Positions 1 to 64,000 of a stretch of DNA of 64,000 bases are shown here, one piece after another (within the stretch, counting starts at the first letter, position 1; every line of letters starts with the position of its first letter). Origin of the DNA: an uncultured Candidatus Saccharibacteria bacterium (GTDB taxonomy: Bacteria > Patescibacteriota > Minisyncoccia > Minisyncoccales > MHMH01). The notes under the pieces were generated by a model, which searched no databases, had not been told where the DNA came from, and worked only from the letters and a program-made list of their open reading frames with translations. The stretch lies in NCBI GenBank assembly GCA_964482335.1, contig CAYZXA010000001.1, forward strand, positions 24,983 through 88,982, read 5' to 3'. Both the position numbers and the translations under genes were made by a program.

Positions 1-2
1 CC

Positions 3-227
3 GATATTTTATCTAATGCCGGGGGCGTAATTGCTTCCTATTTTGAATGGTTACAGTCAAAAGAAAAAAAACGATGGCAGAAAAAAGAAGTACTAGATAA
101 ATTATCTAAAATTTTAGAGAAAGCTTTCGACGAAGTTTGGAATTTATCTAAAAAAGAAAACATAAATTTAAGGAAGGCAGCCCATCTTTTGGCTGTAGAT
201 AGGGTGATCAAGGCAATGACAAAATAA
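3..227 (+). CDS. Glu/Leu/Phe/Val dehydrogenase family, C-terminal fragment (5' end outside window)
   Basis: In-frame translation DILSNAGGVIASYFEWLQSKEKK...VDRVIKAMTK* resembles the GDH C-terminal region; stop TAA 225-227. Confidence 0.5.
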   Translation, partial: DILSNAGGVIASYFEWLQSKEKKRWQKKEVLDKLSKILEKAFDEVWNLSKKENINLRKAAHLLAVDRVIKAMTK

Positions 228-228
228 T

Positions 229-549
229 ATGTCAGAATTAACTTTAACTGATCAAAATTTTGAAACTGAGGTTATAAAAAGCAATCAGCTGGTTTTGGTT
301 GATTTTTGGAGTCCAACTTGCCCTCCTTGTTTAATCTTGGGACCAATTATTGAAGAGATTGCCAAGGACTTTGAAGGTAGAGTAAAAGTTGGGAAATTAA
401 ATGTTTTTGAGAGTCAAGAAACTGCCAGAAATTACCAAATTATGAGCGTGCCAACTCTGATTATTTTTAAAGATGGAAAACCAATAGAAAGAGCAACTGG
501 ATTGCGACCTAAGCAAGTTTTAGTTGACAAGCTTAACTCTTTGCTTTAA
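229..549 (+). CDS. trxA: thioredoxin (unusual CPPC active site)
   Basis: 106 aa; VLVDFWSPTCPPC...VPTLIIFKDGK thioredoxin fold motifs. Confidence 0.85.
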   Translation: MSELTLTDQNFETEVIKSNQLVLVDFWSPTCPPCLILGPIIEEIAKDFEGRVKVGKLNVFESQETARNYQIMSVPTLIIFKDGKPIERATGLRPKQVLVDKLNSLL

Positions 550-554
550 TTTTC

Positions 555-1193
555 ATGAAAATTACTATTGTTTATGACAATACTGTTTTCAAAGAAGGCC
601 TGAAGGCCGATTGGGGCTTTGCTGCGTTGGTTGAACAGAAAGATACTCCTAAGATTTTATTTGATACTGGGGCTAATGGAGGAATTTTGCTTGGCAATAT
701 GGAAAAACTGGGAGTTAAGCCCATATCAATTGATGAAGTTTTTATTTCCCATCCTCATTTTGATCATACTGGAGGACTTTCTGAATTTTTGAAGGTAAAT
801 AAGAAAGCTAAAATTTACGTTCCATCCTCTCTTCATGGAATAAAAGATAGAGAAGTTGTTGTGGTAGAAAAAGCTACCAAAATTCATGAAAATGTATTTT
901 CTACTGGAGAGCTGGAAGGAATAGAACAAAGTATGGGGGTCGAAACCGAAAAAGGTATTGTTTTAATTGTTGGTTGCTCTCATCCGTATATGGGTCATAT
1001 TTTGGATGCAATTAAACAGTTCGGTAAGCTCTACGCAATTATCGGTGGAATGCACGGTTTCAGTGAATTTGAATTATTTCGAGATTTAGAATTAATTTGT
1101 CCTACTCACTGTACCCAGCATAAAGCAGAGCTTAAAAAACTCTATCCTCAAAAATACATTGAAGGAGGAGCAGGAAAGATAATTGAGATATAA
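555..1193 (+). CDS. MBL-fold metallo-hydrolase
   Basis: HPHFDHTGG metal-binding motif, 212 aa. Confidence 0.75.
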   Translation: MKITIVYDNTVFKEGLKADWGFAALVEQKDTPKILFDTGANGGILLGNMEKLGVKPISIDEVFISHPHFDHTGGLSEFLKVNKKAKIYVPSSLHGIKDREVVVVEKATKIHENVFSTGELEGIEQSMGVETEKGIVLIVGCSHPYMGHILDAIKQFGKLYAIIGGMHGFSEFELFRDLELICPTHCTQHKAELKKLYPQKYIEGGAGKIIEI

Positions 1194-1199
1194 TTAAAA

Positions 1200-1739
1200 A
1201 TGGAAAACAATATAGAAAATTGCATAGGGGGGGTTTTAAAAAGAATTGGTATTAAGAAAGACCAGGTTGTTTTAGATTTTGGATGTGGAGAAGGGGACTA
1301 TACTATTCCTGTTGCAAAGATAATCGGAAATAAAGGAAAAGTGTATGCTGTAGATAAAGATGAACATAAATTAAAACAGTTAATAGAGAGAGCTAAATCA
1401 GTTGGTCTTCAGAACATAAAGTCAAGAAAGACCTCTGGGGAATTAAAGTTTGGATTTGAAGGTGACAGTTTTGATGTGGTTTTGCTCTATGATATTTTTT
1501 GGTATTTTTCATTGCAAACTTCCGAGTTATCGAAACTATTGAAAGAGGTTTATAGAATTTCAAAACCAGGGGCTTTAATTTCGGTTTTTCCTGAACATGT
1601 TGATATAGAAAGACTCAAACAAGAAATAGAGAGATTTGGTTTTCGTCTCGAAAACAGATTTCGAGGAGAAGTTGTCCATGAAAATAAATTAGTAAAGGGT
1701 CAAATATTAAATTTTAGAAAAAAGGAAAATGAGAGCTGA
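1200..1739 (+). CDS. class I SAM-dependent methyltransferase
   Basis: VLDFGCGEGDYT motif I, 179 aa. Confidence 0.6.
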   Translation: MENNIENCIGGVLKRIGIKKDQVVLDFGCGEGDYTIPVAKIIGNKGKVYAVDKDEHKLKQLIERAKSVGLQNIKSRKTSGELKFGFEGDSFDVVLLYDIFWYFSLQTSELSKLLKEVYRISKPGALISVFPEHVDIERLKQEIERFGFRLENRFRGEVVHENKLVKGQILNFRKKENES

Positions 1740-1811
1740 AAGTTTGAATCAACCGAGTTCTTTATTTGTAGGTTTGGCTTGGAGAATAATTTCTAATTTT
1801 AGTTTAAAAAT

Positions 1812-2405
1812 ATGGAAGATTTAGAAAAAATAGAAAAAGAGCTTGAAAAAATCAAAGAGGAGGTTATAAATTGTAAGAAGTGTTCGTTATATAAAGAAAG
1901 GCATTTGCCGGTTATCGGAGAGGGGAGCCACCAGGCAAAAATAATGTTTGTTGGGGAAGCACCGGGACTCAACGAAGCTCAGACTGGACGACCCTTCTGT
2001 GGGGCGGCCGGTAAAATTTTAGATGAGTTATTAGATTCTATAAAAATCAAAAGAGAAGAGATTTATATCACCAATATTTTAAAAGATAGACCGTCTGGAA
2101 ATCGTAACCCAAAGAAAGAAGAAATAGAGGCCTGCACTCCTTATTTAGAAAGACAAATTGAAATCATTAAACCCGAAGTAATTTGTACCCTAGGAAATTA
2201 TTCAACTGCTTTTATTATGGAAAAACACGGATTAAAAAATCAAATCCAGGGTATTAGCAAAATCCACGGGAAAGTTTTTGAAGTAAAAAATCTTTTTCAA
2301 AAAATGAAAATTATTCCTTTATATCATCCGGCCGTAGCCACTTACAATATAAATATGAAAGAAATTCTTAAAAAAGATTTTAAGATTTTAGAGAAATTTA
2401 AATGA
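1812..2405 (+). CDS. uracil-DNA glycosylase, family 4
   Basis: FVGEAPGLNEAQTGRPFCGAAGKILDELL matches the family-4 UDG motif GE(A/G)PG..E...G.PF.G.AG. Confidence 0.8.
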   Translation: MEDLEKIEKELEKIKEEVINCKKCSLYKERHLPVIGEGSHQAKIMFVGEAPGLNEAQTGRPFCGAAGKILDELLDSIKIKREEIYITNILKDRPSGNRNPKKEEIEACTPYLERQIEIIKPEVICTLGNYSTAFIMEKHGLKNQIQGISKIHGKVFEVKNLFQKMKIIPLYHPAVATYNINMKEILKKDFKILEKFK

Positions 2406-2845
2406 ACTCTTTAGAGAAATATTGGGGAAAAAGGAAATTTAAGAAAACTTCTGAGCCAAAGGGAAAAGTTTTGAAAACTGAAAAGCAAAGATTTGTAGTC
2501 CAGGAACACTGGGCAAGCCATCATCATTTTGATTTCAGATTAGAAATGGAAGAAGTTTTAAAATCTTCGGCAGTGCCAAAGGGAGTACCAAAGAAAACAG
2601 GAATGAGAAGATTGGCAATGCAAACCGAAGACCATCCCATAGATTATATTAATTTTGAAGGAAAGATTCCCGAAGGTCTATATGGCGCAGGGAAGGTTAA
2701 AATTTTTGATAAAGGAAAATATGAGTTAATTGAAAATAATAAAAATAGAATTATTTTTAAGCTAAAAGGAAAAAAACTAAAAGGAATTTATAATTTAATA
2801 AAATTTAAAAAACCTAATCAATGGTTATTATTTAAAACTAAATAA
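2402..2845 (+). CDS. DNA ligase D 3'-phosphoesterase (PE) domain protein, standalone
   Basis: RFVVQEHWASHHHFDFRLE...AVPKGVP...EDHPIDYINFEGKIPEGLYGAGKV matches the LigD-PE signature; start overlaps the UDG stop. Confidence 0.75.
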   Translation: MNSLEKYWGKRKFKKTSEPKGKVLKTEKQRFVVQEHWASHHHFDFRLEMEEVLKSSAVPKGVPKKTGMRRLAMQTEDHPIDYINFEGKIPEGLYGAGKVKIFDKGKYELIENNKNRIIFKLKGKKLKGIYNLIKFKKPNQWLLFKTK

Positions 2846-2859
2846 AATTCACCCTGTGT

Positions 2860-3549
2860 ATGGAAAATATAATTTTAAAAGTAAGAAATTTAAATGTTGA
2901 ATTGGCTGGAGAAAAGATCATTGAGAATTTAAACTTCGAAGTTAAGAAAAAGGAAACTTTAGTCATTTTAGGCCCAAACGGAGCGGGCAAGACTGTTTTA
3001 TTTAGGACTTTATTAGGCTTTCTGCCTTTTAAAGGAGAAATCCAATGGCAGCCAGAATTAAAAATTAGCTATGTTCCCACCGGACTTGCTTCGACCAAAG
3101 AGATTCCATTAACTATAAAAGAGTTTTTTGATTTAAAAGAAGTTACTCAAAAAGAAGCTATTAAAGTTTTAGAGACAGTTGGAATGACAAGTTCTAATAT
3201 TTTAGAAAAAAGAGTGGCTTTTCTTTCCTCAGGTCAATTTCAGCGACTTTTGGTGGCTTGGGGTCTGACCGGTAATCCTCAGGTTTTACTTTTTGATGAA
3301 CCCACGGCTGGAATTGATATTAAGGGTCAAGAATCTATTTATTTACTTTTAAATAAACTAAGAGATAAAAGAAAACTCACCATTTTATTAATTACACACG
3401 ATTTAAGTATTGTTTATAAACTTGCCGATTATGTTATTTGTTTAAATAAAAAGGCTTTATGTCAAGGTCCCGTCTTAGAAGTTTTAACTCCTCAACACCT
3501 GTCTCAACTTTATGGAGGGGAAATAAAGTTTTATCAACATAAACATTAA
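2860..3549 (+). CDS. metal (Zn/Mn-type) ABC transporter ATP-binding protein
   Basis: Walker A GPNGAGKT, ABC signature LSSGQFQR, Walker B LLFDEP; ZnuC-like length. Confidence 0.8.
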   Translation: MENIILKVRNLNVELAGEKIIENLNFEVKKKETLVILGPNGAGKTVLFRTLLGFLPFKGEIQWQPELKISYVPTGLASTKEIPLTIKEFFDLKEVTQKEAIKVLETVGMTSSNILEKRVAFLSSGQFQRLLVAWGLTGNPQVLLFDEPTAGIDIKGQESIYLLLNKLRDKRKLTILLITHDLSIVYKLADYVICLNKKALCQGPVLEVLTPQHLSQLYGGEIKFYQHKH

Positions 3550-3552
3550 TTA

Positions 3553-4320
3553 ATGGAAACTCAATTTATACTTAGTTTATTGGTGGGAATTTTTATTGGA
3601 GGGGCGGCGGGATATTTAGGATCCTTGATGGTTTCTAAGAGAATGGCTTTGGTGGGGGGAGCTTTGGGGCATTTAACCTTACCAGGAATTGCTTTGGCTC
3701 TCATTTATGGTTTTGATGTTTCTTTAGGAGCTTTACCTTTAGTAGTTTTGGGAATAATTTTGATATGGTTATTTGAAATTAGAACTAAATTACCAATGGA
3801 GGCCTTAACTGCCGTGGTTTTTGCTTTGGGAGTGGCCGTTGCCTTTTTGATTTTACCTTCAGAGAAAACTGTTACTGCTTTAATTGGTGATATTTCTCAA
3901 GTAGAGCTTTATGGGGCTATAATTTCTATAATTTTAGCTATAACTGTTTTTTTTGTAATTCGCAGAATTTTTTCAAAAATGGTTCTTTCCGGTATTTCTG
4001 AAGATTTAGCCAGAGTCCAGGGGGTAAATGTAAAAAAATATAATTTTATTTTTTTGATTTCAATTGCTGTCTTAGTTGCTTTAGGAGTGAAAATAGTTGG
4101 TGGTCTTTTAACTGCAGCACTCATCGCTATTCCCGCTTGTGCTGCTAGAAATGTTAGTCGAAATTTATTTCAATATTCCTACGGAGCATTGATTATTGGG
4201 GCAGTGAGCTGTATCTTTGGAATTTTACTTTCTAGATTGACTGGATTTTCAGTTGGTCCTTTGATTATTTTAACTGCTACTTTCTTTTTCTTAATCTCTT
4301 TAATATGGCAAAAAAAATAG
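3553..4320 (+). CDS. metal ABC transporter permease (ZnuB-like)
   Basis: 255 aa polytopic membrane protein immediately after the ATPase. Confidence 0.75.
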   Translation: METQFILSLLVGIFIGGAAGYLGSLMVSKRMALVGGALGHLTLPGIALALIYGFDVSLGALPLVVLGIILIWLFEIRTKLPMEALTAVVFALGVAVAFLILPSEKTVTALIGDISQVELYGAIISIILAITVFFVIRRIFSKMVLSGISEDLARVQGVNVKKYNFIFLISIAVLVALGVKIVGGLLTAALIAIPACAARNVSRNLFQYSYGALIIGAVSCIFGILLSRLTGFSVGPLIILTATFFFLISLIWQKK

Positions 4321-5159
4321 TAATTGCATCGGGAAAGGGCGGAGTAGGGAAGTCAATGTTGACTTCGGCTTTGGCAATGCTTTTTACCAAAACCAAAAAG
4401 ATAGTGGCGGTGGATTGTGATGCTGACGCTCCGAACTTGGCAATTTGGCTAGGCGGAGTTAAAAAGTGGGATAAAATTTTACCAGTTTCTACTTTAGCTA
4501 AACCAGAAATTGATTATAAAAAATGTAATAGCTGTGGTTTATGTGTTAAGAATTGTCGTTTTGATGCTTTAAAAATGGTAAATGGCAAACCAAAGCTGAA
4601 CCCATTTTTATGTGAAGGTTGTGGAGCTTGTGAAGCAATTTGTCCTCAAAAAGCAATAAAATTAAAGCCAGTTCAGAATGGTGAGATCAAAGTTAAAAAA
4701 ACCAAATATGGTTTTCCTTTAGTCTCCGGAAACCTTCATCCAGGAGAAACAGGCTCTGGCAAGGTAGTCAGCGAAATTAAAAGAGAAGCAGAGAAATTCA
4801 AACATAATCTGATGATCATTGATTCAGCGCCAGGTACTGGTTGTCCAGTAATTGCCTCTTTGCAGGGAGCTGATTTTGCTATTTTAATTACTGAGCCTAC
4901 TCCCTCGGGATTTTCTGACTTAAAAAGAGTTTTAAAAGTAGTCAATCATTTTAATATTCCCTGGGGTCTAGTAATAAATAAATGGGATATTAATTCTCAA
5001 TTAAGCGGTAAAATGAAGAGATGGACCAAAAAGAAATTTTTGGGTAAAATATCTTATGATAAAGAAATATTTAAAGCTATCTCTAATTTAACTCCAATAA
5101 TAGAAACTGACTTAAAAGTTAAAGACGAGATTGAAAAGATTTTTAAAAAATTATGGTAA
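4305..5159 (+). CDS. MinD/ParA-family P-loop ATPase with inserted 2x[4Fe-4S] ferredoxin domain
   Basis: ASGKGGVGKS deviant Walker A; two CxxCxxCxxxCP motifs (CNSCGLCVKNC, CEGCGACEAICP). Confidence 0.8.
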   Translation: MAKKIVIASGKGGVGKSMLTSALAMLFTKTKKIVAVDCDADAPNLAIWLGGVKKWDKILPVSTLAKPEIDYKKCNSCGLCVKNCRFDALKMVNGKPKLNPFLCEGCGACEAICPQKAIKLKPVQNGEIKVKKTKYGFPLVSGNLHPGETGSGKVVSEIKREAEKFKHNLMIIDSAPGTGCPVIASLQGADFAILITEPTPSGFSDLKRVLKVVNHFNIPWGLVINKWDINSQLSGKMKRWTKKKFLGKISYDKEIFKAISNLTPIIETDLKVKDEIEKIFKKLW

Positions 5160-5440
5160 GACCAGTTAAACAAAGACGAGTTCAATTTGACCCGAGCATT
5201 ATTTATTTTAAGCCCAGGGCAGTACCCCTTTCCAAATTAAAAGAGGTGGCTTTAGCAGCAGATGAATTAGAAGCTGTTAGGCTTTGTGACTTAAAAGATT
5301 TAAATCAGATGGAGGCTGCTAAAAAAATGAATATTTCTCAAAGCACTTTTCAAAGAACTCTCGCCTCAGCTCATAAAAAAATAGCTCAAGCTTTAATAGA
5401 AGGTAAAGCAATAAAAATAAGAAAAATAAGTAAATTATGA
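5153..5440 (+). CDS. DUF134/UPF0251-family small DNA-binding protein
   Basis: MVRPVKQRRVQFDP... N-terminus and sigma-70 region-4-like HTH; common neighbour of MinD-Fd ATPases. Confidence 0.55.
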   Translation: MVRPVKQRRVQFDPSIIYFKPRAVPLSKLKEVALAADELEAVRLCDLKDLNQMEAAKKMNISQSTFQRTLASAHKKIAQALIEGKAIKIRKISKL

Positions 5441-6828
5441 AAAAGTGGATTCTTAGCATTTTTGTTTTAGGTTTGTTATTTTTTTCTTTTCAGAATGTTT
5501 TGGCTCAAGACAACTATTTTTGTGCGGCTTATTTTACTAAAATAGGCTGTCCGGTGTGTGCTGAGGCTGATCCTATTGTTTTAAGTCAGTTAACTGAGGA
5601 AAATCCAAATCTTATTATTATTGAATATGAATTTGTCTATCAGCCAGAGAATGTTCCAGTTATGACTGAATATTATTTAACTTATAACCTTCCTGGTTGG
5701 GTTCCTTTAATTCTTTTTGAAAATAAATATTCAGTTGGCATGTCAATTCCGGATGCCATAAGAGAAAAAATTGAAAAATCTGAATTCAATAAATGTTCTT
5801 TATCCGATGGCTCTGCCGTCAGTTTTAAAGATCTTAATTTTAATGAATTGCCAGGAAGTCCAAAAATTTGGGCCAATGGCAGAGTGCTCATAAAAACGAG
5901 CAAAGGAGCAGTAGCAAGTGAATTACTTAAAAAATCATTATTTAATGAAGATTTAAATAAAGTATTTGAAGGAATAGAGTTCAAAAAAATAGAACCAATC
6001 AGGGTTGCTATCTCCGAGGATTATATTGAGTTTGACAATGCCATTTCAATTGGGAATTGGATTTTTCAATGGAACGGACCTGAATTAGAAATTTTACCTT
6101 CAGAAGAAGGAACAACCACCACCACAGAAGAAACATCCTTAGTTGAACCCGAGCTAAAGCTTACTTTGGCTAAAATTTTATCTCTGGCCGCTGTAGATGC
6201 TATTAACCCCTGCGCCTTGGCTGTTTTAAGTTTGATGCTTATCGCCATCCTAACTTATAATCCTACCAAAAGAAGAAATGTTTTATTAGCTGGCCTAGCT
6301 TTTGTCTTCGCAGTTTTTCTACTTTATTTGATTTATGGATTAGTGATTATAAAATCATTTCAGCTTATCCAAGCCTTAACTTTTATTAGATTATGGCTTT
6401 ACAAAATTTTAGGAATTGGAGCTATTATTTTAGGATTTTTTAAACTAAAAGATTTTTTCTGGCACAAAGCTGTCTGCACAATTTCTCCAAGGGTTGATAA
6501 AATTATTGCTAAGGTAACTAGTTCTAAAGGAGCTTTTTTAGCAGGAGCTTTTGTAACCATATTTTTGCTTCCTTGCACAGTCGGGCCCTATATTATCTGT
6601 GGTGGAATCCTTTGTCCTTTGGGAATATTGAAATCCCTTCCTTGGCTGTTGCTTTACAATTTAATATTTATCTTGCCAATGCTGGCCGTTGTTTTGATAA
6701 TTTATTTAGGATTAGGAAAAATTGAAGATATTTCAAGTTGGCAGGCAAGGAATATAAAGTATTTACATTTAATTACCGGATTAACTGTGTTGGGATTAGG
6801 AATAGCCATGATTTTGGAATTAGTCTAA
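5437..6828 (+). CDS. thioredoxin-like / DsbD(CcdA)-family thiol:disulfide interchange membrane protein
   Basis: Signal peptide, CPVC redox motif, Thr-rich linker (EEGTTTTTEET), polytopic domain with AAVDAINPCAL motif typical of the CcdA/DsbD core. Confidence 0.65.
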   Translation: MKKWILSIFVLGLLFFSFQNVLAQDNYFCAAYFTKIGCPVCAEADPIVLSQLTEENPNLIIIEYEFVYQPENVPVMTEYYLTYNLPGWVPLILFENKYSVGMSIPDAIREKIEKSEFNKCSLSDGSAVSFKDLNFNELPGSPKIWANGRVLIKTSKGAVASELLKKSLFNEDLNKVFEGIEFKKIEPIRVAISEDYIEFDNAISIGNWIFQWNGPELEILPSEEGTTTTTEETSLVEPELKLTLAKILSLAAVDAINPCALAVLSLMLIAILTYNPTKRRNVLLAGLAFVFAVFLLYLIYGLVIIKSFQLIQALTFIRLWLYKILGIGAIILGFFKLKDFFWHKAVCTISPRVDKIIAKVTSSKGAFLAGAFVTIFLLPCTVGPYIICGGILCPLGILKSLPWLLLYNLIFILPMLAVVLIIYLGLGKIEDISSWQARNIKYLHLITGLTVLGLGIAMILELV

Positions 6829-6850
6829 AAATTTAAATTGGTAAATTAAT

Positions 6851-7126
6851 ATGGTTAAATTTTTAGGTATTTTAGATATATTGGCAGCTGGCCTTTTGGT
6901 TGGTGCAGCTTATAATCTGGCTATTCCAACTGGTTTAGTTATTGGTTTTGCAGTTTATCTTTTTCTGAAGGCTTTGCTGTTCTTGCTTGATATCGGCAGC
7001 TTTTTTGATGTTGTCGCTGGTATTTTGCTTATCTTAAGCTTGTCTCTGGCTTTGCCTCAGATATTGCTGTTTGTCTTTGCTGCTTTGGTTGGCTTCAAGG
7101 GTATTTTAAGCTTGTTTGCCTCTTGA
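6851..7126 (+). CDS. small hydrophobic membrane protein (hypothetical)
   Basis: 91 aa, three predicted TM segments. Confidence 0.4.
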   Translation: MVKFLGILDILAAGLLVGAAYNLAIPTGLVIGFAVYLFLKALLFLLDIGSFFDVVAGILLILSLSLALPQILLFVFAALVGFKGILSLFAS

Positions 7127-7218
7127 CTGGCCCTTATGCTTAAATTAAGGTAAAATAAGGGTGTGGAAAACTAAATTAAAGGTCGATTCTGAAAATTTGT
7201 AAATAAAATATTTTTACT

Positions 7219-7374
7219 ATGGAAGGTTATTGTGTTAAATGTAAAGCCAAAAGAGAAATACAAAACGCCAAAGAAGTAGCCATGAAGGGAAAGGGCGGAG
7301 TGAAAAGAAGGGCTATGACCGGCACCTGCCCAAAATGCGGCACCAAGATGTTCCGAATACTGGGCAAAGCCTAA
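7219..7374 (+). CDS. DUF5679-family small zinc-ribbon protein (not in supplied ORF track, 51 aa)
   Basis: MEGYCVKCKAKREIQNAKEVAMKGKGGVKRRAMTGTCPKCGTKMFRILGKA; two CxxC pairs; followed by a perfect 18-bp terminator. Confidence 0.55.
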   Translation: MEGYCVKCKAKREIQNAKEVAMKGKGGVKRRAMTGTCPKCGTKMFRILGKA

Positions 7375-7398
7375 TTCGAAGATTTCCGGAACTCTTTG

Positions 7399-7440
7399 AA
7401 ACTAAAATGAGTAAGGCTAGACCTTACTCATTTTAGTTTT
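7399..7440 (+). terminator. Rho-independent terminator (18-bp perfect stem, U-rich tail)
   Basis: AAACTAAAATGAGTAAGG-ctaga-CCTTACTCATTTTAGTTT then TAGGTTT. Confidence 0.55.
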
Positions 7441-7471
7441 AGGTTTAGCTTAATTTGGGTATAATAGTTTA

Positions 7472-8326
7472 ATGAAGAAAGCTTTTGTTGTTTTAGTAAT
7501 TTTGTTTGGTTTGAATATTTTAGCTTGGGTAGCAGTTTATGACTTAAGTCAATCTCAGTTGTTGGAGGTTGTTTTTTTTGATGTGGGGCAAGGGGACAGC
7601 ATTTTTATTGCAACTCCTCAAGGACACCAAATTCTAATTGATGGGGGACCAGATGAAACGGTTTTAGAAAATTTGGGCAAAGAGATGCCGTTCTGGGACA
7701 GAACCATTGATCTGATTATTCTTAGTCATCCCGAGCACGATCATATAAGTGGTTTGATCGAGGTGTTAAAGAGATATAAGGTAGAGAATATCTTATGGAC
7801 TGGAGTTTTAAGAGATACTTCTGAATACAGGCAATGGCAGGAATTAATAAAAGAAGAAAGAGCTCGAATAACAATAGCTCGAGCCGGCCAGCAGATTCAA
7901 GGCTCGGGGTCAAATCTTAAGCGCTGGGCTATAGAGGTTTTATTTCCTTTTGAAAGTCTTGAAGGCAAGGAAGTTAAAAATACCAACAATACTTCTGTTG
8001 TTGTTCGTTTGGTCTACGGCGACAACTCCTTTTTATTTACCGGCGATGCTTATAAATCAATAGAAAGACAGCTTTTGGAAACAGCGATTGATGCTGATGT
8101 CCTAAAGGTCGGGCATCATGGCAGTAAGACTTCAAGTGCTCAAGAATTCATTGAGAAAGTTTCTCCAGACATTGCTGTTATTCAATGTGGCAAAGATAAT
8201 CATTATGGGCATCCTTCTCAGGAAACTTTGGAGATTTTAGAAAAATATGGTATAAATATCTTTAGAACCGACTTAGATGGTGATATTAAAATATTATGCA
8301 ATTCCCAGTCTTTAATACTAAAGTAA
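7472..8326 (+). CDS. ComEC/Rec2-related MBL-fold domain protein (secreted or membrane-anchored)
   Basis: N-terminal signal/TM; FFDVGQGDSIFI and HPEHDH motifs of the ComEC beta-lactamase-like domain; -10 TATAAT at 7460-7465 only 6 nt upstream of the ATG (leaderless-like). Confidence 0.7.
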   Translation: MKKAFVVLVILFGLNILAWVAVYDLSQSQLLEVVFFDVGQGDSIFIATPQGHQILIDGGPDETVLENLGKEMPFWDRTIDLIILSHPEHDHISGLIEVLKRYKVENILWTGVLRDTSEYRQWQELIKEERARITIARAGQQIQGSGSNLKRWAIEVLFPFESLEGKEVKNTNNTSVVVRLVYGDNSFLFTGDAYKSIERQLLETAIDADVLKVGHHGSKTSSAQEFIEKVSPDIAVIQCGKDNHYGHPSQETLEILEKYGINIFRTDLDGDIKILCNSQSLILK

Positions 8327-9360
8327 AAGGATTAAAAAAAACCTTTAACTTAAATAATCCCAGAGAAAGAAAGGAGTATTTTGAATTGAAGGCTGGCCAA
8401 GAAATCAAGAAATTAAGAAACTACTTTAAAAGAGGCAATACTTTTATTGCCTATCTCGTGGGTAAGAAGAATTCTGGCAAAGGGACTTATGCTAAGATGT
8501 TTGCTGAAATTGTTGGTCCTCAATACATAGAGCATTTTTCCATTGGCGATATGATCAGGAGGGTTGATGAAGAATTAAAGGATAAAAAGAAGAAGAAAGA
8601 GCTGTTTGTCTTTTTGGAGAAGAACTACCGAGGCAAGTTTTCAATTAAAGAAATACTTTCTCTTCTAGCGAAAAGAAACACTTCAGCTCCTCTATTGCCA
8701 ACTGAATTGATTTTAACTTTAATTGAAAGAGAAATTGCCGAAAAGAAAAAGAAAACTCTCTTTATTGACGGTTTTCCTCGAGACCTAGACCAGATGAATT
8801 TTACCTTGTTTTTCCGTAACTTAATTGGCTACCGGGAAGATGATGATATTTTCATTCTTTTTAATGTTCCAGAGAAAGTTATTGACGAGAGAATGAAATA
8901 TCGCAGAGTTTGTCCTCGCTGCCATACTTCAAGGAATTTGAAATTACTACCAACTTCTAAATTAGGCTACGATCAAAAGAAAAAGGAATTTTACTTACTC
9001 TGCGATAATCCCAACTGCCAAGAAGTAAAAATGCTTCCTAAAGAAGGAGATGAAAAGGGGATTAAATCAATTAGGGCAAGGTTAATGAAAGCTGATCAAT
9101 TAATAAATCAGGCAGCCTCTCTCTACGGCATCCCCAAGGTTTATTTAAAAAATTCAGTCCCTAAAAGTTTAGCTTCCAAATTAGTTGATAACTACGAGCT
9201 TACTCCAGAATATAGTTATAAATGGAATGGCAAAGAAGTAAAGATTATAGAGAAACCTTGGGTATTTCCAGACGATGAAGGTAAACCTTCCTACAGTTTA
9301 CTTGCTGCAGCAGTTGTTCTTTCTTTGATCAAACAAACAACTAAGGTATTGAACCTATAA
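8296..9360 (+). CDS. adenylate-kinase-family paralogue, divergent, with N-terminal extension and Cys4 LID
   Basis: GKKNSGKGTYAKMF (P-loop), FSIGDMIRR, LFIDGFPRDLDQ, and LID CPRCH...CDNPNC align to Adk motifs; the true adk lies at 25040. Confidence 0.55.
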   Translation: MQFPVFNTKVKGLKKTFNLNNPRERKEYFELKAGQEIKKLRNYFKRGNTFIAYLVGKKNSGKGTYAKMFAEIVGPQYIEHFSIGDMIRRVDEELKDKKKKKELFVFLEKNYRGKFSIKEILSLLAKRNTSAPLLPTELILTLIEREIAEKKKKTLFIDGFPRDLDQMNFTLFFRNLIGYREDDDIFILFNVPEKVIDERMKYRRVCPRCHTSRNLKLLPTSKLGYDQKKKEFYLLCDNPNCQEVKMLPKEGDEKGIKSIRARLMKADQLINQAASLYGIPKVYLKNSVPKSLASKLVDNYELTPEYSYKWNGKEVKIIEKPWVFPDDEGKPSYSLLAAAVVLSLIKQTTKVLNL

Positions 9361-9543
9361 TTTCCTTGACAGTGATTTTTGTGATATAATAAGAGTAGCC
9401 CCGCTCATTTCTAGCAGATTCTGGGACAAACGTTCTTTTCGGGAGTCCTATATCTTGTAGTGCTTTCCATAGTGACTACATTGCGGACACCCACTTAAAT
9501 CATTTTCCAGAAGAATTCTCTAGAAAAGGCAGGGCTCAAAAAA

Positions 9544-9565
9544 TCCGGCAAGCGCCGGACTTTTT
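9544..9565. terminator. bidirectional hairpin terminator
   Basis: TCCGGC-aagc-GCCGGA flanked by A-run upstream and T-run downstream; lies 3' of tRNA-Pro (minus strand) and of a possible plus-strand sRNA. Confidence 0.45.
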
Positions 9566-9573
9566 GAATACTT

Positions 9574-9644
9574 TCGGGCTGCTGGGAATTGAACCCAGTT
9601 CGCAGAGCCCCCAGCTCTGCATAATACCAATATACCACAGCCCG
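9574..9644 (-). tRNA. tRNA-Pro (anticodon GGG)
   Basis: Reverse complement folds with 7-bp acceptor CGGGCTG/CAGCCCG, T-arm CTGGG-TTCAATT-CCCAG, anticodon loop CTGGGGG; discriminator A. Confidence 0.7.
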
Positions 9645-9645
9645 T

Positions 9646-9834
9646 TTATTTCTTTTTTGTTATTGTTTTGATGCATCTGGCACAGGCTTTGACTCTTTTA
9701 CCAGAAGCTAAAGTTACCCATTGGAGATTTGGGTATTTTCTTTTTTTAATGGTTGGATTGTACTTTCCCCTGAGTTTCTTTAATTTCCAAACCATCTTGC
9801 CTGTTTTTCCGCAGATAGCGCATTGTTTAGCCAT
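9646..9834 (-). CDS. rpmB: 50S ribosomal protein L28
   Basis: MAKQCAICGKTGKMVWKL...YPNLQWV typical bL28. Confidence 0.85.
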   Translation of the reverse strand: MAKQCAICGKTGKMVWKLKKLRGKYNPTIKKRKYPNLQWVTLASGKRVKACARCIKTITKKK

Positions 9835-9891
9835 GTATCAACATTCTATCAGAGTTTTTTATTTTTTTCAAGTTATGATAGCATTAGGATA

Positions 9892-10509
9892 ATGGAAGTT
9901 TTATTTTTAATTGTTATTTTAATTTTTTCCATTGTTATTCATGAAGTCTCTCATGGGGCAATGGCAAATCATTTAGGTGATCCGACAGCTAAATATGCCG
10001 GCCGGCTTACCTTGAATCCACTCAAACATTTAGATCCAATTGGTTCTGTTATTGTGCCGGTTTTTTTAATTCTTACGACGGGTACAGGCATTGGTTGGGC
10101 AAAGCCAGTACCAATTAATCCCTCAAATTTTCGAGACCAAAAATACGGTTCTTTAAAGGTAGCTATTGCTGGTCCTGGGGCAAATTTAGTTGTAGCCTTG
10201 ATTTTCGGATTAGTTATTCGTTTCGGCTTTACTTTTTTGCCCGGTAGCTTAATTTCTATTTTCTCTTCAATTGTCTTCCTTAATATACTTTTAGCTGTGT
10301 TCAATTTAATACCTATTCCTCCTTTAGATGGTTCACATGTTCTTTTTACTTTTTTACCTTATTCAATGCAAAACATAAAAATATTTCTAAGCCAATTTGG
10401 TTTTTTCATTTTAATTTTTCTTATTTTCTTTTTTCCGTGGTTTCGTAGTCTTTTGTTTTATATTGTTAATTTCATTTTTTCTTTCATTGTTGGCGCACCA
10501 CTATATTAA
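9892..10509 (+). CDS. site-2 protease family (M50) membrane metalloprotease
   Basis: HEVSHGAMANHLGD HExxH motif in a TM helix and LDGSHVL second motif; start moved to the internal ATG 9892 (MEVLFLIV...). Confidence 0.7.
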   Translation: MEVLFLIVILIFSIVIHEVSHGAMANHLGDPTAKYAGRLTLNPLKHLDPIGSVIVPVFLILTTGTGIGWAKPVPINPSNFRDQKYGSLKVAIAGPGANLVVALIFGLVIRFGFTFLPGSLISIFSSIVFLNILLAVFNLIPIPPLDGSHVLFTFLPYSMQNIKIFLSQFGFFILIFLIFFFPWFRSLLFYIVNFIFSFIVGAPLY

Positions 10510-10552
10510 CTGACATTTTATTGGTCGAGGATTAGCTTCGATCACTTTTATA

Positions 10553-10581
10553 TTGACGAAAGCTCTTATTTCTGTTAAATT
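10553..10581 (+). promoter_or_regulatory. putative promoter TTGACG-N17-TAAATT; predicted TSS at or near the rpsL ATG (leaderless)
   Basis: Sequence motif only. Confidence 0.35.
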
Positions 10582-10588
10582 ATAAAAT

Positions 10589-10999
10589 ATGCCAACAATT
10601 CATCAACTGATTAAAAAGGGTAGGAAAAAAACAAAAAGGCGAACACAGGCGCCTGCTTTAGAATTTGGTTTTAATATTTTAAGAAATAGGCCAAAGACCT
10701 ATGCATCTCCTTTTAAGAGAGGGGTTTGTTTAAAAGTCTTTACAGCTACTCCCAAAAAGCCAAACTCTGCCTTGAGAAAAGTAGCCAGAGTTCGTTTGAC
10801 CAACGGCATGGAAGTAACCGCCTATATTCCTGGCGAAGGTCATAATCTACAAGAGCACTCAGTTGTTTTAATTCGAGGGGGCAGGGTTAAGGATTTGCCT
10901 GGCGTTAGATATCATGTTATCAGAGGTGTTTTAGATAGTGGCGGAGTAGAAGGTCGTAAAAGAGAAAGAAGTAAATACGGTACTAAAAAGACAGAATAA
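10589..10999 (+). CDS. rpsL: 30S ribosomal protein S12
   Basis: [14 protein letters not shown]...[11 protein letters not shown]. Confidence 0.97.
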
Positions 11000-11001
11000 T
11001 T

Positions 11002-11469
11002 ATGGCCAGAGGTAAGACAATAAAAAGAGAAATAGCGCCCGATCCTGTTTACAGCAATGTAATAGTCAGCAAGTTCATCAATCAGATTATGAGAAAAGGT
11101 AAAAAAACCATTGCTCGTAAGATTGTTTACCGAGCTTTTGATATTATTAAAGAAAAGACCAAAAAAGATCCTTTGGAGGTTTTTGAAAAAGCCTTGCAAA
11201 ATGCTTCTCCTTTGCTGGAAGTTAAGTCAAAAAGAGTTGGTGGGGCTACCTACCAGGTACCAAGAGAGGTTAGAGGTGACAGAAGAATGACCCTAGCTAT
11301 GAGATGGATTATTACTGCTGCCCGTTCTAAAAAAGGCAGGCCAATGAGAGAGAAATTGGCAGAAGAATTAATTTTAGCTTCTAATAATGAAGGAACAGCT
11401 ATTAAAAAGAAGGAAGATACCCACCGCATGGCTGAAGCTAACCGTGCTTTTGCTCATTTTGCCTGGTAA
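11002..11469 (+). CDS. rpsG: 30S ribosomal protein S7
   Basis: Conserved uS7 sequence. Confidence 0.97.
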
Positions 11470-11474
11470 TTACT

Positions 11475-13565
11475 ATGCCAAGAAAATATCCAATTGAAAA
11501 AATTAGAGATATTGGCATTATTGCCCACATTGACGCCGGTAAAACTACTATGACCGAGCGAGTTTTATTTTACACCGGTATCTCTCATAAGATTGGTGAG
11601 GTTCACGAAGGAAAAGCCATTATGGACTGGATGGCTCAAGAAAGAGAAAGGGGTATTACCATAACTTCAGCTGCTACCACTTGTTTTTGGAAAACAGGAA
11701 AAGGAGACGAACATAGTATCAATATTATTGATACACCCGGCCACATTGATTTTACAGCTGAAGTGCAAAGGTCTTTAAGAGTTTTAGACGGGGCTGTTGT
11801 TGTTTTTGACGGAGTGGCTGGCGTTGAGCCCCAGTCAGAAACTGTCTGGCGTCAGGCAGACAAATTTAAAGTTCCTCGCATCTGCTTCATTAACAAATTA
11901 GATAGAGTTGGCGCTTCTTTTGAGAAAAGCTTGGGTTCAATCTGGGAGAAATTAACTCCTAATGCTGTAGCCATGCAGATTCCCATTGGGGTCGAAGAGA
12001 AGCTCGAAGGAGTTATTGACCTTTTAACCATGAAAGCTTTGAGATTTGAAGGAGATTTTGGTCAGAATCTCAAAGAAGAAGAGATCCCTAAAGATTTGGC
12101 AGAAGAAGCCAAGAAGTGGCAAGAGAAATTGATTGAAAAGATTGCTGCTGAAGACGAAAAGTTGCTTGAAAACTATTTGGCTGGTAAAGAACTTTCAGTT
12201 GATGAGTTGAGAAAAGTTTTAAGGAAGGCGGTTTTAGAATATAAGTTAGTACCGGTCTTTTGCGGTTCTGCTTTAAAAAATAAAGGAATACAGGCAGTGC
12301 TTGATGCGGTCATCTATTATCTGCCTTCACCAAATGATTTACCGCCAGTCAAAGGCACTGATCCCAAAACAGGCAAAGAGGTTGAAAGAAAACCAGAGGA
12401 CAAAGAGGCTTTCTCTGCTTTAGCTTTCAAAGTAGCCACTGATCCTTATGTTGGTGCTCTGACTTATTTTAGGGTTTATTCCGGCACTTTAAAAAAAGGC
12501 TCCTATATTTTAAATACAAGCACTTCAGAGAAAGAAAGGATTGGCCGTATTTTAAGAATGCATGCTGCAGAGAGAGAAGAGGTGTCCGAACTCTTTACTG
12601 GTGATATTGCTGCCACCATTGGCTTAAAAAACACTTCAACCGGCCATACTTTGTGCGATGAATCGCATCCCATAGTTTTGGAGAAAATTGTCTTTCCTGA
12701 ACCGGTTATTTCTATTCGTATTGAGCCAAAGACAAAAGCTGACCAGGAGAAAATGGGTCTGGCCTTGAAAAGACTTTCTGAAGAGGATCCAACTTTTCGG
12801 GTCAAGGGAGACATTGAGACTGGTGAAACAATTATTTCTGGCATGGGCGAGCTGCACTTGGAAATTATTGCTGATAGAATGAAAAGAGAATTCAAGGTAG
12901 AAGCTTCTGTCGGCAGGCCCCAAGTAGCTTACAAAGAAACAATTAAAAATGAGGCAGAAGCTGAAGGAAAATATATTCGTCAGTCTGGCGGCCGGGGTCA
13001 ATATGGTCATGTTTGGCTGAAAGTTGAACCTAAAGATAGGGGACAGGGTTTTGAATTTATCAATGAGATAAAAGGAGGCATCATCCCTCAAGAATTCATT
13101 CCAGCTGTCGGAAAAGGAGTCAAAGAAGCTATGGACAAGGGAGTGGTCGCTGGCTACCCCATGGTTGATATACAAGTTACTTTATATGATGGTTCTTATC
13201 ATGAGGTTGATTCTTCTGAGGTGGCTTTTAAAATAGCTGGTTCCCAGGCCTTGCAGTCAGCTTGTAAAAAAGCTAAAGCTGTGCTTCTAGAACCTGTTAT
13301 GAAACTGGAGGTAGTCGTGCCCTCTGGCTTCTTAGGAGATGCTATTGGTGATTTATCAGCTCGTCGGGGAAAAATACAAGAAACCAAAGATAGGCTCAAC
13401 ACGAAAATTGTTGATGCTAAAGTGCCTTTGTCTGAGATGTTCGGTTATGCTACATCCTTGAGGTCATTGACTGAAGGCAGGGGAACCTTTACTATGGAGT
13501 TTGACAAGTATGAGGAAGTGCCTCAGAACATAGCTCAAGAAATAGTTGAAGGTAAACGCAAATAA
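11475..13565 (+). CDS. fusA: elongation factor G
   Basis: [10 protein letters not shown]1 motif, 696 aa. Confidence 0.97.
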
Positions 13566-13566
13566 C

Positions 13567-13767
13567 ATGGATTTAAATGAAATTAGACAATTTATTGAAG
13601 AAGAGGGAGGGAAATTTATCATTGTTGAAAACGGCAAGCCAGTCATGGTTATTACTTCTTTTGAAGATTATAAAAAAAAGAAGTTAAGTCCGGAGAAAAA
13701 AGCGAAGAAGCTAGTTTCAGCTGAATCAGAAGAAGAGGACTTGAAGATCGAAGATTTGCCATTTTAG
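13567..13767 (+). CDS. small acidic protein, Phd/YefM-antitoxin-like N-terminus (hypothetical)
   Basis: MDLNEIRQFIEEEGGKFIIVENGKPVMVITSFEDYKK resembles the Phd/YefM fold signature; ATG 2 nt after the fusA stop (track ORF 13546 trimmed). Confidence 0.35.
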   Translation: MDLNEIRQFIEEEGGKFIIVENGKPVMVITSFEDYKKKKLSPEKKAKKLVSAESEEEDLKIEDLPF

Positions 13768-13769
13768 TA

Positions 13770-13798
13770 TTGACATTTCCTTTTTAGTTTATTAAGAT
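13770..13798 (+). promoter_or_regulatory. promoter TTGACA-N17-TAAGAT upstream of tuf
   Basis: Perfect -35, 17-nt spacer, recurrent TAAGAT -10. Confidence 0.45.
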
Positions 13799-13840
13799 AA
13801 TAATTAGTAATAATAATTAATCATTAATCAAATAAAAATT

Positions 13841-15040
13841 ATGGCAGAGAAAGAAAAATTTGTTAGAGGAAAACCCCACGTTAATATTGGGACTATTGGT
13901 CATGTTGACCATGGCAAAACTACACTAACAGCGGCCATCCTTCACGTGCTTAAACTAAAGGGTTTCCATGTGTCGGAGAAAAGCGTGGATCAAATTGATT
14001 CCGCTCCAGAAGAGAAAGCTCGTGGTTTGACCATTGCAGTTTCTCACTTAGAGTACGAAACCGAAAAAAGGCATTATGCCCATATTGACTGCCCAGGTCA
14101 TGCTGACTACATTAAAAACATGATTACTGGTGCTGCTCAGATGGATGGTGCTATTTTGGTCGTTTCTGCTCCTGATGGACCTATGCCTCAGACCAGAGAG
14201 CACATTCTTTTAGCTCGTCAGGTTGGTTTGCCTTCAATCGTTGTTTTTTTAAACAAGTGCGATGCGGTTGATGACCCAGAAATCATTGATTTAGTTGAAT
14301 CAGAGGTCAGAGAACTTTTAAAGAAATATAAGTACCCGGGAGATGAAATTCCAATTATCCGTGGTTCAGCTCTTAAGGCCTTAGAGGCTAAATCAGCTGA
14401 CGATGAGGCAGCCAAGCCAATCTTAGATTTAGTTAAGGCTTTGGATGAATCTATTCCTGAGCCGGTTCGTGAAATTAACAAGCCCTTCTTGATGGCAGTG
14501 GAGGATGTTTTCTCTATTGCTGGTAGAGGTACTGTGGCTACGGGCCGAATTGAAAGAGGTATTGTCAAATCTAATGAAGAAATAGAATTAATTGGCATCC
14601 GACCAACTGCTAAAACTACTGCTGTCAGTGTTGAGATGTTTAACAAGATATTGGACGAAGGAAGAGCTGGTGACAACGTTGGTGTTCTCTTGAGAGGGCT
14701 TAAGAAAGAAGACGTAGAAAGAGGGCAAGTTTTAGCCAAGCCCAGTTCCATTACCCCTCATACCGAATTTGAAGGTGAGATTTATATTTTGACTAAAGAA
14801 GAAGGAGGTCGTCACACTCCTTTCTTCCCTGGCTACAAGCCACAGTTTTACATTAGAACGACTGATGTGACAGGTGATGTTACTTTACCAGAAGGCACAG
14901 AAATGGTTATGCCTGGAGATACGGTTAACTTAAAGATTAAGTTAATTGCTCCAGTGGCTTTGGAGGAACAGCAAAGATTTGCTATTCGTGAAGGTGGTAA
15001 AACAGTTGGCGCAGGCGTTGTTACAAAAATAATTAAATAA
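13841..15040 (+). CDS. tuf: elongation factor Tu
   Basis: [13 protein letters not shown], 399 aa; no SD upstream. Confidence 0.97.
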
Positions 15041-15381
15041 TGCCTAAAAAAAAGAAAGAAGCTACCGAGGTAGAGGTTCGCCCCAAGCTGCGTATTAAGC
15101 TTCGGGCTTATGATCATAAGGTCATTGATAAGAGTGCTCGCGAGATCTGTGAGACGGCTTTGCGTTACGGCTCTGAGATTTTAGGGCCGGTTCCTTTGCC
15201 AACAGAAATTCACAAGTATACGGTCAACCGGTCAAGTTTTGTGCACAAGGACGCAAGAGAGCAGTTTGAGATGAGAGTGCATAAAAGACTGATTGATATC
15301 TTAAATCCTTCCTCAAGAGTGATAGATGCTTTAACGAGCTTAACCTTGCCAGCCGGTGTTGATATTGAGATCAAAATGTAA
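15040..15381 (+). CDS. rpsJ: 30S ribosomal protein S10
   Basis: Conserved uS10. Confidence 0.95.
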
Positions 15382-15449
15382 TATAATAAAAATGGCGGTG
15401 AATACCAAATCTTAAAATCTTAATTCATCTTAAATAGCCAGAGGAAATA

Positions 15450-15470
15450 CCGGGCTATGCCCGGTTTTCT
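15450..15470 (+). terminator. hairpin plus U-tract between rpsJ and rplC (attenuator-like)
   Basis: CCGGGC-tat-GCCCGG TTTTCT. Confidence 0.35.
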
Positions 15471-15480
15471 ATTGAAAAGT

Positions 15481-16071
15481 ATGAAATTTATCCTTGGATT
15501 AAAATTAGAAATGTCTCAGGTATTTGACGAGAAAGGGAATATAGTTCCTGTAACTTTGATTGAAGCAGGGCCTTGTACCGTAACTCAGATTAAGACAAAA
15601 GACAAAGACGGCTATGATTCTTTGCAAATCGGTTTTAAAAAAATAGAGAAAAAAAACAAGATTAAAAAACCAATGAAGAAAAAGCCGTTTCGTTTTCTGC
15701 GGGAGTTCCAAGACGGTGAACATAAGATAGGGGCTGAAATTGATGTTTCTCTTTTCCAAGAAGGGGACATGGTTAAGGTTTCTGGAGTGTCAAAAGGAAA
15801 GGGTTTCCAGGGAGCCGTTAAAAGATGGGGGTTTTCTGGCAGAGATGCCACTCATGGCGTTAAGCACGAGCATCGTACCTTAGGTTCGGTTGGTACAACC
15901 GGTCCTCAAAGAGTCATTAAGGGAAAGAAGATGCCAGGCCGCATGGGTCAAGACCGAGTGACTGTTAAAAACTTAAAAATTGTCAGAATTGACAAAGAGA
16001 ACAATTTATTAGCAGTTAAGGGAGCTGTGCCTGGGAAAAGGGGCACACTTTTAGAAATTTATGAAGGTTAA
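15481..16071 (+). CDS. rplC: 50S ribosomal protein L3
   Basis: MKFILGLKLEMSQVFDEKGN; start set to the internal ATG after the hairpin. Confidence 0.92.
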   Translation: MKFILGLKLEMSQVFDEKGNIVPVTLIEAGPCTVTQIKTKDKDGYDSLQIGFKKIEKKNKIKKPMKKKPFRFLREFQDGEHKIGAEIDVSLFQEGDMVKVSGVSKGKGFQGAVKRWGFSGRDATHGVKHEHRTLGSVGTTGPQRVIKGKKMPGRMGQDRVTVKNLKIVRIDKENNLLAVKGAVPGKRGTLLEIYEG

Positions 16072-16690
16072 TTTCTATGATCAGCAGGGTAAACAAGCAG
16101 GTCAAACCTTACTACCAAAGGAGATTTTTGATGTGAAGTTTAACCCAGATTTAGTTCATCAGGTGGTTGTTTCTCAAATGGCCAATCGTCGCCAAGTTAT
16201 TGCTCATACTAAAGGCAAAGGAGAAGTGAGGGGTGGCGGCAGAAAACCTTGGCGGCAGAAAGGTACGGGCAGAGCCAGAGTAGGTTCAATTCGTTCGCCA
16301 ATTTGGCGAGGGGGCGGTATAACTTTCGGTCCAACCAAAAAAAGAGTATTTAAGAAAAAGATTAACAAAAAAATGAAGAGAAAAGCTCTTTTGATGGTTT
16401 TGTCAGCCAAAGCAAAGAATAACTCGCTCATTTTGATGGACGCTTTAAAGATTGAAAAACCCAAGACACAATTAATGGCTGAGATATTAAGGAAACTGCC
16501 GTGCAAAGAAAGAAGTTCTTTGATCGTTTTACCTGCTATAAATCAGAATATTATTAAAGCTACTAAGAACCTTTCTCAATCTGAAACAATCCAGGCAAAA
16601 GATTTAAATACTTTAGATTTACTTAATTTTAAATATTTAGTTATGCCAAAAGAGGCAATTAAAATAATAAAACAAACCTTTTTGAAATAA
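16061..16690 (+). CDS. rplD: 50S ribosomal protein L4
   Basis: Conserved uL4. Confidence 0.93.
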   Translation: MKVNFYDQQGKQAGQTLLPKEIFDVKFNPDLVHQVVVSQMANRRQVIAHTKGKGEVRGGGRKPWRQKGTGRARVGSIRSPIWRGGGITFGPTKKRVFKKKINKKMKRKALLMVLSAKAKNNSLILMDALKIEKPKTQLMAEILRKLPCKERSSLIVLPAINQNIIKATKNLSQSETIQAKDLNTLDLLNFKYLVMPKEAIKIIKQTFLK

Positions 16691-16692
16691 TC

Positions 16693-17145
16693 ATGGCTTT
16701 ATTAGATATTTTTAGAAAAAAGAAGAAGGTGGAAGAGAAAAAGAAAGAAAAGAAAGTTAAGAAAATAGCAAAGAAGATTGTTGAGAAACCCAAAGTTAAG
16801 CCTGTCAAAAAAACCAAAGCTCCGGTTAAGGCCAAAATTCCTGTAAGGCCCAAGAAAATCTCTGAAGTAGCTCCTAGAGTTTTGGAAAAGCCTCATGTGA
16901 CAGAGAAAGCTACTGATTTAACCAAAAACAATCAATATGTTTTCAAAGTTTTTCCAAGAAGCAACAAGAAAGAGATAACCAAAGCGATTGAGGATCTTTA
17001 CGGAGTAGATGTGGTTTCAGTTAAGATTGTTAATATTCCTCGCAAAGCACGAAGGTTGGGCAGGGTTGAAGGCTGGAGAAAGGGATACAAGAAAGCCATT
17101 ATTAAGGTAAAAGAAGGCCAAAAGATAGAAGTTTTACCAAGGTAA
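16693..17145 (+). CDS. rplW: 50S ribosomal protein L23 with Lys-rich N-terminal extension
   Basis: C-terminal uL23 core; ~60-aa KKKEKK extension. Confidence 0.9.
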   Translation: MALLDIFRKKKKVEEKKKEKKVKKIAKKIVEKPKVKPVKKTKAPVKAKIPVRPKKISEVAPRVLEKPHVTEKATDLTKNNQYVFKVFPRSNKKEITKAIEDLYGVDVVSVKIVNIPRKARRLGRVEGWRKGYKKAIIKVKEGQKIEVLPR

Positions 17146-17148
17146 AAT

Positions 17149-17949
17149 ATGTTGAAGAATCAATCGACAAAAGAAGACTTTAAAATGTTGACTAAGAAAA
17201 AGCCTGAAAAGAGGTTAGTTTTGAGATTGCAGCAAAAGGCTGGCAGAGCTACTTCTGGCAGGATAACAGTCAGGCACAAGGGCGGCGGAGCTAAAAAGCT
17301 TTACCGTATTATTGATTTCGGCCAAGAGAAACTCAATATAAAAGCAAAAGTTATCAGCTTAGAATACGATCCCTATCGTACCTCTTTCATTGCTCTCTTG
17401 GAATATGAAAATGGCGACAAGCGCTACCGTATAGCTCCCCAGCATTTAAAAGTTGGCGACGATGTTATTTGCCAAGAGAAAGCTGATTTAAAGCCTGGCA
17501 ACCGCATGAAATTAAAGAATATTCCTGTGGGTACCATAGTTTACAATATTGAGATTATTCCAGGTGGAGGCGGTAAACTAGCGAAAGGAGCAGGTACTGG
17601 GGCTGAAGTTTTGGCCCACGAAGGAAAATATGCTCATTTGGAAATGCCTTCTACCGAAGTCAGACAAATACTTCAGGAATGTTTTGCTTCGGTTGGCGCT
17701 GTCTCCAGGCCGGAAAAGCGTTACATGAAATTAGGCAAAGCAGGGAGGGCTCGCCATAGGGGTCGAAGGCCTTCTGTCAGAGGTACAGCTATGGTTCCTG
17801 CTGATCATCCGCATGGCGGAGGAGAAGGGAAAGCGCCAATTGGCTTAAAATACCCAAAGACTCCTTGGGGCAAGCCAGCGTTAGGAGTTAAAACAAGAAA
17901 GAGGAGATGGACAGATAAATATATTATTCAAAGAAGACGTAAGAAATAA
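17149..17949 (+). CDS. rplB: 50S ribosomal protein L2
   Basis: Conserved uL2 (GGGxKxLYRxIDF...HPHGGGEG). Confidence 0.95.
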
Positions 17950-17950
17950 T

Positions 17951-18286
17951 ATGGCAAGAAGTCTTAAAAAGGGTCCGTATGTGGCCCAAAAACTATTAAA
18001 GAAGATTAAAGATTTAAAGCCTGGCACTAAAACCATTATTAAGACCTGGTGCAGGGCGTGCACCATTACTCCGGAGATGGTTGGCTTTACTTTTGGTGTA
18101 CATAATGGCAAAGAACATGTGCCAGTCTATATTTCAGAAGATATGGTCGGTCACAAATTAGGTGAGTTTGCTTCAACCACCAAATTCGGCAGGCACGGTG
18201 GCAGAATGCAGAGAGAAACGGAGGCAAAACAAACCGAGCAAGAAGCAGCCAAATTAGAAGAAGCAAAAGGAGAAAAATCAGAATAA
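17951..18286 (+). CDS. rpsS: 30S ribosomal protein S19 with C-terminal extension
   Basis: [11 protein letters not shown]... Confidence 0.95.
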
Positions 18287-18290
18287 TTTT

Positions 18291-18704
18291 ATGCCTTTTC
18301 AAGCCACTTTACGATATTTAAGAATAGCTCCCAGGAAAGTCAGGTTGGTCGCTGACTTGATTCGCGGTAAGTCAGTTGAGCAGGCTCAGACTGTTTTGAA
18401 ATTCACTATTAAGGGAGCAGCTCTTCCTTTATTAAAGCTTTTAAACTCAGCTGCAGCTAATGCTAAGAGCAAAGAGTCCTCTGCCAGCAACCTTTACATA
18501 TCAAAGATTACTGTTGATGAAGGGCCAAAGTACAAAAGATGGATGCCTCGAGCTAGAGGCCAGGCCTATGAAATACAGAAGAGAACCTCTCACGTGACTA
18601 TAGTTTTATCAGAGATTAAGAAAAAGGTAGCCCAAAAACCCAAAAAGAAAAGCCGTAAGCTTTCCGTAGAAAAGGCTAAAAAAACTAAAAAACATGTCAC
18701 ATAA
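18291..18704 (+). CDS. rplV: 50S ribosomal protein L22
   Basis: Conserved uL22. Confidence 0.93.
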   Translation: MPFQATLRYLRIAPRKVRLVADLIRGKSVEQAQTVLKFTIKGAALPLLKLLNSAAANAKSKESSASNLYISKITVDEGPKYKRWMPRARGQAYEIQKRTSHVTIVLSEIKKKVAQKPKKKSRKLSVEKAKKTKKHVT

Positions 18705-19335
18705 AGTTCACCCCAAAGCATTTCGCTTAAAGGATTCTCAGGATTGGGATTCCCGCTGGTTAAGCAAGAAAAAGCTTCCTCAGTATTTGGAAGAGGATTT
18801 TAGAATTAGAGAGTTTTTAGAAGAGAAGTTAAAAGATAGTGCTGTTGAGCGTATTGAAATTGAAAGATTTCCCGGCAAAGTTAATGTTATTATTAACAGC
18901 GGCCGACCTGGTTTAATTATTGGCCGGGGAGGCAAAGGAGCTGAGGAGTTAAAGAAAGAAATAGAAAGAATTCTGCCCTCAAAAGAAAAAAGAGAATTAA
19001 GAATCGAAATTAGAGAGATTAGAAATGTCTGGGCTTCAGCTTCTCTGGCTTCTCAATGGATCAGCCAGCAGTTAGAGAAACGAATGCCTCACCGCCGGGT
19101 TATAAGGCAGGCTATGGAAAAGATTATGGCCAGTAAAGAAGTCAAAGGAGCCAGGATTGAGATTTCCGGGAGATTAAGTGGTTCAGAGATTGCCAGAAGA
19201 GAATGGCTTAAAAAAGGTCGTTTGCCGCGTCAAACCTTGAGGTCAATTATTGATTACAAGCAAAGTGAAGCTTTTTGTACTTACGGTGTGATTGGCGTTA
19301 AGGTTTGGATTTACAAAGGAGAAAAGTTTGACTAA
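18694..19335 (+). CDS. rpsC: 30S ribosomal protein S3
   Basis: KH domain, conserved uS3. Confidence 0.95.
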
Positions 19336-19337
19336 AT

Positions 19338-19748
19338 ATGCTTTATCCTAAGAAAGTAAAACATCGAAAATGGCACAAGGGCCGACGTCGAGGCAAGGGC
19401 GTTGAAATTAGAGGTTCAGAACTCAGCTTCGGCAGTTTTGGCTTAAAGGCTTTGGAGGCAAAGTGGCTTACTACTCGTCAGCTTGAAGCTTCAAGAAGAG
19501 CCATTATCAGATATTTGAAAAAGGGCGGCAAGCTCTGGATCCGTATTTTTCCTGACAAGCCTGTTACCCGAAAAGGAACAGAAGTGCCCATGGGCGGTGG
19601 CAAAGGCGCAGTTGACCACTATGCTTTTTCTATTAAGCCCGGCAGAATACTTTTTGAGTTAGAAGGGATAAAAGAAGAGATGGCTAAAGAGGCTTTCTCA
19701 AGAGCTAGCGATAAATTGCCAATTAAGACTAAGTTTATTAAAAAATAA
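19338..19748 (+). CDS. rplP: 50S ribosomal protein L16
   Basis: Conserved uL16. Confidence 0.95.
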
Positions 19749-19749
19749 C

Positions 19750-19932
19750 ATGAAGATTACTGAGCTGAGAACCAAAAATAAAAAAGAATTAACAAAAATG
19801 CTGATAGACAGCAAAGAGCGGTTGAGAACCTTAAAGTTTGACTTGGCTTCTGGTAAGGTTAAAAATGTCAGGGTAATCAGGGAATTAAAAAAAGATATTG
19901 CCCGCATTCTAACAATGTTAAAAGAAAAATAA
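19750..19932 (+). CDS. rpmC: 50S ribosomal protein L29
   Basis: 60 aa, conserved position and sequence. Confidence 0.85.
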   Translation: MKITELRTKNKKELTKMLIDSKERLRTLKFDLASGKVKNVRVIRELKKDIARILTMLKEK

Positions 19933-19933
19933 T

Positions 19934-20167
19934 ATGCCAAAAAGACAATTACAAGGTATTATCACCTCAAACAAGATGGCAAACACCGTCGTAGTTAAGG
20001 TTGAGAGGGTTAAGGAACATCCTAAATACAAGAGAAGGTACAAAATTCATAAGAAATATAAAGCCCATTTTGATAAAGAGGAGTATACTCTTGGTGACAA
20101 GGTGATTATTGAAGAATGCCGGCCAGTTAGTAAAGATAAAAAATGGAAAGTGATTAAAAAAATATGA
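19934..20167 (+). CDS. rpsQ: 30S ribosomal protein S17
   Basis: Conserved uS17. Confidence 0.9.
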   Translation: MPKRQLQGIITSNKMANTVVVKVERVKEHPKYKRRYKIHKKYKAHFDKEEYTLGDKVIIEECRPVSKDKKWKVIKKI

Positions 20168-20535
20168 TTCAACCCCAGACCATGTTAAAAGTTGCTGATA
20201 ACAGCGGAGCTAAAACACTCCAGTGTTTTCAGATTTTGGGCGGCACGCGTCACCGCTATGCTCAGCTCGGCGATGTTATCGTTGGCACAGTTAAGAAAGC
20301 TGAGCCGAGGAAGATTGTCAAAAAACATGAAGTAGTCAGAGCCGTTATTATCAGGCAAAAAAAAGCTTACAAAAGATCAACGGGAGTTTACGTTCGGTTT
20401 GACGATAATGCCTGCGTTATTTTAGACGCTAAAACAAAAGAGCCGAAAGGCGGCAGGATCTTTGGCCCCGTAGCTAAAGAATTAAAAGAAAAAGGTTTTG
20501 ACAAAATAGCCGGTTTAGCTCAAGAATTAATATGA
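20164..20535 (+). CDS. rplN: 50S ribosomal protein L14
   Basis: MIQPQTMLKVADNSGAK. Confidence 0.95.
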   Translation: MIQPQTMLKVADNSGAKTLQCFQILGGTRHRYAQLGDVIVGTVKKAEPRKIVKKHEVVRAVIIRQKKAYKRSTGVYVRFDDNACVILDAKTKEPKGGRIFGPVAKELKEKGFDKIAGLAQELI

Positions 20536-20837
20536 AGATTAAAAAGAACGACCAGGTATTAATAATTTCTGGCAAAGACCGTGGCAAACACGGCAAGGTT
20601 TTAGATGTTTTTCCTGGAAAGAGCAAGGTGGTAGTTGAAGGTGCTAATATTAGGAAAAAGCATGTTAAGCCGAAGAAATCAGGGGAAAAGGGCCAGATTG
20701 TTGAAATGCCAGCTAGTTTTAGTATTTCCAATGTTAAGTTGATTTGCTCCAAGTGCGGCAAGCCGACCAGAGTGGGGCATAAATTAATTGAAGGTAAAAA
20801 ATACCGTATTTGTAAGAAATGCGGCCAAGAAATATGA
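20532..20837 (+). CDS. rplX: 50S ribosomal protein L24 with C-terminal Cys4 zinc ribbon
   Basis: KOW domain; CSKCGK...CKKCG. Confidence 0.9.
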   Translation: MKIKKNDQVLIISGKDRGKHGKVLDVFPGKSKVVVEGANIRKKHVKPKKSGEKGQIVEMPASFSISNVKLICSKCGKPTRVGHKLIEGKKYRICKKCGQEI

Positions 20838-21388
20838 TGCGCTTAAAAGATAAATATATAAAAGAAGTTGTGCCACAGATGATGGAGAAGTTCGGCTACA
20901 AAAATACCATGGCTGTGCCCAAGATTATTAAGGTTGTTTTAAATAATGGTTTTGGCTCGCACGTTATTGGCAAGACGGCAGTTGAACAGAAAAAGATTCA
21001 GGAAGCCATTGTTAATGATTTGTCTTTGATTGCCGGGCAGAGAGCTATTTTGACCAGGGCCAAGAAAGCCATTGCTTCCTTTAAAACAAGGAAAGGTATG
21101 CCTCTTGGTGCTTCCGTCACTTTAAGGGGCCAGAAGATGTATGATTTTTTAGAGAGACTTATTAATGTGGCTTTGCCTCGTTCTCGTGATTTCCGAGGCA
21201 TTGAGCAGAAGTCAGTTGACAAAAATGGTAATTTAACCTTAGCTATCAGAGAACACATTGCTTTTCCCGAAATTTCGCCAGAGAAGACGAAACAAATCTT
21301 TAGCTTTGAGATTTCTGTCGTAACAACAGCTAAAAATCATGAAAGGGCATTGGCCTTCCTGAAATTATTAGGTTTTCCTATTAAATAA
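20819..21388 (+). CDS. rplE: 50S ribosomal protein L5
   Basis: Conserved uL5. Confidence 0.95.
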
Positions 21389-21389
21389 T

Positions 21390-21575
21390 ATGGCAACTAA
21401 AGCTCAAATTGCAAAATCAAAGAAAAAACCAAAGTTTTCGTCTCGAATTGTCAGGCGCTGTTTTCGTTGCGGCAGAAAAAGAGGCTATATGAGGAAGTTC
21501 GGACTTTGTCGCATTTGTTTCCGGGAAATGGCTAATAAAGGTTTAATACCAGGTGTTAAAAAATCAAGTTGGTAA
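21390..21575 (+). CDS. rpsN: 30S ribosomal protein S14, type Z (zinc-binding)
   Basis: 61 aa, CFRCGR...CRIC. Confidence 0.9.
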
Positions 21576-21579
21576 TTAT

Positions 21580-21966
21580 ATGGATCCCATAACTGACATG
21601 TTAAATAGAATAAGGAATGCTCAGGCTGTTTTGCATGCTCAAGTAGAGGTTCCTTTTTCCAATTTAAAGTTTGAGATTGCTAAGGTTTTAGAGAAAAAGG
21701 GTTTTATTGAAAAAGTTGTTAAATCTGGTAGAAAAGAAAAGAAGTCTCTTGAGATTACTTTGAAGTATGAAAACAAGGTGCCGGTCATCTCCGGGTTAAG
21801 AAGAGTTTCCAAGCAGGGTCAGAGAATCTATTTGTCAGCCAAGAAAGTTAGAAAAGTCAAAGGAGGTTATGGCATTGCCATAATTTCTACTTCTAAAGGG
21901 TTGATGACTGGCAAAGAAACTAGACGCCAAAAATTAGGAGGAGAAATCCTTTGTGAAGTTTGGTAA
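21580..21966 (+). CDS. rpsH: 30S ribosomal protein S8
   Basis: MDPITDMLNRIRNA; start trimmed to the internal ATG. Confidence 0.93.
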   Translation: MDPITDMLNRIRNAQAVLHAQVEVPFSNLKFEIAKVLEKKGFIEKVVKSGRKEKKSLEITLKYENKVPVISGLRRVSKQGQRIYLSAKKVRKVKGGYGIAIISTSKGLMTGKETRRQKLGGEILCEVW

Positions 21967-21971
21967 ATACT

Positions 21972-22514
21972 ATGTCTCGTATAGGTAGAAAACCAATTGA
22001 AATACCTCAGGGAGTGGAAGTAAAAATTGATGACAGGAAGGTTTTAATTAAAGGTCCAAAGGGCGAACTCTTTTTTGAAGTTAGGCCAGAAATTAAGGCT
22101 GAAGTAAAGGAAGGCAAGGTTTTGTTAACTCCCCAGATTGAAACCAAAAACACCAAAGCTTTTTGGGGATTAACTAGAGCTTTGCTGCAAAATATGGTCA
22201 AGGGAGTGACCGAAGGCTACGAAAAGAAGCTGGAGATGGAAGGTGTTGGCTACAAGGCTAATCTAGAAGGCCAGGATTTAGTTTTAAACATTGGCTTTTC
22301 TCATCCAGTTAAGATAAAAGCTTCTGAAGGCATTAAGTTTGCTGTTGAAAAGAATATGATTACTGTCTCTGGCATTGACAAAGGACTGGTTGGCCAAACA
22401 GCTGCTAAAATCAGAAAGGTCAGACCGCCCGAGCCTTACAAAGGAAAAGGCATTAGATACGTTGGTGAGCAAATTAGAAGAAAAGTCGGTAAAAGAGCAG
22501 TCACCACTACTTAA
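21972..22514 (+). CDS. rplF: 50S ribosomal protein L6
   Basis: [12 protein letters not shown]. Confidence 0.93.
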
Positions 22515-22515
22515 T

Positions 22516-22842
22516 ATGTTAAAGAAGCAAGAAAAGAGATTAAGACGTCATAAAAGAGTGAGAGCTAAAATAGCAGGTAGTGCTGAAGTGCCGCGACTTT
22601 GCGTTTTCAGATCCCATCAGTATATTTATGCTCAACTGATTGACGATGAAAAAGGAAAAACCCTTATTGCTGTTCAGGGAGAGGCAAATGTTGATAAGGC
22701 AAAAAAAGTGGGGAAACTCATCGCCAAAAAAGCATTAGAGAAAAAGATCGAGAAAGTTGTTTTTGACCGAGGCGGCTATAAATACCACGGCAAAGTAAAA
22801 GCTTTGGCCGAGGGCGCCAGAGAAGGCGGTTTAAAGTTTTAA
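22516..22842 (+). CDS. rplR: 50S ribosomal protein L18
   Basis: C-terminal uL18 core; start trimmed to ATG 22516 right after the rplF stop. Confidence 0.88.
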
Positions 22843-22876
22843 GAACCTCTCTTTCAGCGAGAATCTTGATTTTTTC
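22840..22876 (+). repeat. stop-codon-anchored intergenic element, copy A (TAAGAACCT-stem-loop-GAAYCTTGATTTTT)
   Basis: TAAGAACCTCTCTTTCAGCGAGAATCTTGATTTTTTC; homologous copies at 43264 and 54993. Confidence 0.6.
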
Positions 22877-22888
22877 AAAATTAAATTT

Positions 22889-23380
22889 ATGCAAAGAGAT
22901 AGATTTAGAAAATTTGGAAAGGATAAACCAAAGGATGAATTTGAATCCAAGCTTTTGGATTTAGCTCGCGTTTCTCATACCCGGGCTGGCGGCAGGAAGA
23001 TGAGATTTAGAGCAGTCATTGTCACCGGTGACAAGAAAGGTAAAGTAGGTTTGGGCATAGCTAAAGGCTCTGATGTCCGGTTAGCCATTGAAAAAGCAAC
23101 CCGCCTTTCTAAGAAATATTTAATAGAGGTGCCTATTGTTGAAGATAGTATTCCCCATGAGGTAGAAGCTAAAGTCGGGGCAGCTCGTGTTCTATTAAGG
23201 CCTCAGAGGAAAGGCAGGGGATTGGTGGCTGGAGGCACTGTCAGAGTAGTTTGTAATTTAGCTGGTATTAAAAATATTTCTTCTAAGATATTGGGTAGGA
23301 CCGGCAATAAGATTGGTAATGCCAGAGCAACTATGGAAGCATTAAAAAAATTAAAAGCTCATGCAACTCCACGAACTTAA
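22889..23380 (+). CDS. rpsE: 30S ribosomal protein S5
   Basis: Conserved uS5. Confidence 0.93.
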   Translation: MQRDRFRKFGKDKPKDEFESKLLDLARVSHTRAGGRKMRFRAVIVTGDKKGKVGLGIAKGSDVRLAIEKATRLSKKYLIEVPIVEDSIPHEVEAKVGAARVLLRPQRKGRGLVAGGTVRVVCNLAGIKNISSKILGRTGNKIGNARATMEALKKLKAHATPRT

Positions 23381-23789
23381 ACCAACTCATAAGAAAAAAA
23401 CAAGAAAAAGAGTAGGCAGAGGCGGCAAAAGAGGTACTTATTCTGGCAAAGGAATGAAGGGCCAGAAATCAAGGGCTGGCAAAAGGATGAAGCCGGTGAT
23501 TCGCAGTTTGATTAAAAGGTATCCTAAGTTGAGAGGCTACAAGTTTAATCCTCAAACAACAAAACCTGTTGTTATTAATTTTGAGGTGCTTGAAAAGAAA
23601 TTCAAGTCAGGCGACAAGGTAAGCCCTAAAATCTTGTTAGAAAAGGGATTAATTCGTAAAATAAAAGGGAGGATGCCTCTTGTTAAGATTTTAGGCAAGG
23701 GAAAGATTGCCAAAGCTCTAACCATTGAGGGATGTTCAGTTTCTAAATCAGTTAAAGAGAAACTTAAAACTAATGCAGTGGCTAAATAA
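23361..23789 (+). CDS. rplO: 50S ribosomal protein L15 (no L30 gene between rpsE and rplO)
   Basis: Conserved uL15. Confidence 0.9.
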   Translation: MQLHELKPTHKKKTRKRVGRGGKRGTYSGKGMKGQKSRAGKRMKPVIRSLIKRYPKLRGYKFNPQTTKPVVINFEVLEKKFKSGDKVSPKILLEKGLIRKIKGRMPLVKILGKGKIAKALTIEGCSVSKSVKEKLKTNAVAK

Positions 23790-25053
23790 AGTCATCCAAG
23801 TATTTAAGATTCGCGATCTTCGCAAAAAGATTCTTTTTGTTTTGGCTGTTTTTGTTGTTTTTAGGCTGATGGCCAATATTCCTATGCCCGGCATTGATAT
23901 TGAAAACCTCAAATCTTTCTTTGAGCAGTTTCAAATCTTTGGGCTTTTGAACCTCTTTACCGGTGGTACTTTGTCTAATCTATCAATTATTATGCTAGGT
24001 TTAGGTCCTTATATCACGGCCACCATTATTATGCAGTTATTGACCATGATTTTTCCTCCTTTGGAGCGCATGTATAAAGAAGAAGGCGAGGCTGGCCGTC
24101 AGAAGTTTAATCAGTACGGCAGACTTTTAACCGTGCCCTTAGCCATGATGCAGGGCTATGCTATGCTGACTTTGCTGCAAAAACAAGGAGCTATTGGCGC
24201 CCTTACCCTAACCACTATTCTTACCTCAGTCGTGACCGTGGCAGCTGGCTGTTTATTTTTAATGTGGTTGGGAGAGCTGATTACTGAAAGAGGTATTGGC
24301 AATGGTGTCAGCTTGTTGATTTTTGCTGGAATTATTGCTAGGGTCCCTCAAAGTATCAGAGAAACCCTGGTTAAGTGGGAGCCTTCTCAACTACCAGCTT
24401 ATTTGCTCTTCCTCGGCATGGCTTTGTTAATTATTTCTGGAGTTGTTATGATAAACGAAGGAAGAAGGAACATACCTGTTTCTTATGCTAAAAGAGTCAG
24501 GGGTATGAGAATGTATGGGGGTGTCTCTACCTATTTGCCTTTGAACGTTAACCCAGCAGGCGTTATACCGATTATCTTTGCTTTATCAATCATGCTTTTT
24601 CCTGGTATGGTTGCTAACTTCCTGTCAGGTGCTCCTGGCATGGTTGGTTCTGTTGCTCAGTATGTTGGTGACCTTTTTGAAAATGCCTGGGTTTACGGCA
24701 TCTTATACTTTCTTTTGGTCTGCCTTTTTACTTACTTTTATACGGCTGTTACCTTTGACCCCAAATCAATTTCTTCTAATCTGCAGAAAATGGGTGGCTT
24801 TGTGCCAGGTATCAGGCCAGGCGAATCAACAGCCAACTTCCTTCACTATATTCTAAATAGGGTTCTGCTGATTGGAGCTTTGTTTTTAGGCACGATAGCT
24901 GTTCTGCCTTCAATTATTGGCGGTGCTACTGGCATTACTGTCTTTTCTTTCTTGATTGGTGGTACGGCTTTGCTTATTACTGTTTCAGTTGTCTTGGAGA
25001 CAATGCGCCAAATCAATGCTCAATTACAAATGAGAGAATATGAAACGTTCTAA
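23773..25053 (+). CDS. secY: preprotein translocase subunit SecY
   Basis: 10-TM protein; start set at MQWLNKVIQVF...LRKKILF. Confidence 0.93.
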   Translation: MQWLNKVIQVFKIRDLRKKILFVLAVFVVFRLMANIPMPGIDIENLKSFFEQFQIFGLLNLFTGGTLSNLSIIMLGLGPYITATIIMQLLTMIFPPLERMYKEEGEAGRQKFNQYGRLLTVPLAMMQGYAMLTLLQKQGAIGALTLTTILTSVVTVAAGCLFLMWLGELITERGIGNGVSLLIFAGIIARVPQSIRETLVKWEPSQLPAYLLFLGMALLIISGVVMINEGRRNIPVSYAKRVRGMRMYGGVSTYLPLNVNPAGVIPIIFALSIMLFPGMVANFLSGAPGMVGSVAQYVGDLFENAWVYGILYFLLVCLFTYFYTAVTFDPKSISSNLQKMGGFVPGIRPGESTANFLHYILNRVLLIGALFLGTIAVLPSIIGGATGITVFSFLIGGTALLITVSVVLETMRQINAQLQMREYETF

Positions 25054-25735
25054 GCTATTCATTATTGTTTTAGGACCACCAGGTTCTGGCAAAGGAACCC
25101 AGGCCGAGCTTTTGGCTGAGAAATTTGATTTCTACCACTTAGAAACAAGTGAAATTATTGAGAGAAATTTGGCCAATGCTAAAAAAGACGATTTTGTTCT
25201 GGTCAACAACAAGAAATATTTTTTATTAGACGAGAAAAAAATGAGGGAATCAGGCGAGTTAATGAGCCCTCCTTTGATTGCTTTTTGGGTTAAGGATAAA
25301 ATTAAGGAATTGGCTCAAGAAGGAAAAGGGATTACAACTTCCGGTTCTCCCAGGACGCTCTACGAAGGCAAAGAAGTAGTCCCTGTTTTAAAAAAATTAT
25401 ACGGCATAAAGAATATCAAAGTAATTTTACTTAATTTAAGTGCCAAAGAATCTATTTGGAGAAATTCTCACCGCAGAAGCTGTCGGTTAATGCGGCATCC
25501 TATTTTATACACTAAAGAAACTGCTAAACTGACTAAGTGTCCTATTGATGGTTCAGAATTAATCATCCGCAAGGATGACAATTCAGAGGTTATTAAGATC
25601 AGGTTAAAAGAATATAAAGAAAGAACATTTCCTTTGGTAAAATATTTTAAAGGGGAGGATTTGCAGGTTAAAAAAATAAATGGCAAGCAGTCAGTTGAAA
25701 AAGTATTTAAAGATATTTTAAAAGCTGTCAAATGA
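25040..25735 (+). CDS. adk: adenylate kinase
   Basis: GPPGSGKGTQA P-loop, 231 aa. Confidence 0.92.
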   Translation: MKRSKLFIIVLGPPGSGKGTQAELLAEKFDFYHLETSEIIERNLANAKKDDFVLVNNKKYFLLDEKKMRESGELMSPPLIAFWVKDKIKELAQEGKGITTSGSPRTLYEGKEVVPVLKKLYGIKNIKVILLNLSAKESIWRNSHRRSCRLMRHPILYTKETAKLTKCPIDGSELIIRKDDNSEVIKIRLKEYKERTFPLVKYFKGEDLQVKKINGKQSVEKVFKDILKAVK

Positions 25736-26478
25736 TTACTATTAAAACTGCTCAAGAAATCAAGATAATGGCTGAAGGTGGCAAGATTCTGGCTCGTATC
25801 ATGAAAGAGCTGGAAAAGAAAGTTAAACCAGGAGTTAGTACCAAAGAATTAGACAGGGCTGCAGAAGCCCTGATTTTAGAATCTGGCAGCAAATGTTCTT
25901 TTAAAGGATATGAGGGTTATCCTGCTTGTTTGTGTGCTTCTATTAATCAAGAGATTGTTCACGCTATACCTTCTGATAGAATTTTAAAAGAAGGTGATAT
26001 TCTTTCACTTGATTTAGGTATTTTGTATAAAGGGTTCCATGCTGATATGGCCGTGACGTTGCCGGTTGGCAAAGTTCCTCCTGAAACCCAAAGGTTAATC
26101 AGAGTTACTAAAAAAGCCTTAAAAAGAGGTATTAAAAAGATTAAACCCGGCAATACTTTGGGTGATATTGGCAATACAATTCAAAGACATGTTGAATCCC
26201 AGGGGTTTAATGTAGTCAGAGAGCTTTGTGGCCATGGCATTGGCAGAAAACTTCATGAAGAACCCCAGATTTTAAATTATGGAAAAAGAAAAGCAGGTCT
26301 CGAGATAAAAGAAGGCATGACTTTATGCTTGGAGCCAATGGCTACAGCGGGGGATTACCATATTAGAGAATCAAAAGATGGCCATGGTTTTGAAACTGCT
26401 GATGGTTCTCTTTCAGCACACTTTGAACATATGATCATTGTTACTAAGAATGGAGCAAAGATTTTAACTGTGATATAA
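25732..26478 (+). CDS. map: type I methionine aminopeptidase
   Basis: Pita-bread fold motifs, Co/Mn-binding residues. Confidence 0.95.
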   Translation: MITIKTAQEIKIMAEGGKILARIMKELEKKVKPGVSTKELDRAAEALILESGSKCSFKGYEGYPACLCASINQEIVHAIPSDRILKEGDILSLDLGILYKGFHADMAVTLPVGKVPPETQRLIRVTKKALKRGIKKIKPGNTLGDIGNTIQRHVESQGFNVVRELCGHGIGRKLHEEPQILNYGKRKAGLEIKEGMTLCLEPMATAGDYHIRESKDGHGFETADGSLSAHFEHMIIVTKNGAKILTVI

Positions 26479-26492
26479 TATTTTAATATTAA

Positions 26493-26951
26493 ATGATTGC
26501 TGAGTTTAAAATTCTTTTGATAGCCATGTCGCCGATTTTGGAATTAAGGGGTTCTATTCCTATTGCTCTGGGTGTTTATCAAATGCCGTTTTGGTCTTCT
26601 TTTTTAATTTCAATCGTTGGTAACTTGATTCCTGTTCTTTTGCTTCTTTGGTTGCTGGAGGCTGTTTCTAAATATTTGAGTTCTCACTTTTACTTCTTTA
26701 ACCGTTTCTTTACTTGGTTGTTTGAAAGAGCAAGGAGAAAACATACAGATAAGTTTGAGCGCTGGAAAGAATATGCTTTGGTTGTTTTGGTAGCCATTCC
26801 TTTGCCTTTTACTGGTGCTTGGACAGGTTCTTTGTGTGCCTTTGTCTTTGGCATTCCTTTTAAAAAAGCTTTTCCTTTAATTAGTATTGGTGTAGTTATT
26901 GCTGCTGTTATAGTTACCTTAACTACTTTAAGTATTTTCATAGTTACATGA
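26493..26951 (+). CDS. small membrane protein, COG2426 / small-multidrug-export-like
   Basis: 152 aa, four TM segments; assignment made by recalled family similarity only. Confidence 0.4.
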   Translation: MIAEFKILLIAMSPILELRGSIPIALGVYQMPFWSSFLISIVGNLIPVLLLLWLLEAVSKYLSSHFYFFNRFFTWLFERARRKHTDKFERWKEYALVVLVAIPLPFTGAWTGSLCAFVFGIPFKKAFPLISIGVVIAAVIVTLTTLSIFIVT

Positions 26952-27568
26952 AGCCCTTAATCGTTGCCAATTGGAAAATGAATCCCTCAAGCTTAAAAGA
27001 AGCTAAACTTCTTTTTAATCGTGTGAAAAAAGCTGATGGAATAATTTGTCCACCGTTTGTTTATTTGTCCAGTCTGAAAGCTACTGGCGCTCAGGATGTT
27101 TTTTGGGAAAATAGAGGAGCTTTCACTGGTGAAGTTTCGGCTTTAATGTTGAAGAATTTAGGAGTGAAATACGTTATCGTCGGTCATTCGGAAAGAAGAA
27201 AGCATTTTAAAGAGACAGACGAGATGATTGCTAAAAAAATAAAGGCTGTTTTAAAAGTGAGTTTAAAGCCGATTTTATGCATTGATAAGCTTTCTCAAAT
27301 TCCCAAAAAGATTAAAGGAAAACTAATTGTAGCTTACGAGCCCCTCTTTGCTATTGGCACAGGAAAAGCTTGTAGTCCTTTGAGAGCAAAAAAGATGAGG
27401 CTCAGCATTAAAAAGATTGTTGGCGGCAAGGTGCCTATTTTATATGGCGGCAGTGTCAATTCCCAGAATGCCAAATCATACATTAAACAGGCTGGCTTTC
27501 AGGGCTTATTGGTTGGTGGAGCTTCTTTGAAACCTCAAGAATTCATTGACATTGTTAAAAATACTTGA
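26948..27568 (+). CDS. tpiA: triose-phosphate isomerase (compact, 206 aa)
   Basis: ANWKMN, GHSERR, AYEPLFAIGTGKA, YGGSV motifs. Confidence 0.85.
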   Translation: MKPLIVANWKMNPSSLKEAKLLFNRVKKADGIICPPFVYLSSLKATGAQDVFWENRGAFTGEVSALMLKNLGVKYVIVGHSERRKHFKETDEMIAKKIKAVLKVSLKPILCIDKLSQIPKKIKGKLIVAYEPLFAIGTGKACSPLRAKKMRLSIKKIVGGKVPILYGGSVNSQNAKSYIKQAGFQGLLVGGASLKPQEFIDIVKNT

Positions 27569-27593
27569 CTTATTTGCTTTTTTACAATAGAAT
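27565..27593 (+). promoter_or_regulatory. promoter TTGACT-N17-TAGAAT overlapping the tpiA stop
   Basis: Followed by SD AGGAGA 6 nt before ATG 27608. Confidence 0.45.
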
Positions 27594-27607
27594 ATTAGGA
27601 GATAAAT

Positions 27608-28123
27608 ATGCAAGACATTCTTAATAACGGTCATTTTTATAATCCAACGCAGGGAAATTTGACATTCGACCAGATGGTTAAAGCATTGTTCCAATACATG
27701 GGAGAGAAGCCTGACAAGTCATACGAAATTATTGTTGGCTGCGATTCTTCTTCTGGAGAGGAGCCTAATTTCCCTTTGGCAGTTGTTGTTTTAAGAAAAG
27801 GCGAAGGAGGCAGGTTTTTTCTTAAGAGAATAAAATATCCTCCTGCTGAGAGAAAGTTTTTCAATTGGAAGTCAAGGATTTTGAATGAAGTTATGCTATC
27901 TTGTGAGCTTGCTTTATCCTTAAGGGAGAAAGTGGAAAAAAGAACCAAAAGAGCTGACTCCTTTGATTTCGAATTTCGTTACATCCATGCTGATGTTGGA
28001 GAAAACGGCCAGACAAAAGATATGATAAAAGAAGTGACTGGCCTTATTCGTGGTAATGGTTTTGAACCAAAGATTAAGCCAGAGTCATATGTTGCTTCAG
28101 TCGTCGCGGACCGCTACAGCTAA
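27608..28123 (+). CDS. YkuK/DUF458-like RNase-H-fold protein (hypothetical)
   Basis: HFYNPTQGNL near the N-terminus and C-terminal IKPESYVASVVADRYS resemble the DUF458 family; own promoter and SD. Confidence 0.4.
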   Translation: MQDILNNGHFYNPTQGNLTFDQMVKALFQYMGEKPDKSYEIIVGCDSSSGEEPNFPLAVVVLRKGEGGRFFLKRIKYPPAERKFFNWKSRILNEVMLSCELALSLREKVEKRTKRADSFDFEFRYIHADVGENGQTKDMIKEVTGLIRGNGFEPKIKPESYVASVVADRYS

Positions 28124-28130
28124 AATAATT

Positions 28131-29087
28131 GTGGCTATGTCAGGCGGTGTTGATTCTTCTGTTGCTGCGGCCCTTTTGAAAAGGGCTGGTTTTAATGTGA
28201 GCGGAGTTTTTATAGAACTCTATGATTTGCCTTGCCTCAGAGAAGCAGAAAAAAGAGCAAAAAGAGTTGCTAAGGCTTTAAAAGTTCCCCTCCGAGTTTT
28301 AGACTTGAGGAAGGAATTTAAAAAGGAGGTTATTGATTATTTTCTAGCTGAATATCGGGCTGGCCGTACTCCTAATCCTTGCATAGTTTGTAATAAGAAA
28401 ATAAAGTTTAATTTTGGTGGATGGATGGCTACAGGTCATTATGTCAGAAGGGTTGGTTCTAAATTGCTGCAAGCCAGAGATAAAGAAAAAGATCAGTCAT
28501 ATTTTCTTTGGCAGCTTGCTCAGAAACAATTGAAGCATATTTTGTTTCCTAACGGACACTATACCAAGCCTGAGATAAGAAAATTAGCCAAGGAATTTAA
28601 GTTGCCAGTATTTGAAACTCCTGAATCTCAGGAAGTTTGCTTTGTCCAAAAAACCACAGAACAATTCTTATCTCGTTATATTAAAAGGAAGCCAGGTTAC
28701 ATAATTGATGTTAAAGGAAAAGTTTTAGGTCAGCACCAGGGTTTGCTTTTTTACACCATCGGACAGAGAAAGGGGATAGGATTGAGTGGCGGTCCTTTCT
28801 GGGTTTTGAAAAAAGATTTAAAGAAGAATCTTTTGATAGTGACTAAAAAAGAAAAAGATTTATTGAGGAAAGAATTAACTTTTAAAAATGTTAATTGGAT
28901 TTCTGGAAAAGCTCCAAAACTGCCTTTGAAAGTTAAGGCAAAAATTAGATACCGTTCAGCACTTAGCCCAGCCACTGTCTATAAAAACAAAGTTATCTTT
29001 AATCGACCCCAACGTGCTATAACCCCCGGCCAATCAGTGGTATTTTATAGAGGTGAAGAGCTTTTAGGTGGTGGGGTGATTAGATAA
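28131..29087 (+). CDS. mnmA: tRNA 2-thiouridine(34) synthase MnmA
   Basis: PP-loop SGGVDSS; start uncertain (GTG 28131 or ATG 28137) just after the upstream stop. Confidence 0.85.
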   Translation: MAMSGGVDSSVAAALLKRAGFNVSGVFIELYDLPCLREAEKRAKRVAKALKVPLRVLDLRKEFKKEVIDYFLAEYRAGRTPNPCIVCNKKIKFNFGGWMATGHYVRRVGSKLLQARDKEKDQSYFLWQLAQKQLKHILFPNGHYTKPEIRKLAKEFKLPVFETPESQEVCFVQKTTEQFLSRYIKRKPGYIIDVKGKVLGQHQGLLFYTIGQRKGIGLSGGPFWVLKKDLKKNLLIVTKKEKDLLRKELTFKNVNWISGKAPKLPLKVKAKIRYRSALSPATVYKNKVIFNRPQRAITPGQSVVFYRGEELLGGGVIR

Positions 29088-29141
29088 TTATCTCTTAATA
29101 ACAAGACATGCTGAAAGAGGAGGCTTACCTAGTTTTCCACA

Positions 29142-29170
29142 TTGACAAGAGGTCGTGGTTTTCATAAGAT
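29142..29170 (+). promoter_or_regulatory. promoter TTGACA-N17-TAAGAT
   Basis: Perfect -35, 17-nt spacer. Confidence 0.4.
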
Positions 29171-29191
29171 TGATTAAAGCACGTTTTTTAT

Positions 29192-29229
29192 AGGAGATCT
29201 CCTTTCTTTGACTGGTCAGGAGATGTCCT
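29192..29229. promoter_or_regulatory. pair of 12-bp palindromes AGGAGATCTCCT and AGGAGATGTCCT, 14 nt apart (operator-like)
   Basis: First is a perfect palindrome; second differs at one centre position. Confidence 0.4.
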
Positions 29230-29239
29230 ACCAAGTTTA

Positions 29240-29286
29240 GGGGGTTCTGTGTTTTTAAACTACCTTTCAGAACCCCCTTTGTGTTT
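29240..29286 (+). terminator. Rho-independent terminator
   Basis: GGGGGTTCTG...CAGAACCCCC 10-bp stem followed by TTTGTGTTT. Confidence 0.55.
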
Positions 29287-29324
29287 AGTAGTTATCATTT
29301 TGTGACGAATTAAAGGATTAGGAC

Positions 29325-29353
29325 TTGACAAAGCTGAGAAGGCATGCTATAAT
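29325..29353 (+). promoter_or_regulatory. consensus sigma-70 promoter TTGACA-N17-TATAAT
   Basis: Perfect -35 and -10 hexamers with a 17-nt spacer. Confidence 0.6.
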
Positions 29354-29459
29354 ACAGACGTAGAGAGGGTCAATAACTTTTCTATATTATAATTTCACAG
29401 ACGGCTCTCTCTTCGAGAGTCGTTTGTTAGTTTAAAAAAAATAATAAGGGGGTGCTGAG

Positions 29460-29549
29460 ATGGCATATACTGTCATAAGTGGAGTGTTCTTCCCGCTTCG
29501 AAATAGGGAAGACCTAGAAGAAGCTATCGCCTGCAAGAATGAAAAGTAG
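29460..29549 (+). CDS. possible 29-aa uORF or leader peptide
   Basis: SD AAGGGGGTG 5 nt upstream; MAYTVISGVFFPLRNREDLEEAIACKNEK. Confidence 0.2.
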   Translation: MAYTVISGVFFPLRNREDLEEAIACKNEK

Positions 29550-29559
29550 GCGAGAGCAA

Positions 29560-29603
29560 GGAGGATTTATTAAATATTATGTTAAATCCAATATAAATCC
29601 TCC
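29560..29603 (+). promoter_or_regulatory. 11-bp hairpin sequestering an SD (GGAGGATTTAT...ATAAATCCTCC) and enclosing a 5-codon mini-ORF (MLNPI)
   Basis: Perfect inverted repeat; ATG 29579 inside the loop. Confidence 0.4.
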
Positions 29604-29710
29604 GATCTCTCAAGTTCAAGATATCCATCGTGAATTTGAGAGTTGGGAAATGAACATTGAAAAATACGAATTTCGTGCCGCTCATATAAAATAGAAAGGA
29701 GGTAAGTCTA

Positions 29711-30064
29711 ATGAAAACTAGTAAGATTCTTGAAAGACTATTAGAAAGTGAACCTGGCGCTGTGGTAGTTGAGGAATGTTCCAAAAAGTTTATTCTATGG
29801 ACTCTTTCAAATTCTTTCCGGAAGGAGAGAATTCTTAAAGAGCTTAGGACAAACTTTCCTAGTTTAGAAAAACAGGATTTACTATTAAAACTAGGAACTT
29901 ATCCATTATTATCCACGGCTAATAAGTTTGTTGCAAATGCTAGATACAATTCTTCATCTTCTTCCATTCGGCAGCTTTTCTTGCTGCCCTTAGTGAAAAA
30001 GAAGATTCCTCGACCAAGACGTCTTCTAGTGCGGCAGTCAAAGAGGAGGGTGATTACAACGTAA
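29711..30064 (+). CDS. hypothetical 117-aa protein with Arg/Lys-rich C-terminus
   Basis: Strong SD AAAGGAGGT 7 nt upstream; a 13-bp hairpin spans the stop codon. Confidence 0.5.
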   Translation: MKTSKILERLLESEPGAVVVEECSKKFILWTLSNSFRKERILKELRTNFPSLEKQDLLLKLGTYPLLSTANKFVANARYNSSSSSIRQLFLLPLVKKKIPRPRRLLVRQSKRRVITT

Positions 30065-30098
30065 TCTCCCTCCTCCATTTTAAACAGATGAGGTTAGA

Positions 30099-30154
30099 GG
30101 TGCTTTCCGCTTTTCGAGGCTCTCTCGAAGCGGAGGGCACCTTTGGCCTTTTTT
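30099..30154 (+). terminator. Rho-independent terminator
   Basis: GGTGCTTTCCGC...GCGGAGGGCACC imperfect stem followed by TTTGGCCTTTTTT. Confidence 0.5.
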
Positions 30155-30170
30155 GATTGTTTGAGATTTG

Positions 30171-30199
30171 TTGCTTAAAAGCTGTTAATTGGATATAAT
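30171..30199 (+). promoter_or_regulatory. promoter TTGCTT-N17-TATAAT for alaS (short SD-less leader)
   Basis: Sequence motif only. Confidence 0.4.
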
Positions 30200-30211
30200 A
30201 TAATAATTGAA

Positions 30212-31963
30212 ATGACTTCCAAGAAACTACGGCAAGAGTTTTTAAGTTTTTTTAAGAAAAAAGGACACAAAATTGTACCCTCATCTTCACTTTTGCCGAC
30301 TGATCCTTCTGTTTTATTTACTACTGCTGGCATGCAGCAGTTCAAGGAATATTTTTTAGGCAAGAAATCTCCTTATGGTAAAAAAACAGCCTCTTGCCAA
30401 AAATGTTTCCGTACTTCTGATATTGATATAGTTGGAGATATTTCCCATCTAACTTTCCTTGAAATGCTGGGAAACTTCAGTTTCGGCGGTTACTTTAAGA
30501 AAGAAGCAATGGCATTGGCTTTAGAACTTTTAACAAAACAATACAAAATTCCAATTGGAAAGCTATGGTTTACCTATTTTAAGGGAGATAAAGAAATGCC
30601 AGAAGATGAAGAATCAAAGAAAATCTGGCAGAGTTTAGGCGTTTCTTCAAACCAAATTTCTGGTTTTTCTAGAGAGGATAATTTCTGGGGGCCGACTGGC
30701 CAAGCTGGTCCTTGCGGGCCAACCACCGAGATTCATTATGAACTGACTTCTCAACCCTGTGAAAAAGGAAAGAAATGTCTGCCCAATTGTAGTTGCGGTC
30801 GCTTTCTTGAGATTTGGAACTTGGTTTTTAATGAATATCATCAGGATAAAAATGGAAGTTTAACTTTGTTGAAGCAAAAAGGAGTTGATACTGGCATGGG
30901 TTTGGAAAGATTGGCGGCGGTCTCGCAGGGTGTGCCTTCAGTTTTTGAAACAGATTTATTCAAACCACTTTTAAAAGAGATTGAGAAAATTTCTCCAGAA
31001 CCCTACAGTCAGAATCCCAAACCTTACCGCATTATTGTTGATCATATTAAAGGTGTTGTTTTTCTAGCTGCTGAAGGCATTTTTCCATCAAATGTTGAAC
31101 AAGGTTACATTTTAAGAAGGATTTTGAGGAGGATTATAAGACTTGGCAGATTACTCAATTTTCCCAGCAACTTTTTAATTCCTTTAGCTAAAAAAGTTAT
31201 TGAAATTTATCAAGACATTTATCCAGAATTGAAGAGGCAGGAGCCCGATATATTAACCGTTATCCAGAAAGAAGAAGAAAAGTTTTCTAAGACCTTAGCT
31301 AAAGGCCTGAGGCAGTTTGAAAAGATCGCCACCTTAGGAGATATTGATGGCCAGGATGCTTTTCATCTTTTCGATACTTATGGTTTTCCTTTAGAGGTGA
31401 CAGAAGAGTTAGCTAGAGAGAAAGGTTTAAAGATTGATAAAAGAGGGTTTGAGGAAGCTTTTGAAAAACATCGGGCTGTTTCCAGGGCAGGCCGAGAGAA
31501 GAAATTTGGTGGAGTGGGCAAGGAGGCCGGCTTTGAATCAGCTAAGCTTCATACGGCCACTCATTTGCTGCATGCGGCCTTAAGGAAAGTTTTAGGTTCT
31601 CATGTTAAGCAAATGGGTTCAGATATTACTCCAGCCAGGCTTCGTTTTGATTTTTCTCATCCTTGCAAAGTGACTGAAGCTGAAATCAGAAAAGTGGAAA
31701 AAATAGTAAATCAGAAGATCAAAGATGATTTACAGGTTGAAAAGATTGAAATGAAATATGAAGAAGCCTTGGAATTTGGTGCTTTAGCTTTTTTTAAAGA
31801 GAAATATCCTCTCAAAGTAACTGTCTATTCCATTAATGACTTTTCAAAAGAAATCTGCGCTGGTCCTCACGTTAAGAGAACTTCAGAGCTTGGCCACTTT
31901 AAAATTATTAAAGAAGAAAGCTCGGGAGCAGGTGTTAGAAGAATTAGAGCAATTTTAGAATAA
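30212..31963 (+). CDS. alaS: alanine--tRNA ligase lacking the C-terminal C-Ala domain (583 aa)
   Basis: Catalytic core, editing-domain HxxxH (HTATHLLHAAL) and CAGPHV motifs; ends about 290 aa earlier than canonical AlaRS. Confidence 0.9.
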   Translation: MTSKKLRQEFLSFFKKKGHKIVPSSSLLPTDPSVLFTTAGMQQFKEYFLGKKSPYGKKTASCQKCFRTSDIDIVGDISHLTFLEMLGNFSFGGYFKKEAMALALELLTKQYKIPIGKLWFTYFKGDKEMPEDEESKKIWQSLGVSSNQISGFSREDNFWGPTGQAGPCGPTTEIHYELTSQPCEKGKKCLPNCSCGRFLEIWNLVFNEYHQDKNGSLTLLKQKGVDTGMGLERLAAVSQGVPSVFETDLFKPLLKEIEKISPEPYSQNPKPYRIIVDHIKGVVFLAAEGIFPSNVEQGYILRRILRRIIRLGRLLNFPSNFLIPLAKKVIEIYQDIYPELKRQEPDILTVIQKEEEKFSKTLAKGLRQFEKIATLGDIDGQDAFHLFDTYGFPLEVTEELAREKGLKIDKRGFEEAFEKHRAVSRAGREKKFGGVGKEAGFESAKLHTATHLLHAALRKVLGSHVKQMGSDITPARLRFDFSHPCKVTEAEIRKVEKIVNQKIKDDLQVEKIEMKYEEALEFGALAFFKEKYPLKVTVYSINDFSKEICAGPHVKRTSELGHFKIIKEESSGAGVRRIRAILE

Positions 31964-31970
31964 TAAATAT

Positions 31971-33203
31971 ATGGCAAATAAGAAAAAAGTTTTTGATGTT
32001 ATCCCGCCCAAAGAGGTAGAAATAGCTCCAGTCAAAAAACCAATCCGTCGGAGCAAGCCCCGACGCTTTGTCCCCAAAGCTCCGATTTTATCTATTGGTG
32101 CTCTCCTGCTCATAATTATTTTAAGCTATGTTTTTATTGAAGATAAAGCTACTTTAGAGATTTGGCCAGTTAAATCACAAGTACAGTTTGAAAAACAAGT
32201 AATGGTTGATATATCTCAAAATACAACGACTTCTATTCCTGGAGAAATAGTGACAAAAGAGCAATCTGCTTCTGCTAAGTTTCCCTCTACCGGCAGCAAG
32301 CTTAAAAGCGTTAAAGCTTCAGGCATAATCCGGATTTACAACGCTTACTCAACACTGTCTCAGATATTGATAGCAACAACTCGTTTTGTTTCCGATGACG
32401 GTAAGCTATTTCGTACGCCAAAAAGAGTGACTATTCCCGGAGGTCACTATGAAGGAGGCAGGTTAGTGCCTGGAGAAATTGATATTACGGTTGAAGCAGG
32501 GGAAGCGGGCGAGGAATACAATATTGGGCCTTCAACCTTTTCCATTCCTGGATTTGCCGGGACTCCAAGATACACTGCTTTTTATGCTAAGTCTTTTGAG
32601 CCGATGGTCGGTGGCATGAAGCAAGAGGTAGCCCAGGTAAGCCAGGAAGATTTGAATAAAGCTCAAGAAGCTTTAGAAGAAGAAGCTTTAACTAACTGCC
32701 AGACAGCTTTAGAAGAGTTCACGTCTTCCCAGAACTATATTCTTGTTGAAGAAGCTATAACTGGACAAATTACTCAAATTACCCCTCTAGCAGAAAAAGA
32801 TCAGGAAGTAGATAGTTTTGTCTTTCAGGTTAAAGCTCAAGTTAAAGCCTTGGTCTTTAAAAAACAGAATTTGGAAGATTTTGCCAAAAACTATATTCTT
32901 AGTCAGATTCCTCAAGAAAAAGAATTAGTTGCTGGAGCTTTGACTATTGGCTATTCGGTCAAAGATGTTGACTTAGAGGAAGGCAGAATGATTTTAGACA
33001 TTGAGATGACAAGTGAGATTTATTCAGCTATTGACGAGGTTTCCTTGAAAGAAGCAGTCAAAGATAAAAGACCAGATGAGATAAAGAGCGTTTTGGGAAG
33101 CTTCCCCGAGATTGATAAAGTTGGGGTAAGGCTCTGGCCGTTTTGGATAAACAAATCACCTGAAAATGCAGATAGAGTTAAGATTAGCTTAATCCTTGAC
33201 TAA
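31971..33203 (+). CDS. hypothetical membrane-anchored protein
   Basis: 410 aa, N-terminal TM helix, no recognisable motifs. Confidence 0.5.
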   Translation: MANKKKVFDVIPPKEVEIAPVKKPIRRSKPRRFVPKAPILSIGALLLIIILSYVFIEDKATLEIWPVKSQVQFEKQVMVDISQNTTTSIPGEIVTKEQSASAKFPSTGSKLKSVKASGIIRIYNAYSTLSQILIATTRFVSDDGKLFRTPKRVTIPGGHYEGGRLVPGEIDITVEAGEAGEEYNIGPSTFSIPGFAGTPRYTAFYAKSFEPMVGGMKQEVAQVSQEDLNKAQEALEEEALTNCQTALEEFTSSQNYILVEEAITGQITQITPLAEKDQEVDSFVFQVKAQVKALVFKKQNLEDFAKNYILSQIPQEKELVAGALTIGYSVKDVDLEEGRMILDIEMTSEIYSAIDEVSLKEAVKDKRPDEIKSVLGSFPEIDKVGVRLWPFWINKSPENADRVKISLILD

Positions 33204-33242
33204 ATTTAGCAGCCCTGGTATCATAAGTAATTGTTTAGAATA

Positions 33243-33467
33243 ATGAAGGCAAAAAAACAAAGTTTAAGCAAAAATGGAGTTGTTATTGAGGCTTTGCCCA
33301 GTACTCATTTTAAGGTTAGGTTGGATGATGGCAAGGAGATTATTGCCCATTTGGCTGGTAGATTACGTATGTTTCATATTAAGGTATTACCGGGCGACAA
33401 GGTGACGGTGGAGACAACTCCCTATGATGAAAGCAAGGGCAGAATAACATACAGGGGAAAACAATGA
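33243..33467 (+). CDS. infA: translation initiation factor IF-1
   Basis: S1-like; [31 protein letters not shown]. Confidence 0.9.
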
Positions 33468-33577
33468 AAGTTAGACCATCGGTTAAAAAAATTTGTAAAC
33501 ACTGCAAAATAGTTCGTAGAAAAGGAAAAATCTACGTCATCTGCAAAAACCCAAAACATAAACAACGTCAGGGTTAA
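33464..33577 (+). CDS. rpmJ: 50S ribosomal protein L36 (not in ORF track)
   Basis: [37 protein letters not shown]; ATGA overlap with the infA stop. Confidence 0.85.
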
Positions 33578-33586
33578 TTTTAATTT

Positions 33587-33976
33587 ATGCCAAGAATTGC
33601 TGGAGTTAACATTCCAGAAGAAAAGCAAATAGAAACTGCGCTGACCTATATCTACGGCATAGGTCGTTCTTTGAGTGGAAAAATCCTAGATCAAACCAAG
33701 ATAAATCCAGAGACCAAAGCTTCGAAGCTTTCAGCGGCCGAAGTTAACAAACTTAGAGAAATCATTGAGAAGGACTACAAAATTGAGGGAGAACTAAAAA
33801 GGGAAAGGATGATGGGTATTAAAAGGTTGAAAGACATTGGTTCTTGGCGAGGCCTGCGTCATATTAAAGGTCTGCCGGTTAGAGGTCAAAGGACTAAAAC
33901 AAACAGCAGAACAGTTAGGGGAAATGTTAGAAAAACAGTTGGTTCAGGTAGAAAGCCAGCTCCCGAACCGACTTAA
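33587..33976 (+). CDS. rpsM: 30S ribosomal protein S13
   Basis: [10 protein letters not shown]. Confidence 0.95.
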
Positions 33977-33982
33977 TAAACT

Positions 33983-34438
33983 ATGGGTAAAAAACGGATA
34001 ATTCAAAAAACTGAAAAGGAGCTGCTTGAAGAAAGAGAAAAGGTAGAAGCATCTGTCAAAAAAGAAGTTAAAACAGAGGTGCCTTCAATTAAGGTAAAAG
34101 AAGGCAGGGTTTACGTTGCTTCTTCTTACAACAACACCATTATTACCTTGACTGATTCAAGGGGTAATGTTTTAGCCTGGACAAGTGCTGGTGCTATTGG
34201 CTTCAGAGGAACAAAGAAAGCCACTCCTTTTGCTGCGTCCAAAGTAGCAGAGACCATTTCACAGACGATTAAGAAAATGGGCATTGAAAAGGTTGCTGTT
34301 TTTATTAAAGGCATTGGCTCGGGTAGAGAATCAGCTATTAGGTCTTTAGCTGCCAGAGGTTTAGAGATTACCTCTATTACTGACGTTACGCCAGTGCCCC
34401 ATAACGGTTGCCGACCTCCTAAAGTGCGTAGAGTATAA
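33983..34438 (+). CDS. rpsK: 30S ribosomal protein S11
   Basis: Conserved uS11. Confidence 0.95.
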   Translation: MGKKRIIQKTEKELLEEREKVEASVKKEVKTEVPSIKVKEGRVYVASSYNNTIITLTDSRGNVLAWTSAGAIGFRGTKKATPFAASKVAETISQTIKKMGIEKVAVFIKGIGSGRESAIRSLAARGLEITSITDVTPVPHNGCRPPKVRRV

Positions 34439-34440
34439 TA

Positions 34441-35073
34441 ATGCAAAACAATAAATGTAAAATTTGTCGAAGACTTGGCGTTAAACTCTTTTTAAAAGGC
34501 GAGAGGTGTCTGTCGCCTAAATGTTCTTTGACTAGGAAACCTTATGCACCAGGCATGAAAAAGAGAACGAGAGGTCGTCGGGCCTTTTCCGAATATGCTA
34601 AAGAATTGAGAGAGAAACAAAAGCTTAAAAACTGGTACAATTTAAAAGAGAAGCAGTTTAGGAACTATGTCAAAGAAATTCTTAATAAAAGGAGTCACGT
34701 TGAAGACGCTTCCACTCTTTTAATTCAGAAGTTGGAGAGCCGTTTTGACAATGTTATTTTTCGTTTGGGTTTAAGCGGTTCCAGGCCCCATGCTCGCCAG
34801 ATGGTTTCTCACGGACACTTCTTGATTAATGGCAAGCCAGTTAATATTCCGGCCTATCAGCTAAAGAAAGGAGATAAAGTAAGCATAAACCTTGGTTCTC
34901 AGAAAAAGAAAGTTTTCAGTAATATAACTCCTTTGCTTAAAAAACATCAGACTCCTTCTTGGTTAAAAATTAGCCCTGAGAAATTAGAGGGAGAGGTGAT
35001 AGGCAAACCATCTTTGGAAGAATCCAGCCCTCCGGCTGAAATATCAACTATTTTCGAGTATTATTCAAGATAA
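34441..35073 (+). CDS. rpsD: 30S ribosomal protein S4 (zinc-ribbon N-terminus)
   Basis: CKICRRLG...CLSPKC; S4 domain. Confidence 0.95.
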   Translation: MQNNKCKICRRLGVKLFLKGERCLSPKCSLTRKPYAPGMKKRTRGRRAFSEYAKELREKQKLKNWYNLKEKQFRNYVKEILNKRSHVEDASTLLIQKLESRFDNVIFRLGLSGSRPHARQMVSHGHFLINGKPVNIPAYQLKKGDKVSINLGSQKKKVFSNITPLLKKHQTPSWLKISPEKLEGEVIGKPSLEESSPPAEISTIFEYYSR

Positions 35074-35099
35074 AAATAATTATTAATTTTTAAATCATT

Positions 35100-35918
35100 A
35101 TGATTCCTTTACCTTCTCAACCTAAAATCATCGAAAAAAAAGGGAACCGAGCTCTTTTTGAAATTGAAAGCCTTTATCCAGGCTATGGTGTAACTGTTGG
35201 CAATACCCTGAGAAGAGTTTTACTTTCTTCTTTAGAGGGTAGTGCTGTTACTCAAGTTAAAATTAAAGGAGCACAGCACGAGTTTTCAACTATTCCCGGA
35301 GTTCTTGAAGATGTGGTTACTATTTTACTTAATATTAAGCAGTTGAGATTCAAGCTGCATACTGAAGAACCTCAAAAAGCAAAGCTCTCTATTAAAGGAG
35401 AGAAAATCGTTAAAGGTTCTGCTTTTGATTTGTCTCCTCAGGTAGAATTAATGAATAAAGATGCTCACGTGGCTACTTTGACTTCTAGAGGAGCTCATCT
35501 GGATATAGAAATTCTTATTGAGAAGGGGTTGGGCTATGAGCCGGTTGAGACAAGAAAAAAGGGAAAGCTGGAGATTGGCAGCATTGCCTTAGATGCTATC
35601 TTTACCCCAGTCAGAAAAGTCAGCTACCGGGTGGAGAGCATGCGGGTCGGGGAAAAAACTGATTTTGACAGGTTGTTTGTTGATTTGGAAACCGATGGCA
35701 CCTTGAGTCCGGAAGAGGCGGTGAGTCGGGCTTCTGACGTTCTGGTTCAACACTTTTCTTTATTGGGTGAAAGCTTGAAAAAGAAAGAAAAAACTTTACA
35801 TGAGAAAACTCTTGTTAAAAGAGTCAAAAAGGCAAAAAAGGCAAAGAAAGTTAAGAGAGCTGAAAAAAGTACTGCTAAAAAACATGCGAAAAAGAAAAAA
35901 AGGAAGAAAATTAAGTAG
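35100..35918 (+). CDS. rpoA: DNA-directed RNA polymerase alpha subunit, N-terminal domain only, with poly-Lys tail replacing the alpha-CTD
   Basis: Alpha-NTD conserved; last ~45 aa KKKEKTLHEKTLVKRVKKAKKAKKVKRAEKSTAKKHAKKKKRKKIK. Confidence 0.9.
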   Translation: MIPLPSQPKIIEKKGNRALFEIESLYPGYGVTVGNTLRRVLLSSLEGSAVTQVKIKGAQHEFSTIPGVLEDVVTILLNIKQLRFKLHTEEPQKAKLSIKGEKIVKGSAFDLSPQVELMNKDAHVATLTSRGAHLDIEILIEKGLGYEPVETRKKGKLEIGSIALDAIFTPVRKVSYRVESMRVGEKTDFDRLFVDLETDGTLSPEEAVSRASDVLVQHFSLLGESLKKKEKTLHEKTLVKRVKKAKKAKKVKRAEKSTAKKHAKKKKRKKIK

Positions 35919-36234
35919 GAAGAGAGATCAGCGCAGGGCACTATTGAAGGCATTGTCTAGTGCTCTTCTTTTGCGAGAAAAAATCAAGACAACAGAAGCT
36001 AAAGCTAAAGAAGCTTCTAGTTATACCGAGAAGTTCATTACTATTGCCAAGAAAGGCAATTTAGCTTCCAGGAGAAGACTTTCTTGTTTTTTCTCTCCCA
36101 AAATAGTTAAGAAGCTAATGGCTGAAATTGCTCCCAGATACAAGACAAGGAAGGGTGGTTATACTAGAGTTATTAAATTGGGTCCTCGAAGGTCAGACGG
36201 AGCAAGAATGGCTTTAATCGAGTTAGTAAAATGA
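35884..36234 (+). CDS. rplQ: 50S ribosomal protein L17
   Basis: MRKRKKGRKLSRKRDQRRALLKAL; start trimmed to the internal ATG; overlaps the rpoA tail by 35 nt. Confidence 0.88.
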   Translation: MRKRKKGRKLSRKRDQRRALLKALSSALLLREKIKTTEAKAKEASSYTEKFITIAKKGNLASRRRLSCFFSPKIVKKLMAEIAPRYKTRKGGYTRVIKLGPRRSDGARMALIELVK

Positions 36235-36578
36235 AAAGACAAACTCACACCATCGATGCTCAAGACAGAGTGCTGGGCAGACTAGCTACAGAAATCGCTG
36301 TCTTATTACGAGGCAAGGGAAAACCTGATTTTCAGCCTAATCAGGATATGGGTGATTTTGTGGTTGTTAAAAATGTTGATAAGATTAAGGTTACTGGCAG
36401 AAAAATGGAGCAGAAGAAATATTACCGCCACACAGGCTACTTAGGAGGATTGAAAGAAACTCCGTTGAAGAAGGTTTTTGATAGTAGACCAGATGAGGTT
36501 TTAAAGAGAACTGTTTGGGGGATGCTGCCCAAGAATAAATTAAGGGCAGAACAGATTAAAAGGCTGAAGTGCCAATAA
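36231..36578 (+). CDS. rplM: 50S ribosomal protein L13
   Basis: Conserved uL13. Confidence 0.92.
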   Translation: MKRQTHTIDAQDRVLGRLATEIAVLLRGKGKPDFQPNQDMGDFVVVKNVDKIKVTGRKMEQKKYYRHTGYLGGLKETPLKKVFDSRPDEVLKRTVWGMLPKNKLRAEQIKRLKCQ

Positions 36579-36582
36579 ATAT

Positions 36583-37050
36583 ATGGCAGTTAAAAAAACT
36601 AAAAAGAAAACAAAACCTAAAGTAAAAGCTAAACCGAAAGCTAAACCGAAAGTTAAAGCTGAACGTTATATTGAAGCAGTTGGCAGGAGAAAAACAGCTG
36701 TGGCCCGAGTTAGGCTACAAGCTCAGGGCAAAAAAGAGTTTTTGGTCAATAACAAATCATTAGAAAGCTATTTTCCTATTTTAGAGTTGCAGCAGATTGC
36801 CAAAGAAGCTTTGGAGAAAACAAACTGCCTTGATAAGTTCAAGGTTTCAGCTAAAGTAAATGGAGGAGGTTTACATGCTCAAGCTCAAGCTTTGAGGCAC
36901 GGCATTGCCAGAGCCTTAGTAAAATTTAATTCTGAATTTCGCATGAGATTAAAAAAAACCGGTTTCTTAACACGCGATTCTCGCATGAGAGAACGTAAGA
37001 AGTTCGGTTTAAAGCGAGCTCGAAGAGCGCCTCAATGGAAAAAGAGATAA
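36583..37050 (+). CDS. rpsI: 30S ribosomal protein S9 with Lys-rich N-terminal extension
   Basis: C-terminal ...RRAPQWKKR; KPK repeats at the N-terminus. Confidence 0.92.
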   Translation: MAVKKTKKKTKPKVKAKPKAKPKVKAERYIEAVGRRKTAVARVRLQAQGKKEFLVNNKSLESYFPILELQQIAKEALEKTNCLDKFKVSAKVNGGGLHAQAQALRHGIARALVKFNSEFRMRLKKTGFLTRDSRMRERKKFGLKRARRAPQWKKR

Positions 37051-37087
37051 TGATACTTAATAAATCTTTGATCTATCTTGACCTCCG

Positions 37088-37771
37088 ATGTTAAAAGAAC
37101 TTATAGACCAACTTTATCTGAACAGGCAAAGAGATAGAGAACAGCATCATTTTTATATTACTGATGCAGGCAAGTGTAACAGGGCTGTTTTTTTTAAGTT
37201 CAAAAATGTACCTAGAAAAAAAATGGATGCTAGGATTTTAAGATTGTTTGACCACGGCGACTACATACAGATGCAGATTTTGAATTCCTTGTTTAGTTTG
37301 GGGATTGTCAGGGCCTCTGAGATCCGTATACCTCCGCAGGAGCTTATTTCTGGCAGAGCAGATGCCATAGTTACCTTGAATAACGAGCTTTATGTGGTTG
37401 ATTTCAAAAGTATGAACAGCATGATTTTTAGGAAACTAGAAGAGCCAAAGGAAGAAAATGTCAACCAGATACAGCTCTATTTGCACTACTTTAAAATCCC
37501 AAAAGGCATACTGCTTTATATGAGCAAAGACACGTCGGAGTTAAAGGATTTTGTGATTCAGTACGATCCAAAGCTTGCGCAATCTCTTATAAAAGGGTTA
37601 GAGACTCTTGATAAAAAAATCAAAGCTAATATCATTCCTGAAAGGTTAACTAATTATCCGCAAAACTGGCAATGCCAGTACTGCCAGTTCAAAGATATTT
37701 GTTCGGCAGCTGGTAAAGGAGAAGTGAAATGGCAAGCGTTTAAAGACAAGATTGAAAAGCTAAGGAAGTAG
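37088..37771 (+). CDS. Cas4-like PD-(D/E)XK nuclease (DUF83/RecB family) with C-terminal Cys cluster, lone copy
   Basis: Four Cys in the pattern C...Cx2Cx5C (CNRAV...CQYCQFKDIC), VVDFKS (D-x-K) and QLYLHYF (QxxxY) motifs. Confidence 0.6.
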   Translation: MLKELIDQLYLNRQRDREQHHFYITDAGKCNRAVFFKFKNVPRKKMDARILRLFDHGDYIQMQILNSLFSLGIVRASEIRIPPQELISGRADAIVTLNNELYVVDFKSMNSMIFRKLEEPKEENVNQIQLYLHYFKIPKGILLYMSKDTSELKDFVIQYDPKLAQSLIKGLETLDKKIKANIIPERLTNYPQNWQCQYCQFKDICSAAGKGEVKWQAFKDKIEKLRK

Positions 37772-38527
37772 GTTCTCTGAAAGGTAGAGGTTATTCTGGC
37801 TTAAAACATATAGTTTTTTTGTTTTTTCTGACCAGAATATTTTAGGACTTTCAAATTCTACCAGGTCAACAATATTGATTCTGTCGCGGTCGTCGATTTC
37901 GGCGACTTTTATTTTATTGCCAACATTGAATATCATGTAGTAATTATTCAGCCAGAAAACCTTGTCAATTTTTTCTGAGAAGCGGGTTATGAAGATTTTT
38001 TCTTCTTCTGTCTGAGACTGAACAGTCCGGCTTTCTATAAGTGAAATCCAGATTTCGTAGTCGTTAAATTCAATCAACTTATTTTTATCAGAAGAAGTAG
38101 CTACCATTTCTATTTCCGAGGTAATATCTAAAACTTCTTTTGTACTAGTGGCCAAGATAATAAAATTTGGATTTTTTGGAATAAGAAGAACATTTTTAGC
38201 TTCTGTCACTTGTCTTTCTTTGACCTCTAAGTTTTTCTGCCATGTATGGTAGCCCTGTTTTTTTATTTCAACTTCATAGGTTTTGGGCACTAGGTTTTCA
38301 ATTAGGGCAGAATTGGTAAAGATTGAAGTTTTAACTTTCGATTTGTTATTAAGCCAGACCTCGGCGTTTCTGGGCAATACCTTAAAATAGAACGCACCGG
38401 TTTGGACAATTTTCTTTGTTTCAAAATCAAAGCGGTAGCCCTGGGAATAAAAAACAACTACTGGCGCTGCCAGAGCGAATATTACTACGCAGATAATAAA
38501 CAAAACGGTCCTTGTTCTCTTTTCCAT
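37760..38527 (-). CDS. PEGA-domain membrane-anchored protein (hypothetical)
   Basis: N-terminal TM; LPRNAEVWLNNK...PKTYEVEIKKQGYHTWQKNLEV resembles a PEGA domain; one of only two minus-strand protein genes in the window. Confidence 0.55.
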   Translation of the reverse strand: MEKRTRTVLFIICVVIFALAAPVVVFYSQGYRFDFETKKIVQTGAFYFKVLPRNAEVWLNNKSKVKTSIFTNSALIENLVPKTYEVEIKKQGYHTWQKNLEVKERQVTEAKNVLLIPKNPNFIILATSTKEVLDITSEIEMVATSSDKNKLIEFNDYEIWISLIESRTVQSQTEEEKIFITRFSEKIDKVFWLNNYYMIFNVGNKIKVAEIDDRDRINIVDLVEFESPKIFWSEKTKKLYVLSQNNLYLSENLLP

Positions 38528-38547
38528 ATCGTTTCTATTTTAACTTA

Positions 38548-38576
38548 TTGACAAATTAAAATCAATTTGCTAAGAT
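38548..38576 (+). promoter_or_regulatory. promoter TTGACA-N17-TAAGAT
   Basis: Perfect -35, 17-nt spacer. Confidence 0.45.
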
Positions 38577-38644
38577 AACCTAGACAAAAAATGTCTTTAG
38601 CCTGATTTAGTTAGTACATAAAAAACAAAAAAGGAGGCGTCAAA

Positions 38645-38872
38645 TTGGCAGAGGTTGAGTTAACAAAAGCAGCTGGAGAGCTCCCAAACGGCTTACTTGC
38701 TCCCTTTATGGAAGGATTGTTAAAAATAGGGCAGTATAATTTTGAACTTATTAAACATTATGCCAATTGCCTGGCAGATATCCTAGAGAGAGCAGGGGTG
38801 AGCGAAGAACAGATAAGCGCCATAGAAGAACAATATCGTAACGAGAAGAAAGAAAAACAAGCAAAAGATTAA
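38645..38872 (+). CDS. hypothetical 75-aa protein (TTG start)
   Basis: SD AAAAAGGAGG with 7-nt spacing. Confidence 0.5.
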   Translation: MAEVELTKAAGELPNGLLAPFMEGLLKIGQYNFELIKHYANCLADILERAGVSEEQISAIEEQYRNEKKEKQAKD

Positions 38873-38885
38873 AGGAGGTGCCAAC

Positions 38886-39410
38886 ATGGCAACAGCTCAA
38901 CCAAAGATTGGTTTGTTTGCTGGAATATTTAACACAGAGGGGAAACTACTGATTAAAAGAAGGCCGAAAGGTATTTCTTTGGCTGGCGAATGGGATCTGC
39001 CCGGTGGTGCAGTTGAGGAAAAAAACAATCAGAATGCGCTTGATGAACGAATCGTTGGTCAAGAACTTGCCAGAGAAGTAAAAGAAGAAGTAGGACTTGC
39101 TATACCTGAATTTCTTCCGATGCCAGCTATGTATCCAACAGTGCTCAGAGGCGGTGGCGATTGGGCTTTTGCGATCCTTGTTGGGGTTGTTGAAGAAAGT
39201 CCGAGCAAAGGAGAAACGAGGTATATTTCTCCTCAAGAGCTTCAAGAACTGGCCGAAGGACCGGAAGGAAATAGGTTGGTTAGCGGTTGGGGAAAGCGCA
39301 TGTGTCGGCTTTGTCTTCGACTTTTTGCATCACGAGATGCTCCCAATCAGGATTACGCAAAACAGGCAGGAGAGATGCTTGCCAAGATTCAGTCGAGTTG
39401 GAGCAATTAG
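38886..39410 (+). CDS. NUDIX hydrolase
   Basis: Nudix box GQELAREVKEEVGL (REUxEExGU); SD AAAGGAGG. Confidence 0.8.
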   Translation: MATAQPKIGLFAGIFNTEGKLLIKRRPKGISLAGEWDLPGGAVEEKNNQNALDERIVGQELAREVKEEVGLAIPEFLPMPAMYPTVLRGGGDWAFAILVGVVEESPSKGETRYISPQELQELAEGPEGNRLVSGWGKRMCRLCLRLFASRDAPNQDYAKQAGEMLAKIQSSWSN

Positions 39411-39415
39411 TTTTT

Positions 39416-39458
39416 AAGGCGTTTCGTCAAGGCAATTTGACGAACGCCTTTTATATTT
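39416..39458 (+). terminator. Rho-independent terminator after the NUDIX gene
   Basis: AAGGCGTTTCGTCAA-ggcaa-TTGACGAACGCCTT followed by TTATATTT. Confidence 0.55.
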
Positions 39459-39487
39459 CAAATGATGGAGGCCGGGCCTCGATCAGG

Positions 39488-39518
39488 TTGATATTTGCCA
39501 AATTAAGGGTTTTAAGAT
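39488..39518 (+). promoter_or_regulatory. promoter-like TTGATA-N17-TTTAAGAT upstream of murA
   Basis: Contains the recurrent TAAGAT hexamer. Confidence 0.35.
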
Positions 39519-39534
39519 AGGATAAAAAGAGCAT

Positions 39535-40803
39535 ATGGCAGAGAAATTTATCATTAATGGCAGTCGGCCTCTTAAGGGTGAAATTGAAGTGAGAGGTGCT
39601 AAGAATGCTGCTTTTCCGATTTTAGCTGCTTCTCTTTTGACTAAAGACGAATGCTTTATTGAGAATCTTCCTTTGATAGAGGATCTCTTTCGCATGATTG
39701 AAATATTAAAAGGTATGGGCTCTAAGATTTCCTGGGTTGGCCAAAGGTCCCTGAAGATCAAAAATTCTCAGATTGACCCTTTAAAAGTCAGAGAGGATTT
39801 GGTTGGTCTTTTACGGGGTTCAGTGCTTTTTTTCGGACCTTTACTCGGCAGATTCGGTAAGGTAAAATTTCCTCAGCCTGGCGGCGATATTATTGGTGCT
39901 CGTCCCATTAATACTCACTTAGACGGTTTCTCGCAAATGGGAGTTAGCGTTACCAAAGATGGAGATAAATATTTATTGGAAGCTCCCAAAAAGAAAGAGA
40001 AAGAAGTTGTTTTAAATGAGTTTAGCGTGACAGCGACCGAGAACTTAATGCTTTTTGCTAGTTTAATTCCTGGCAAGACAGTTATTAAAACAGCTGACCA
40101 GGACTATCAGGTTATAGAGTTGGCTAAGTTTTTGAAGAAAATGGGAGTTAAGATTAAAGGGGCTGGTACTCATAAGATAACCATCGAAGGCTCTAAAAGA
40201 TTAAAGGGAGTTAAGCATCGACTGATTTATGACCCAATTGAAGCAGGTACTTTTATCTTGACAGCAGTAGCTACCAGAGGTAATGTTTTGGTGAAAAATG
40301 TAGAAATCTCCTTTTTAGAGCTTCCTTTAAAAAAACTTAAAGATTTCGGCGTACCTTATCAGATTGTTGGGAAAAAAGGCATTAGAGTTTTGCCTTGGAA
40401 GAGCCTGAAGATTGATAAAATTCAAAGTATGCCTTATCCTGGCATTCCTTCTGATTTACAGTCTGCTTTCGGAGTTTTAGCTACCCAGGCCCAAGGCTCT
40501 ACTTTAATTCATGACCCGCTTTACGAAGGCAGGTTGAAATATCTTGAGGAAATCAATAAAATGGGAGCAGAAATCTATTTTGCTGATCCTCATCGGGCAG
40601 TCATTAACGGTCCGACTCAGCTTTATGGCAGAGAACTTGGTTCTTTTGATTTGAGGGGCGGGGCATCTTTAATCATTGCTGGCTTGATTGCCAAAGGAAA
40701 AACAACTATTAATAATATATATCAGATAGATAGGGGATATGAGAAAATAGAAGAGAGGCTGCAGCAATTAGGAGCTGACATTAAAAGAGTAAAAAATTCT
40801 TAA
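39535..40803 (+). CDS. murA: UDP-N-acetylglucosamine 1-carboxyvinyltransferase
   Basis: EPSP-synthase fold, 422 aa, conserved MurA sequence. Confidence 0.93.
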   Translation: MAEKFIINGSRPLKGEIEVRGAKNAAFPILAASLLTKDECFIENLPLIEDLFRMIEILKGMGSKISWVGQRSLKIKNSQIDPLKVREDLVGLLRGSVLFFGPLLGRFGKVKFPQPGGDIIGARPINTHLDGFSQMGVSVTKDGDKYLLEAPKKKEKEVVLNEFSVTATENLMLFASLIPGKTVIKTADQDYQVIELAKFLKKMGVKIKGAGTHKITIEGSKRLKGVKHRLIYDPIEAGTFILTAVATRGNVLVKNVEISFLELPLKKLKDFGVPYQIVGKKGIRVLPWKSLKIDKIQSMPYPGIPSDLQSAFGVLATQAQGSTLIHDPLYEGRLKYLEEINKMGAEIYFADPHRAVINGPTQLYGRELGSFDLRGGASLIIAGLIAKGKTTINNIYQIDRGYEKIEERLQQLGADIKRVKNS

Positions 40804-40845
40804 TTGCTTCGCAATTACAAGGAGTGAAGCAACTGGTTATAACCT

Positions 40846-41856
40846 ATGTTTGTTAGAAAAATTGGCATTGACTTGGGCACTTGCAATTCATTGGTCTTTG
40901 TGCCTAAAAAGGGTGTGGTTTTGCAAGAACCATCGGTCGTGGCTGTTTCTTTAGACGAGAATAGGATTTTAGCTGTGGGAGAAAAAGCCAAGGAAATGAC
41001 CGGCAGAACTCCTGATACCATTAGGATTTACCGGCCTTTGAAAGACGGTGTTATCGCTGATTTTCGGGTAACCCAGGCCATGTTAAGATATTTTATTAAT
41101 AAAAGCAGTGGCCATTTCCAGTTTTTAAAGCCAGAGCTAATGATTGCTGTGCCCGCTGGTATTACCTCAACCGAGAGAAGAGCTGTTATTGAGGCAGCGA
41201 TCAATGCTGGAGCCAAGGAGGCGTTTGTGGCCAAAGAACCGATTCTGGCAGCTATTGGCGCTTCTATTCCGATCAATGCTTGTTCTGGGCATTTGATTGT
41301 TGATATTGGCGGCGGTACAGCTGAGGTGGCAGTTATATCTTTAGGAGGCATTGTTACTTCAAGCTCAGTCAGAGTGGCTGGCGACAAGATGAATATAGCT
41401 ATTTCAGAACATATTAAGAAAAAACATAATTTAGCAGTTGGCGACCAGACAGCCGAAGATATTAAGATTAAAATTGGTACTGCTTTGCCAGAAAAGGAAG
41501 AGAAGATAATGGAAATCAGGGGCCGTGATTTGCTTTCGGGTTTGCCAAGAACCATTAAGATTTCTTCCAACGAGGTGGCTGAGGCTATTTCTGAGACCTT
41601 GGTTGAAATCATTCAGGTAATTAAACAGGTTTTAAGAGATACTCCACCCGAGTTGTCAGCTGATATCATGGATAAAGGCATGATTCTTTCTGGCGGCGGT
41701 GCTTTATTGCGCAACATGGATGAGTTAATAGCTCAATCAACTGGCGTACCCTGCTTTATAGCAGAAGATCCTTTGTTATGCGTGGCTAAGGGTACTGGGA
41801 TTGTTTTGGAGAACTTGAATATTTATAAGAAAAGCATTATGAGTAAGCGAAAATGA
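40846..41856 (+). CDS. mreB: rod-shape-determining protein MreB (copy 1)
   Basis: IGIDLGTCNS, actin-fold motifs. Confidence 0.9.
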   Translation: MFVRKIGIDLGTCNSLVFVPKKGVVLQEPSVVAVSLDENRILAVGEKAKEMTGRTPDTIRIYRPLKDGVIADFRVTQAMLRYFINKSSGHFQFLKPELMIAVPAGITSTERRAVIEAAINAGAKEAFVAKEPILAAIGASIPINACSGHLIVDIGGGTAEVAVISLGGIVTSSSVRVAGDKMNIAISEHIKKKHNLAVGDQTAEDIKIKIGTALPEKEEKIMEIRGRDLLSGLPRTIKISSNEVAEAISETLVEIIQVIKQVLRDTPPELSADIMDKGMILSGGGALLRNMDELIAQSTGVPCFIAEDPLLCVAKGTGIVLENLNIYKKSIMSKRK

Positions 41857-42653
41857 TCAGTTATCAAAAACAATGGCAATATCTTAAAAAAACAGCTGAG
41901 CTGGGGAAAACACCCCATGCTCTGTTATTTTACGGCCAAGCTTCAATCGGCAAGAAAATTTTAGCTTTAGAGTTCATTAAGTTGCTCAATTGTCAGCAGG
42001 AGAATTTTATAGACCGGCCTTGCCAGAAATGCCGTTCTTGCTTGGACATTGGAAAGAATGTTCATCCTGATTTATTTGTGGTTGAACCCCAAGATAACAA
42101 AGAGATTAGGATCTCTCAGATTAGAGATTTACATACTCGTCTTTCTTTGCGTTCTTATTCTGCTCCCTTTAAGACAGTTATTATTGATCAGGCTCATTCT
42201 CTCAACCAGGAAGCGCAAAGCGCTTTTTTGAAGTTGTTGGAAGAGCCAAAAGGTAGAACGCTTTTCGTTTTAATAACTGAATACCCAGAAATGTTATTGC
42301 CGACTATTCTTTCCCGGGTTGAGCGTTTGAGGTTTTACAGTACTCTTAAGGCCGTTGATCCTCAAGAGAAAAGGATAAAAGAGATTTTACAAATAGGGCG
42401 TTCAGATTTGGCTGCGCGCTTTCAATATGCCAAAAAGCTATCTCAAGAACCTCAGGGCTTAAAAGAGATATTAGATCTTTGGTTGAGATATTTCAGAGAA
42501 GTATTGTTGTTAACAATTAATAATAAATCCAAAGACTATTCTATAGCTAAATTGCAAAGAATTCTCCACCTTATTCAGACTACCAGCTTTTTGATTTCAA
42601 CTACCAACATCAACTCCAGATTAGCTTTAGAGATGTTTATGCTGGAATTGTAG
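41853..42653 (+). CDS. holB: DNA polymerase III delta-prime subunit
   Basis: HALLFYGQASIGK; zinc module CQKCRSC; SRV box. Confidence 0.8.
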   Translation: MISYQKQWQYLKKTAELGKTPHALLFYGQASIGKKILALEFIKLLNCQQENFIDRPCQKCRSCLDIGKNVHPDLFVVEPQDNKEIRISQIRDLHTRLSLRSYSAPFKTVIIDQAHSLNQEAQSAFLKLLEEPKGRTLFVLITEYPEMLLPTILSRVERLRFYSTLKAVDPQEKRIKEILQIGRSDLAARFQYAKKLSQEPQGLKEILDLWLRYFREVLLLTINNKSKDYSIAKLQRILHLIQTTSFLISTTNINSRLALEMFMLEL

Positions 42654-42711
42654 AATTACTCTTATTTTTTCTCGACAAGCGGTGGAGATTTTGTTATTAT
42701 TTTAATTAGAT

Positions 42712-43266
42712 ATGCATAAAGAGATAATTGATAAAATTAAGCCAGAACTGGACAAGGTTATTCATTTTTTAGAAGGAGAATTGGCTAAAATTAGGACTTC
42801 AAGAGCATCTCCTTCTCTGGTCGAAGATGTGAAAGCTGATTGCTTTGGTCAGAAACTCCCCTTGAGGCAGTTGGCAGCCATTTCAACACCTGAAGCCAAA
42901 CAGATATTAATACAACCCTGGGACAAATCCTATATTAAAGGCATTGTTTCTGCTTTGGAAAAGGCTGGTATTGGTGCCAATCCCGTGGTTGATAAAGATG
43001 TTATTCGTATTCAACTACCTCCTTTGACAGAGGAATATCGTAAGAATCTTTTGCACTTGTTATCTGATAAGCAGGAAGAGGCTCGCAAGACCTTGAGGAG
43101 GTGGAGAGAGCAAGCATGGAAGGAGGTTCAGGATGGTTTTCAAGAAGGTAAGATTAGGGAAGATGATAAGTTCCGGGCCAAGGATGATTTGCAGGAATTA
43201 ATAGATGAATACAATAAGAAGATTGATAACCTGGGAGATAAGAAGAAACGAGAAATAACAAGGTAA
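42712..43266 (+). CDS. frr: ribosome recycling factor
   Basis: Conserved RRF. Confidence 0.93.
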   Translation: MHKEIIDKIKPELDKVIHFLEGELAKIRTSRASPSLVEDVKADCFGQKLPLRQLAAISTPEAKQILIQPWDKSYIKGIVSALEKAGIGANPVVDKDVIRIQLPPLTEEYRKNLLHLLSDKQEEARKTLRRWREQAWKEVQDGFQEGKIREDDKFRAKDDLQELIDEYNKKIDNLGDKKKREITR

Positions 43267-43296
43267 GAACCTTGCTTTTAGCAAGAACTTTGGATA
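43264..43296 (+). repeat. stop-codon-anchored intergenic element, copy B
   Basis: TAAGAACCTTGCTTTTAGCAAGAACTTTGGATAC. Confidence 0.55.
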
Positions 43297-43313
43297 CTTA
43301 GTATTTAAAACAC

Positions 43314-44387
43314 ATGTTAATTATTACTATCTTAGTTGCTATTTTCAGTTTGATAGGATTAATCATTATCCATGAATTCGGTCACTTCGTTCTAGCTAAG
43401 AAGTTTGGCACCAAGGTTGAAGAGTTTGGTATTGGTTATCCGCCCAGGATTGTTGGCAAGAAAATCGGTGAGACAATTTATTCTTTGAATCTGCTACCTT
43501 TTGGTGCTTTTGTTAGGATTCACGGGGAGGAAGGCGGTGTAGAGAACTACCGCAGCTTTGTTGGCAAGCCTATATGGCAGAGGGTTTCAATTGTTCTGGG
43601 AGGCGTTGTTTCTTTTTGGATCATATCAATTGTTTTGTTAAGTATTGTGGCAGGAGTCTGGGGTTTGCCCGTAGCCGTTGAAGACGATGACAATCATAAT
43701 TTAATAGAGCCAAAGGTTCAGATTGCCTACATTATTCCTGGTTCGCCAGCAGCTAAAGCTGATTTAAGGGCCGGTGATGTTATTGTTGGCTTTGATAAAG
43801 TCAGAGATGTTCAAGAATTTGTTCAGGCCAATTTAGGTCAAGAAACTGACATGACTATTAAACGGGGGCAGGATTTGTTTAGCAAGCAGGTTATTCTCCG
43901 GACTTCTTTTCCGGAAGATGAAGGACCTTTGGGCGTTGGTTTAACCAGGACTGCTTTAAGACCTTATACCTGGTATCAGGCACCGGTCCAGGGAGTGATT
44001 ACTTGTGGTAAGCTCACTTATAATATTGTTGATGGCTGGGTCTTGGGAGTCAAAAACCTTTTGGGCATAGTTCAATTGCCCAAAGGTCTGAAAATGGAAA
44101 TGATGGGGCCAATCGGTATCCTTGATTTGCTGAGGCAATACTCTAAACTGGGTATTAATTACTTTTTATTTTTAATATCTTTAATTTCAATTGCTTTAGC
44201 TTTAGCTAATATTCTGCCCATTCCGGCTTTGGATGGAGGAAAACTTGTCTTTCTGGTCATTGAGAGCATTAAAGGTAAACCGATTAATTATAAACTGGAG
44301 CAAAAGATTACCGCTACTTTCTTCGTTCTATTAATTATCTTGATGATTTTCGTTACTATAAAATTTGATATCCCAAGAATATTTTAA
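43314..44387 (+). CDS. rseP: RIP metalloprotease RseP (site-2 protease with PDZ domain)
   Basis: HEFGHF in TM1, PDZ, LDGG motif. Confidence 0.85.
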   Translation: MLIITILVAIFSLIGLIIIHEFGHFVLAKKFGTKVEEFGIGYPPRIVGKKIGETIYSLNLLPFGAFVRIHGEEGGVENYRSFVGKPIWQRVSIVLGGVVSFWIISIVLLSIVAGVWGLPVAVEDDDNHNLIEPKVQIAYIIPGSPAAKADLRAGDVIVGFDKVRDVQEFVQANLGQETDMTIKRGQDLFSKQVILRTSFPEDEGPLGVGLTRTALRPYTWYQAPVQGVITCGKLTYNIVDGWVLGVKNLLGIVQLPKGLKMEMMGPIGILDLLRQYSKLGINYFLFLISLISIALALANILPIPALDGGKLVFLVIESIKGKPINYKLEQKITATFFVLLIILMIFVTIKFDIPRIF

Positions 44388-44390
44388 TTC

Positions 44391-45509
44391 ATGCTTCAAT
44401 CACAACTATTTTATAAAACTAAGAAGGAAACGCCAAAAGAAGCTGTCGCAGTCTCTCATAAATTATTATTGAGAGGTGATTTCATTGAGCAGTCTTTTTC
44501 CGGTGTTTATAGGTTTTTGCCGCTGGGTGTGATGGTTTTGAGAAAGATAGAAAAGATTATCAGAAAGGAAATGTTTAGCCTGGGCGCCCAAGAAGTGATT
44601 TTACCTGCTTTGCAAAATAAATCCCTTTGGCTAAGAACCAAACGTTGGGACAAAATTGACCCACCGCTTTTTAAGTTTAAAGATAGGCACAAAAAAGAAA
44701 TTGCTTTAGGGCCTACTCATGAAGAGGAAATTACTGATAGTTTCAGCCGTCGCATTAAATTGCCCCTAGCCGTTTTTCAGATTCAAACTAAATTCAGAAA
44801 TGAGATGAGGTCGACAGGAGGATTATTGAGAACCAGGGAATTTTTAATGAAAGACTTGTATAGTTTTCATTCCAGCAAAAAAGACCTCGAAAATTTTTAC
44901 GAAAAAGTTAAAAAAGCCTATTTTAAGATATTTAAAAAATGCGGACTCCGAGCATTCTGCATTGAAGCAGATTCGGGCACAATCGGCGGTGACTTTTCCC
45001 ACGAGTTTATGGTTGTTTCTCCATCTGGAGAGGATAAAGTTAAAGGTAAAAACGCAATTGAAATAGGCCATATATTTAATCTAGGGACGAAATATAGTAA
45101 AGCCATGAATTTGCCAAAGCAAGTTATAATGGGATGCTATGGCATAGGTTTGTCGCGGTTAATGGCAACCATTGTTGAAGAGCATCATGACAAAAAAGGC
45201 ATTATCTGGCCAAGAGAAGTTTCTCCTTTTGATATTCATTTAATTCAGATTGAAAGTAGTCAGAGGGTAAAAAAAGCAGCTCAAAAGATCTATCAGGATT
45301 TACAAAAACAAGATTTTGAAGTATTATATGACGACAGAACTGATAAGACGCCGGGCGAAAAGTTTGCTGAAGCTGACCTGATTGGCATTCCTTTGCGTCT
45401 GGTGGTCAGCGAAAAAACCTTGAAAAAGAACTTGGTTGAGGTAAAAAAACGCCAGGAACAAAAAATAAAGTTAGTCAAACTTAGTCAGATTAAATCATAT
45501 GCTAAATAA
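44391..45509 (+). CDS. proS: proline--tRNA ligase, short form (372 aa)
   Basis: Class II core motifs; N-terminus matches ProRS (HKLLLRGDFIEQSFSGVYRFLPLG). Confidence 0.8.
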   Translation: MLQSQLFYKTKKETPKEAVAVSHKLLLRGDFIEQSFSGVYRFLPLGVMVLRKIEKIIRKEMFSLGAQEVILPALQNKSLWLRTKRWDKIDPPLFKFKDRHKKEIALGPTHEEEITDSFSRRIKLPLAVFQIQTKFRNEMRSTGGLLRTREFLMKDLYSFHSSKKDLENFYEKVKKAYFKIFKKCGLRAFCIEADSGTIGGDFSHEFMVVSPSGEDKVKGKNAIEIGHIFNLGTKYSKAMNLPKQVIMGCYGIGLSRLMATIVEEHHDKKGIIWPREVSPFDIHLIQIESSQRVKKAAQKIYQDLQKQDFEVLYDDRTDKTPGEKFAEADLIGIPLRLVVSEKTLKKNLVEVKKRQEQKIKLVKLSQIKSYAK

Positions 45510-46551
45510 ATTATTTTCACGTTTTTTCCAAGATATTGCCATTGATTTGGGGACAGCCAACTCTCTTGTTTATGTTCGTGGAAAAGGCATTGTTTTAACT
45601 GAGCCTTCAGTCGTGGCCGTTAATAAAAAGACCGGCCAGGTTTTGGCTATTGGCGAAGAAGCAAAAAAAATGGTTGGTAGAACTCCAGGTCATATTGTAG
45701 CTACGCGCCCCTTGGTCAAAGGAGTAATTTCTGATTTTGAAGTAACTGAGCAAATGCTTAAGTATTTTATTGAGAAAGTCTATCCGAGCAAATTTATTTT
45801 AACTCCCAAGCCTCGGGTAATTGTTGGTGTTCCTTGCGGAGTGACTGAAGTTGAGAAAAAAGCAGTTCAGGATGCAACTAAAAGTGCTGGGGCCAGAGAA
45901 GTCTATTTGATTGAAGAGCCGATGGCCGCAGCCATTGGTGCCCGTTTACAGGTTCAGGAAGCAGGCGGCAACTTTGTTGTTGATATTGGCGGTGGCACTT
46001 GCGAAGTGGCTGTCATTTCTCTTGGTGGCTTGGTTTTAGCTAAGAGCTTGAGAGTGGCTGGCGACAAACTCAGCGAAGACATTATTTATTTCGGTCAGGA
46101 AGAATATAAACTGCTGATTGGTGAAAGGACTGCCGAAGAGATTAAAATTGGCATTGGTTCTGCCTATCCTTTAAAGGAGAAAAAGGAAATGTCCATGCGG
46201 GGCAGGAATTTAGTCACTGGTTTGCCAGAAGAGATTATGGTCTCTGATAGTGATATCAGGAGGGCCATGGAAAAGTCAGTCAAGCAAATTGTTGACACTA
46301 TCAAAATTACGGTGGAAGAGACACCGCCCGAACTTTTAGCAGATATTATGTCAAACGGCATTTATTTGACTGGCGGGGGTGCCTTGCTTCGGGGTTTGGA
46401 TACTTTAATCACCAAAGAAACAAAAATACCTACTAAAGTCATAGATGATCCTTTGACAGCTGTGGTCAGGGGAGCAGGCATGGTTTTAGAAGATCTTGAT
46501 GAATTGAGGGAAGTTATTATTGAAACAGATTCTTTAGAACCGCCCAAGTAA
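45499..46551 (+). CDS. mreB: rod-shape-determining protein MreB (copy 2)
   Basis: IAIDLGTANS. Confidence 0.88.
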   Translation: MLNKLFSRFFQDIAIDLGTANSLVYVRGKGIVLTEPSVVAVNKKTGQVLAIGEEAKKMVGRTPGHIVATRPLVKGVISDFEVTEQMLKYFIEKVYPSKFILTPKPRVIVGVPCGVTEVEKKAVQDATKSAGAREVYLIEEPMAAAIGARLQVQEAGGNFVVDIGGGTCEVAVISLGGLVLAKSLRVAGDKLSEDIIYFGQEEYKLLIGERTAEEIKIGIGSAYPLKEKKEMSMRGRNLVTGLPEEIMVSDSDIRRAMEKSVKQIVDTIKITVEETPPELLADIMSNGIYLTGGGALLRGLDTLITKETKIPTKVIDDPLTAVVRGAGMVLEDLDELREVIIETDSLEPPK

Positions 46552-46552
46552 C

Positions 46553-46834
46553 ATGATTTCTAAAAAGGAGGTTCAACATATTGCCAAATTAGCTAGGCTT
46601 AGTTTAAAGCTATCCGAAGAGAAGAAGTTCCAGAAAGAACTTTCTTCGATTTTAGACTACATTGAGAAGCTAAAAAAGGTAAATATATCAAAAACAGAAC
46701 CGACTACCCATCCTTTGAAAATTGAGAATATCATGAGGCAGGATAAAGGACAAAAAAGAAAGAATAAAAAACTTTTAGATTTAGCACCAGAAACGCAAAA
46801 AGGGCATATAAAAGTAAAGTCAATTTTAAAATGA
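46553..46834 (+). CDS. gatC: Asp/Glu-tRNA(Asn/Gln) amidotransferase subunit C
   Basis: HIAKLARLSL motif; precedes gatA. Confidence 0.85.
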   Translation: MISKKEVQHIAKLARLSLKLSEEKKFQKELSSILDYIEKLKKVNISKTEPTTHPLKIENIMRQDKGQKRKNKKLLDLAPETQKGHIKVKSILK

Positions 46835-48231
46835 ATTTAGAGGAGCTCACCATTACCAAGGCTCATCAAGGATTAAAGAAAAAACAATTCTCAGCTCTTG
46901 AACTTTGCAAAGCATATTTAGACAAGATCGAAGAGGGTAAGGAGGTCCATGCTTTTTTAACAGTGAACGAGAGCTTGGCCTTATCTCAAGCAAAAAAGAT
47001 AGATGATTTAATTGCTGTAGGCAGTGAAATGCCAGTTCTGGCTGGATTGCCTTGCGCTGTCAAAGACAATATTTTAGTTGAGAACGTGAGATGTACGGCT
47101 GGCTCCAAGATTTTAGGCAATTACATTGCTCCCTATAGTGCTACTGTCGTAGAAAAGCTCAAAAGCCAGGGAGCTGTTATTTTGGGCAAAACCAATATGG
47201 ATGAGTTTGCCATGGGTTCCTCGACCGAAAACTCAGGATTTGGAGCAACAAGGAATCCCCATGACTTAACAAGGGTGCCTGGTGGTTCATCGGGCGGGTC
47301 AGCGGCTGCTGTAGCTACTGGCGAGTGTTTATATGCTTTAGGCTCTGATACTGGTGGTTCTGTGCGTCAGCCTGCTTCTTTTTGCGGAGTAGTTGGTTTA
47401 AAGCCTACTTACGGAGCAGTTTCCCGCTATGGCTTGATTGCTTTTGCTTCTTCCTTGGACCAGATAGGGCCAATCACAAAAACAGTGGAAGATGCTAAAA
47501 TAGTATTTGAGGCTATCTCTGGGAAAGACGAGTTAGATAGTACTTCAGTCAGCCCAAAAATAGGGATCCAGAAGTTAAAGAATGTCAGGATTGGCGTGCC
47601 CAAGGAATACTTTGTTAAGGGCATGGATAAAGAGATTGAGAAGATGATCAGAGCTGCCATTAAAAAGTATACGGATAAAGGCGCAAAAGTAATTGAAGTT
47701 AGCTTGCCCCATACTGAATATGCTCTGCCTGCTTACTATATTATTAATCCCTCGGAAGCTTCAGCTAACTTGGCCAGATATGATGGCATAAAGTACGGTT
47801 TTTCTAAAAAAGAGAAATCATTGATAGATGTTTATTTGCAAAGCAGGGGACAGGGTTTTGGCGCAGAAGTTCGCCGCAGGATTATGCTGGGCACTTACGC
47901 TCTGTCATCGGGTTATTACGAAGCATATTATCTGAGGGCTCAGAAGGTTAGAACCAAAATTAAGGAAGATTTTGATAAAGCTTTTAGCAAGGTTGACGTG
48001 ATTGTTACTCCTACTTCGCCAACCACAGCTTTTAAGATAGGCGAGAAAACCAGCGATCCTTTAACTATGTATCTTTCTGATATTTATACTGTTTCTATTA
48101 ATTTAGCTGGTTTGCCTGCTATTTCTCTGCCTTGCGGCAGAATAGGCAAATTGCCAGTAGGCATGCAAATTATTGGCAAAGCTTTTCAGGAAAACATTAT
48201 TTTTAAAGTAGCTCAACTGTATGAAGATTGA
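46831..48231 (+). CDS. gatA: Asp/Glu-tRNA(Asn/Gln) amidotransferase subunit A
   Basis: Amidase signature GGSSGGSAAAVA. Confidence 0.95.
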   Translation: MNLEELTITKAHQGLKKKQFSALELCKAYLDKIEEGKEVHAFLTVNESLALSQAKKIDDLIAVGSEMPVLAGLPCAVKDNILVENVRCTAGSKILGNYIAPYSATVVEKLKSQGAVILGKTNMDEFAMGSSTENSGFGATRNPHDLTRVPGGSSGGSAAAVATGECLYALGSDTGGSVRQPASFCGVVGLKPTYGAVSRYGLIAFASSLDQIGPITKTVEDAKIVFEAISGKDELDSTSVSPKIGIQKLKNVRIGVPKEYFVKGMDKEIEKMIRAAIKKYTDKGAKVIEVSLPHTEYALPAYYIINPSEASANLARYDGIKYGFSKKEKSLIDVYLQSRGQGFGAEVRRRIMLGTYALSSGYYEAYYLRAQKVRTKIKEDFDKAFSKVDVIVTPTSPTTAFKIGEKTSDPLTMYLSDIYTVSINLAGLPAISLPCGRIGKLPVGMQIIGKAFQENIIFKVAQLYED

Positions 48232-48748
48232 TGTTGATACCATAATTTCATTTCTTACTTCCCAAGAAGTGCAGCAAGACTTATTCTGGGTTAAACTTGG
48301 TTTTTTGATTTTTTCCGGACTGTTAGTGCTTGGTATAATTATTTTAGCCCTCTTTAAAACTCATTATCTGCAATGGCGGTTTTTCCAGGACAGTTTTGAA
48401 TTTTTAACTTACCGCCAGTTTGGTGCCCGGAGAATGCAAGGAAAATGGAGAAAGATTTTGAAGCGCTTGGAAACCGGCCTTGAGTCAGAATACAAAATAG
48501 CCATTGTTGAAGCTGACAATATGTTGAACAATTCTTTGAACAGGATGGGCTATGTGGGAAAAACGCTTGGAGAAAGATTAGAGAAGCTGGCTTCGGCTAC
48601 CATACCCAATATCGACGAGGTTCACCAAGCTCATAAGCTTCGCAATTCTATTGTTCGCGATCCTGATTATCAATTGAGCTTGGAGGATGCTAAAAGAACT
48701 ATAGATATTTATGGAAAAGCCTTTACTAGTTTACAGATTTTAGCTTGA
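48221..48748 (+). CDS. hypothetical membrane-anchored protein
   Basis: 175 aa, N-terminal TM. Confidence 0.5.
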   Translation: MKIDVDTIISFLTSQEVQQDLFWVKLGFLIFSGLLVLGIIILALFKTHYLQWRFFQDSFEFLTYRQFGARRMQGKWRKILKRLETGLESEYKIAIVEADNMLNNSLNRMGYVGKTLGERLEKLASATIPNIDEVHQAHKLRNSIVRDPDYQLSLEDAKRTIDIYGKAFTSLQILA

Positions 48749-48773
48749 TTTTTTCTTGAAATTAAAGTAGAAT
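48745..48773 (+). promoter_or_regulatory. promoter TTGATT-N17-TAGAAT driving the GC-rich structured region
   Basis: Overlaps the upstream stop codon. Confidence 0.35.
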
Positions 48774-48779
48774 ACTAGA

Positions 48780-49065
48780 CAGCGCCGTGGAGGAGTAGTA
48801 CCTCACCAGTCTCATAAATTTTTGTGACCTAAAATGGTAACATTTTATGGAAAAATTCCCGAAATTGCTGGGAACCCGTAAAAATATTTTATGGCAATCA
48901 GCAGCCAAGCTTCGACATTTTGTCGGAGAAGGTTCAGAGACTATAATGGGAACACCCTTTTATTTAAGGGAGATGGGATAGTCCGTTCCATTTGGAAACA
49001 AATGGCTAACACTAAAGAAGCTGGGGGCCCCCGTGCAATTCGGGGCGGCGCAACAAAGATTCTAT
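48780..49065 (+). ncRNA. candidate structured non-coding RNA or long 5' leader (unclassified)
   Basis: Several local hairpins (CGACAtttTGTCG; CCATTTGgaaaCAAATGG; GCCCCGtgcaattCGGGGC) and a GC-rich block atypical of this genome; the only ORF (48891..49094) has no SD and odd composition. Confidence 0.3.
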
Positions 49066-49066
49066 A

Positions 49067-49120
49067 TTGTCATATTTTTAGACCTACGGTATAATGAAAG
49101 AATACTTATAACTGTAGGTC
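49067..49120 (+). promoter_or_regulatory. promoter TTGTCA-N17-TATAAT embedded in a 10-bp inverted repeat (GACCTACGGT...ACTGTAGGTC)
   Basis: The inverted-repeat arms bracket the -10 element and abut ATG 49122 (operator-like). Confidence 0.4.
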
Positions 49121-49121
49121 C

Positions 49122-49832
49122 ATGGCTAGAATTATAGAAAAAAATAAAGCGCTAAGACTGCGCCAAAAAGGGAAAAGTATAAATGAAATTGCTAGAAGAT
49201 TAAAATTACCAAAAAGCACTGTTAGTGTTTGGTGTCGTGATATTAAACTTACTTCGGAACAGATCGGAAGATTAGCAAAAAGACAAAAATCTGGAAGTTA
49301 TAAAGGAAGAATGAAATTTTTAGAAAGAGTAAGAAAAAAAAGAATGGAAGAGATGATAAGATTGAGAAAGGAAGGAATTCAAGAGATTGGTAAGATAAAA
49401 AAAAGAGATTTATTTGTTGCTGGAATTGCAATGTATTGGAGCGAAGGAGTGACTTCTTCAAATAGCGATGAAGTAAGTTTTTCTAATTCAGACCCCAAAA
49501 TGCTTCTTTTGATGTTGAGATGGTTTAAAGAGATTTGTGGCGTATTAGATAACCAATTTGTTATTCAAATCAGAATCAATAAAATACATAAACAGAGAAT
49601 AAAAGAGATTGAAAATTATTGGTCTAATATAACAAAGATTTCATTAAGCCAATTTACTAAAACGATTTTAATAAAAAGTAAATTGAAGAAGATTTATCCT
49701 AAGACCGACGCTTATTACGGTACTCTAAGAATAAAAATTCGACGCGGTACTCAATTAAGAAGAAAGATTAATGGTTGGATTGAAGGATTGGCTAGGCGGG
49801 GTAGCTCAGTTGGTAGAGCAAAGGACTCATAA
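49122..49832 (+). CDS. HTH-domain protein (hypothetical); the 3' end overlaps tRNA-Met by 38 nt
   Basis: N-terminal helix-turn-helix (KSINEIARRLKLPKSTVSVW); the stop TAA coincides with the tRNA anticodon loop. Confidence 0.4.
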   Translation: MARIIEKNKALRLRQKGKSINEIARRLKLPKSTVSVWCRDIKLTSEQIGRLAKRQKSGSYKGRMKFLERVRKKRMEEMIRLRKEGIQEIGKIKKRDLFVAGIAMYWSEGVTSSNSDEVSFSNSDPKMLLLMLRWFKEICGVLDNQFVIQIRINKIHKQRIKEIENYWSNITKISLSQFTKTILIKSKLKKIYPKTDAYYGTLRIKIRRGTQLRRKINGWIEGLARRGSSVGRAKDS

Positions 49833-49867
49833 GCCTTAGGTCGTGGGTTCAAGTCCCACCCTCGCCA
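49795..49867 (+). tRNA. tRNA-Met (anticodon CAT; elongator Met or Ile2 not distinguished)
   Basis: GGCGGGG-TA-GCTCAGTTGGTAGAGC...CTCATAA...GTGGGTTCAAGTCCCAC-CCTCGCC-A cloverleaf. Confidence 0.8.
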
Positions 49868-49892
49868 CATTAAAATTTTAATATTGAATTCT

Positions 49893-49969
49893 GGGGACGT
49901 AGCTCAATTGGTTAGAGCACATGCTTGTCGAGCATGGGGTTGCCGGTTCGAGTCCGGTCGTCCCCGCCA
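49893..49969 (+). tRNA. tRNA-Asp (anticodon GTC), CCA encoded
   Basis: GGGGACG...TTGTCGA anticodon loop...GGTTCGAGTCCGG...CGTCCCC-G-CCA. Confidence 0.85.
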
Positions 49970-50010
49970 AACGATTATTGATAAACGATAGAAAATAAAG
50001 GAGGTGAAAA

Positions 50011-50268
50011 ATGAGCGAAGATAGTGTTCTTTCACTAGAAGAAGCAGAAGAAATATGGGAGAAGCATTTAAGCATCGGTGAAAAGAGTGAAATGTTTCAG
50101 GAACTATTAAAGAAAGGTAAAATTTCTTTTATAGATTATGGACTAGGTGTTAACCGTCATTTCGAAAGACTTAGACACTTAACAAAATCATCAATTGCTA
50201 AAAAAATAGAGGAAAACGAGCCGTTGTCAGTTGCTTTCGCCCATTCTAAAATAAGAGAAACCACCTGA
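50011..50268 (+). CDS. hypothetical 85-aa protein
   Basis: SD AAAGGAGGTG 5 nt upstream. Confidence 0.5.
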   Translation: MSEDSVLSLEEAEEIWEKHLSIGEKSEMFQELLKKGKISFIDYGLGVNRHFERLRHLTKSSIAKKIEENEPLSVAFAHSKIRETT

Positions 50269-50289
50269 GTATTGCAAGGGTGGTTTTTT
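50261..50289 (+). terminator. Rho-independent terminator overlapping the stop codon
   Basis: CCACCTgagtattgcaAGGGTGG TTTTTT. Confidence 0.55.
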
Positions 50290-50419
50290 ATTGAAGATTG
50301 CCTTTTCTTTCGGAATATGGTAGATAAATCAGAGGAGGTGAATCAATATAGTTTTTTAACAAGAGAATAAACACTGTAACGCTCAACAAAATAAAAAAAG
50401 CCAAAAGAAGGAAAAGAAA

Positions 50420-51136
50420 ATGGAAAAACTGATTACTATACAGAAGAGTGTAATTCCTGCTTGTGATGTGGATACCTTGGGAAAATTGGGACAGGTAGCC
50501 GAGGCTACTTTTGGCCTATCAGGAATTGGTGCCTATAAAGTCGGATTAGAGCTTGCTCTTTCCTTCGGCTTAAAAGAGGTAGTTAAGATAATCAGGGAAC
50601 ATAGTAATTTCCCAGTTATCTATGACCACCAAAAAGCAGCTACTGACATTCCAGCCCTAGGAACAAAATTTGCTAAGGCAGTGAAAGGTGCCGGCGTAGA
50701 CGCTGTAATACTATTTCCCTTTGGAGGTGCTGCGACTGAGCGAGAGTGGATAAAAGTTTGTCGAGAAGAAGGTTTAGTGGTTTTAGTTGGCGGTCATATG
50801 ACCCAGCCGGAGTTTCTTGAGGCGGAAGGTGGCTTTATTGCTACTACAGGGCCAGAAAGAATGTATCAGATTGCTGCTGACAGTGGGGTGACCAATTTTG
50901 TTGTTCCGGGAAATAAGCCGGAATTTGTTCTAAAGTATCGTCAGCTACTAGAAAAAGAGTTGGGAGAGGACAAATTTACCCTCTATGCTCCTGGCTTCAT
51001 TACTCAGGGTGGTAGTATCTCGGAGGCCGGCCAGATGGCTGGAGACAATTGGCATGCAATTATCGGCAGTGCTATTTATAAAGCTGAGAATATGAGAAAA
51101 GCTGCTCAGCAGGTGACATTTCAGATTGTTAGCTAA
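50420..51136 (+). CDS. pyrF: orotidine-5'-phosphate decarboxylase family (PyrF-like; the related HPS/KGPDC branch not excluded)
   Basis: TIM-barrel OMPDC-family motifs (IPACDVDT, DHQKAATDIP, IIGSAIY); immediately upstream of pyrE. Confidence 0.65.
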   Translation: MEKLITIQKSVIPACDVDTLGKLGQVAEATFGLSGIGAYKVGLELALSFGLKEVVKIIREHSNFPVIYDHQKAATDIPALGTKFAKAVKGAGVDAVILFPFGGAATEREWIKVCREEGLVVLVGGHMTQPEFLEAEGGFIATTGPERMYQIAADSGVTNFVVPGNKPEFVLKYRQLLEKELGEDKFTLYAPGFITQGGSISEAGQMAGDNWHAIIGSAIYKAENMRKAAQQVTFQIVS

Positions 51137-51173
51137 TAGCCATGCCACCAAAAATCCAAGGAGGTAAAAAGAA

Positions 51174-51833
51174 ATGGTAACTAGAGAAGGACTAACCAAT
51201 TCGCAAAAACAGGTAGCTAACAGAATTTATGATCGGGAAGCAGTAAAGTTTGGAGCCTTCAAATTAAAACTTCATGAGAAGAATCCTGATGCCCCGCTTT
51301 CTCCCATCTATATTACTCTCCGGAAACCACCTGGCGGACCTTTGACCGATGTGGATGTTGAGATGATCGGGCAAGAACTTTACGCCCAGGTAAAAAAGCA
51401 AAAAGTCCTATTTGATGTAGTAGCTGGTATTCCTCGAGCTGGAGAACCATTTGCTGAAGTGGTCGCTCGATTGTCAAGAAGACCCACGCTCAAACTTAGC
51501 AAGAAGGAAGGAGGAGATAAACGAAAGATTGACTCAATTGTCAGTGGAGAATACCGACCTGGCCAGCTTGTCTTATTGGTTGATGATTTAATCACTCAGG
51601 CTGATACAAAGAAAGAGGCAATCGGGGTTTGTGAGAATGCCGAGTTAACAGTTGCCGGAGTAGTCGTCCTGGTAGATCGGGAACAAGGCGGATCAGAGGA
51701 CTTAGGGAATGCCGGTTACACCTTGCATACTGTTTTTCCTCTTTCAGCTCTTCTTGACTATTATGTTGAGGTTGGCAAGATTGATTCGGTAAAGTGTGAT
51801 GAGGTAATGGAATACATCACAGCTAACAGATAG
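51174..51833 (+). CDS. pyrE: orotate phosphoribosyltransferase
   Basis: Type I PRT motif LLVDDLITQADT; SD AAGGAGG. Confidence 0.8.
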   Translation: MVTREGLTNSQKQVANRIYDREAVKFGAFKLKLHEKNPDAPLSPIYITLRKPPGGPLTDVDVEMIGQELYAQVKKQKVLFDVVAGIPRAGEPFAEVVARLSRRPTLKLSKKEGGDKRKIDSIVSGEYRPGQLVLLVDDLITQADTKKEAIGVCENAELTVAGVVVLVDREQGGSEDLGNAGYTLHTVFPLSALLDYYVEVGKIDSVKCDEVMEYITANR

Positions 51834-51863
51834 GTCAGTGCTTTAAAGAGTTTAATATTAAGG

Positions 51864-51897
51864 TCGCTGGGACCAGTGCGTTCCAGCGATTTTTCTT
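51864..51897 (+). terminator. Rho-independent terminator
   Basis: TCGCTGGGAC-cagtgc-GTTCCAGCGA TTTTTCT. Confidence 0.55.
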
Positions 51898-51961
51898 GTG
51901 AAGTTATCCCCAGTTTTCAGCTTGATTTTAGGTTAATTTTAAGGTAAAATAAAGGAAGGAA

Positions 51962-52975
51962 ATGACTCTGAAAACCCTTAAAATTGAGGCTGAAAAAGCC
52001 ATTGAAAAAGCTCGAGATTTGAAGGTTTTGAACAATGCTTTTAAGAAATATCTGGGTAAAAAATCAGAACTTACCCGGATTTTGCGTTCTTTAGAAAAGC
52101 TACCTAAAGCCAAGCGAGTTAAAGTTGGTAAAGAAGCTAATACTTTGAAGAATTCTTTAAGGATTCAATTTGATAAAAAAGCCAGAGAACTTAAAGAGAA
52201 AGCCCAAAAAGAAACTGAAGAAAAAGAATGGATAGATGTGACCGTTCCTGGCAAAAGGCCTGTTTTAGGCCATTTACATCCTCTGACCTTGGTCAAAAGA
52301 AAAGCAGAAGAGATTTTCCAAGCCATGGGCTTTACAGTAATTCAAGGTCCAGAGATGGAGAATGAATGGTATAACTTTGATGCTTTAAACATTCCTAAAG
52401 ACCATCCAGCCAGAGATCTTTGGGATACTTTCTATTTGAAGAATGGTTTGCTTTTAAGAACTCATACCTCTCCTGTGCAGATTAGATTTATGGAAAAAAA
52501 CCAGCCGCCTTTAAGAATTATTGTGCCAGGAAGAATCTTTCGGCACGAGGCGACCGATGCTTCTCATGAGACTAACTTTTATCAGCTAGAAGGGTTAATG
52601 GTTTCAGAACAAGTTTCTGCTGCTAACTTTAAAGCCATTATCGAAGAATTCTTCCAGAGATTCTTTGAAAAACCAGTAAAAATTCGCTTGATACCCAGCT
52701 TTTTCCCGTTTGTGGAGCCTGGTTTTCAAGTTGATATGACCTGTTTAAATTGCGAAGGCAAGGGTTGTCCAGCTTGTTCTCGGACTGGTTGGCTAGAGAT
52801 GATGGGAGCTGGCATGGTTCATCCTAATGTTTTGAGAGCAGCCGGCTTAAATCCTAAAAACTGGCAGGGTTTTGCCTTTGGCATGGGAATAGATAGATTG
52901 GCTATGATGAAATATAAAATTAACGATATTAGATTATTTTATTCTGGAGACTTAAGGTTTCTCCAACAATTTTAA
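51962..52975 (+). CDS. pheS: phenylalanine--tRNA ligase alpha subunit
   Basis: Class II motifs, 337 aa. Confidence 0.93.
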   Translation: MTLKTLKIEAEKAIEKARDLKVLNNAFKKYLGKKSELTRILRSLEKLPKAKRVKVGKEANTLKNSLRIQFDKKARELKEKAQKETEEKEWIDVTVPGKRPVLGHLHPLTLVKRKAEEIFQAMGFTVIQGPEMENEWYNFDALNIPKDHPARDLWDTFYLKNGLLLRTHTSPVQIRFMEKNQPPLRIIVPGRIFRHEATDASHETNFYQLEGLMVSEQVSAANFKAIIEEFFQRFFEKPVKIRLIPSFFPFVEPGFQVDMTCLNCEGKGCPACSRTGWLEMMGAGMVHPNVLRAAGLNPKNWQGFAFGMGIDRLAMMKYKINDIRLFYSGDLRFLQQF

Positions 52976-52976
52976 A

Positions 52977-54995
52977 ATGAAATTCTCCTATAATTTTTTT
53001 AGAGATTACGTTTCAAGATTGCCAAAGCCAGAAAAATTGGCCGAGCTTTTAACACAGCACTCTTTTGAGGTAGAGGAAGTTAAAAAAACCGGAGGAGATT
53101 TTCTCCTAAGTATTGATATCCTGCCTAATCGAGCTCCTGATTGTTTCTCACATTTTGGTGTTGCCAGAGAAATAGCAGCTATTACCAAATCAACTTTAAA
53201 GCCCCTGCTTGTTCGAGGCTTGATCTCAAACAAACTGAAGACCAGGGATTATGTTTCAGTTGATATTAGGGATAAAAAAGCCTGTCCTCGCTATACAGCT
53301 AAAGTTCTAACTGACGTTAAAGTAGGATCTTCCCCTAAATGGTTGAAAGACAGGTTAAGGGTTTGCGGCTTGAATCCAATCAACAATATTGTTGATATTG
53401 CCAACTACGTTATGCTGGAAACCGGCCAGCCCTTGCATGCTTTTGACGGTCAGAAACTAGAAGGCAAAAAGATTATTGTCAGATTTGCCAAAAACAGAGA
53501 GAAGATAGTTACTTTAGATGAGCAAAAATTTGATTTGAATCCCGATGTTTTAGTCATTGCTGATATCAAAAAACCAATAGCCATTGCTGGCCTCAAGGGA
53601 GGCAAAATACCAGAAATAGATAAAAAGACAAAAATAGTTGTTTTGGAATCAGCCAATTTCAATCCGCGGGTCATTCGCAAGAGTTCCAGGAAATTAAATT
53701 TGAAAACTGACGCTTCTTTAAGATTTGAACATGGCATTGACTCTAACTTAACTGAATTGGCTATTTCGCGAGCTGCTTATTTAATCCAAAAAATTGCTGG
53801 TGGCAAAATAGCTCAAGGCTTGATTGATATCTATACTAAGAAATCTTATCCAAAGAGAATTAGGTTAGACTATGGGTACCTTATAAGGCTTTTAGGAATA
53901 AAAATAGAAAGGAAAGAAGTCAAAAGTATCTTAACTAAATTAGGATTTAAAATTATTAAAGAGAAATTTCCCAATTTGATCGTTGAGGTCCCAACCTGGA
54001 GATTGGATGTTTCAATTCCAGAAGATTTGATTGAAGAAATCGGCAGAATATATGATTATGAGAAAATTCCTGCTACTTTTCCCATAGCTGCCCTGATTCC
54101 AGCCAAAAGAAATTTAAACGCCTTTTGGGAAGATATGACAAAGAATATTTTGAAAGAAGCTGGTTTTACTGAAGTTTATAATTACTCCTTTATTTCTGAA
54201 GATGAGGTAAAGATATTTAACAATGAGAACCTGATTGAGTTGGAAAACCCGATGAGCAAAGAACAGAAGTATTTGCGGTCTAGTTTAATTCCAAATTTAT
54301 TAAAAAACGTTCAGAAGAACCAGAAAAGTTTTAATAAGATTAGGATTTTTGAACTAGGCAAGATTTTTGGTTTAAAGATTAAAGAAAAAAGACAGCTGGC
54401 CGGCTTGATTAGTGGTGATGATTTTTACCGACTCAAGGGGGTGATGGATTTGCTTTTGAACAAATTAGGCATTAGCAATATTTGGTATGATGAGCACCAG
54501 CCAACGCCTGGACAAAGCAAGAAAGCTCTATGGCATGCCAAGAAATGTGCTGAGATTAAGGTAGACAACAAAGAAATCGGCTTTTTAGGAGAGATTTCAC
54601 CAAGAATTCTGCAGTCTTTGAAGATTGCCAATAAGGTAGTTGTCTTTGATTTGGGTTTTGACAAGTTGCAGAAGCTTGCTTCAGAAGAGCATGAGTATAT
54701 GTCTCTTTCCAAGTTTCCTTCAGCTGTCAGAGATTTGGCTGTTTTGGTCCCCCGGGGCACTAAAGTAGTTCAGGTTTTAAATAAGATAAATGCGGCTGGC
54801 GGCAAATTAATCAGAGATATTGATTTATTTGATATTTACGAGGGAGAAGAGCTGCCTCAAGGCAAAAAGAATTTAGCTTTTCATATCATCTATCAGGCGA
54901 AAGATAGAACCCTTAAATCAAAAGAGGTAGATGAAATTCATCAAAAAATAATTAAAGCTTTAGAAAAAGATCCAACATGGCAAATAAGAAAGTAA
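52977..54995 (+). CDS. pheT: phenylalanine--tRNA ligase beta subunit (short, 672 aa)
   Basis: B3/B4, B5 and FDX-ACB-like regions; lacks the EMAP-like tRNA-binding insert. Confidence 0.9.
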   Translation: MKFSYNFFRDYVSRLPKPEKLAELLTQHSFEVEEVKKTGGDFLLSIDILPNRAPDCFSHFGVAREIAAITKSTLKPLLVRGLISNKLKTRDYVSVDIRDKKACPRYTAKVLTDVKVGSSPKWLKDRLRVCGLNPINNIVDIANYVMLETGQPLHAFDGQKLEGKKIIVRFAKNREKIVTLDEQKFDLNPDVLVIADIKKPIAIAGLKGGKIPEIDKKTKIVVLESANFNPRVIRKSSRKLNLKTDASLRFEHGIDSNLTELAISRAAYLIQKIAGGKIAQGLIDIYTKKSYPKRIRLDYGYLIRLLGIKIERKEVKSILTKLGFKIIKEKFPNLIVEVPTWRLDVSIPEDLIEEIGRIYDYEKIPATFPIAALIPAKRNLNAFWEDMTKNILKEAGFTEVYNYSFISEDEVKIFNNENLIELENPMSKEQKYLRSSLIPNLLKNVQKNQKSFNKIRIFELGKIFGLKIKEKRQLAGLISGDDFYRLKGVMDLLLNKLGISNIWYDEHQPTPGQSKKALWHAKKCAEIKVDNKEIGFLGEISPRILQSLKIANKVVVFDLGFDKLQKLASEEHEYMSLSKFPSAVRDLAVLVPRGTKVVQVLNKINAAGGKLIRDIDLFDIYEGEELPQGKKNLAFHIIYQAKDRTLKSKEVDEIHQKIIKALEKDPTWQIRK

Positions 54996-55025
54996 GAACC
55001 TCGCTTTGCGAGAACCTTGATTTTT
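54993..55025 (+). repeat. stop-codon-anchored intergenic element, copy C
   Basis: TAAGAACCTCGCTTTGCGAGAACCTTGATTTTT. Confidence 0.6.
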
Positions 55026-55037
55026 AATTAAAATAAT

Positions 55038-57032
55038 ATGCTTAAAAAATTAAAAAAAGCCAAAAAAGCAAAACCAAAGAAGAAGCCAAAGGAAATGATT
55101 AAACCAAGAAAGAAGGTTGCTAAAGACACTACTTACGAAGCTAAGGATATTTATGTTTTGCAAGGATTGGAGCCGGTAAGGCGAAGACCAGGCATGTACA
55201 TTGGTTCAACTGGGACAGAAGGTCTTCATCATTTAATCTATGAAACGACTGACAATTCCTTGGACGAGGCCATTGCTGGTTACTGTAAAAACATTGATGT
55301 TATTCTAATGAAAGATAACAAAGTGAAGGTGACTGATGATGGCAGAGGTATTCCAGTATCCAAACACCCCCAGACTAAGAAATCAGCCTTAGAGACAGTT
55401 ATGACTACTCTGCATGCTGGAGCAAAGTTTGGCGGTAAATCTTATCAGATTGCCGGAGGCTTGCACGGCGTTGGTGTTTCAGTAGTTTGTGCTTTGTCTC
55501 GTTGGATGAGGGCTGAAGTTTGTCGGGATGGTATTAGATACTTCCAAGAATATTCTCAAGGTAAAGCGAAAACAAAAGTGAAAAAGGCTGGAAAATGCAA
55601 GCAGACCGGCACCACTGTTTTGTTTGAGCCAGACCCAGAAATTTTCAAAGAAATAAAGTTTGATTTAAAGAAAATTTTAGAACACCTTCGCCAACAAGCT
55701 TATTTAACTTCTGGTGTTAGAATAACAGTTATTGACAATAGGACTGCTGTTTCCCAAAACTACAGTTTTTATTTTGAAGGCGGGCTGAAGTCCTACATTA
55801 AATACTTAGTCCAGGGCGTAGTGCCGGTGCAGCAGAGTATCTTTTATACCAGCGGAGAAAAGCAAGGGATCCTAGTTGAGGCAGCTTTTCAATATACGCA
55901 GGAGAGGGAAGCGTATGAGGAAAGCTTTGCCAATAATATTAATACTGGTGAAGGCGGTTCTCATTCGACTGGCTTCAGAACTGCTTTGACTCGTTCCTTG
56001 AACGACTATGCTCGGAAAAACAACTTCATTAAAAACACAGATGACAATTTTAGTGGTGAGGATGTCAGAGATGGTTTTTCCGGAGTGGTGGCTGTCAAGC
56101 TAAGAGAACCTCAGTTTGAAGGCCAAACCAAAGCTAAACTTGGCAACCCCGAAGCAAAGGCAGCAGTTGAGGCAGTCATTACCGATGGTTTAGCTGATTT
56201 CCTAGAGAGAAATCCTCAGGATGCCAGAGCCATTATTGAGAAGTGTCTTTTGACTGCCAAAGCCAGAAAAGCAGCCCGAGCCGCTCGTCAGACCGTTTTG
56301 AGAAAAGGAGCTTTAGAGGGTTTGGCGCTTCCTGGTAAACTGGCTGATTGTGCTTCCCGTAAGCCAGAAGAGTCAGAGCTTTTTATTGTTGAGGGACCTT
56401 CTGCTGGAGGCTCATGTAAGATGGGTAGAGATAGACGATTTCAGGCTGTTCTGCCTTTGCGGGGAAAGATTTTAAACGTTGAGAGAGCCGGGCTAGACAA
56501 AGTATTATCTTCCCAAGAGATTAAATCTTTAATTATTGCTTTAGGTACAGCAATTGCCGAGGATTTTAATATTGAGAAATTAAGGTATCAACGTGTTATT
56601 CTGACCTTAGATGCTGATGTTGATGGTTCACATATTAGAACCTTGCTCTTGACTCTTTTTTATCGCTATTTCCAGTCAATTATTGAAAAAGGCTTTCTAT
56701 ACATTGCTCAGCCTCCACTTTATAAAATACAGTCAGGCAAAAGAATGGAGTATGCTTATACCGAGCAAGACAGGGCAGAGATTTTAAGTTCAATGAAAAA
56801 GGAGAATAAAGGCACTCCTTCTGTCCAAAGATATAAAGGTTTGGGAGAGATGAATCCTTTAGAGCTGTGGACAACGACCATGGATCCACAAAACAGAATC
56901 TTATTGAAGGTGATGATTGAAAATGCCAGAGAAGCTGATCATATCTTTGATACTTTGATGGGAGATGAGGTTTTGCCCAGAAAGAAGTTTATTCAGGCTC
57001 ATGCTAAAAAAGTTAAAAACTTAGATATTTAA
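55038..57032 (+). CDS. gyrB: DNA gyrase subunit B (type IIA topoisomerase B subunit) with Lys-rich N-terminal extension
   Basis: GHKL ATPase, Toprim (EGDSAGG-like FIVEGPSAGGS), 664 aa. Confidence 0.9.
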   Translation: MLKKLKKAKKAKPKKKPKEMIKPRKKVAKDTTYEAKDIYVLQGLEPVRRRPGMYIGSTGTEGLHHLIYETTDNSLDEAIAGYCKNIDVILMKDNKVKVTDDGRGIPVSKHPQTKKSALETVMTTLHAGAKFGGKSYQIAGGLHGVGVSVVCALSRWMRAEVCRDGIRYFQEYSQGKAKTKVKKAGKCKQTGTTVLFEPDPEIFKEIKFDLKKILEHLRQQAYLTSGVRITVIDNRTAVSQNYSFYFEGGLKSYIKYLVQGVVPVQQSIFYTSGEKQGILVEAAFQYTQEREAYEESFANNINTGEGGSHSTGFRTALTRSLNDYARKNNFIKNTDDNFSGEDVRDGFSGVVAVKLREPQFEGQTKAKLGNPEAKAAVEAVITDGLADFLERNPQDARAIIEKCLLTAKARKAARAARQTVLRKGALEGLALPGKLADCASRKPEESELFIVEGPSAGGSCKMGRDRRFQAVLPLRGKILNVERAGLDKVLSSQEIKSLIIALGTAIAEDFNIEKLRYQRVILTLDADVDGSHIRTLLLTLFYRYFQSIIEKGFLYIAQPPLYKIQSGKRMEYAYTEQDRAEILSSMKKENKGTPSVQRYKGLGEMNPLELWTTTMDPQNRILLKVMIENAREADHIFDTLMGDEVLPRKKFIQAHAKKVKNLDI

Positions 57033-57034
57033 TT

Positions 57035-57475
57035 ATGAATGATTCTGTTGATAAAAAAGGAGTTTTGAAGGCAATGTTTCTGGCTATTTTAATTGCTTTT
57101 TTAGCCATTGGCATTTTAGCCTGGCAATACCAACGCATAGAGAAAGAGCGGTTGCCAGCACTTGAGGAGAAAATTGAGAAAAGATCAACTGAGGATGTTT
57201 TAGATAAGTTCATGCAAATGAGGATTGATAAAAATGAAAAAGGAGCCTTGCGCTATCTGACAGAGGGCGCTGTCCAGCAAAGGGATCAGGCAGAGTTTAG
57301 CTTGCTGGACAACTTTGAAAGCTATGAGATTTTACAAAGTGAGAAAGTGGATGAAGAGAAATACCGCTATGTAGTTAAAATATATGAAGAAGGAATGGGT
57401 GATTTTATTGAAGTAATTACCTTAATTAAAATCTTAGACAATTACTATATTGACTCAGTGCAAATCGCCGGCTAA
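57035..57475 (+). CDS. hypothetical membrane-anchored protein
   Basis: 146 aa, single N-terminal TM. Confidence 0.5.
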   Translation: MNDSVDKKGVLKAMFLAILIAFLAIGILAWQYQRIEKERLPALEEKIEKRSTEDVLDKFMQMRIDKNEKGALRYLTEGAVQQRDQAEFSLLDNFESYEILQSEKVDEEKYRYVVKIYEEGMGDFIEVITLIKILDNYYIDSVQIAG

Positions 57476-57483
57476 GTACGGGG

Positions 57484-57513
57484 TTGACAAACTATACCTT
57501 ATTTTATTAAGAT
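57484..57513 (+). promoter_or_regulatory. promoter TTGACA-N18-TAAGAT upstream of secE
   Basis: Sequence motif only. Confidence 0.4.
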
Positions 57514-57521
57514 AAAGATGA

Positions 57522-57540
57522 GGCCCCAAAGGGGCTTTTA
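57522..57540 (+). promoter_or_regulatory. leader hairpin plus U-tract between promoter and secE (attenuator-like)
   Basis: GGCCCC-aaa-GGGGCT TTTT. Confidence 0.3.
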
Positions 57541-57548
57541 AAAACCTT

Positions 57549-57734
57549 ATGATTGGTAAACTCATTACTTATTTAAAGGAAGTTAAATTAGAAATAAGAA
57601 AGGTCAACTGGCCAACGCGCCAGCAGACTATTAGATACACTTTAATTGTTTTAGGGATTTCAGCAGTTGTTGCCATATTCTTGGGTGGTCTAGATTTTCT
57701 TTTCACCTATTTATTAAATGCCTTTATACTTTAA
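57549..57734 (+). CDS. secE: preprotein translocase subunit SecE
   Basis: 61 aa, single TM, conserved position before nusG. Confidence 0.85.
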   Translation: MIGKLITYLKEVKLEIRKVNWPTRQQTIRYTLIVLGISAVVAIFLGGLDFLFTYLLNAFIL

Positions 57735-58279
57735 TGCCTAAGCAACAAATAGAACAACAAAAAAACTGGTATGTTATCCATACTTATTCTGGGTATGAGG
57801 ATGCTGTAGCTAAAAATCTCAAGCAAAGGATTGAGTCTTTAGGCATGGAAGACAAGATTTTCAATGTTATTGTGCCCAAAGAGAAAAAGATTAAGATCAA
57901 AGACAGTAAGAGAAAGGTGATTGAAGAGAAGATTTATCCAGGTTACGTTTTGGTTGAGATGATTGTTACAGATGATTCCTGGTATGTTGTCAGAAATACG
58001 CCTAATGTGACTGGCTTTGTCGGAGCAGGAACTACTCCTGTGCCGGTTTCTCTTCAAGAAATTGAAACCTTGAAGAAAAAGATGGGAGTTGAAACTCCTC
58101 AGTACAAGATAGACGTTAAGGCAGGCGATGCCGTAAAAATTATTGATGGTCCCTTTAAGGATTTTGACGGCAAGGTTTCAGAGATAGACGAAGAGAGAGG
58201 CAAGGTCAAAGTATTAGTTAATATGTTTGGCAGAGATACGCCAGTTGAACTTGATTCTCTGCAGATAAAAAAGATCTAA
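57734..58279 (+). CDS. nusG: transcription termination/antitermination factor NusG
   Basis: NGN and KOW domains. Confidence 0.93.
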
Positions 58280-58280
58280 C

Positions 58281-58703
58281 ATGGCAAAAAAAGTTAAAGC
58301 TATTATTAAATTACAGATTCAAGCTGGCGGGGCAACGCCTGCTCCTCCAGTGGGGCCGGCTTTGGCTCAGCACGGTTTGAATATTGGCGAGTTTTGTCAA
58401 AAGTTCAACGATGCCACTAAACAGAACCAGGGATTTAAGATTCCAGTTGAAATTACGGTGTATGAAGACAGAACATATAATTTTAGATTAAAGCAGCCCC
58501 CAGCCGCTGAGCTTTTGAAAAAAGCAGCTGGCATTGAGAAGGGCTCTGGAGAACCTAACAAGACCAAGGTTGCTAAGATTTCCCGAGCCCAATTACGCCA
58601 GATTGCTGAAAAGAAGATGGAAGACTTGAACGCTGAAGACATTGAAAGCGCTATGAGGATCATTGAGGGCACAGCCCGTAATATGGGGATTGAAGTGCAG
58701 TAG
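58281..58703 (+). CDS. rplK: 50S ribosomal protein L11 (not followed by rplA)
   Basis: Conserved uL11. Confidence 0.95.
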
Positions 58704-58725
58704 CCTTTTGTTGGGGAAATTATAT

Positions 58726-59076
58726 ATGCCAATAATAATTGTTAAAGATTCAATAAAGCGAGAAGAATTGAAACGTGTTGCCAAAAAGCAGTTCGGTGAC
58801 TTAGTAAAGGCAGTGGTAGACATAGAACAGGGGATTATGGCAGTTGGTGGAGAACTTCACTCTGATGAGGAGGTCTTTCTTATGGAGCAAGAAAACTCAA
58901 AGCGAGAGTATACCTGGGGCATTAGTCTTTATCCTGAGAAAACGGGTGATGACTGGATTGAGCTTGATTCTGTGATTAACCTAAAACCTTCTTTTGGTAA
59001 TCGCTCTCGAGATGTGGATAATCCCATAGTTCGAGAAAAAATTAGAAAAATTGTAGAAAAACTCGTATCAAGATGA
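58726..59076 (+). CDS. DUF5674-family protein
   Basis: MPIIIVKDSIKREELKRVAKKQF...VGGELHSDEEVFLMEQENSKREYTWGISLYPEK...INLKPSFGNRSRDV matches the recalled DUF5674 consensus; start trimmed to ATG 58726. Confidence 0.55.
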   Translation: MPIIIVKDSIKREELKRVAKKQFGDLVKAVVDIEQGIMAVGGELHSDEEVFLMEQENSKREYTWGISLYPEKTGDDWIELDSVINLKPSFGNRSRDVDNPIVREKIRKIVEKLVSR

Positions 59077-59414
59077 ATAAACTTTATCACAAAGAATTGG
59101 CTGAAGGTAGATGGTTTCAGCTTTCTTTAGCAGAGCAATTGGCAAATATTGGTAGCGAGGTGAGTCGGGCACGCAAATGGCAGGGAAAAGACGAAAATAT
59201 TTTTTGGGGCGCAGTTGACAGAGCCCTTGAACTTTTTGATTTGACTCTTGCGGATCCTCGGTGGAGAAAGGGTCGTTTGCGGGAAATTGCAAGGGTACGA
59301 GAAATATTTTGCGATGCTCTTTTTGGAGGAAAGAATTATCAAAGTTCCCTTAAAGATCTTGAACGATATTTTCTGCTTTTTGCGTTTCTTGTTCGGCAAC
59401 GATTGCTAGTTTGA
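59073..59414 (+). CDS. hypothetical protein, start overlaps the DUF5674 stop (ATGA)
   Basis: 113 aa, alpha-helical, Arg/Trp-rich. Confidence 0.45.
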   Translation: MNKLYHKELAEGRWFQLSLAEQLANIGSEVSRARKWQGKDENIFWGAVDRALELFDLTLADPRWRKGRLREIARVREIFCDALFGGKNYQSSLKDLERYFLLFAFLVRQRLLV

Positions 59415-59481
59415 AGTTTTGAAGGCGCTGCCAAAAATATTGGGATTGAAATTAAATAAATTTTAAGATATTATTAATCAT

Positions 59482-60060
59482 ATGATTCTTTCTGATAAAG
59501 ACATTAAGAAACATATTGCTGAAGGCAAGATAAAGATTAATCCAGAACCGAATTTTGATGAACAGTTAGGTCCTTGCTCTTTAGATTTACACTTAGGCAA
59601 CATCTTTAAAGTTTTCAAACCTTCTCAATATCCTTATTTAGACTTAAAGAGGAACGTCCATTTTGAGGAATTGATGGAGGAGGTAAGAATAGAAGATGGT
59701 GCTCCATTTATTTTACAGCCCAAAGATTTTATTTTAGCTACGACCAAAGAAGAGTTTATTTTACCCGACAATATAATGGCCAGACTCGATGGCAGGTCTT
59801 CCTTAGGCAGATTAGGCATTGTTGTTCATTCAACCGCTGCCAGATTTGATCCAGGATGGCAGGGCAACGCAGTTATGGAACTTGGCAATTTAGGCATTAT
59901 GCCCGTTGTTTTGTATTCTGGCATGCGTATTTGCGCTTTAACCTTTGAAACGCTTTCTAGCCCCTGCGACATTACTTATTTAAAAAAGAAAGGTCAGAAA
60001 TATGGAAAACAGACATCTCCGCGAGCCAGTAAAATTACTGAAGAATTTAACAAGCAATAA
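59482..60060 (+). CDS. dcd: dCTP deaminase
   Basis: N-terminal MILSDKDIKKHIAEGKIKINPEP; dUTPase-like fold. Confidence 0.85.
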   Translation: MILSDKDIKKHIAEGKIKINPEPNFDEQLGPCSLDLHLGNIFKVFKPSQYPYLDLKRNVHFEELMEEVRIEDGAPFILQPKDFILATTKEEFILPDNIMARLDGRSSLGRLGIVVHSTAARFDPGWQGNAVMELGNLGIMPVVLYSGMRICALTFETLSSPCDITYLKKKGQKYGKQTSPRASKITEEFNKQ

Positions 60061-60062
60061 TT

Positions 60063-60917
60063 ATGGAGGATTTAAAGAGTTGGCCTTCGATTGAAGGAAG
60101 ATATAAAAAGGGAAATCCACAATCTCCGGTGGCTATTTGTACCAATGCCACGGTTGAAGGAATTGAACCTGATATGGAAAAAGTAGCTTTGATCGGCAAA
60201 TGTGTTACTGAAAATATTGGTATTGAGAAAATCATCCAGAACATTGTTGCTAATCCATACATCAGGTTTTTGATTTTTTGTGGCAAAGTCTCCAAGGGGC
60301 ATTTTGTCAGCCAAGCTTTCCTTTCTTTAAAAAAAAACGGTATAGATAAAGAGAAAAGAATTATTGGGGCTCGGGGGAACACCCCTTTTTTGAAAGGGAT
60401 TGATGAAGCATTAATAGAAAGGTTTCGTCAACAGGTTGAGATGGTTGATTTAATGCCAGAACAAGATAGGGAGAAAATAATGAAAAAAGTAGACGATTGC
60501 TTAAGGCGAAATCCCGGTCCTTTTTCTGGAGAACCTGTTAAGGTTCAGGAAGTTGAAACAATCCAGGCTAAGTCTTGTCCTGACTGGATTGCTGACCCCA
60601 AAGGATTTTTTGTTATTTCCATAGACCGTAACCTAAACAAGATAATCGTTGAGCATTTTCAGAATAATAAACTTACCAAAAAGATAATTGGTAATTCAGC
60701 TGAAGAAATTTCAAAAACTATCAGCTACCTTGATTTGATTGGCGATTTTGAACAGACAAAAGAACATACCATGTATTTAGCCAGAGAACTTCAAAAAGCA
60801 GAATTTGCCTTGAAAAATAATTTAGATTATGAGCAAGATAGTGAGTTACAAATAAAAAAGGTCAAACAAGAAGATAAACAAAAAAAATCAGCCAATGAAG
60901 ATGATTGGTTCGATTAA
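60063..60917 (+). CDS. MtrA-family (tetrahydromethanopterin S-methyltransferase subunit A-like) corrinoid-binding domain protein, soluble, with extra C-terminal domain
   Basis: SWP, SPVAICT, CVTENIGIEK, NPYIRFLIFCG, SKGH, RIIGARGNTPF and ERFRQQVEMVDL align along the MtrA cytoplasmic domain; no TM helix. Confidence 0.65.
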   Translation: MEDLKSWPSIEGRYKKGNPQSPVAICTNATVEGIEPDMEKVALIGKCVTENIGIEKIIQNIVANPYIRFLIFCGKVSKGHFVSQAFLSLKKNGIDKEKRIIGARGNTPFLKGIDEALIERFRQQVEMVDLMPEQDREKIMKKVDDCLRRNPGPFSGEPVKVQEVETIQAKSCPDWIADPKGFFVISIDRNLNKIIVEHFQNNKLTKKIIGNSAEEISKTISYLDLIGDFEQTKEHTMYLARELQKAEFALKNNLDYEQDSELQIKKVKQEDKQKKSANEDDWFD

Positions 60918-60923
60918 AAAACT

Positions 60924-61700
60924 ATGTACGAAACAAAAATCGTTGAAGCTAAAACTTTAGGGGAGGCATGGGAAAAATCCTGTATTTTAATGATGCAGGA
61001 AGGTCATACTCGTTATGTCCAAGCACCTGAATATCAGATAGAGACAAAGGACCTTCCCTTGTTGATTAAAGTCGCAGATCCTTTTTCTGAACCAAGATTG
61101 AGCGATAAAGTCAATACAACAAAAGGATTAGCGGATGAATACACTAAGAAATTCTTACATGGTTCGGGTAAAGAGAACGAGAACAGTTTTGATTATACCT
61201 ATTTTTCTCGTTTGCGCTGCTACCCTGATTGTAAGGTCAGGGCCTGGCTGCCAAGCGTTACTGAGACTGATGAAGAATTGGCCGAAGAAGTTAAAAAAAT
61301 CTCTCCTGACGGCAAATGCGTTGTTCAGCGCATCGACCAGGTGGAGAAAGCCATCAATATCCTTAAAAAGGATCCAACCCGCCGCACAGTGGTTATGCAT
61401 ACCTGGGTGCCCTTCCGAGACTTAATGAAATTCGGGCCAAAGAGAGGAGACACTTCTTCGCCTTGCGTGCTTTTATTTTATCCTCAGTTGGTTGATGAGA
61501 AGCTCCATATGTTTGTCGTTATGAAGACCAATGATTTGTACAACGCTTGGCCAGAAAACGCTTATGCTTTCAGTGCTTTGCAAAAATACATGGCAGATGA
61601 GCTGAGAGTGGGGACTGGTACCTATACTCATTTTTCTGTCAGTATGCATATTTACAAAGATATGTACAATGAGGTCAAGAAAAAGTTCAATTTGCAATAG
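60924..61700 (+). CDS. thyA: thymidylate synthase, ThyA family, highly divergent (archaeal-like)
   Basis: KKDPTRRTVVMHTW (compare DPDSRRIIVSAWN), SSPCVLLFYP (nucleophile Cys), TNDLYNAWPENAYAFSAL, MHIYKD. Confidence 0.8.
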   Translation: MYETKIVEAKTLGEAWEKSCILMMQEGHTRYVQAPEYQIETKDLPLLIKVADPFSEPRLSDKVNTTKGLADEYTKKFLHGSGKENENSFDYTYFSRLRCYPDCKVRAWLPSVTETDEELAEEVKKISPDGKCVVQRIDQVEKAINILKKDPTRRTVVMHTWVPFRDLMKFGPKRGDTSSPCVLLFYPQLVDEKLHMFVVMKTNDLYNAWPENAYAFSALQKYMADELRVGTGTYTHFSVSMHIYKDMYNEVKKKFNLQ

Positions 61701-61779
61701 AGAAGATTAGTTAGATGCTAGGCTTCTGAGAAGCGGAAGCCTTTTTCTTTTGAGGTAAATTTGTTAAAATTAAGGAAGT

Positions 61780-62472
61780 ATGGAAATTGCTAAAGTTATT
61801 GACCAGACCTTTCTGAAAAAGGGAGCGGCGGATGAAAAGATAAAGGAACTTTGCCAAGAGACCAGAGAATACGGCTTTCGGGGTTTTTGCATTTTTCCAG
61901 AACATACGAAGTTGGCTAAAAAATGCCTTAAGGGCAGTGGCGTTAAAGTGACCACTTTGATAGATGAGCCAACTGGTCAGAGTTCTTCTAAAAAGAGAAT
62001 TAAGATGGTTAAGAAAGCTAAAAAAGCAGGGAGCGATGAAGTTGACGTAGTTATGAAGATAGATGATTTTAAAAACGGCAAATATGAAGAAGTTTTAAAG
62101 GATTTGAAAGCTATTTGTTCTATTCTGCCAACAAAAGTCATAATTGGCTCAGGATACTTGACTGACGAAGAGATTAAGAAGGCTTCTCAAATTGTTAAAA
62201 CTGCGGGCGCTATCTGTGTTAAAACAGCTACCATCAGTGATCCTTTGGACCATTCAGAGTTAGACGAGAAAGCAAAACATGTCAGGATTATGAAAGAATC
62301 TGCTCCTGGCTTGCTGGTTAAAGCGGCTGGCAATGTTAGGAAAATAGCTGATTTAAGAATAATGACGGAGGCTGGAGCTAATATCATTGGTACAAGTTCT
62401 GGCGTTGAAATTGTTAATGAAGCTCAAGGTATTCAAACCGAAACTAAAAAAGACGATAGAATAATTGAGTAA
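61780..62472 (+). CDS. deoC: deoxyribose-phosphate aldolase
   Basis: Class I aldolase; IDQTFLKKGAADEKIKELCQETREYGF and Schiff-base Lys region VKTATIS. Confidence 0.85.
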   Translation: MEIAKVIDQTFLKKGAADEKIKELCQETREYGFRGFCIFPEHTKLAKKCLKGSGVKVTTLIDEPTGQSSSKKRIKMVKKAKKAGSDEVDVVMKIDDFKNGKYEEVLKDLKAICSILPTKVIIGSGYLTDEEIKKASQIVKTAGAICVKTATISDPLDHSELDEKAKHVRIMKESAPGLLVKAAGNVRKIADLRIMTEAGANIIGTSSGVEIVNEAQGIQTETKKDDRIIE

Positions 62473-62489
62473 AGCCGGATCTTACTCAA
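62463..62489 (+). promoter_or_regulatory. hairpin spanning the deoC stop codon, immediately 5' of gatB
   Basis: ATTGAGTAAAG-ccggat-CTTACTCAAT with no U-tract. Confidence 0.3.
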
Positions 62490-62490
62490 T

Positions 62491-63927
62491 ATGATTATGG
62501 CGTATATACCAACAATTGGACTGGAGATACATGTTGAGTTGAAAACAAAGAGCAAAATGTTTTGTTCTTGTTTGAATGATGCAAATGAGTCACATCCTAA
62601 TGTTAATATTTGTCCTATTTGTATGGGACACCCGGGCACGCTGCCCGTTATTAATGAAGAAGCTTTAAGAAAAGTCATTAAAACTGGCTTGGCTTTGAAC
62701 AGTGATATTCCTGAACATTCCAAATTTGACAGGAAAAACTATTTTTATCCTGACCTGCCTAAGGGTTATCAAATATCTCAGTATGATATGCCTCTTTGTA
62801 AGGGGGGCTTTTTGAAGGTTAATGGCAAAAAGATAAAGATTACCAGGGTTCATTTGGAAGAAGACACGGGCAAGCTAATTCATCCCGAAGAGACTCAGTA
62901 TTCTTTGGTTGATTTTAATCGAGCTGGCATTCCTTTAATGGAGTTAGTAACAGAGCCCGACATCACTTCAGCCATAGAGGCTCGCAAATTTGCTGAAGAG
63001 TTTCAGCTAATTTTACGATATCTCGGTGTGTCTGAAGCCAATATGGAAAAAGGGCAAATGAGGGTTGAAGCAAATATTTCTTTGAAGAAAGGTTCTAAAT
63101 TAGGAACTAAGGTAGAGATTAAGAACTTAAATTCATTTAGGTCGGTTGAGAGGGGGATTGATTATGAGATTGAGCGGCAGGCAAAGCTTTTAAAAGTAGG
63201 CAAGAAGGTTATACAGGAAACCCGGGGTTGGCACGATTTCAAAGAAATAACTTTTAGCCAAAGGGCAAAAGAAGAATCTCATGATTATCGATATTTCCCT
63301 GAGCCAGACTTACCACCTCTTCATTTTGGCTTGAAAACCATTCGAGAGATTAAAGGTGAAATTCCTGAACTGCCTTTTGGTAGGAGAGAGAGATTTAAAA
63401 AGGAATATGGTATTTTAGACAAAGAAATTGAGGTACTTGTTCAAAATAAAGACTTGGGTGAATATTTTGAAAAGGCAATGTCAGAAATAGGGGATAGAAA
63501 GCTTGTTAAACTTTGTACAAACTACATGTTGACTGATTTGCAGGGTTTATTAAAAAGAGCTTCAGTTGTTGGAGAAGACTTCAGGATTACCCCGGAAGAT
63601 TTTGCTAAATTCATTATTTTAATTTCTCAAGGCAAAATCTCAAGCAAAATAGCCAAACAAGTTTTAGCAGAGATGTTCTCTACTGGTGCTGATCCCTCTC
63701 AGATAATTAAAAAGAAAGGGTTGGTGCAGATTACTAACGAAAGGGAAATTGAGATGGCTGTTAAAGAAGTAATTTCTAAGAATCCCAAGGCAATCAAAGA
63801 TTACAAAAAAGGAAAAGAAAACGCTTTTCAATTTTTAATAGGGCAGGTGATGGCTCAAACTCGTGGCAAAGCTAGTCCAGCACTAGTTAATAAAATATTA
63901 AAAGTACTCTTGACAAAAATAAAATAG
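62491..63927 (+). CDS. gatB: Asp/Glu-tRNA(Asn/Gln) amidotransferase subunit B
   Basis: IGLEIHVEL N-terminus, GatB/YqeY C-terminal domain; start may be ATG 62497. Confidence 0.93.
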   Translation: MIMAYIPTIGLEIHVELKTKSKMFCSCLNDANESHPNVNICPICMGHPGTLPVINEEALRKVIKTGLALNSDIPEHSKFDRKNYFYPDLPKGYQISQYDMPLCKGGFLKVNGKKIKITRVHLEEDTGKLIHPEETQYSLVDFNRAGIPLMELVTEPDITSAIEARKFAEEFQLILRYLGVSEANMEKGQMRVEANISLKKGSKLGTKVEIKNLNSFRSVERGIDYEIERQAKLLKVGKKVIQETRGWHDFKEITFSQRAKEESHDYRYFPEPDLPPLHFGLKTIREIKGEIPELPFGRRERFKKEYGILDKEIEVLVQNKDLGEYFEKAMSEIGDRKLVKLCTNYMLTDLQGLLKRASVVGEDFRITPEDFAKFIILISQGKISSKIAKQVLAEMFSTGADPSQIIKKKGLVQITNEREIEMAVKEVISKNPKAIKDYKKGKENAFQFLIGQVMAQTRGKASPALVNKILKVLLTKIK

Positions 63928-64000
63928 GAGTTATAATAAAAACAATCTCATTTAAGTTAAAAGGAGGTAAACTTATGAGTAACAAGGGTAATAGTTTCTC

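Follow-up and report, generated by a model that had tools for sequence, protein, structure and literature searches.

Positions 49970 to 51857 of the 64,000-nt stretch of DNA analyzed here, referred to as the window, most probably represent one allele of an exchangeable pyr cassette that occupies a fixed hot spot between a tRNA-fMet/tRNA-Met/tRNA-Asp cluster and pheS in a Nealsonbacteria-like clade (Parcubacteria, CPR). This allele comprises ORF85 (a small cassette-linked protein), an OMP decarboxylase of a CPR/DPANN subtype, and an orotate phosphoribosyltransferase (OPRTase). Loss or replacement of cassette alleles may proceed by homologous recombination within the flanks, which are conserved, and not by site-specific integration, and the window allele would have been in place already before the window and a 95%-identical relative, L100, separated. 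A preliminary description of the sequence had proposed that the block was acquired horizontally, and this proposal is partly supported. Lateral replacement at the locus, with either the window or the L182 lineage as the putative recombinant, is well supported by contig comparisons, in view of the empty or non-orthologous junctions among relatives, the identity breakpoints seen with L182 and between L096 and L098, and the Shine-Dalgarno (SD) and GC signature of the cassette, whereas a foreign island integrated at a tRNA does not agree with the native composition of the block or with dS values equal to those of its flanks.

The block lies directly 3' of two tRNA genes, as had been described, namely an elongator tRNA-Met (49795..49868) and a tRNA-Asp (49893..49969), both detected with ARAGORN and Rfam and, like all features given here, located on the plus strand. 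It forms a discrete unit with the edges originally proposed for it, one at the 3' end of tRNA-Asp and the other at the terminator that precedes pheS. ORF85 (50011..50268) belongs to a rare cassette-linked family according to homologue search and synteny; it is preceded by a perfect 11-nt SD, AAAGGAGGTGA (49997..50007; −16.0 kcal/mol against the canonical anti-SD), and ends in an intrinsic terminator (50255..50291; hairpin of −16.4 kcal/mol, z = −4.5, followed by U6). Further downstream, a promoter-like site for pyrF-pyrE can be read from the sequence (50298..50326; TTGCCT-17-TAGATA with TG upstream) and is conserved in L100 and L182, and an orphan SD without a usable start codon, AGAGGAGGTGAA (50331..50342), lies at the 5' end predicted for the leader of pyrFE. 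A weak SD, GAAGGAA (50407..50413; −6.2 kcal/mol), precedes pyrF (50420..51136), and AAGGAGGT (51158..51165; −12.6 kcal/mol), with a spacer identical in L100, precedes pyrE (51174..51833). The second strong hairpin with a U-run, 3' of pyrE (51860..51900; −19.8 kcal/mol, z = −5.5), is part of a conserved right flank common to different cassette alleles, in which a DnaA-box-like GTTATCCCCA and then a promoter-like TTGATT-17-TAAAAT for pheS, the latter from a promoter scan, follow at 51903..51950; the promoters in the window are consensus matches and hence candidate sites. The cassette would contain two transcription units, with ORF85 probably transcribed downstream of the tRNAs and stopping at its own terminator, and with pyrF-pyrE having its own promoter-like site, an unstructured leader that opens with the orphan SD, and its end at the terminator of the flank. 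No PyrR site, riboswitch, or attenuator was recognized in the pyrF leader, which is unstructured (z = +0.8) and matches nothing in Rfam at E ≤ 10.

The junction between tRNA-Asp and pheS was compared in ∼43 related Nealsonbacteria-like loci. The order gatA, hypothetical gene, tRNA-Met, tRNA-Met, tRNA-Asp, pyr genes, pheS, pheT, and gyrB is shared by L007, L011, L094, and L096 to L099. The empty junctions that the preliminary description had suggested looking for do exist in 10 of the ∼43 loci, and the ∼33 occupied junctions contain varying pyr sets, including pyrB, pyrD, or pyrC in some relatives, with three PyrF types that are not orthologous to one another and with several types of PRTase; the terminator, the DnaA-like box, and the pheS promoter-like site of the right flank are kept in empty and occupied junctions alike. 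For example, pheS of L182 is 93.4% identical to that of the window at the nucleotide level and 97.3% at the amino acid level, while its cassette is a different, non-orthologous pyrF/PRTase pair, its tRNAs are only 74% and 87% identical, and homology with the window resumes at the terminator at 51860..51900. Similarly, identity between L096 and L098 is 99.98% as far as the final base of tRNA-Asp, beyond which pyrB is only 83.6% identical and the gene content differs, and the empty locus L106 and the locus L112 with a 4.2-kb cassette have flanks that are ∼91% identical. All comparators are metagenome contigs, in which a chimeric join could mimic a breakpoint, although the arrangement of the L182 type and that of the L096 type were both seen again in independent assemblies.

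The translation signals of the cassette set it apart from the genes around it. Strong SDs were defined as those of ≤ −8 kcal/mol, with energies calculated against the canonical CACCUCCUUU, which may not be the host's own 16S 3' end, the 16S gene lying outside the window and all loci retrieved. By this measure, 6 of the 83 window genes (7%) carry a strong SD, compared with 5% of random positions, and the scan of the window found none at any ribosomal-protein, tuf, secY, rpoA, or gyrB gene, which bears out the earlier observation of an SD-less core. Strong SDs had been ascribed to all three genes of the block, and this is correct for ORF85 and pyrE but not for pyrF, where GAAGGAA stands in place of the AAAGGAGG expected; the pyrF site is intact in L100 (AAAGGAGGAAAGG at the same position) and degraded in the window. 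The ORF85 SD is identical in L100, and L182 has AAGGAGGTAAG at the same place. Across 28 related genomes, a strong SD is found at 73% of cassette starts, compared with 5% each for flank starts and internal controls, with spacers of 3–8 nt between the end of the SD match and the start codon, and pyrF SDs occupy orthologous positions in the window and L100, L007, L008, L009, and L011 despite ∼30% protein divergence. The cassette SDs are predicted to be functional, and the cassette genes would rely on canonical SD sites amid core genes without any SD signal.

The orphan SD is kept in L100 and L182, although the whole leader is only 73–82% identical. The STAB-SD of Bacillus cryIIIA is an SD-like mRNA stabilizer at the 5' terminus, and the orphan SD resembles it, or a start-stop mini-ORF, in its place where the leader of pyrFE is predicted to begin, without a usable ORF, and in the ATG-TAG that follows it in L182; it differs in having ATA at the start codon position in the window and ACG in L100. 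The orphan SD was also considered as the initiation signal of a conserved upstream ORF, which was rejected because the reading frames differ among the window, L100, and L182. The leaderless appearance noted for the core genes also has a basis in the window, where −10-like hexamers end 4–12 nt before the start codon in 8 of 32 genes with an upstream spacer of ≥25 nt; this exceeds the background of 4.5% and makes short-leader or leaderless transcripts plausible. The two other SD islands that had been pointed out (29325..30154 and 38548..39460) are real, and the SD-led genes outside the cassette are mostly ORFans. A phage or defense-system origin of the SD-led ORFs was rejected, PADLOC and PHROGs having returned generic NUDIX matches only.

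The higher GC content reported for the block holds for pyrF (44.5%) and pyrE (44.2%) relative to the window (38.2%) and rplD (36.2%), but not for ORF85 (34.9%, GC3 26.7%). The excess in pyrF and pyrE is mostly a matter of amino acid composition, with 43.1% and 42.2% expected from their residues and the codon usage of the window, residual z values of +1.6 and +1.9 (standard deviation among genes 1.7), and GC3 of 36.4% and 36.8% against a mean of 34.2% over the ORFs of the window. As proof of foreign origin, GC content was dropped after this correction, and GC3, codon usage, and tetranucleotides (z ≤ 1.6) are native here, contrary to what had been anticipated; the tetranucleotide outlier of the window is the region 1000–7500. 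SDs and higher GC mark the cassette across the 28 related genomes, in which its GC is higher by 0.059 and its GC3 by 0.066, the latter in 23 of 28 loci. The apparently foreign signal is weaker in the genome of the window than in its relatives, and the synonymous sites of pyrF and pyrE are nearly native.

The SD and GC signature could also arise from regulation and not from origin, an explanation compatible with cassette exchange that has a real but lesser chance of being correct. In this case, the mode of regulation would account for both the SD-dependent initiation and the GC-richer codons of the pyr genes and a few other genes required under certain conditions, and core genes would use leaderless or A/U-rich SD-independent initiation. 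The orthologous positions of the pyrF SDs, the contrast of 73% with 5%, the conserved orphan SD in the leader, and the −10 boxes abutting some core starts would all fit a separate class of expression. However, the window also contains metabolic genes without SDs (dcd, thyA, tpi, adk, and murA), most of the remaining SD-led genes are ORFans, a raised GC3 is not common to all SD-led genes, and the search of the leader revealed neither a regulator nor a known RNA element.

It is possible, though less likely than not, that in this clade of uL1-lacking Parcubacteria the core genome has given up SD-dependent initiation entirely, SDs near starts being at the background frequency of 5%, and that an exchanged pool, consisting of pyr cassettes and probably of ORFan/NUDIX mini-islands, keeps full canonical SDs of 8–11 nt. 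Some Parcubacteria have been reported without an anti-SD motif, and a group of Parcubacteria lacking uL1 has been described (PMC9297842). The window resembles that group in that uL1 does not follow rplK, where it is usually found, and it resembles SD-poor bacteria in general (Bacteroidetes and the Parcubacteria just mentioned) in having core genes without SD enrichment; it differs in that full-length canonical SDs are retained by a particular set of exchangeable genes, a dichotomy between core and exchangeable genes that is not mentioned in the passages of PMC9297842 found by term search. If such a division exists, the SD would be a marker of the flexible genome, and either two distinct initiation regimes would operate in one cell or the SDs would be portable signals for genes that shuttle between hosts; with a 16S rRNA devoid of an anti-SD, they would be a pure signature of import.

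Replacement of cassettes has also to be weighed against descent without lateral exchange, in which an ancestral complete pyr operon was eroded lineage by lineage and the window kept pyrF-pyrE. Reductive evolution is typical of CPR, an occupied site nearly always contains pyr genes, and pyrB, pyrD, or pyrC is retained at the same site in relatives. PyrF and PyrE have also diverged about as much as the housekeeping proteins beside them, tracking PheS, GatA, and GyrB among genomes with the same gene types, and the discordance between the Pyr proteins and the core that a foreign origin had led one to look for is not seen; such congruence tests are low-powered because the clade phylogeny is star-like and was obtained by neighbor joining only. 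Relative to L100, dS is 0.19 for pyrF and 0.13 for pyrE, equal to that of the flanks (0.10–0.29). Descent of this kind is nonetheless unlikely in view of the several kinds of PRTase and the three mutually non-orthologous kinds of PyrF found at one site, the sharp drops in identity that L182 and L098 show within the cassette only, and the SDs and raised GC3 of the cassette, which are not simple relics because they persist across lineages whose synonymous sites are saturated.

A classical island, that is, a foreign, non-CPR, SD-using, and GC-richer segment recently integrated site-specifically at tRNA-Asp, would explain the adjoining tRNAs, the SD and GC contrast with core genes, and the empty junctions, but it is highly improbable and largely refuted by native GC3, codon usage, and tetranucleotides, by dS equal to the flanks, by the presence of pyr genes at the locus in ∼33 relatives, by closest relatives of PyrF and PyrE that are all CPR, with the CPR PyrF sequences forming one clade, and by the absence of any integrase or att-like repeat. 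The tRNA integration hot spot invoked in the preliminary description thus finds no support, as neither an integrase nor a recombinase was found among the ORFs and annotated genes of the block and its immediate flanks, and no direct repeat of the tRNA 3' end occurs at the distal boundary, where the only repeats are SD motifs. The cassette shares with tRNA-associated integrative islands its place beside a tRNA, its presence/absence polymorphism, and signals unlike those of the core genome, but it lacks their integrase, duplicated tRNA 3' end, and foreign composition at synonymous sites.

Exchange by homologous recombination via the conserved flanks would fit the observations better than tRNA-targeted integration. 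Capsule loci, O-antigen loci, and flexible islands in marine bacteria are replaced in this way, by homologous recombination in conserved flanks. The cassette has in common with such replacement-type islands a fixed site with conserved flanks, non-homologous alleles of one functional class, sharp identity breaks at the flanks, empty alleles, and the absence of mobility genes. It differs in that its cargo serves core pyrimidine synthesis or salvage and not a surface structure, in that the host has a reduced CPR genome, and in that the cassette genes are distinguished by SD use in an otherwise SD-less genome.

The product of pyrF is by prediction an OMP decarboxylase (OMPDC) of a divergent CPR/DPANN subtype with an altered catalytic motif. 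It scores 56.4 bits against Pfam PF00215 (gathering cut-off 27) and falls far under the cut-offs of the NCBIfam equivalog models (70.5 vs. 208), which marks it as divergent. The AlphaFold2 model (pLDDT 90.3) is a (β/α)8 fold with eight strands, and the top 50 Foldseek matches are all OMPDCs, such as those of M. thermautotrophicus and P. horikoshii, with TM scores of 0.77–0.88 overall and of 0.79–0.88 for the archaeal enzymes at the top. Identity to archaeal short-type OMPDCs, for example that of M. thermautotrophicus (MtOMPDC), is 26–30%. The canonical β3 spacing DxKxxD is absent from PyrF; in its place, all 18 aligned members have D69-H-Q-K72-x-x-x-D76 (YDHQKxxTDIP), and HMMER requires a 2-residue gap at the catalytic motif to align PyrF with MtOMPDC. 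D16, K40, and Q196 of PyrF are invariant; K42 and Q185 of MtOMPDC are aligned counterparts within the HMMER-aligned region, and D20 is presumably the counterpart of D16. The position of Arg203 of MtOMPDC is taken by Ser217 in the motif IIGSAIY. PyrF shares with the archaeal short type its fold and the pyr-operon context and, as far as the alignment indicates, probably also the β1 Asp, the β2 Lys, and the phosphate-binding Gln, and differs in having D-x-x-K-x-x-x-D for DxKxxD and, at the aligned position, Gly-Ser for the Gly-Arg phosphate gripper. The YDHQK subtype turned up in this search exclusively among CPR and DPANN, where it adjoins pyrE, pyrB, pyrC, or pyrD at most loci (∼60 of 80), and it merits biochemical testing. 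An apparent transfer outside CPR, P0180 ("Humimicrobiaceae"), was discarded; its contig has the same CPR synteny, and the label therefore looks wrong.

PyrE reaches 34.5 against PF00156 (cut-off 26.3) without reaching the NCBIfam equivalog cut-offs, and it contains the PRPP-binding loop motif LVLLVDDLITQADT. All 17 PDB matches at E ≤ 0.01 are named OPRTase, UMP/OMP synthase, or phosphoribosyltransferase, the best being the OPRT domain of human UMPS (E = 2.5e-21), and CPR homologues are up to 81% identical. With dN/dS values relative to L100 of 0.16 for pyrF and 0.22 for pyrE, both genes are under purifying selection. Together, PyrE and PyrF would convert orotate to OMP and then to UMP, and the pair may serve orotate salvage. 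pyrB, pyrC, and pyrD are absent across ∼74 kb, and a tblastn search for relics of them in ORF85, the spacers, and the rest of the 64 kb gave nothing below E = 0.1. The salvage route of such a pair was initially thought unusual for CPR, but an isolated pair is not: pyrF-pyrE pairs are common, and 13 of the 23 CPR loci examined, the window included, have no other pyr gene nearby. ORF85 has a dN/dS of 0.64 relative to L100, has no match in Pfam, NCBIfam, PHROG, or PADLOC, and has only two homologues, both distant, among 1.84 billion representatives; one of them (P0372) occupies the corresponding position before a pyrF of another type.

Pyrimidine-synthesis capacity in CPR appears to be strain-variable and exchangeable, being swapped or lost at one fixed hot spot, and this variability bears on the dependence of episymbionts on their hosts for nucleotides. 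In addition, the SD contrast of 73% with 5% provides a natural system for the study of translation initiation in CPR, where ribosomes are reduced and uL1 is off its usual place, and can be used to examine whether an SD site is the mark of an imported gene.

Beside the cassette, a group I intron interrupts the gene for tRNA-fMet, and a helix-turn-helix (HTH) ORF is associated with this intron. Exon 1 (48783..48815), which ends at the anticodon CAT, was delimited by manual parsing and ARAGORN -i; the intron lies in the anticodon loop (48816..49017; Rfam RF00028 at 48803–49005, 91.8 bits, full model), and exon 2 (49018..49053) is 100% conserved in L100. The spliced product of 69 nt folds as tRNA-Met(CAT) with a C1:A72 mismatch (ARAGORN -i). 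The same intron is present in L100, L096, L136, L115, and L143, and the orthologues in L007 and L011 are intronless. The AT-rich HTH ORF (49122..49832; Pfam HTH_7, family length ∼227 aa) reads into tRNA-Met, has a codon-GC z of −4.25, and has 447 CPR homologues with 62–82% identity. Its assignment to LAGLIDADG or another nuclease was rejected, with no Pfam or PDB sequence match past the HTH and no Foldseek match at E < 0.001; only the order of its secondary-structure elements is suggestive of such enzymes. Among the 6 distinct loci with the intron that were examined, 5 contain the ORF, and it was not detected at any locus with an intact, intronless first tRNA-Met. It probably encodes an intron-associated, free-standing endonuclease or maturase.

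The window carries the almost one-directional housekeeping genes of a candidate phyla radiation (CPR) bacterium (str/S10/spc/alpha ribosomal operons, aminoacyl-tRNA synthetases, gatCAB, mreB, and gyrB), and among named organisms its proteins are closest to those of Candidatus Nealsonbacteria and other Parcubacteria. In the region of interest, gatA and a 175-aa hypothetical gene are followed by an initiator tRNA-fMet that a group I intron interrupts (48783–49053), an AT-rich HTH ORF (49122–49832), tRNA-Met (49795–49868), tRNA-Asp (49893–49969), ORF85 (50011–50268), pyrF (50420–51136), pyrE (51174–51833), pheS (from 51962), pheT, and gyrB. Comparison of 80 loci, all on metagenome contigs and each centred on a close PheS homologue, shows the junction between tRNA-Asp and pheS to be a hot spot and the ORF85-pyrF-pyrE block to be an exchangeable cassette there. 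The empty junction that the preliminary description had proposed seeking in relatives was found in ten loci (95–311 nt) scattered over the PheS tree (trees were built by neighbor joining only), and about 33 loci hold differing combinations of pyr genes. Three non-orthologous OMP decarboxylase types (YDHQK, a subtype named by its motif; canonical type 1; and long type 2) occur at the junction, together with several PRTase types, pyrD or a pyrD-pyrK fusion, two pyrC types, pyrB, and prs. The right flank, with a terminator hairpin, a DnaA-box-like GTTATCC(A/C)CA, and the putative pheS promoter, is conserved at empty and filled sites.

Sharp breaks in identity are seen in three pairs of close relatives, the comparators being metagenome contigs throughout. 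For example, contigs L096 and L098 are 99.98% identical over 5.5 kb to the last base of tRNA-Asp, beyond which pyrB is 83.6% identical and gene content differs. Similarly, L106 (empty) and L112 (4.2-kb cassette) have flanks that are ∼91% identical. The most important pair for this genome is the window and L182, whose pheS genes are 93.4% identical in nucleotides and 97.3% in amino acids (dS 0.24, against 0.10 between the window and its closest relative, L100), while the L182 cassette consists of a 40%-identical ORF85 homologue, a 302-aa type-2 OMP decarboxylase, and a 248-aa PRTase. The tRNA-Met and tRNA-Asp of L182 are 74 and 87% identical to those of the window and homology restarts at the terminator near 51858, which implies that the whole cassette was replaced, apparently with the tRNA cluster, in either the window/L100 or the L182 lineage. 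Between L102 and L114, both with empty junctions, gatA and the hypothetical gene are 95–97% identical and the tRNA cluster through pheS is 78% identical, a drop that marks a further recombination breakpoint at the tRNA cluster. In the window, the DnaA-box-like site occupies 51903–51912, and nearly all relatives have it ∼50 nt ahead of the pheS start, at empty and occupied junctions alike (L102, L106, L114, L134, L133, L178, and L146); GC skew gave no origin nearby.

The block had been proposed as a horizontally acquired island integrated at the tRNA genes; as a recent foreign insertion this is mostly not borne out, although cassette exchange at the junction does occur. Neither an integrase gene at the block nor a repeat of the tRNA-Asp 3′ end at its distal boundary was found. 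Against L100, the dS of pyrF (0.19) and pyrE (0.13) resembles that of ten flanking genes (0.10–0.29), and dN/dS values of 0.16 and 0.22, respectively, place both genes under purifying selection. PyrF and PyrE identities to L007, L011, L110, L124, L160, and L094 (62–81%, same gene types) fall in the range of PheS, PheT, GatA, and GyrB (66–82%), and the extended order frr/rseP/proS/mreB/gatCA, three tRNAs, pyr genes, and pheST/gyrB/secE/nusG is kept in L007, L011, L094, and L096–L099. The PyrE of L094 (JGI Ga0307377_10000016), a 292-kb contig with Nealsonbacteria-type synteny over 16 kb, is labelled Candidatus Humimicrobiaceae at NCBI, probably wrongly.

The higher GC attributed to the block applies to pyrF and pyrE (44–45%) but not to ORF85 (35%), and it is largely a matter of protein sequence: amino acids and window codon usage already predict 43.1% for pyrF and 42.2% for pyrE, GC3 is ordinary for the window (0.364 and 0.368), and the tetranucleotide distance over the block reaches a maximum z of 1.6. 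The true compositional outliers in the window are the HTH ORF and positions 1000–7500. The latter region is the most atypical (GC 30–34%, tetranucleotide z up to 3.9, codon-GC z −2 to −4) and encodes UDG, LigD_N, ABC transporter components, a ParA/4Fe-4S protein, DUF134, and an SfLAP-like membrane protein.

Shine-Dalgarno (SD) usage is unusual, as had been noted: scored against the canonical anti-SD, which may not be the host's own 16S 3′ end, strong sites (≤ −8 kcal/mol) precede 6 of 83 window genes (7%, against 5% at random positions), and five of the six fall in the three islands of the preliminary description. The SD-led genes there are ORF85 and pyrE, the ORFs from 29460 and 29711, and a 75-aa ORF (38645) with a NUDIX gene (38886); a seventh SD, at 63962, precedes an ORF leaving the window edge. 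Strong SDs had been assigned to all three cassette genes, which holds for ORF85 and pyrE but not for pyrF, where the window has only GAAGGAA. The 13.6-kb contig L100, which shares 95.1% identity with the window, has AAAGGAGGAAAGG at the same position, and the pyrF SD has therefore recently weakened. Both terminators proposed earlier are strong. With promoters taken as consensus matches, −10-like hexamers directly abut one quarter of starts with an upstream spacer, against a background of 4.5%. Other mini-units (window 29325–30154, 38548–39460, and 63962 onward, the last equal to 11485–11673 of contig L093; L093 11868–12053 and 19645–19866) have promoter-like sites, perfect SDs, and strong terminators of their own and encode ORFans of 29–117 aa and one NUDIX hydrolase; PHROG and PADLOC gave their ORFs no assignment beyond NUDIX.

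A uniform rule (the best SD preceding a start codon anywhere within the first 30 codons, with rule-based gene starts for sequence beyond the window) was applied to 28 related loci. Strong SDs precede 73% of 77 cassette gene starts and 5% of 221 flanking starts, with 5% at internal control positions in both groups, and cassette genes exceed flanks by 5.9 points in GC and, in 23 of 28 loci, by 6.6 points in GC3. The SD-rich, higher-GC signature is therefore a genuine and general property of the locus, although the allele in the window shows it least at synonymous sites. Because synonymous changes have reached saturation across these lineages, the lasting contrast cannot be the unameliorated relic of a single old transfer; its persistence requires either that exchange continues with a GC-richer pool that uses SDs or that the cassette genes are under selection. 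According to one report, an anti-SD motif is detected in just 48% of Parcubacteria 16S genes, and Parcubacteria lacking uL1 overlap the lineages described there as without anti-SD (PMC9297842). The window likewise has no rplA after rplK: at 58281–59414, a DUF5674 gene and a 113-aa ORF come after rplK, and uL1 is absent from its usual place.

The 238-aa PyrF scores above the Pfam OMPdecase threshold and below the NCBIfam equivalog cut-offs, and its AlphaFold2 model is an eight-stranded barrel (pLDDT 90) whose top structural matches are archaeal OMP decarboxylases (TM 0.79–0.88, 27–30% identity). The subtype has an invariant YDHQKxxTDIP in place of DxKxxD and Gly-Ser where canonical enzymes carry the Gly-Arg phosphate gripper; the β1 Asp, β2 Lys, and Gln are retained. 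A pattern scan with one genome per species gave 559 YDHQK loci; the best 80 are mostly CPR and DPANN archaea by record titles, nine bear other NCBI labels contradicted by gene order, and in most of them pyrE, pyrB, pyrC, or pyrD adjoins the gene. Several TPA MAG labels among YDHQK loci (‘uncultured Gammaproteobacteria,’ ‘Methanosarcinales’) look as unreliable as that of L094. In the tree, CPR and DPANN form two separate clades with 51% mean identity between them and only 26–28% to the outgroup, a sequence taken as the M. thermautotrophicus enzyme (residues 38–217 confirmed in alignment). Taken together, these observations make OMP decarboxylase function very likely and indicate that the link between CPR and DPANN is old and does not stem from recent transfer. 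Pfam classes the 219-aa PyrE as an OPRTase; every PDB match at E ≤ 0.01 bears the name OPRTase, UMP/OMP synthase, or phosphoribosyltransferase, and the proteins nearest to it come from CPR (up to 81% identity).

As annotated, the cassette would supply orotate → OMP → UMP. The suggested search for pyrB, pyrC, and pyrD detected none in the window or 10 kb downstream, and relatives retain them at this same site; dcd and thyA lie 8–9 kb downstream of the cassette. Such an orotate-salvage pair had been thought unusual for CPR, but it is not, as pyrF-pyrE often stands alone in this group: 13 of 23 CPR loci examined, including the window, have no further pyr gene in the vicinity.

A search of 1.84 billion cluster representatives gave only two distant homologues of ORF85. 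One of them, in L182, is located likewise but precedes another type of pyrF, so ORF85 is probably a genuine small protein linked to the cassette; its dN/dS (0.64) indicates weak constraint. The pyrF leader contains a promoter-like TTGCCT-17-TAGATA, an orphan SD (50331–50342) that lies at the predicted mRNA 5′ end and has no usable start codon, and an unstructured A-rich tail, and matches no Rfam family. The orphan SD AGAGGAGGTGAA (window 50331–50357, L100 about 3145, L182 550–575) is followed by ATA-TAG in the window, ACG-TAG in L100, and ATG-TAG (start-stop) in L182, then by a T-run, and is kept though the surrounding leader is just 73–82% identical. Bacillus STAB-SD elements provide a model for a 5′ stabilizer; our guess is that the orphan SD could act as one, or as a start-stop element.

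The split tRNA-fMet, missed by standard ARAGORN, has a C1:A72 mismatch and a 202-nt group I intron after anticodon CAT (Rfam RF00028, 91.8 bits), which is shared by L100, L096, L136, L115, and L143; the orthologous tRNAs of L007 and L011 are intronless. Group I introns in tRNAs of CPR genomes are mentioned just in passing in PMC8172020. The HTH ORF (codon-GC z −4.25) belongs to a family of ∼227 aa that is conserved in CPR (447 homologues, 62–82% identity); in the window its stop codon has been lost, and the ORF runs on for 38 nt into tRNA-Met. Of six distinct intron-bearing loci examined, five have it immediately 3′ of the interrupted tRNA-fMet, and it was detected in no examined locus with an intact, intronless first tRNA-Met. 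The protein gave no fold match and may be a free-standing homing endonuclease or maturase. In L096, a LAGLIDADG_3 ORF also lies between tRNA-Met and tRNA-Asp.
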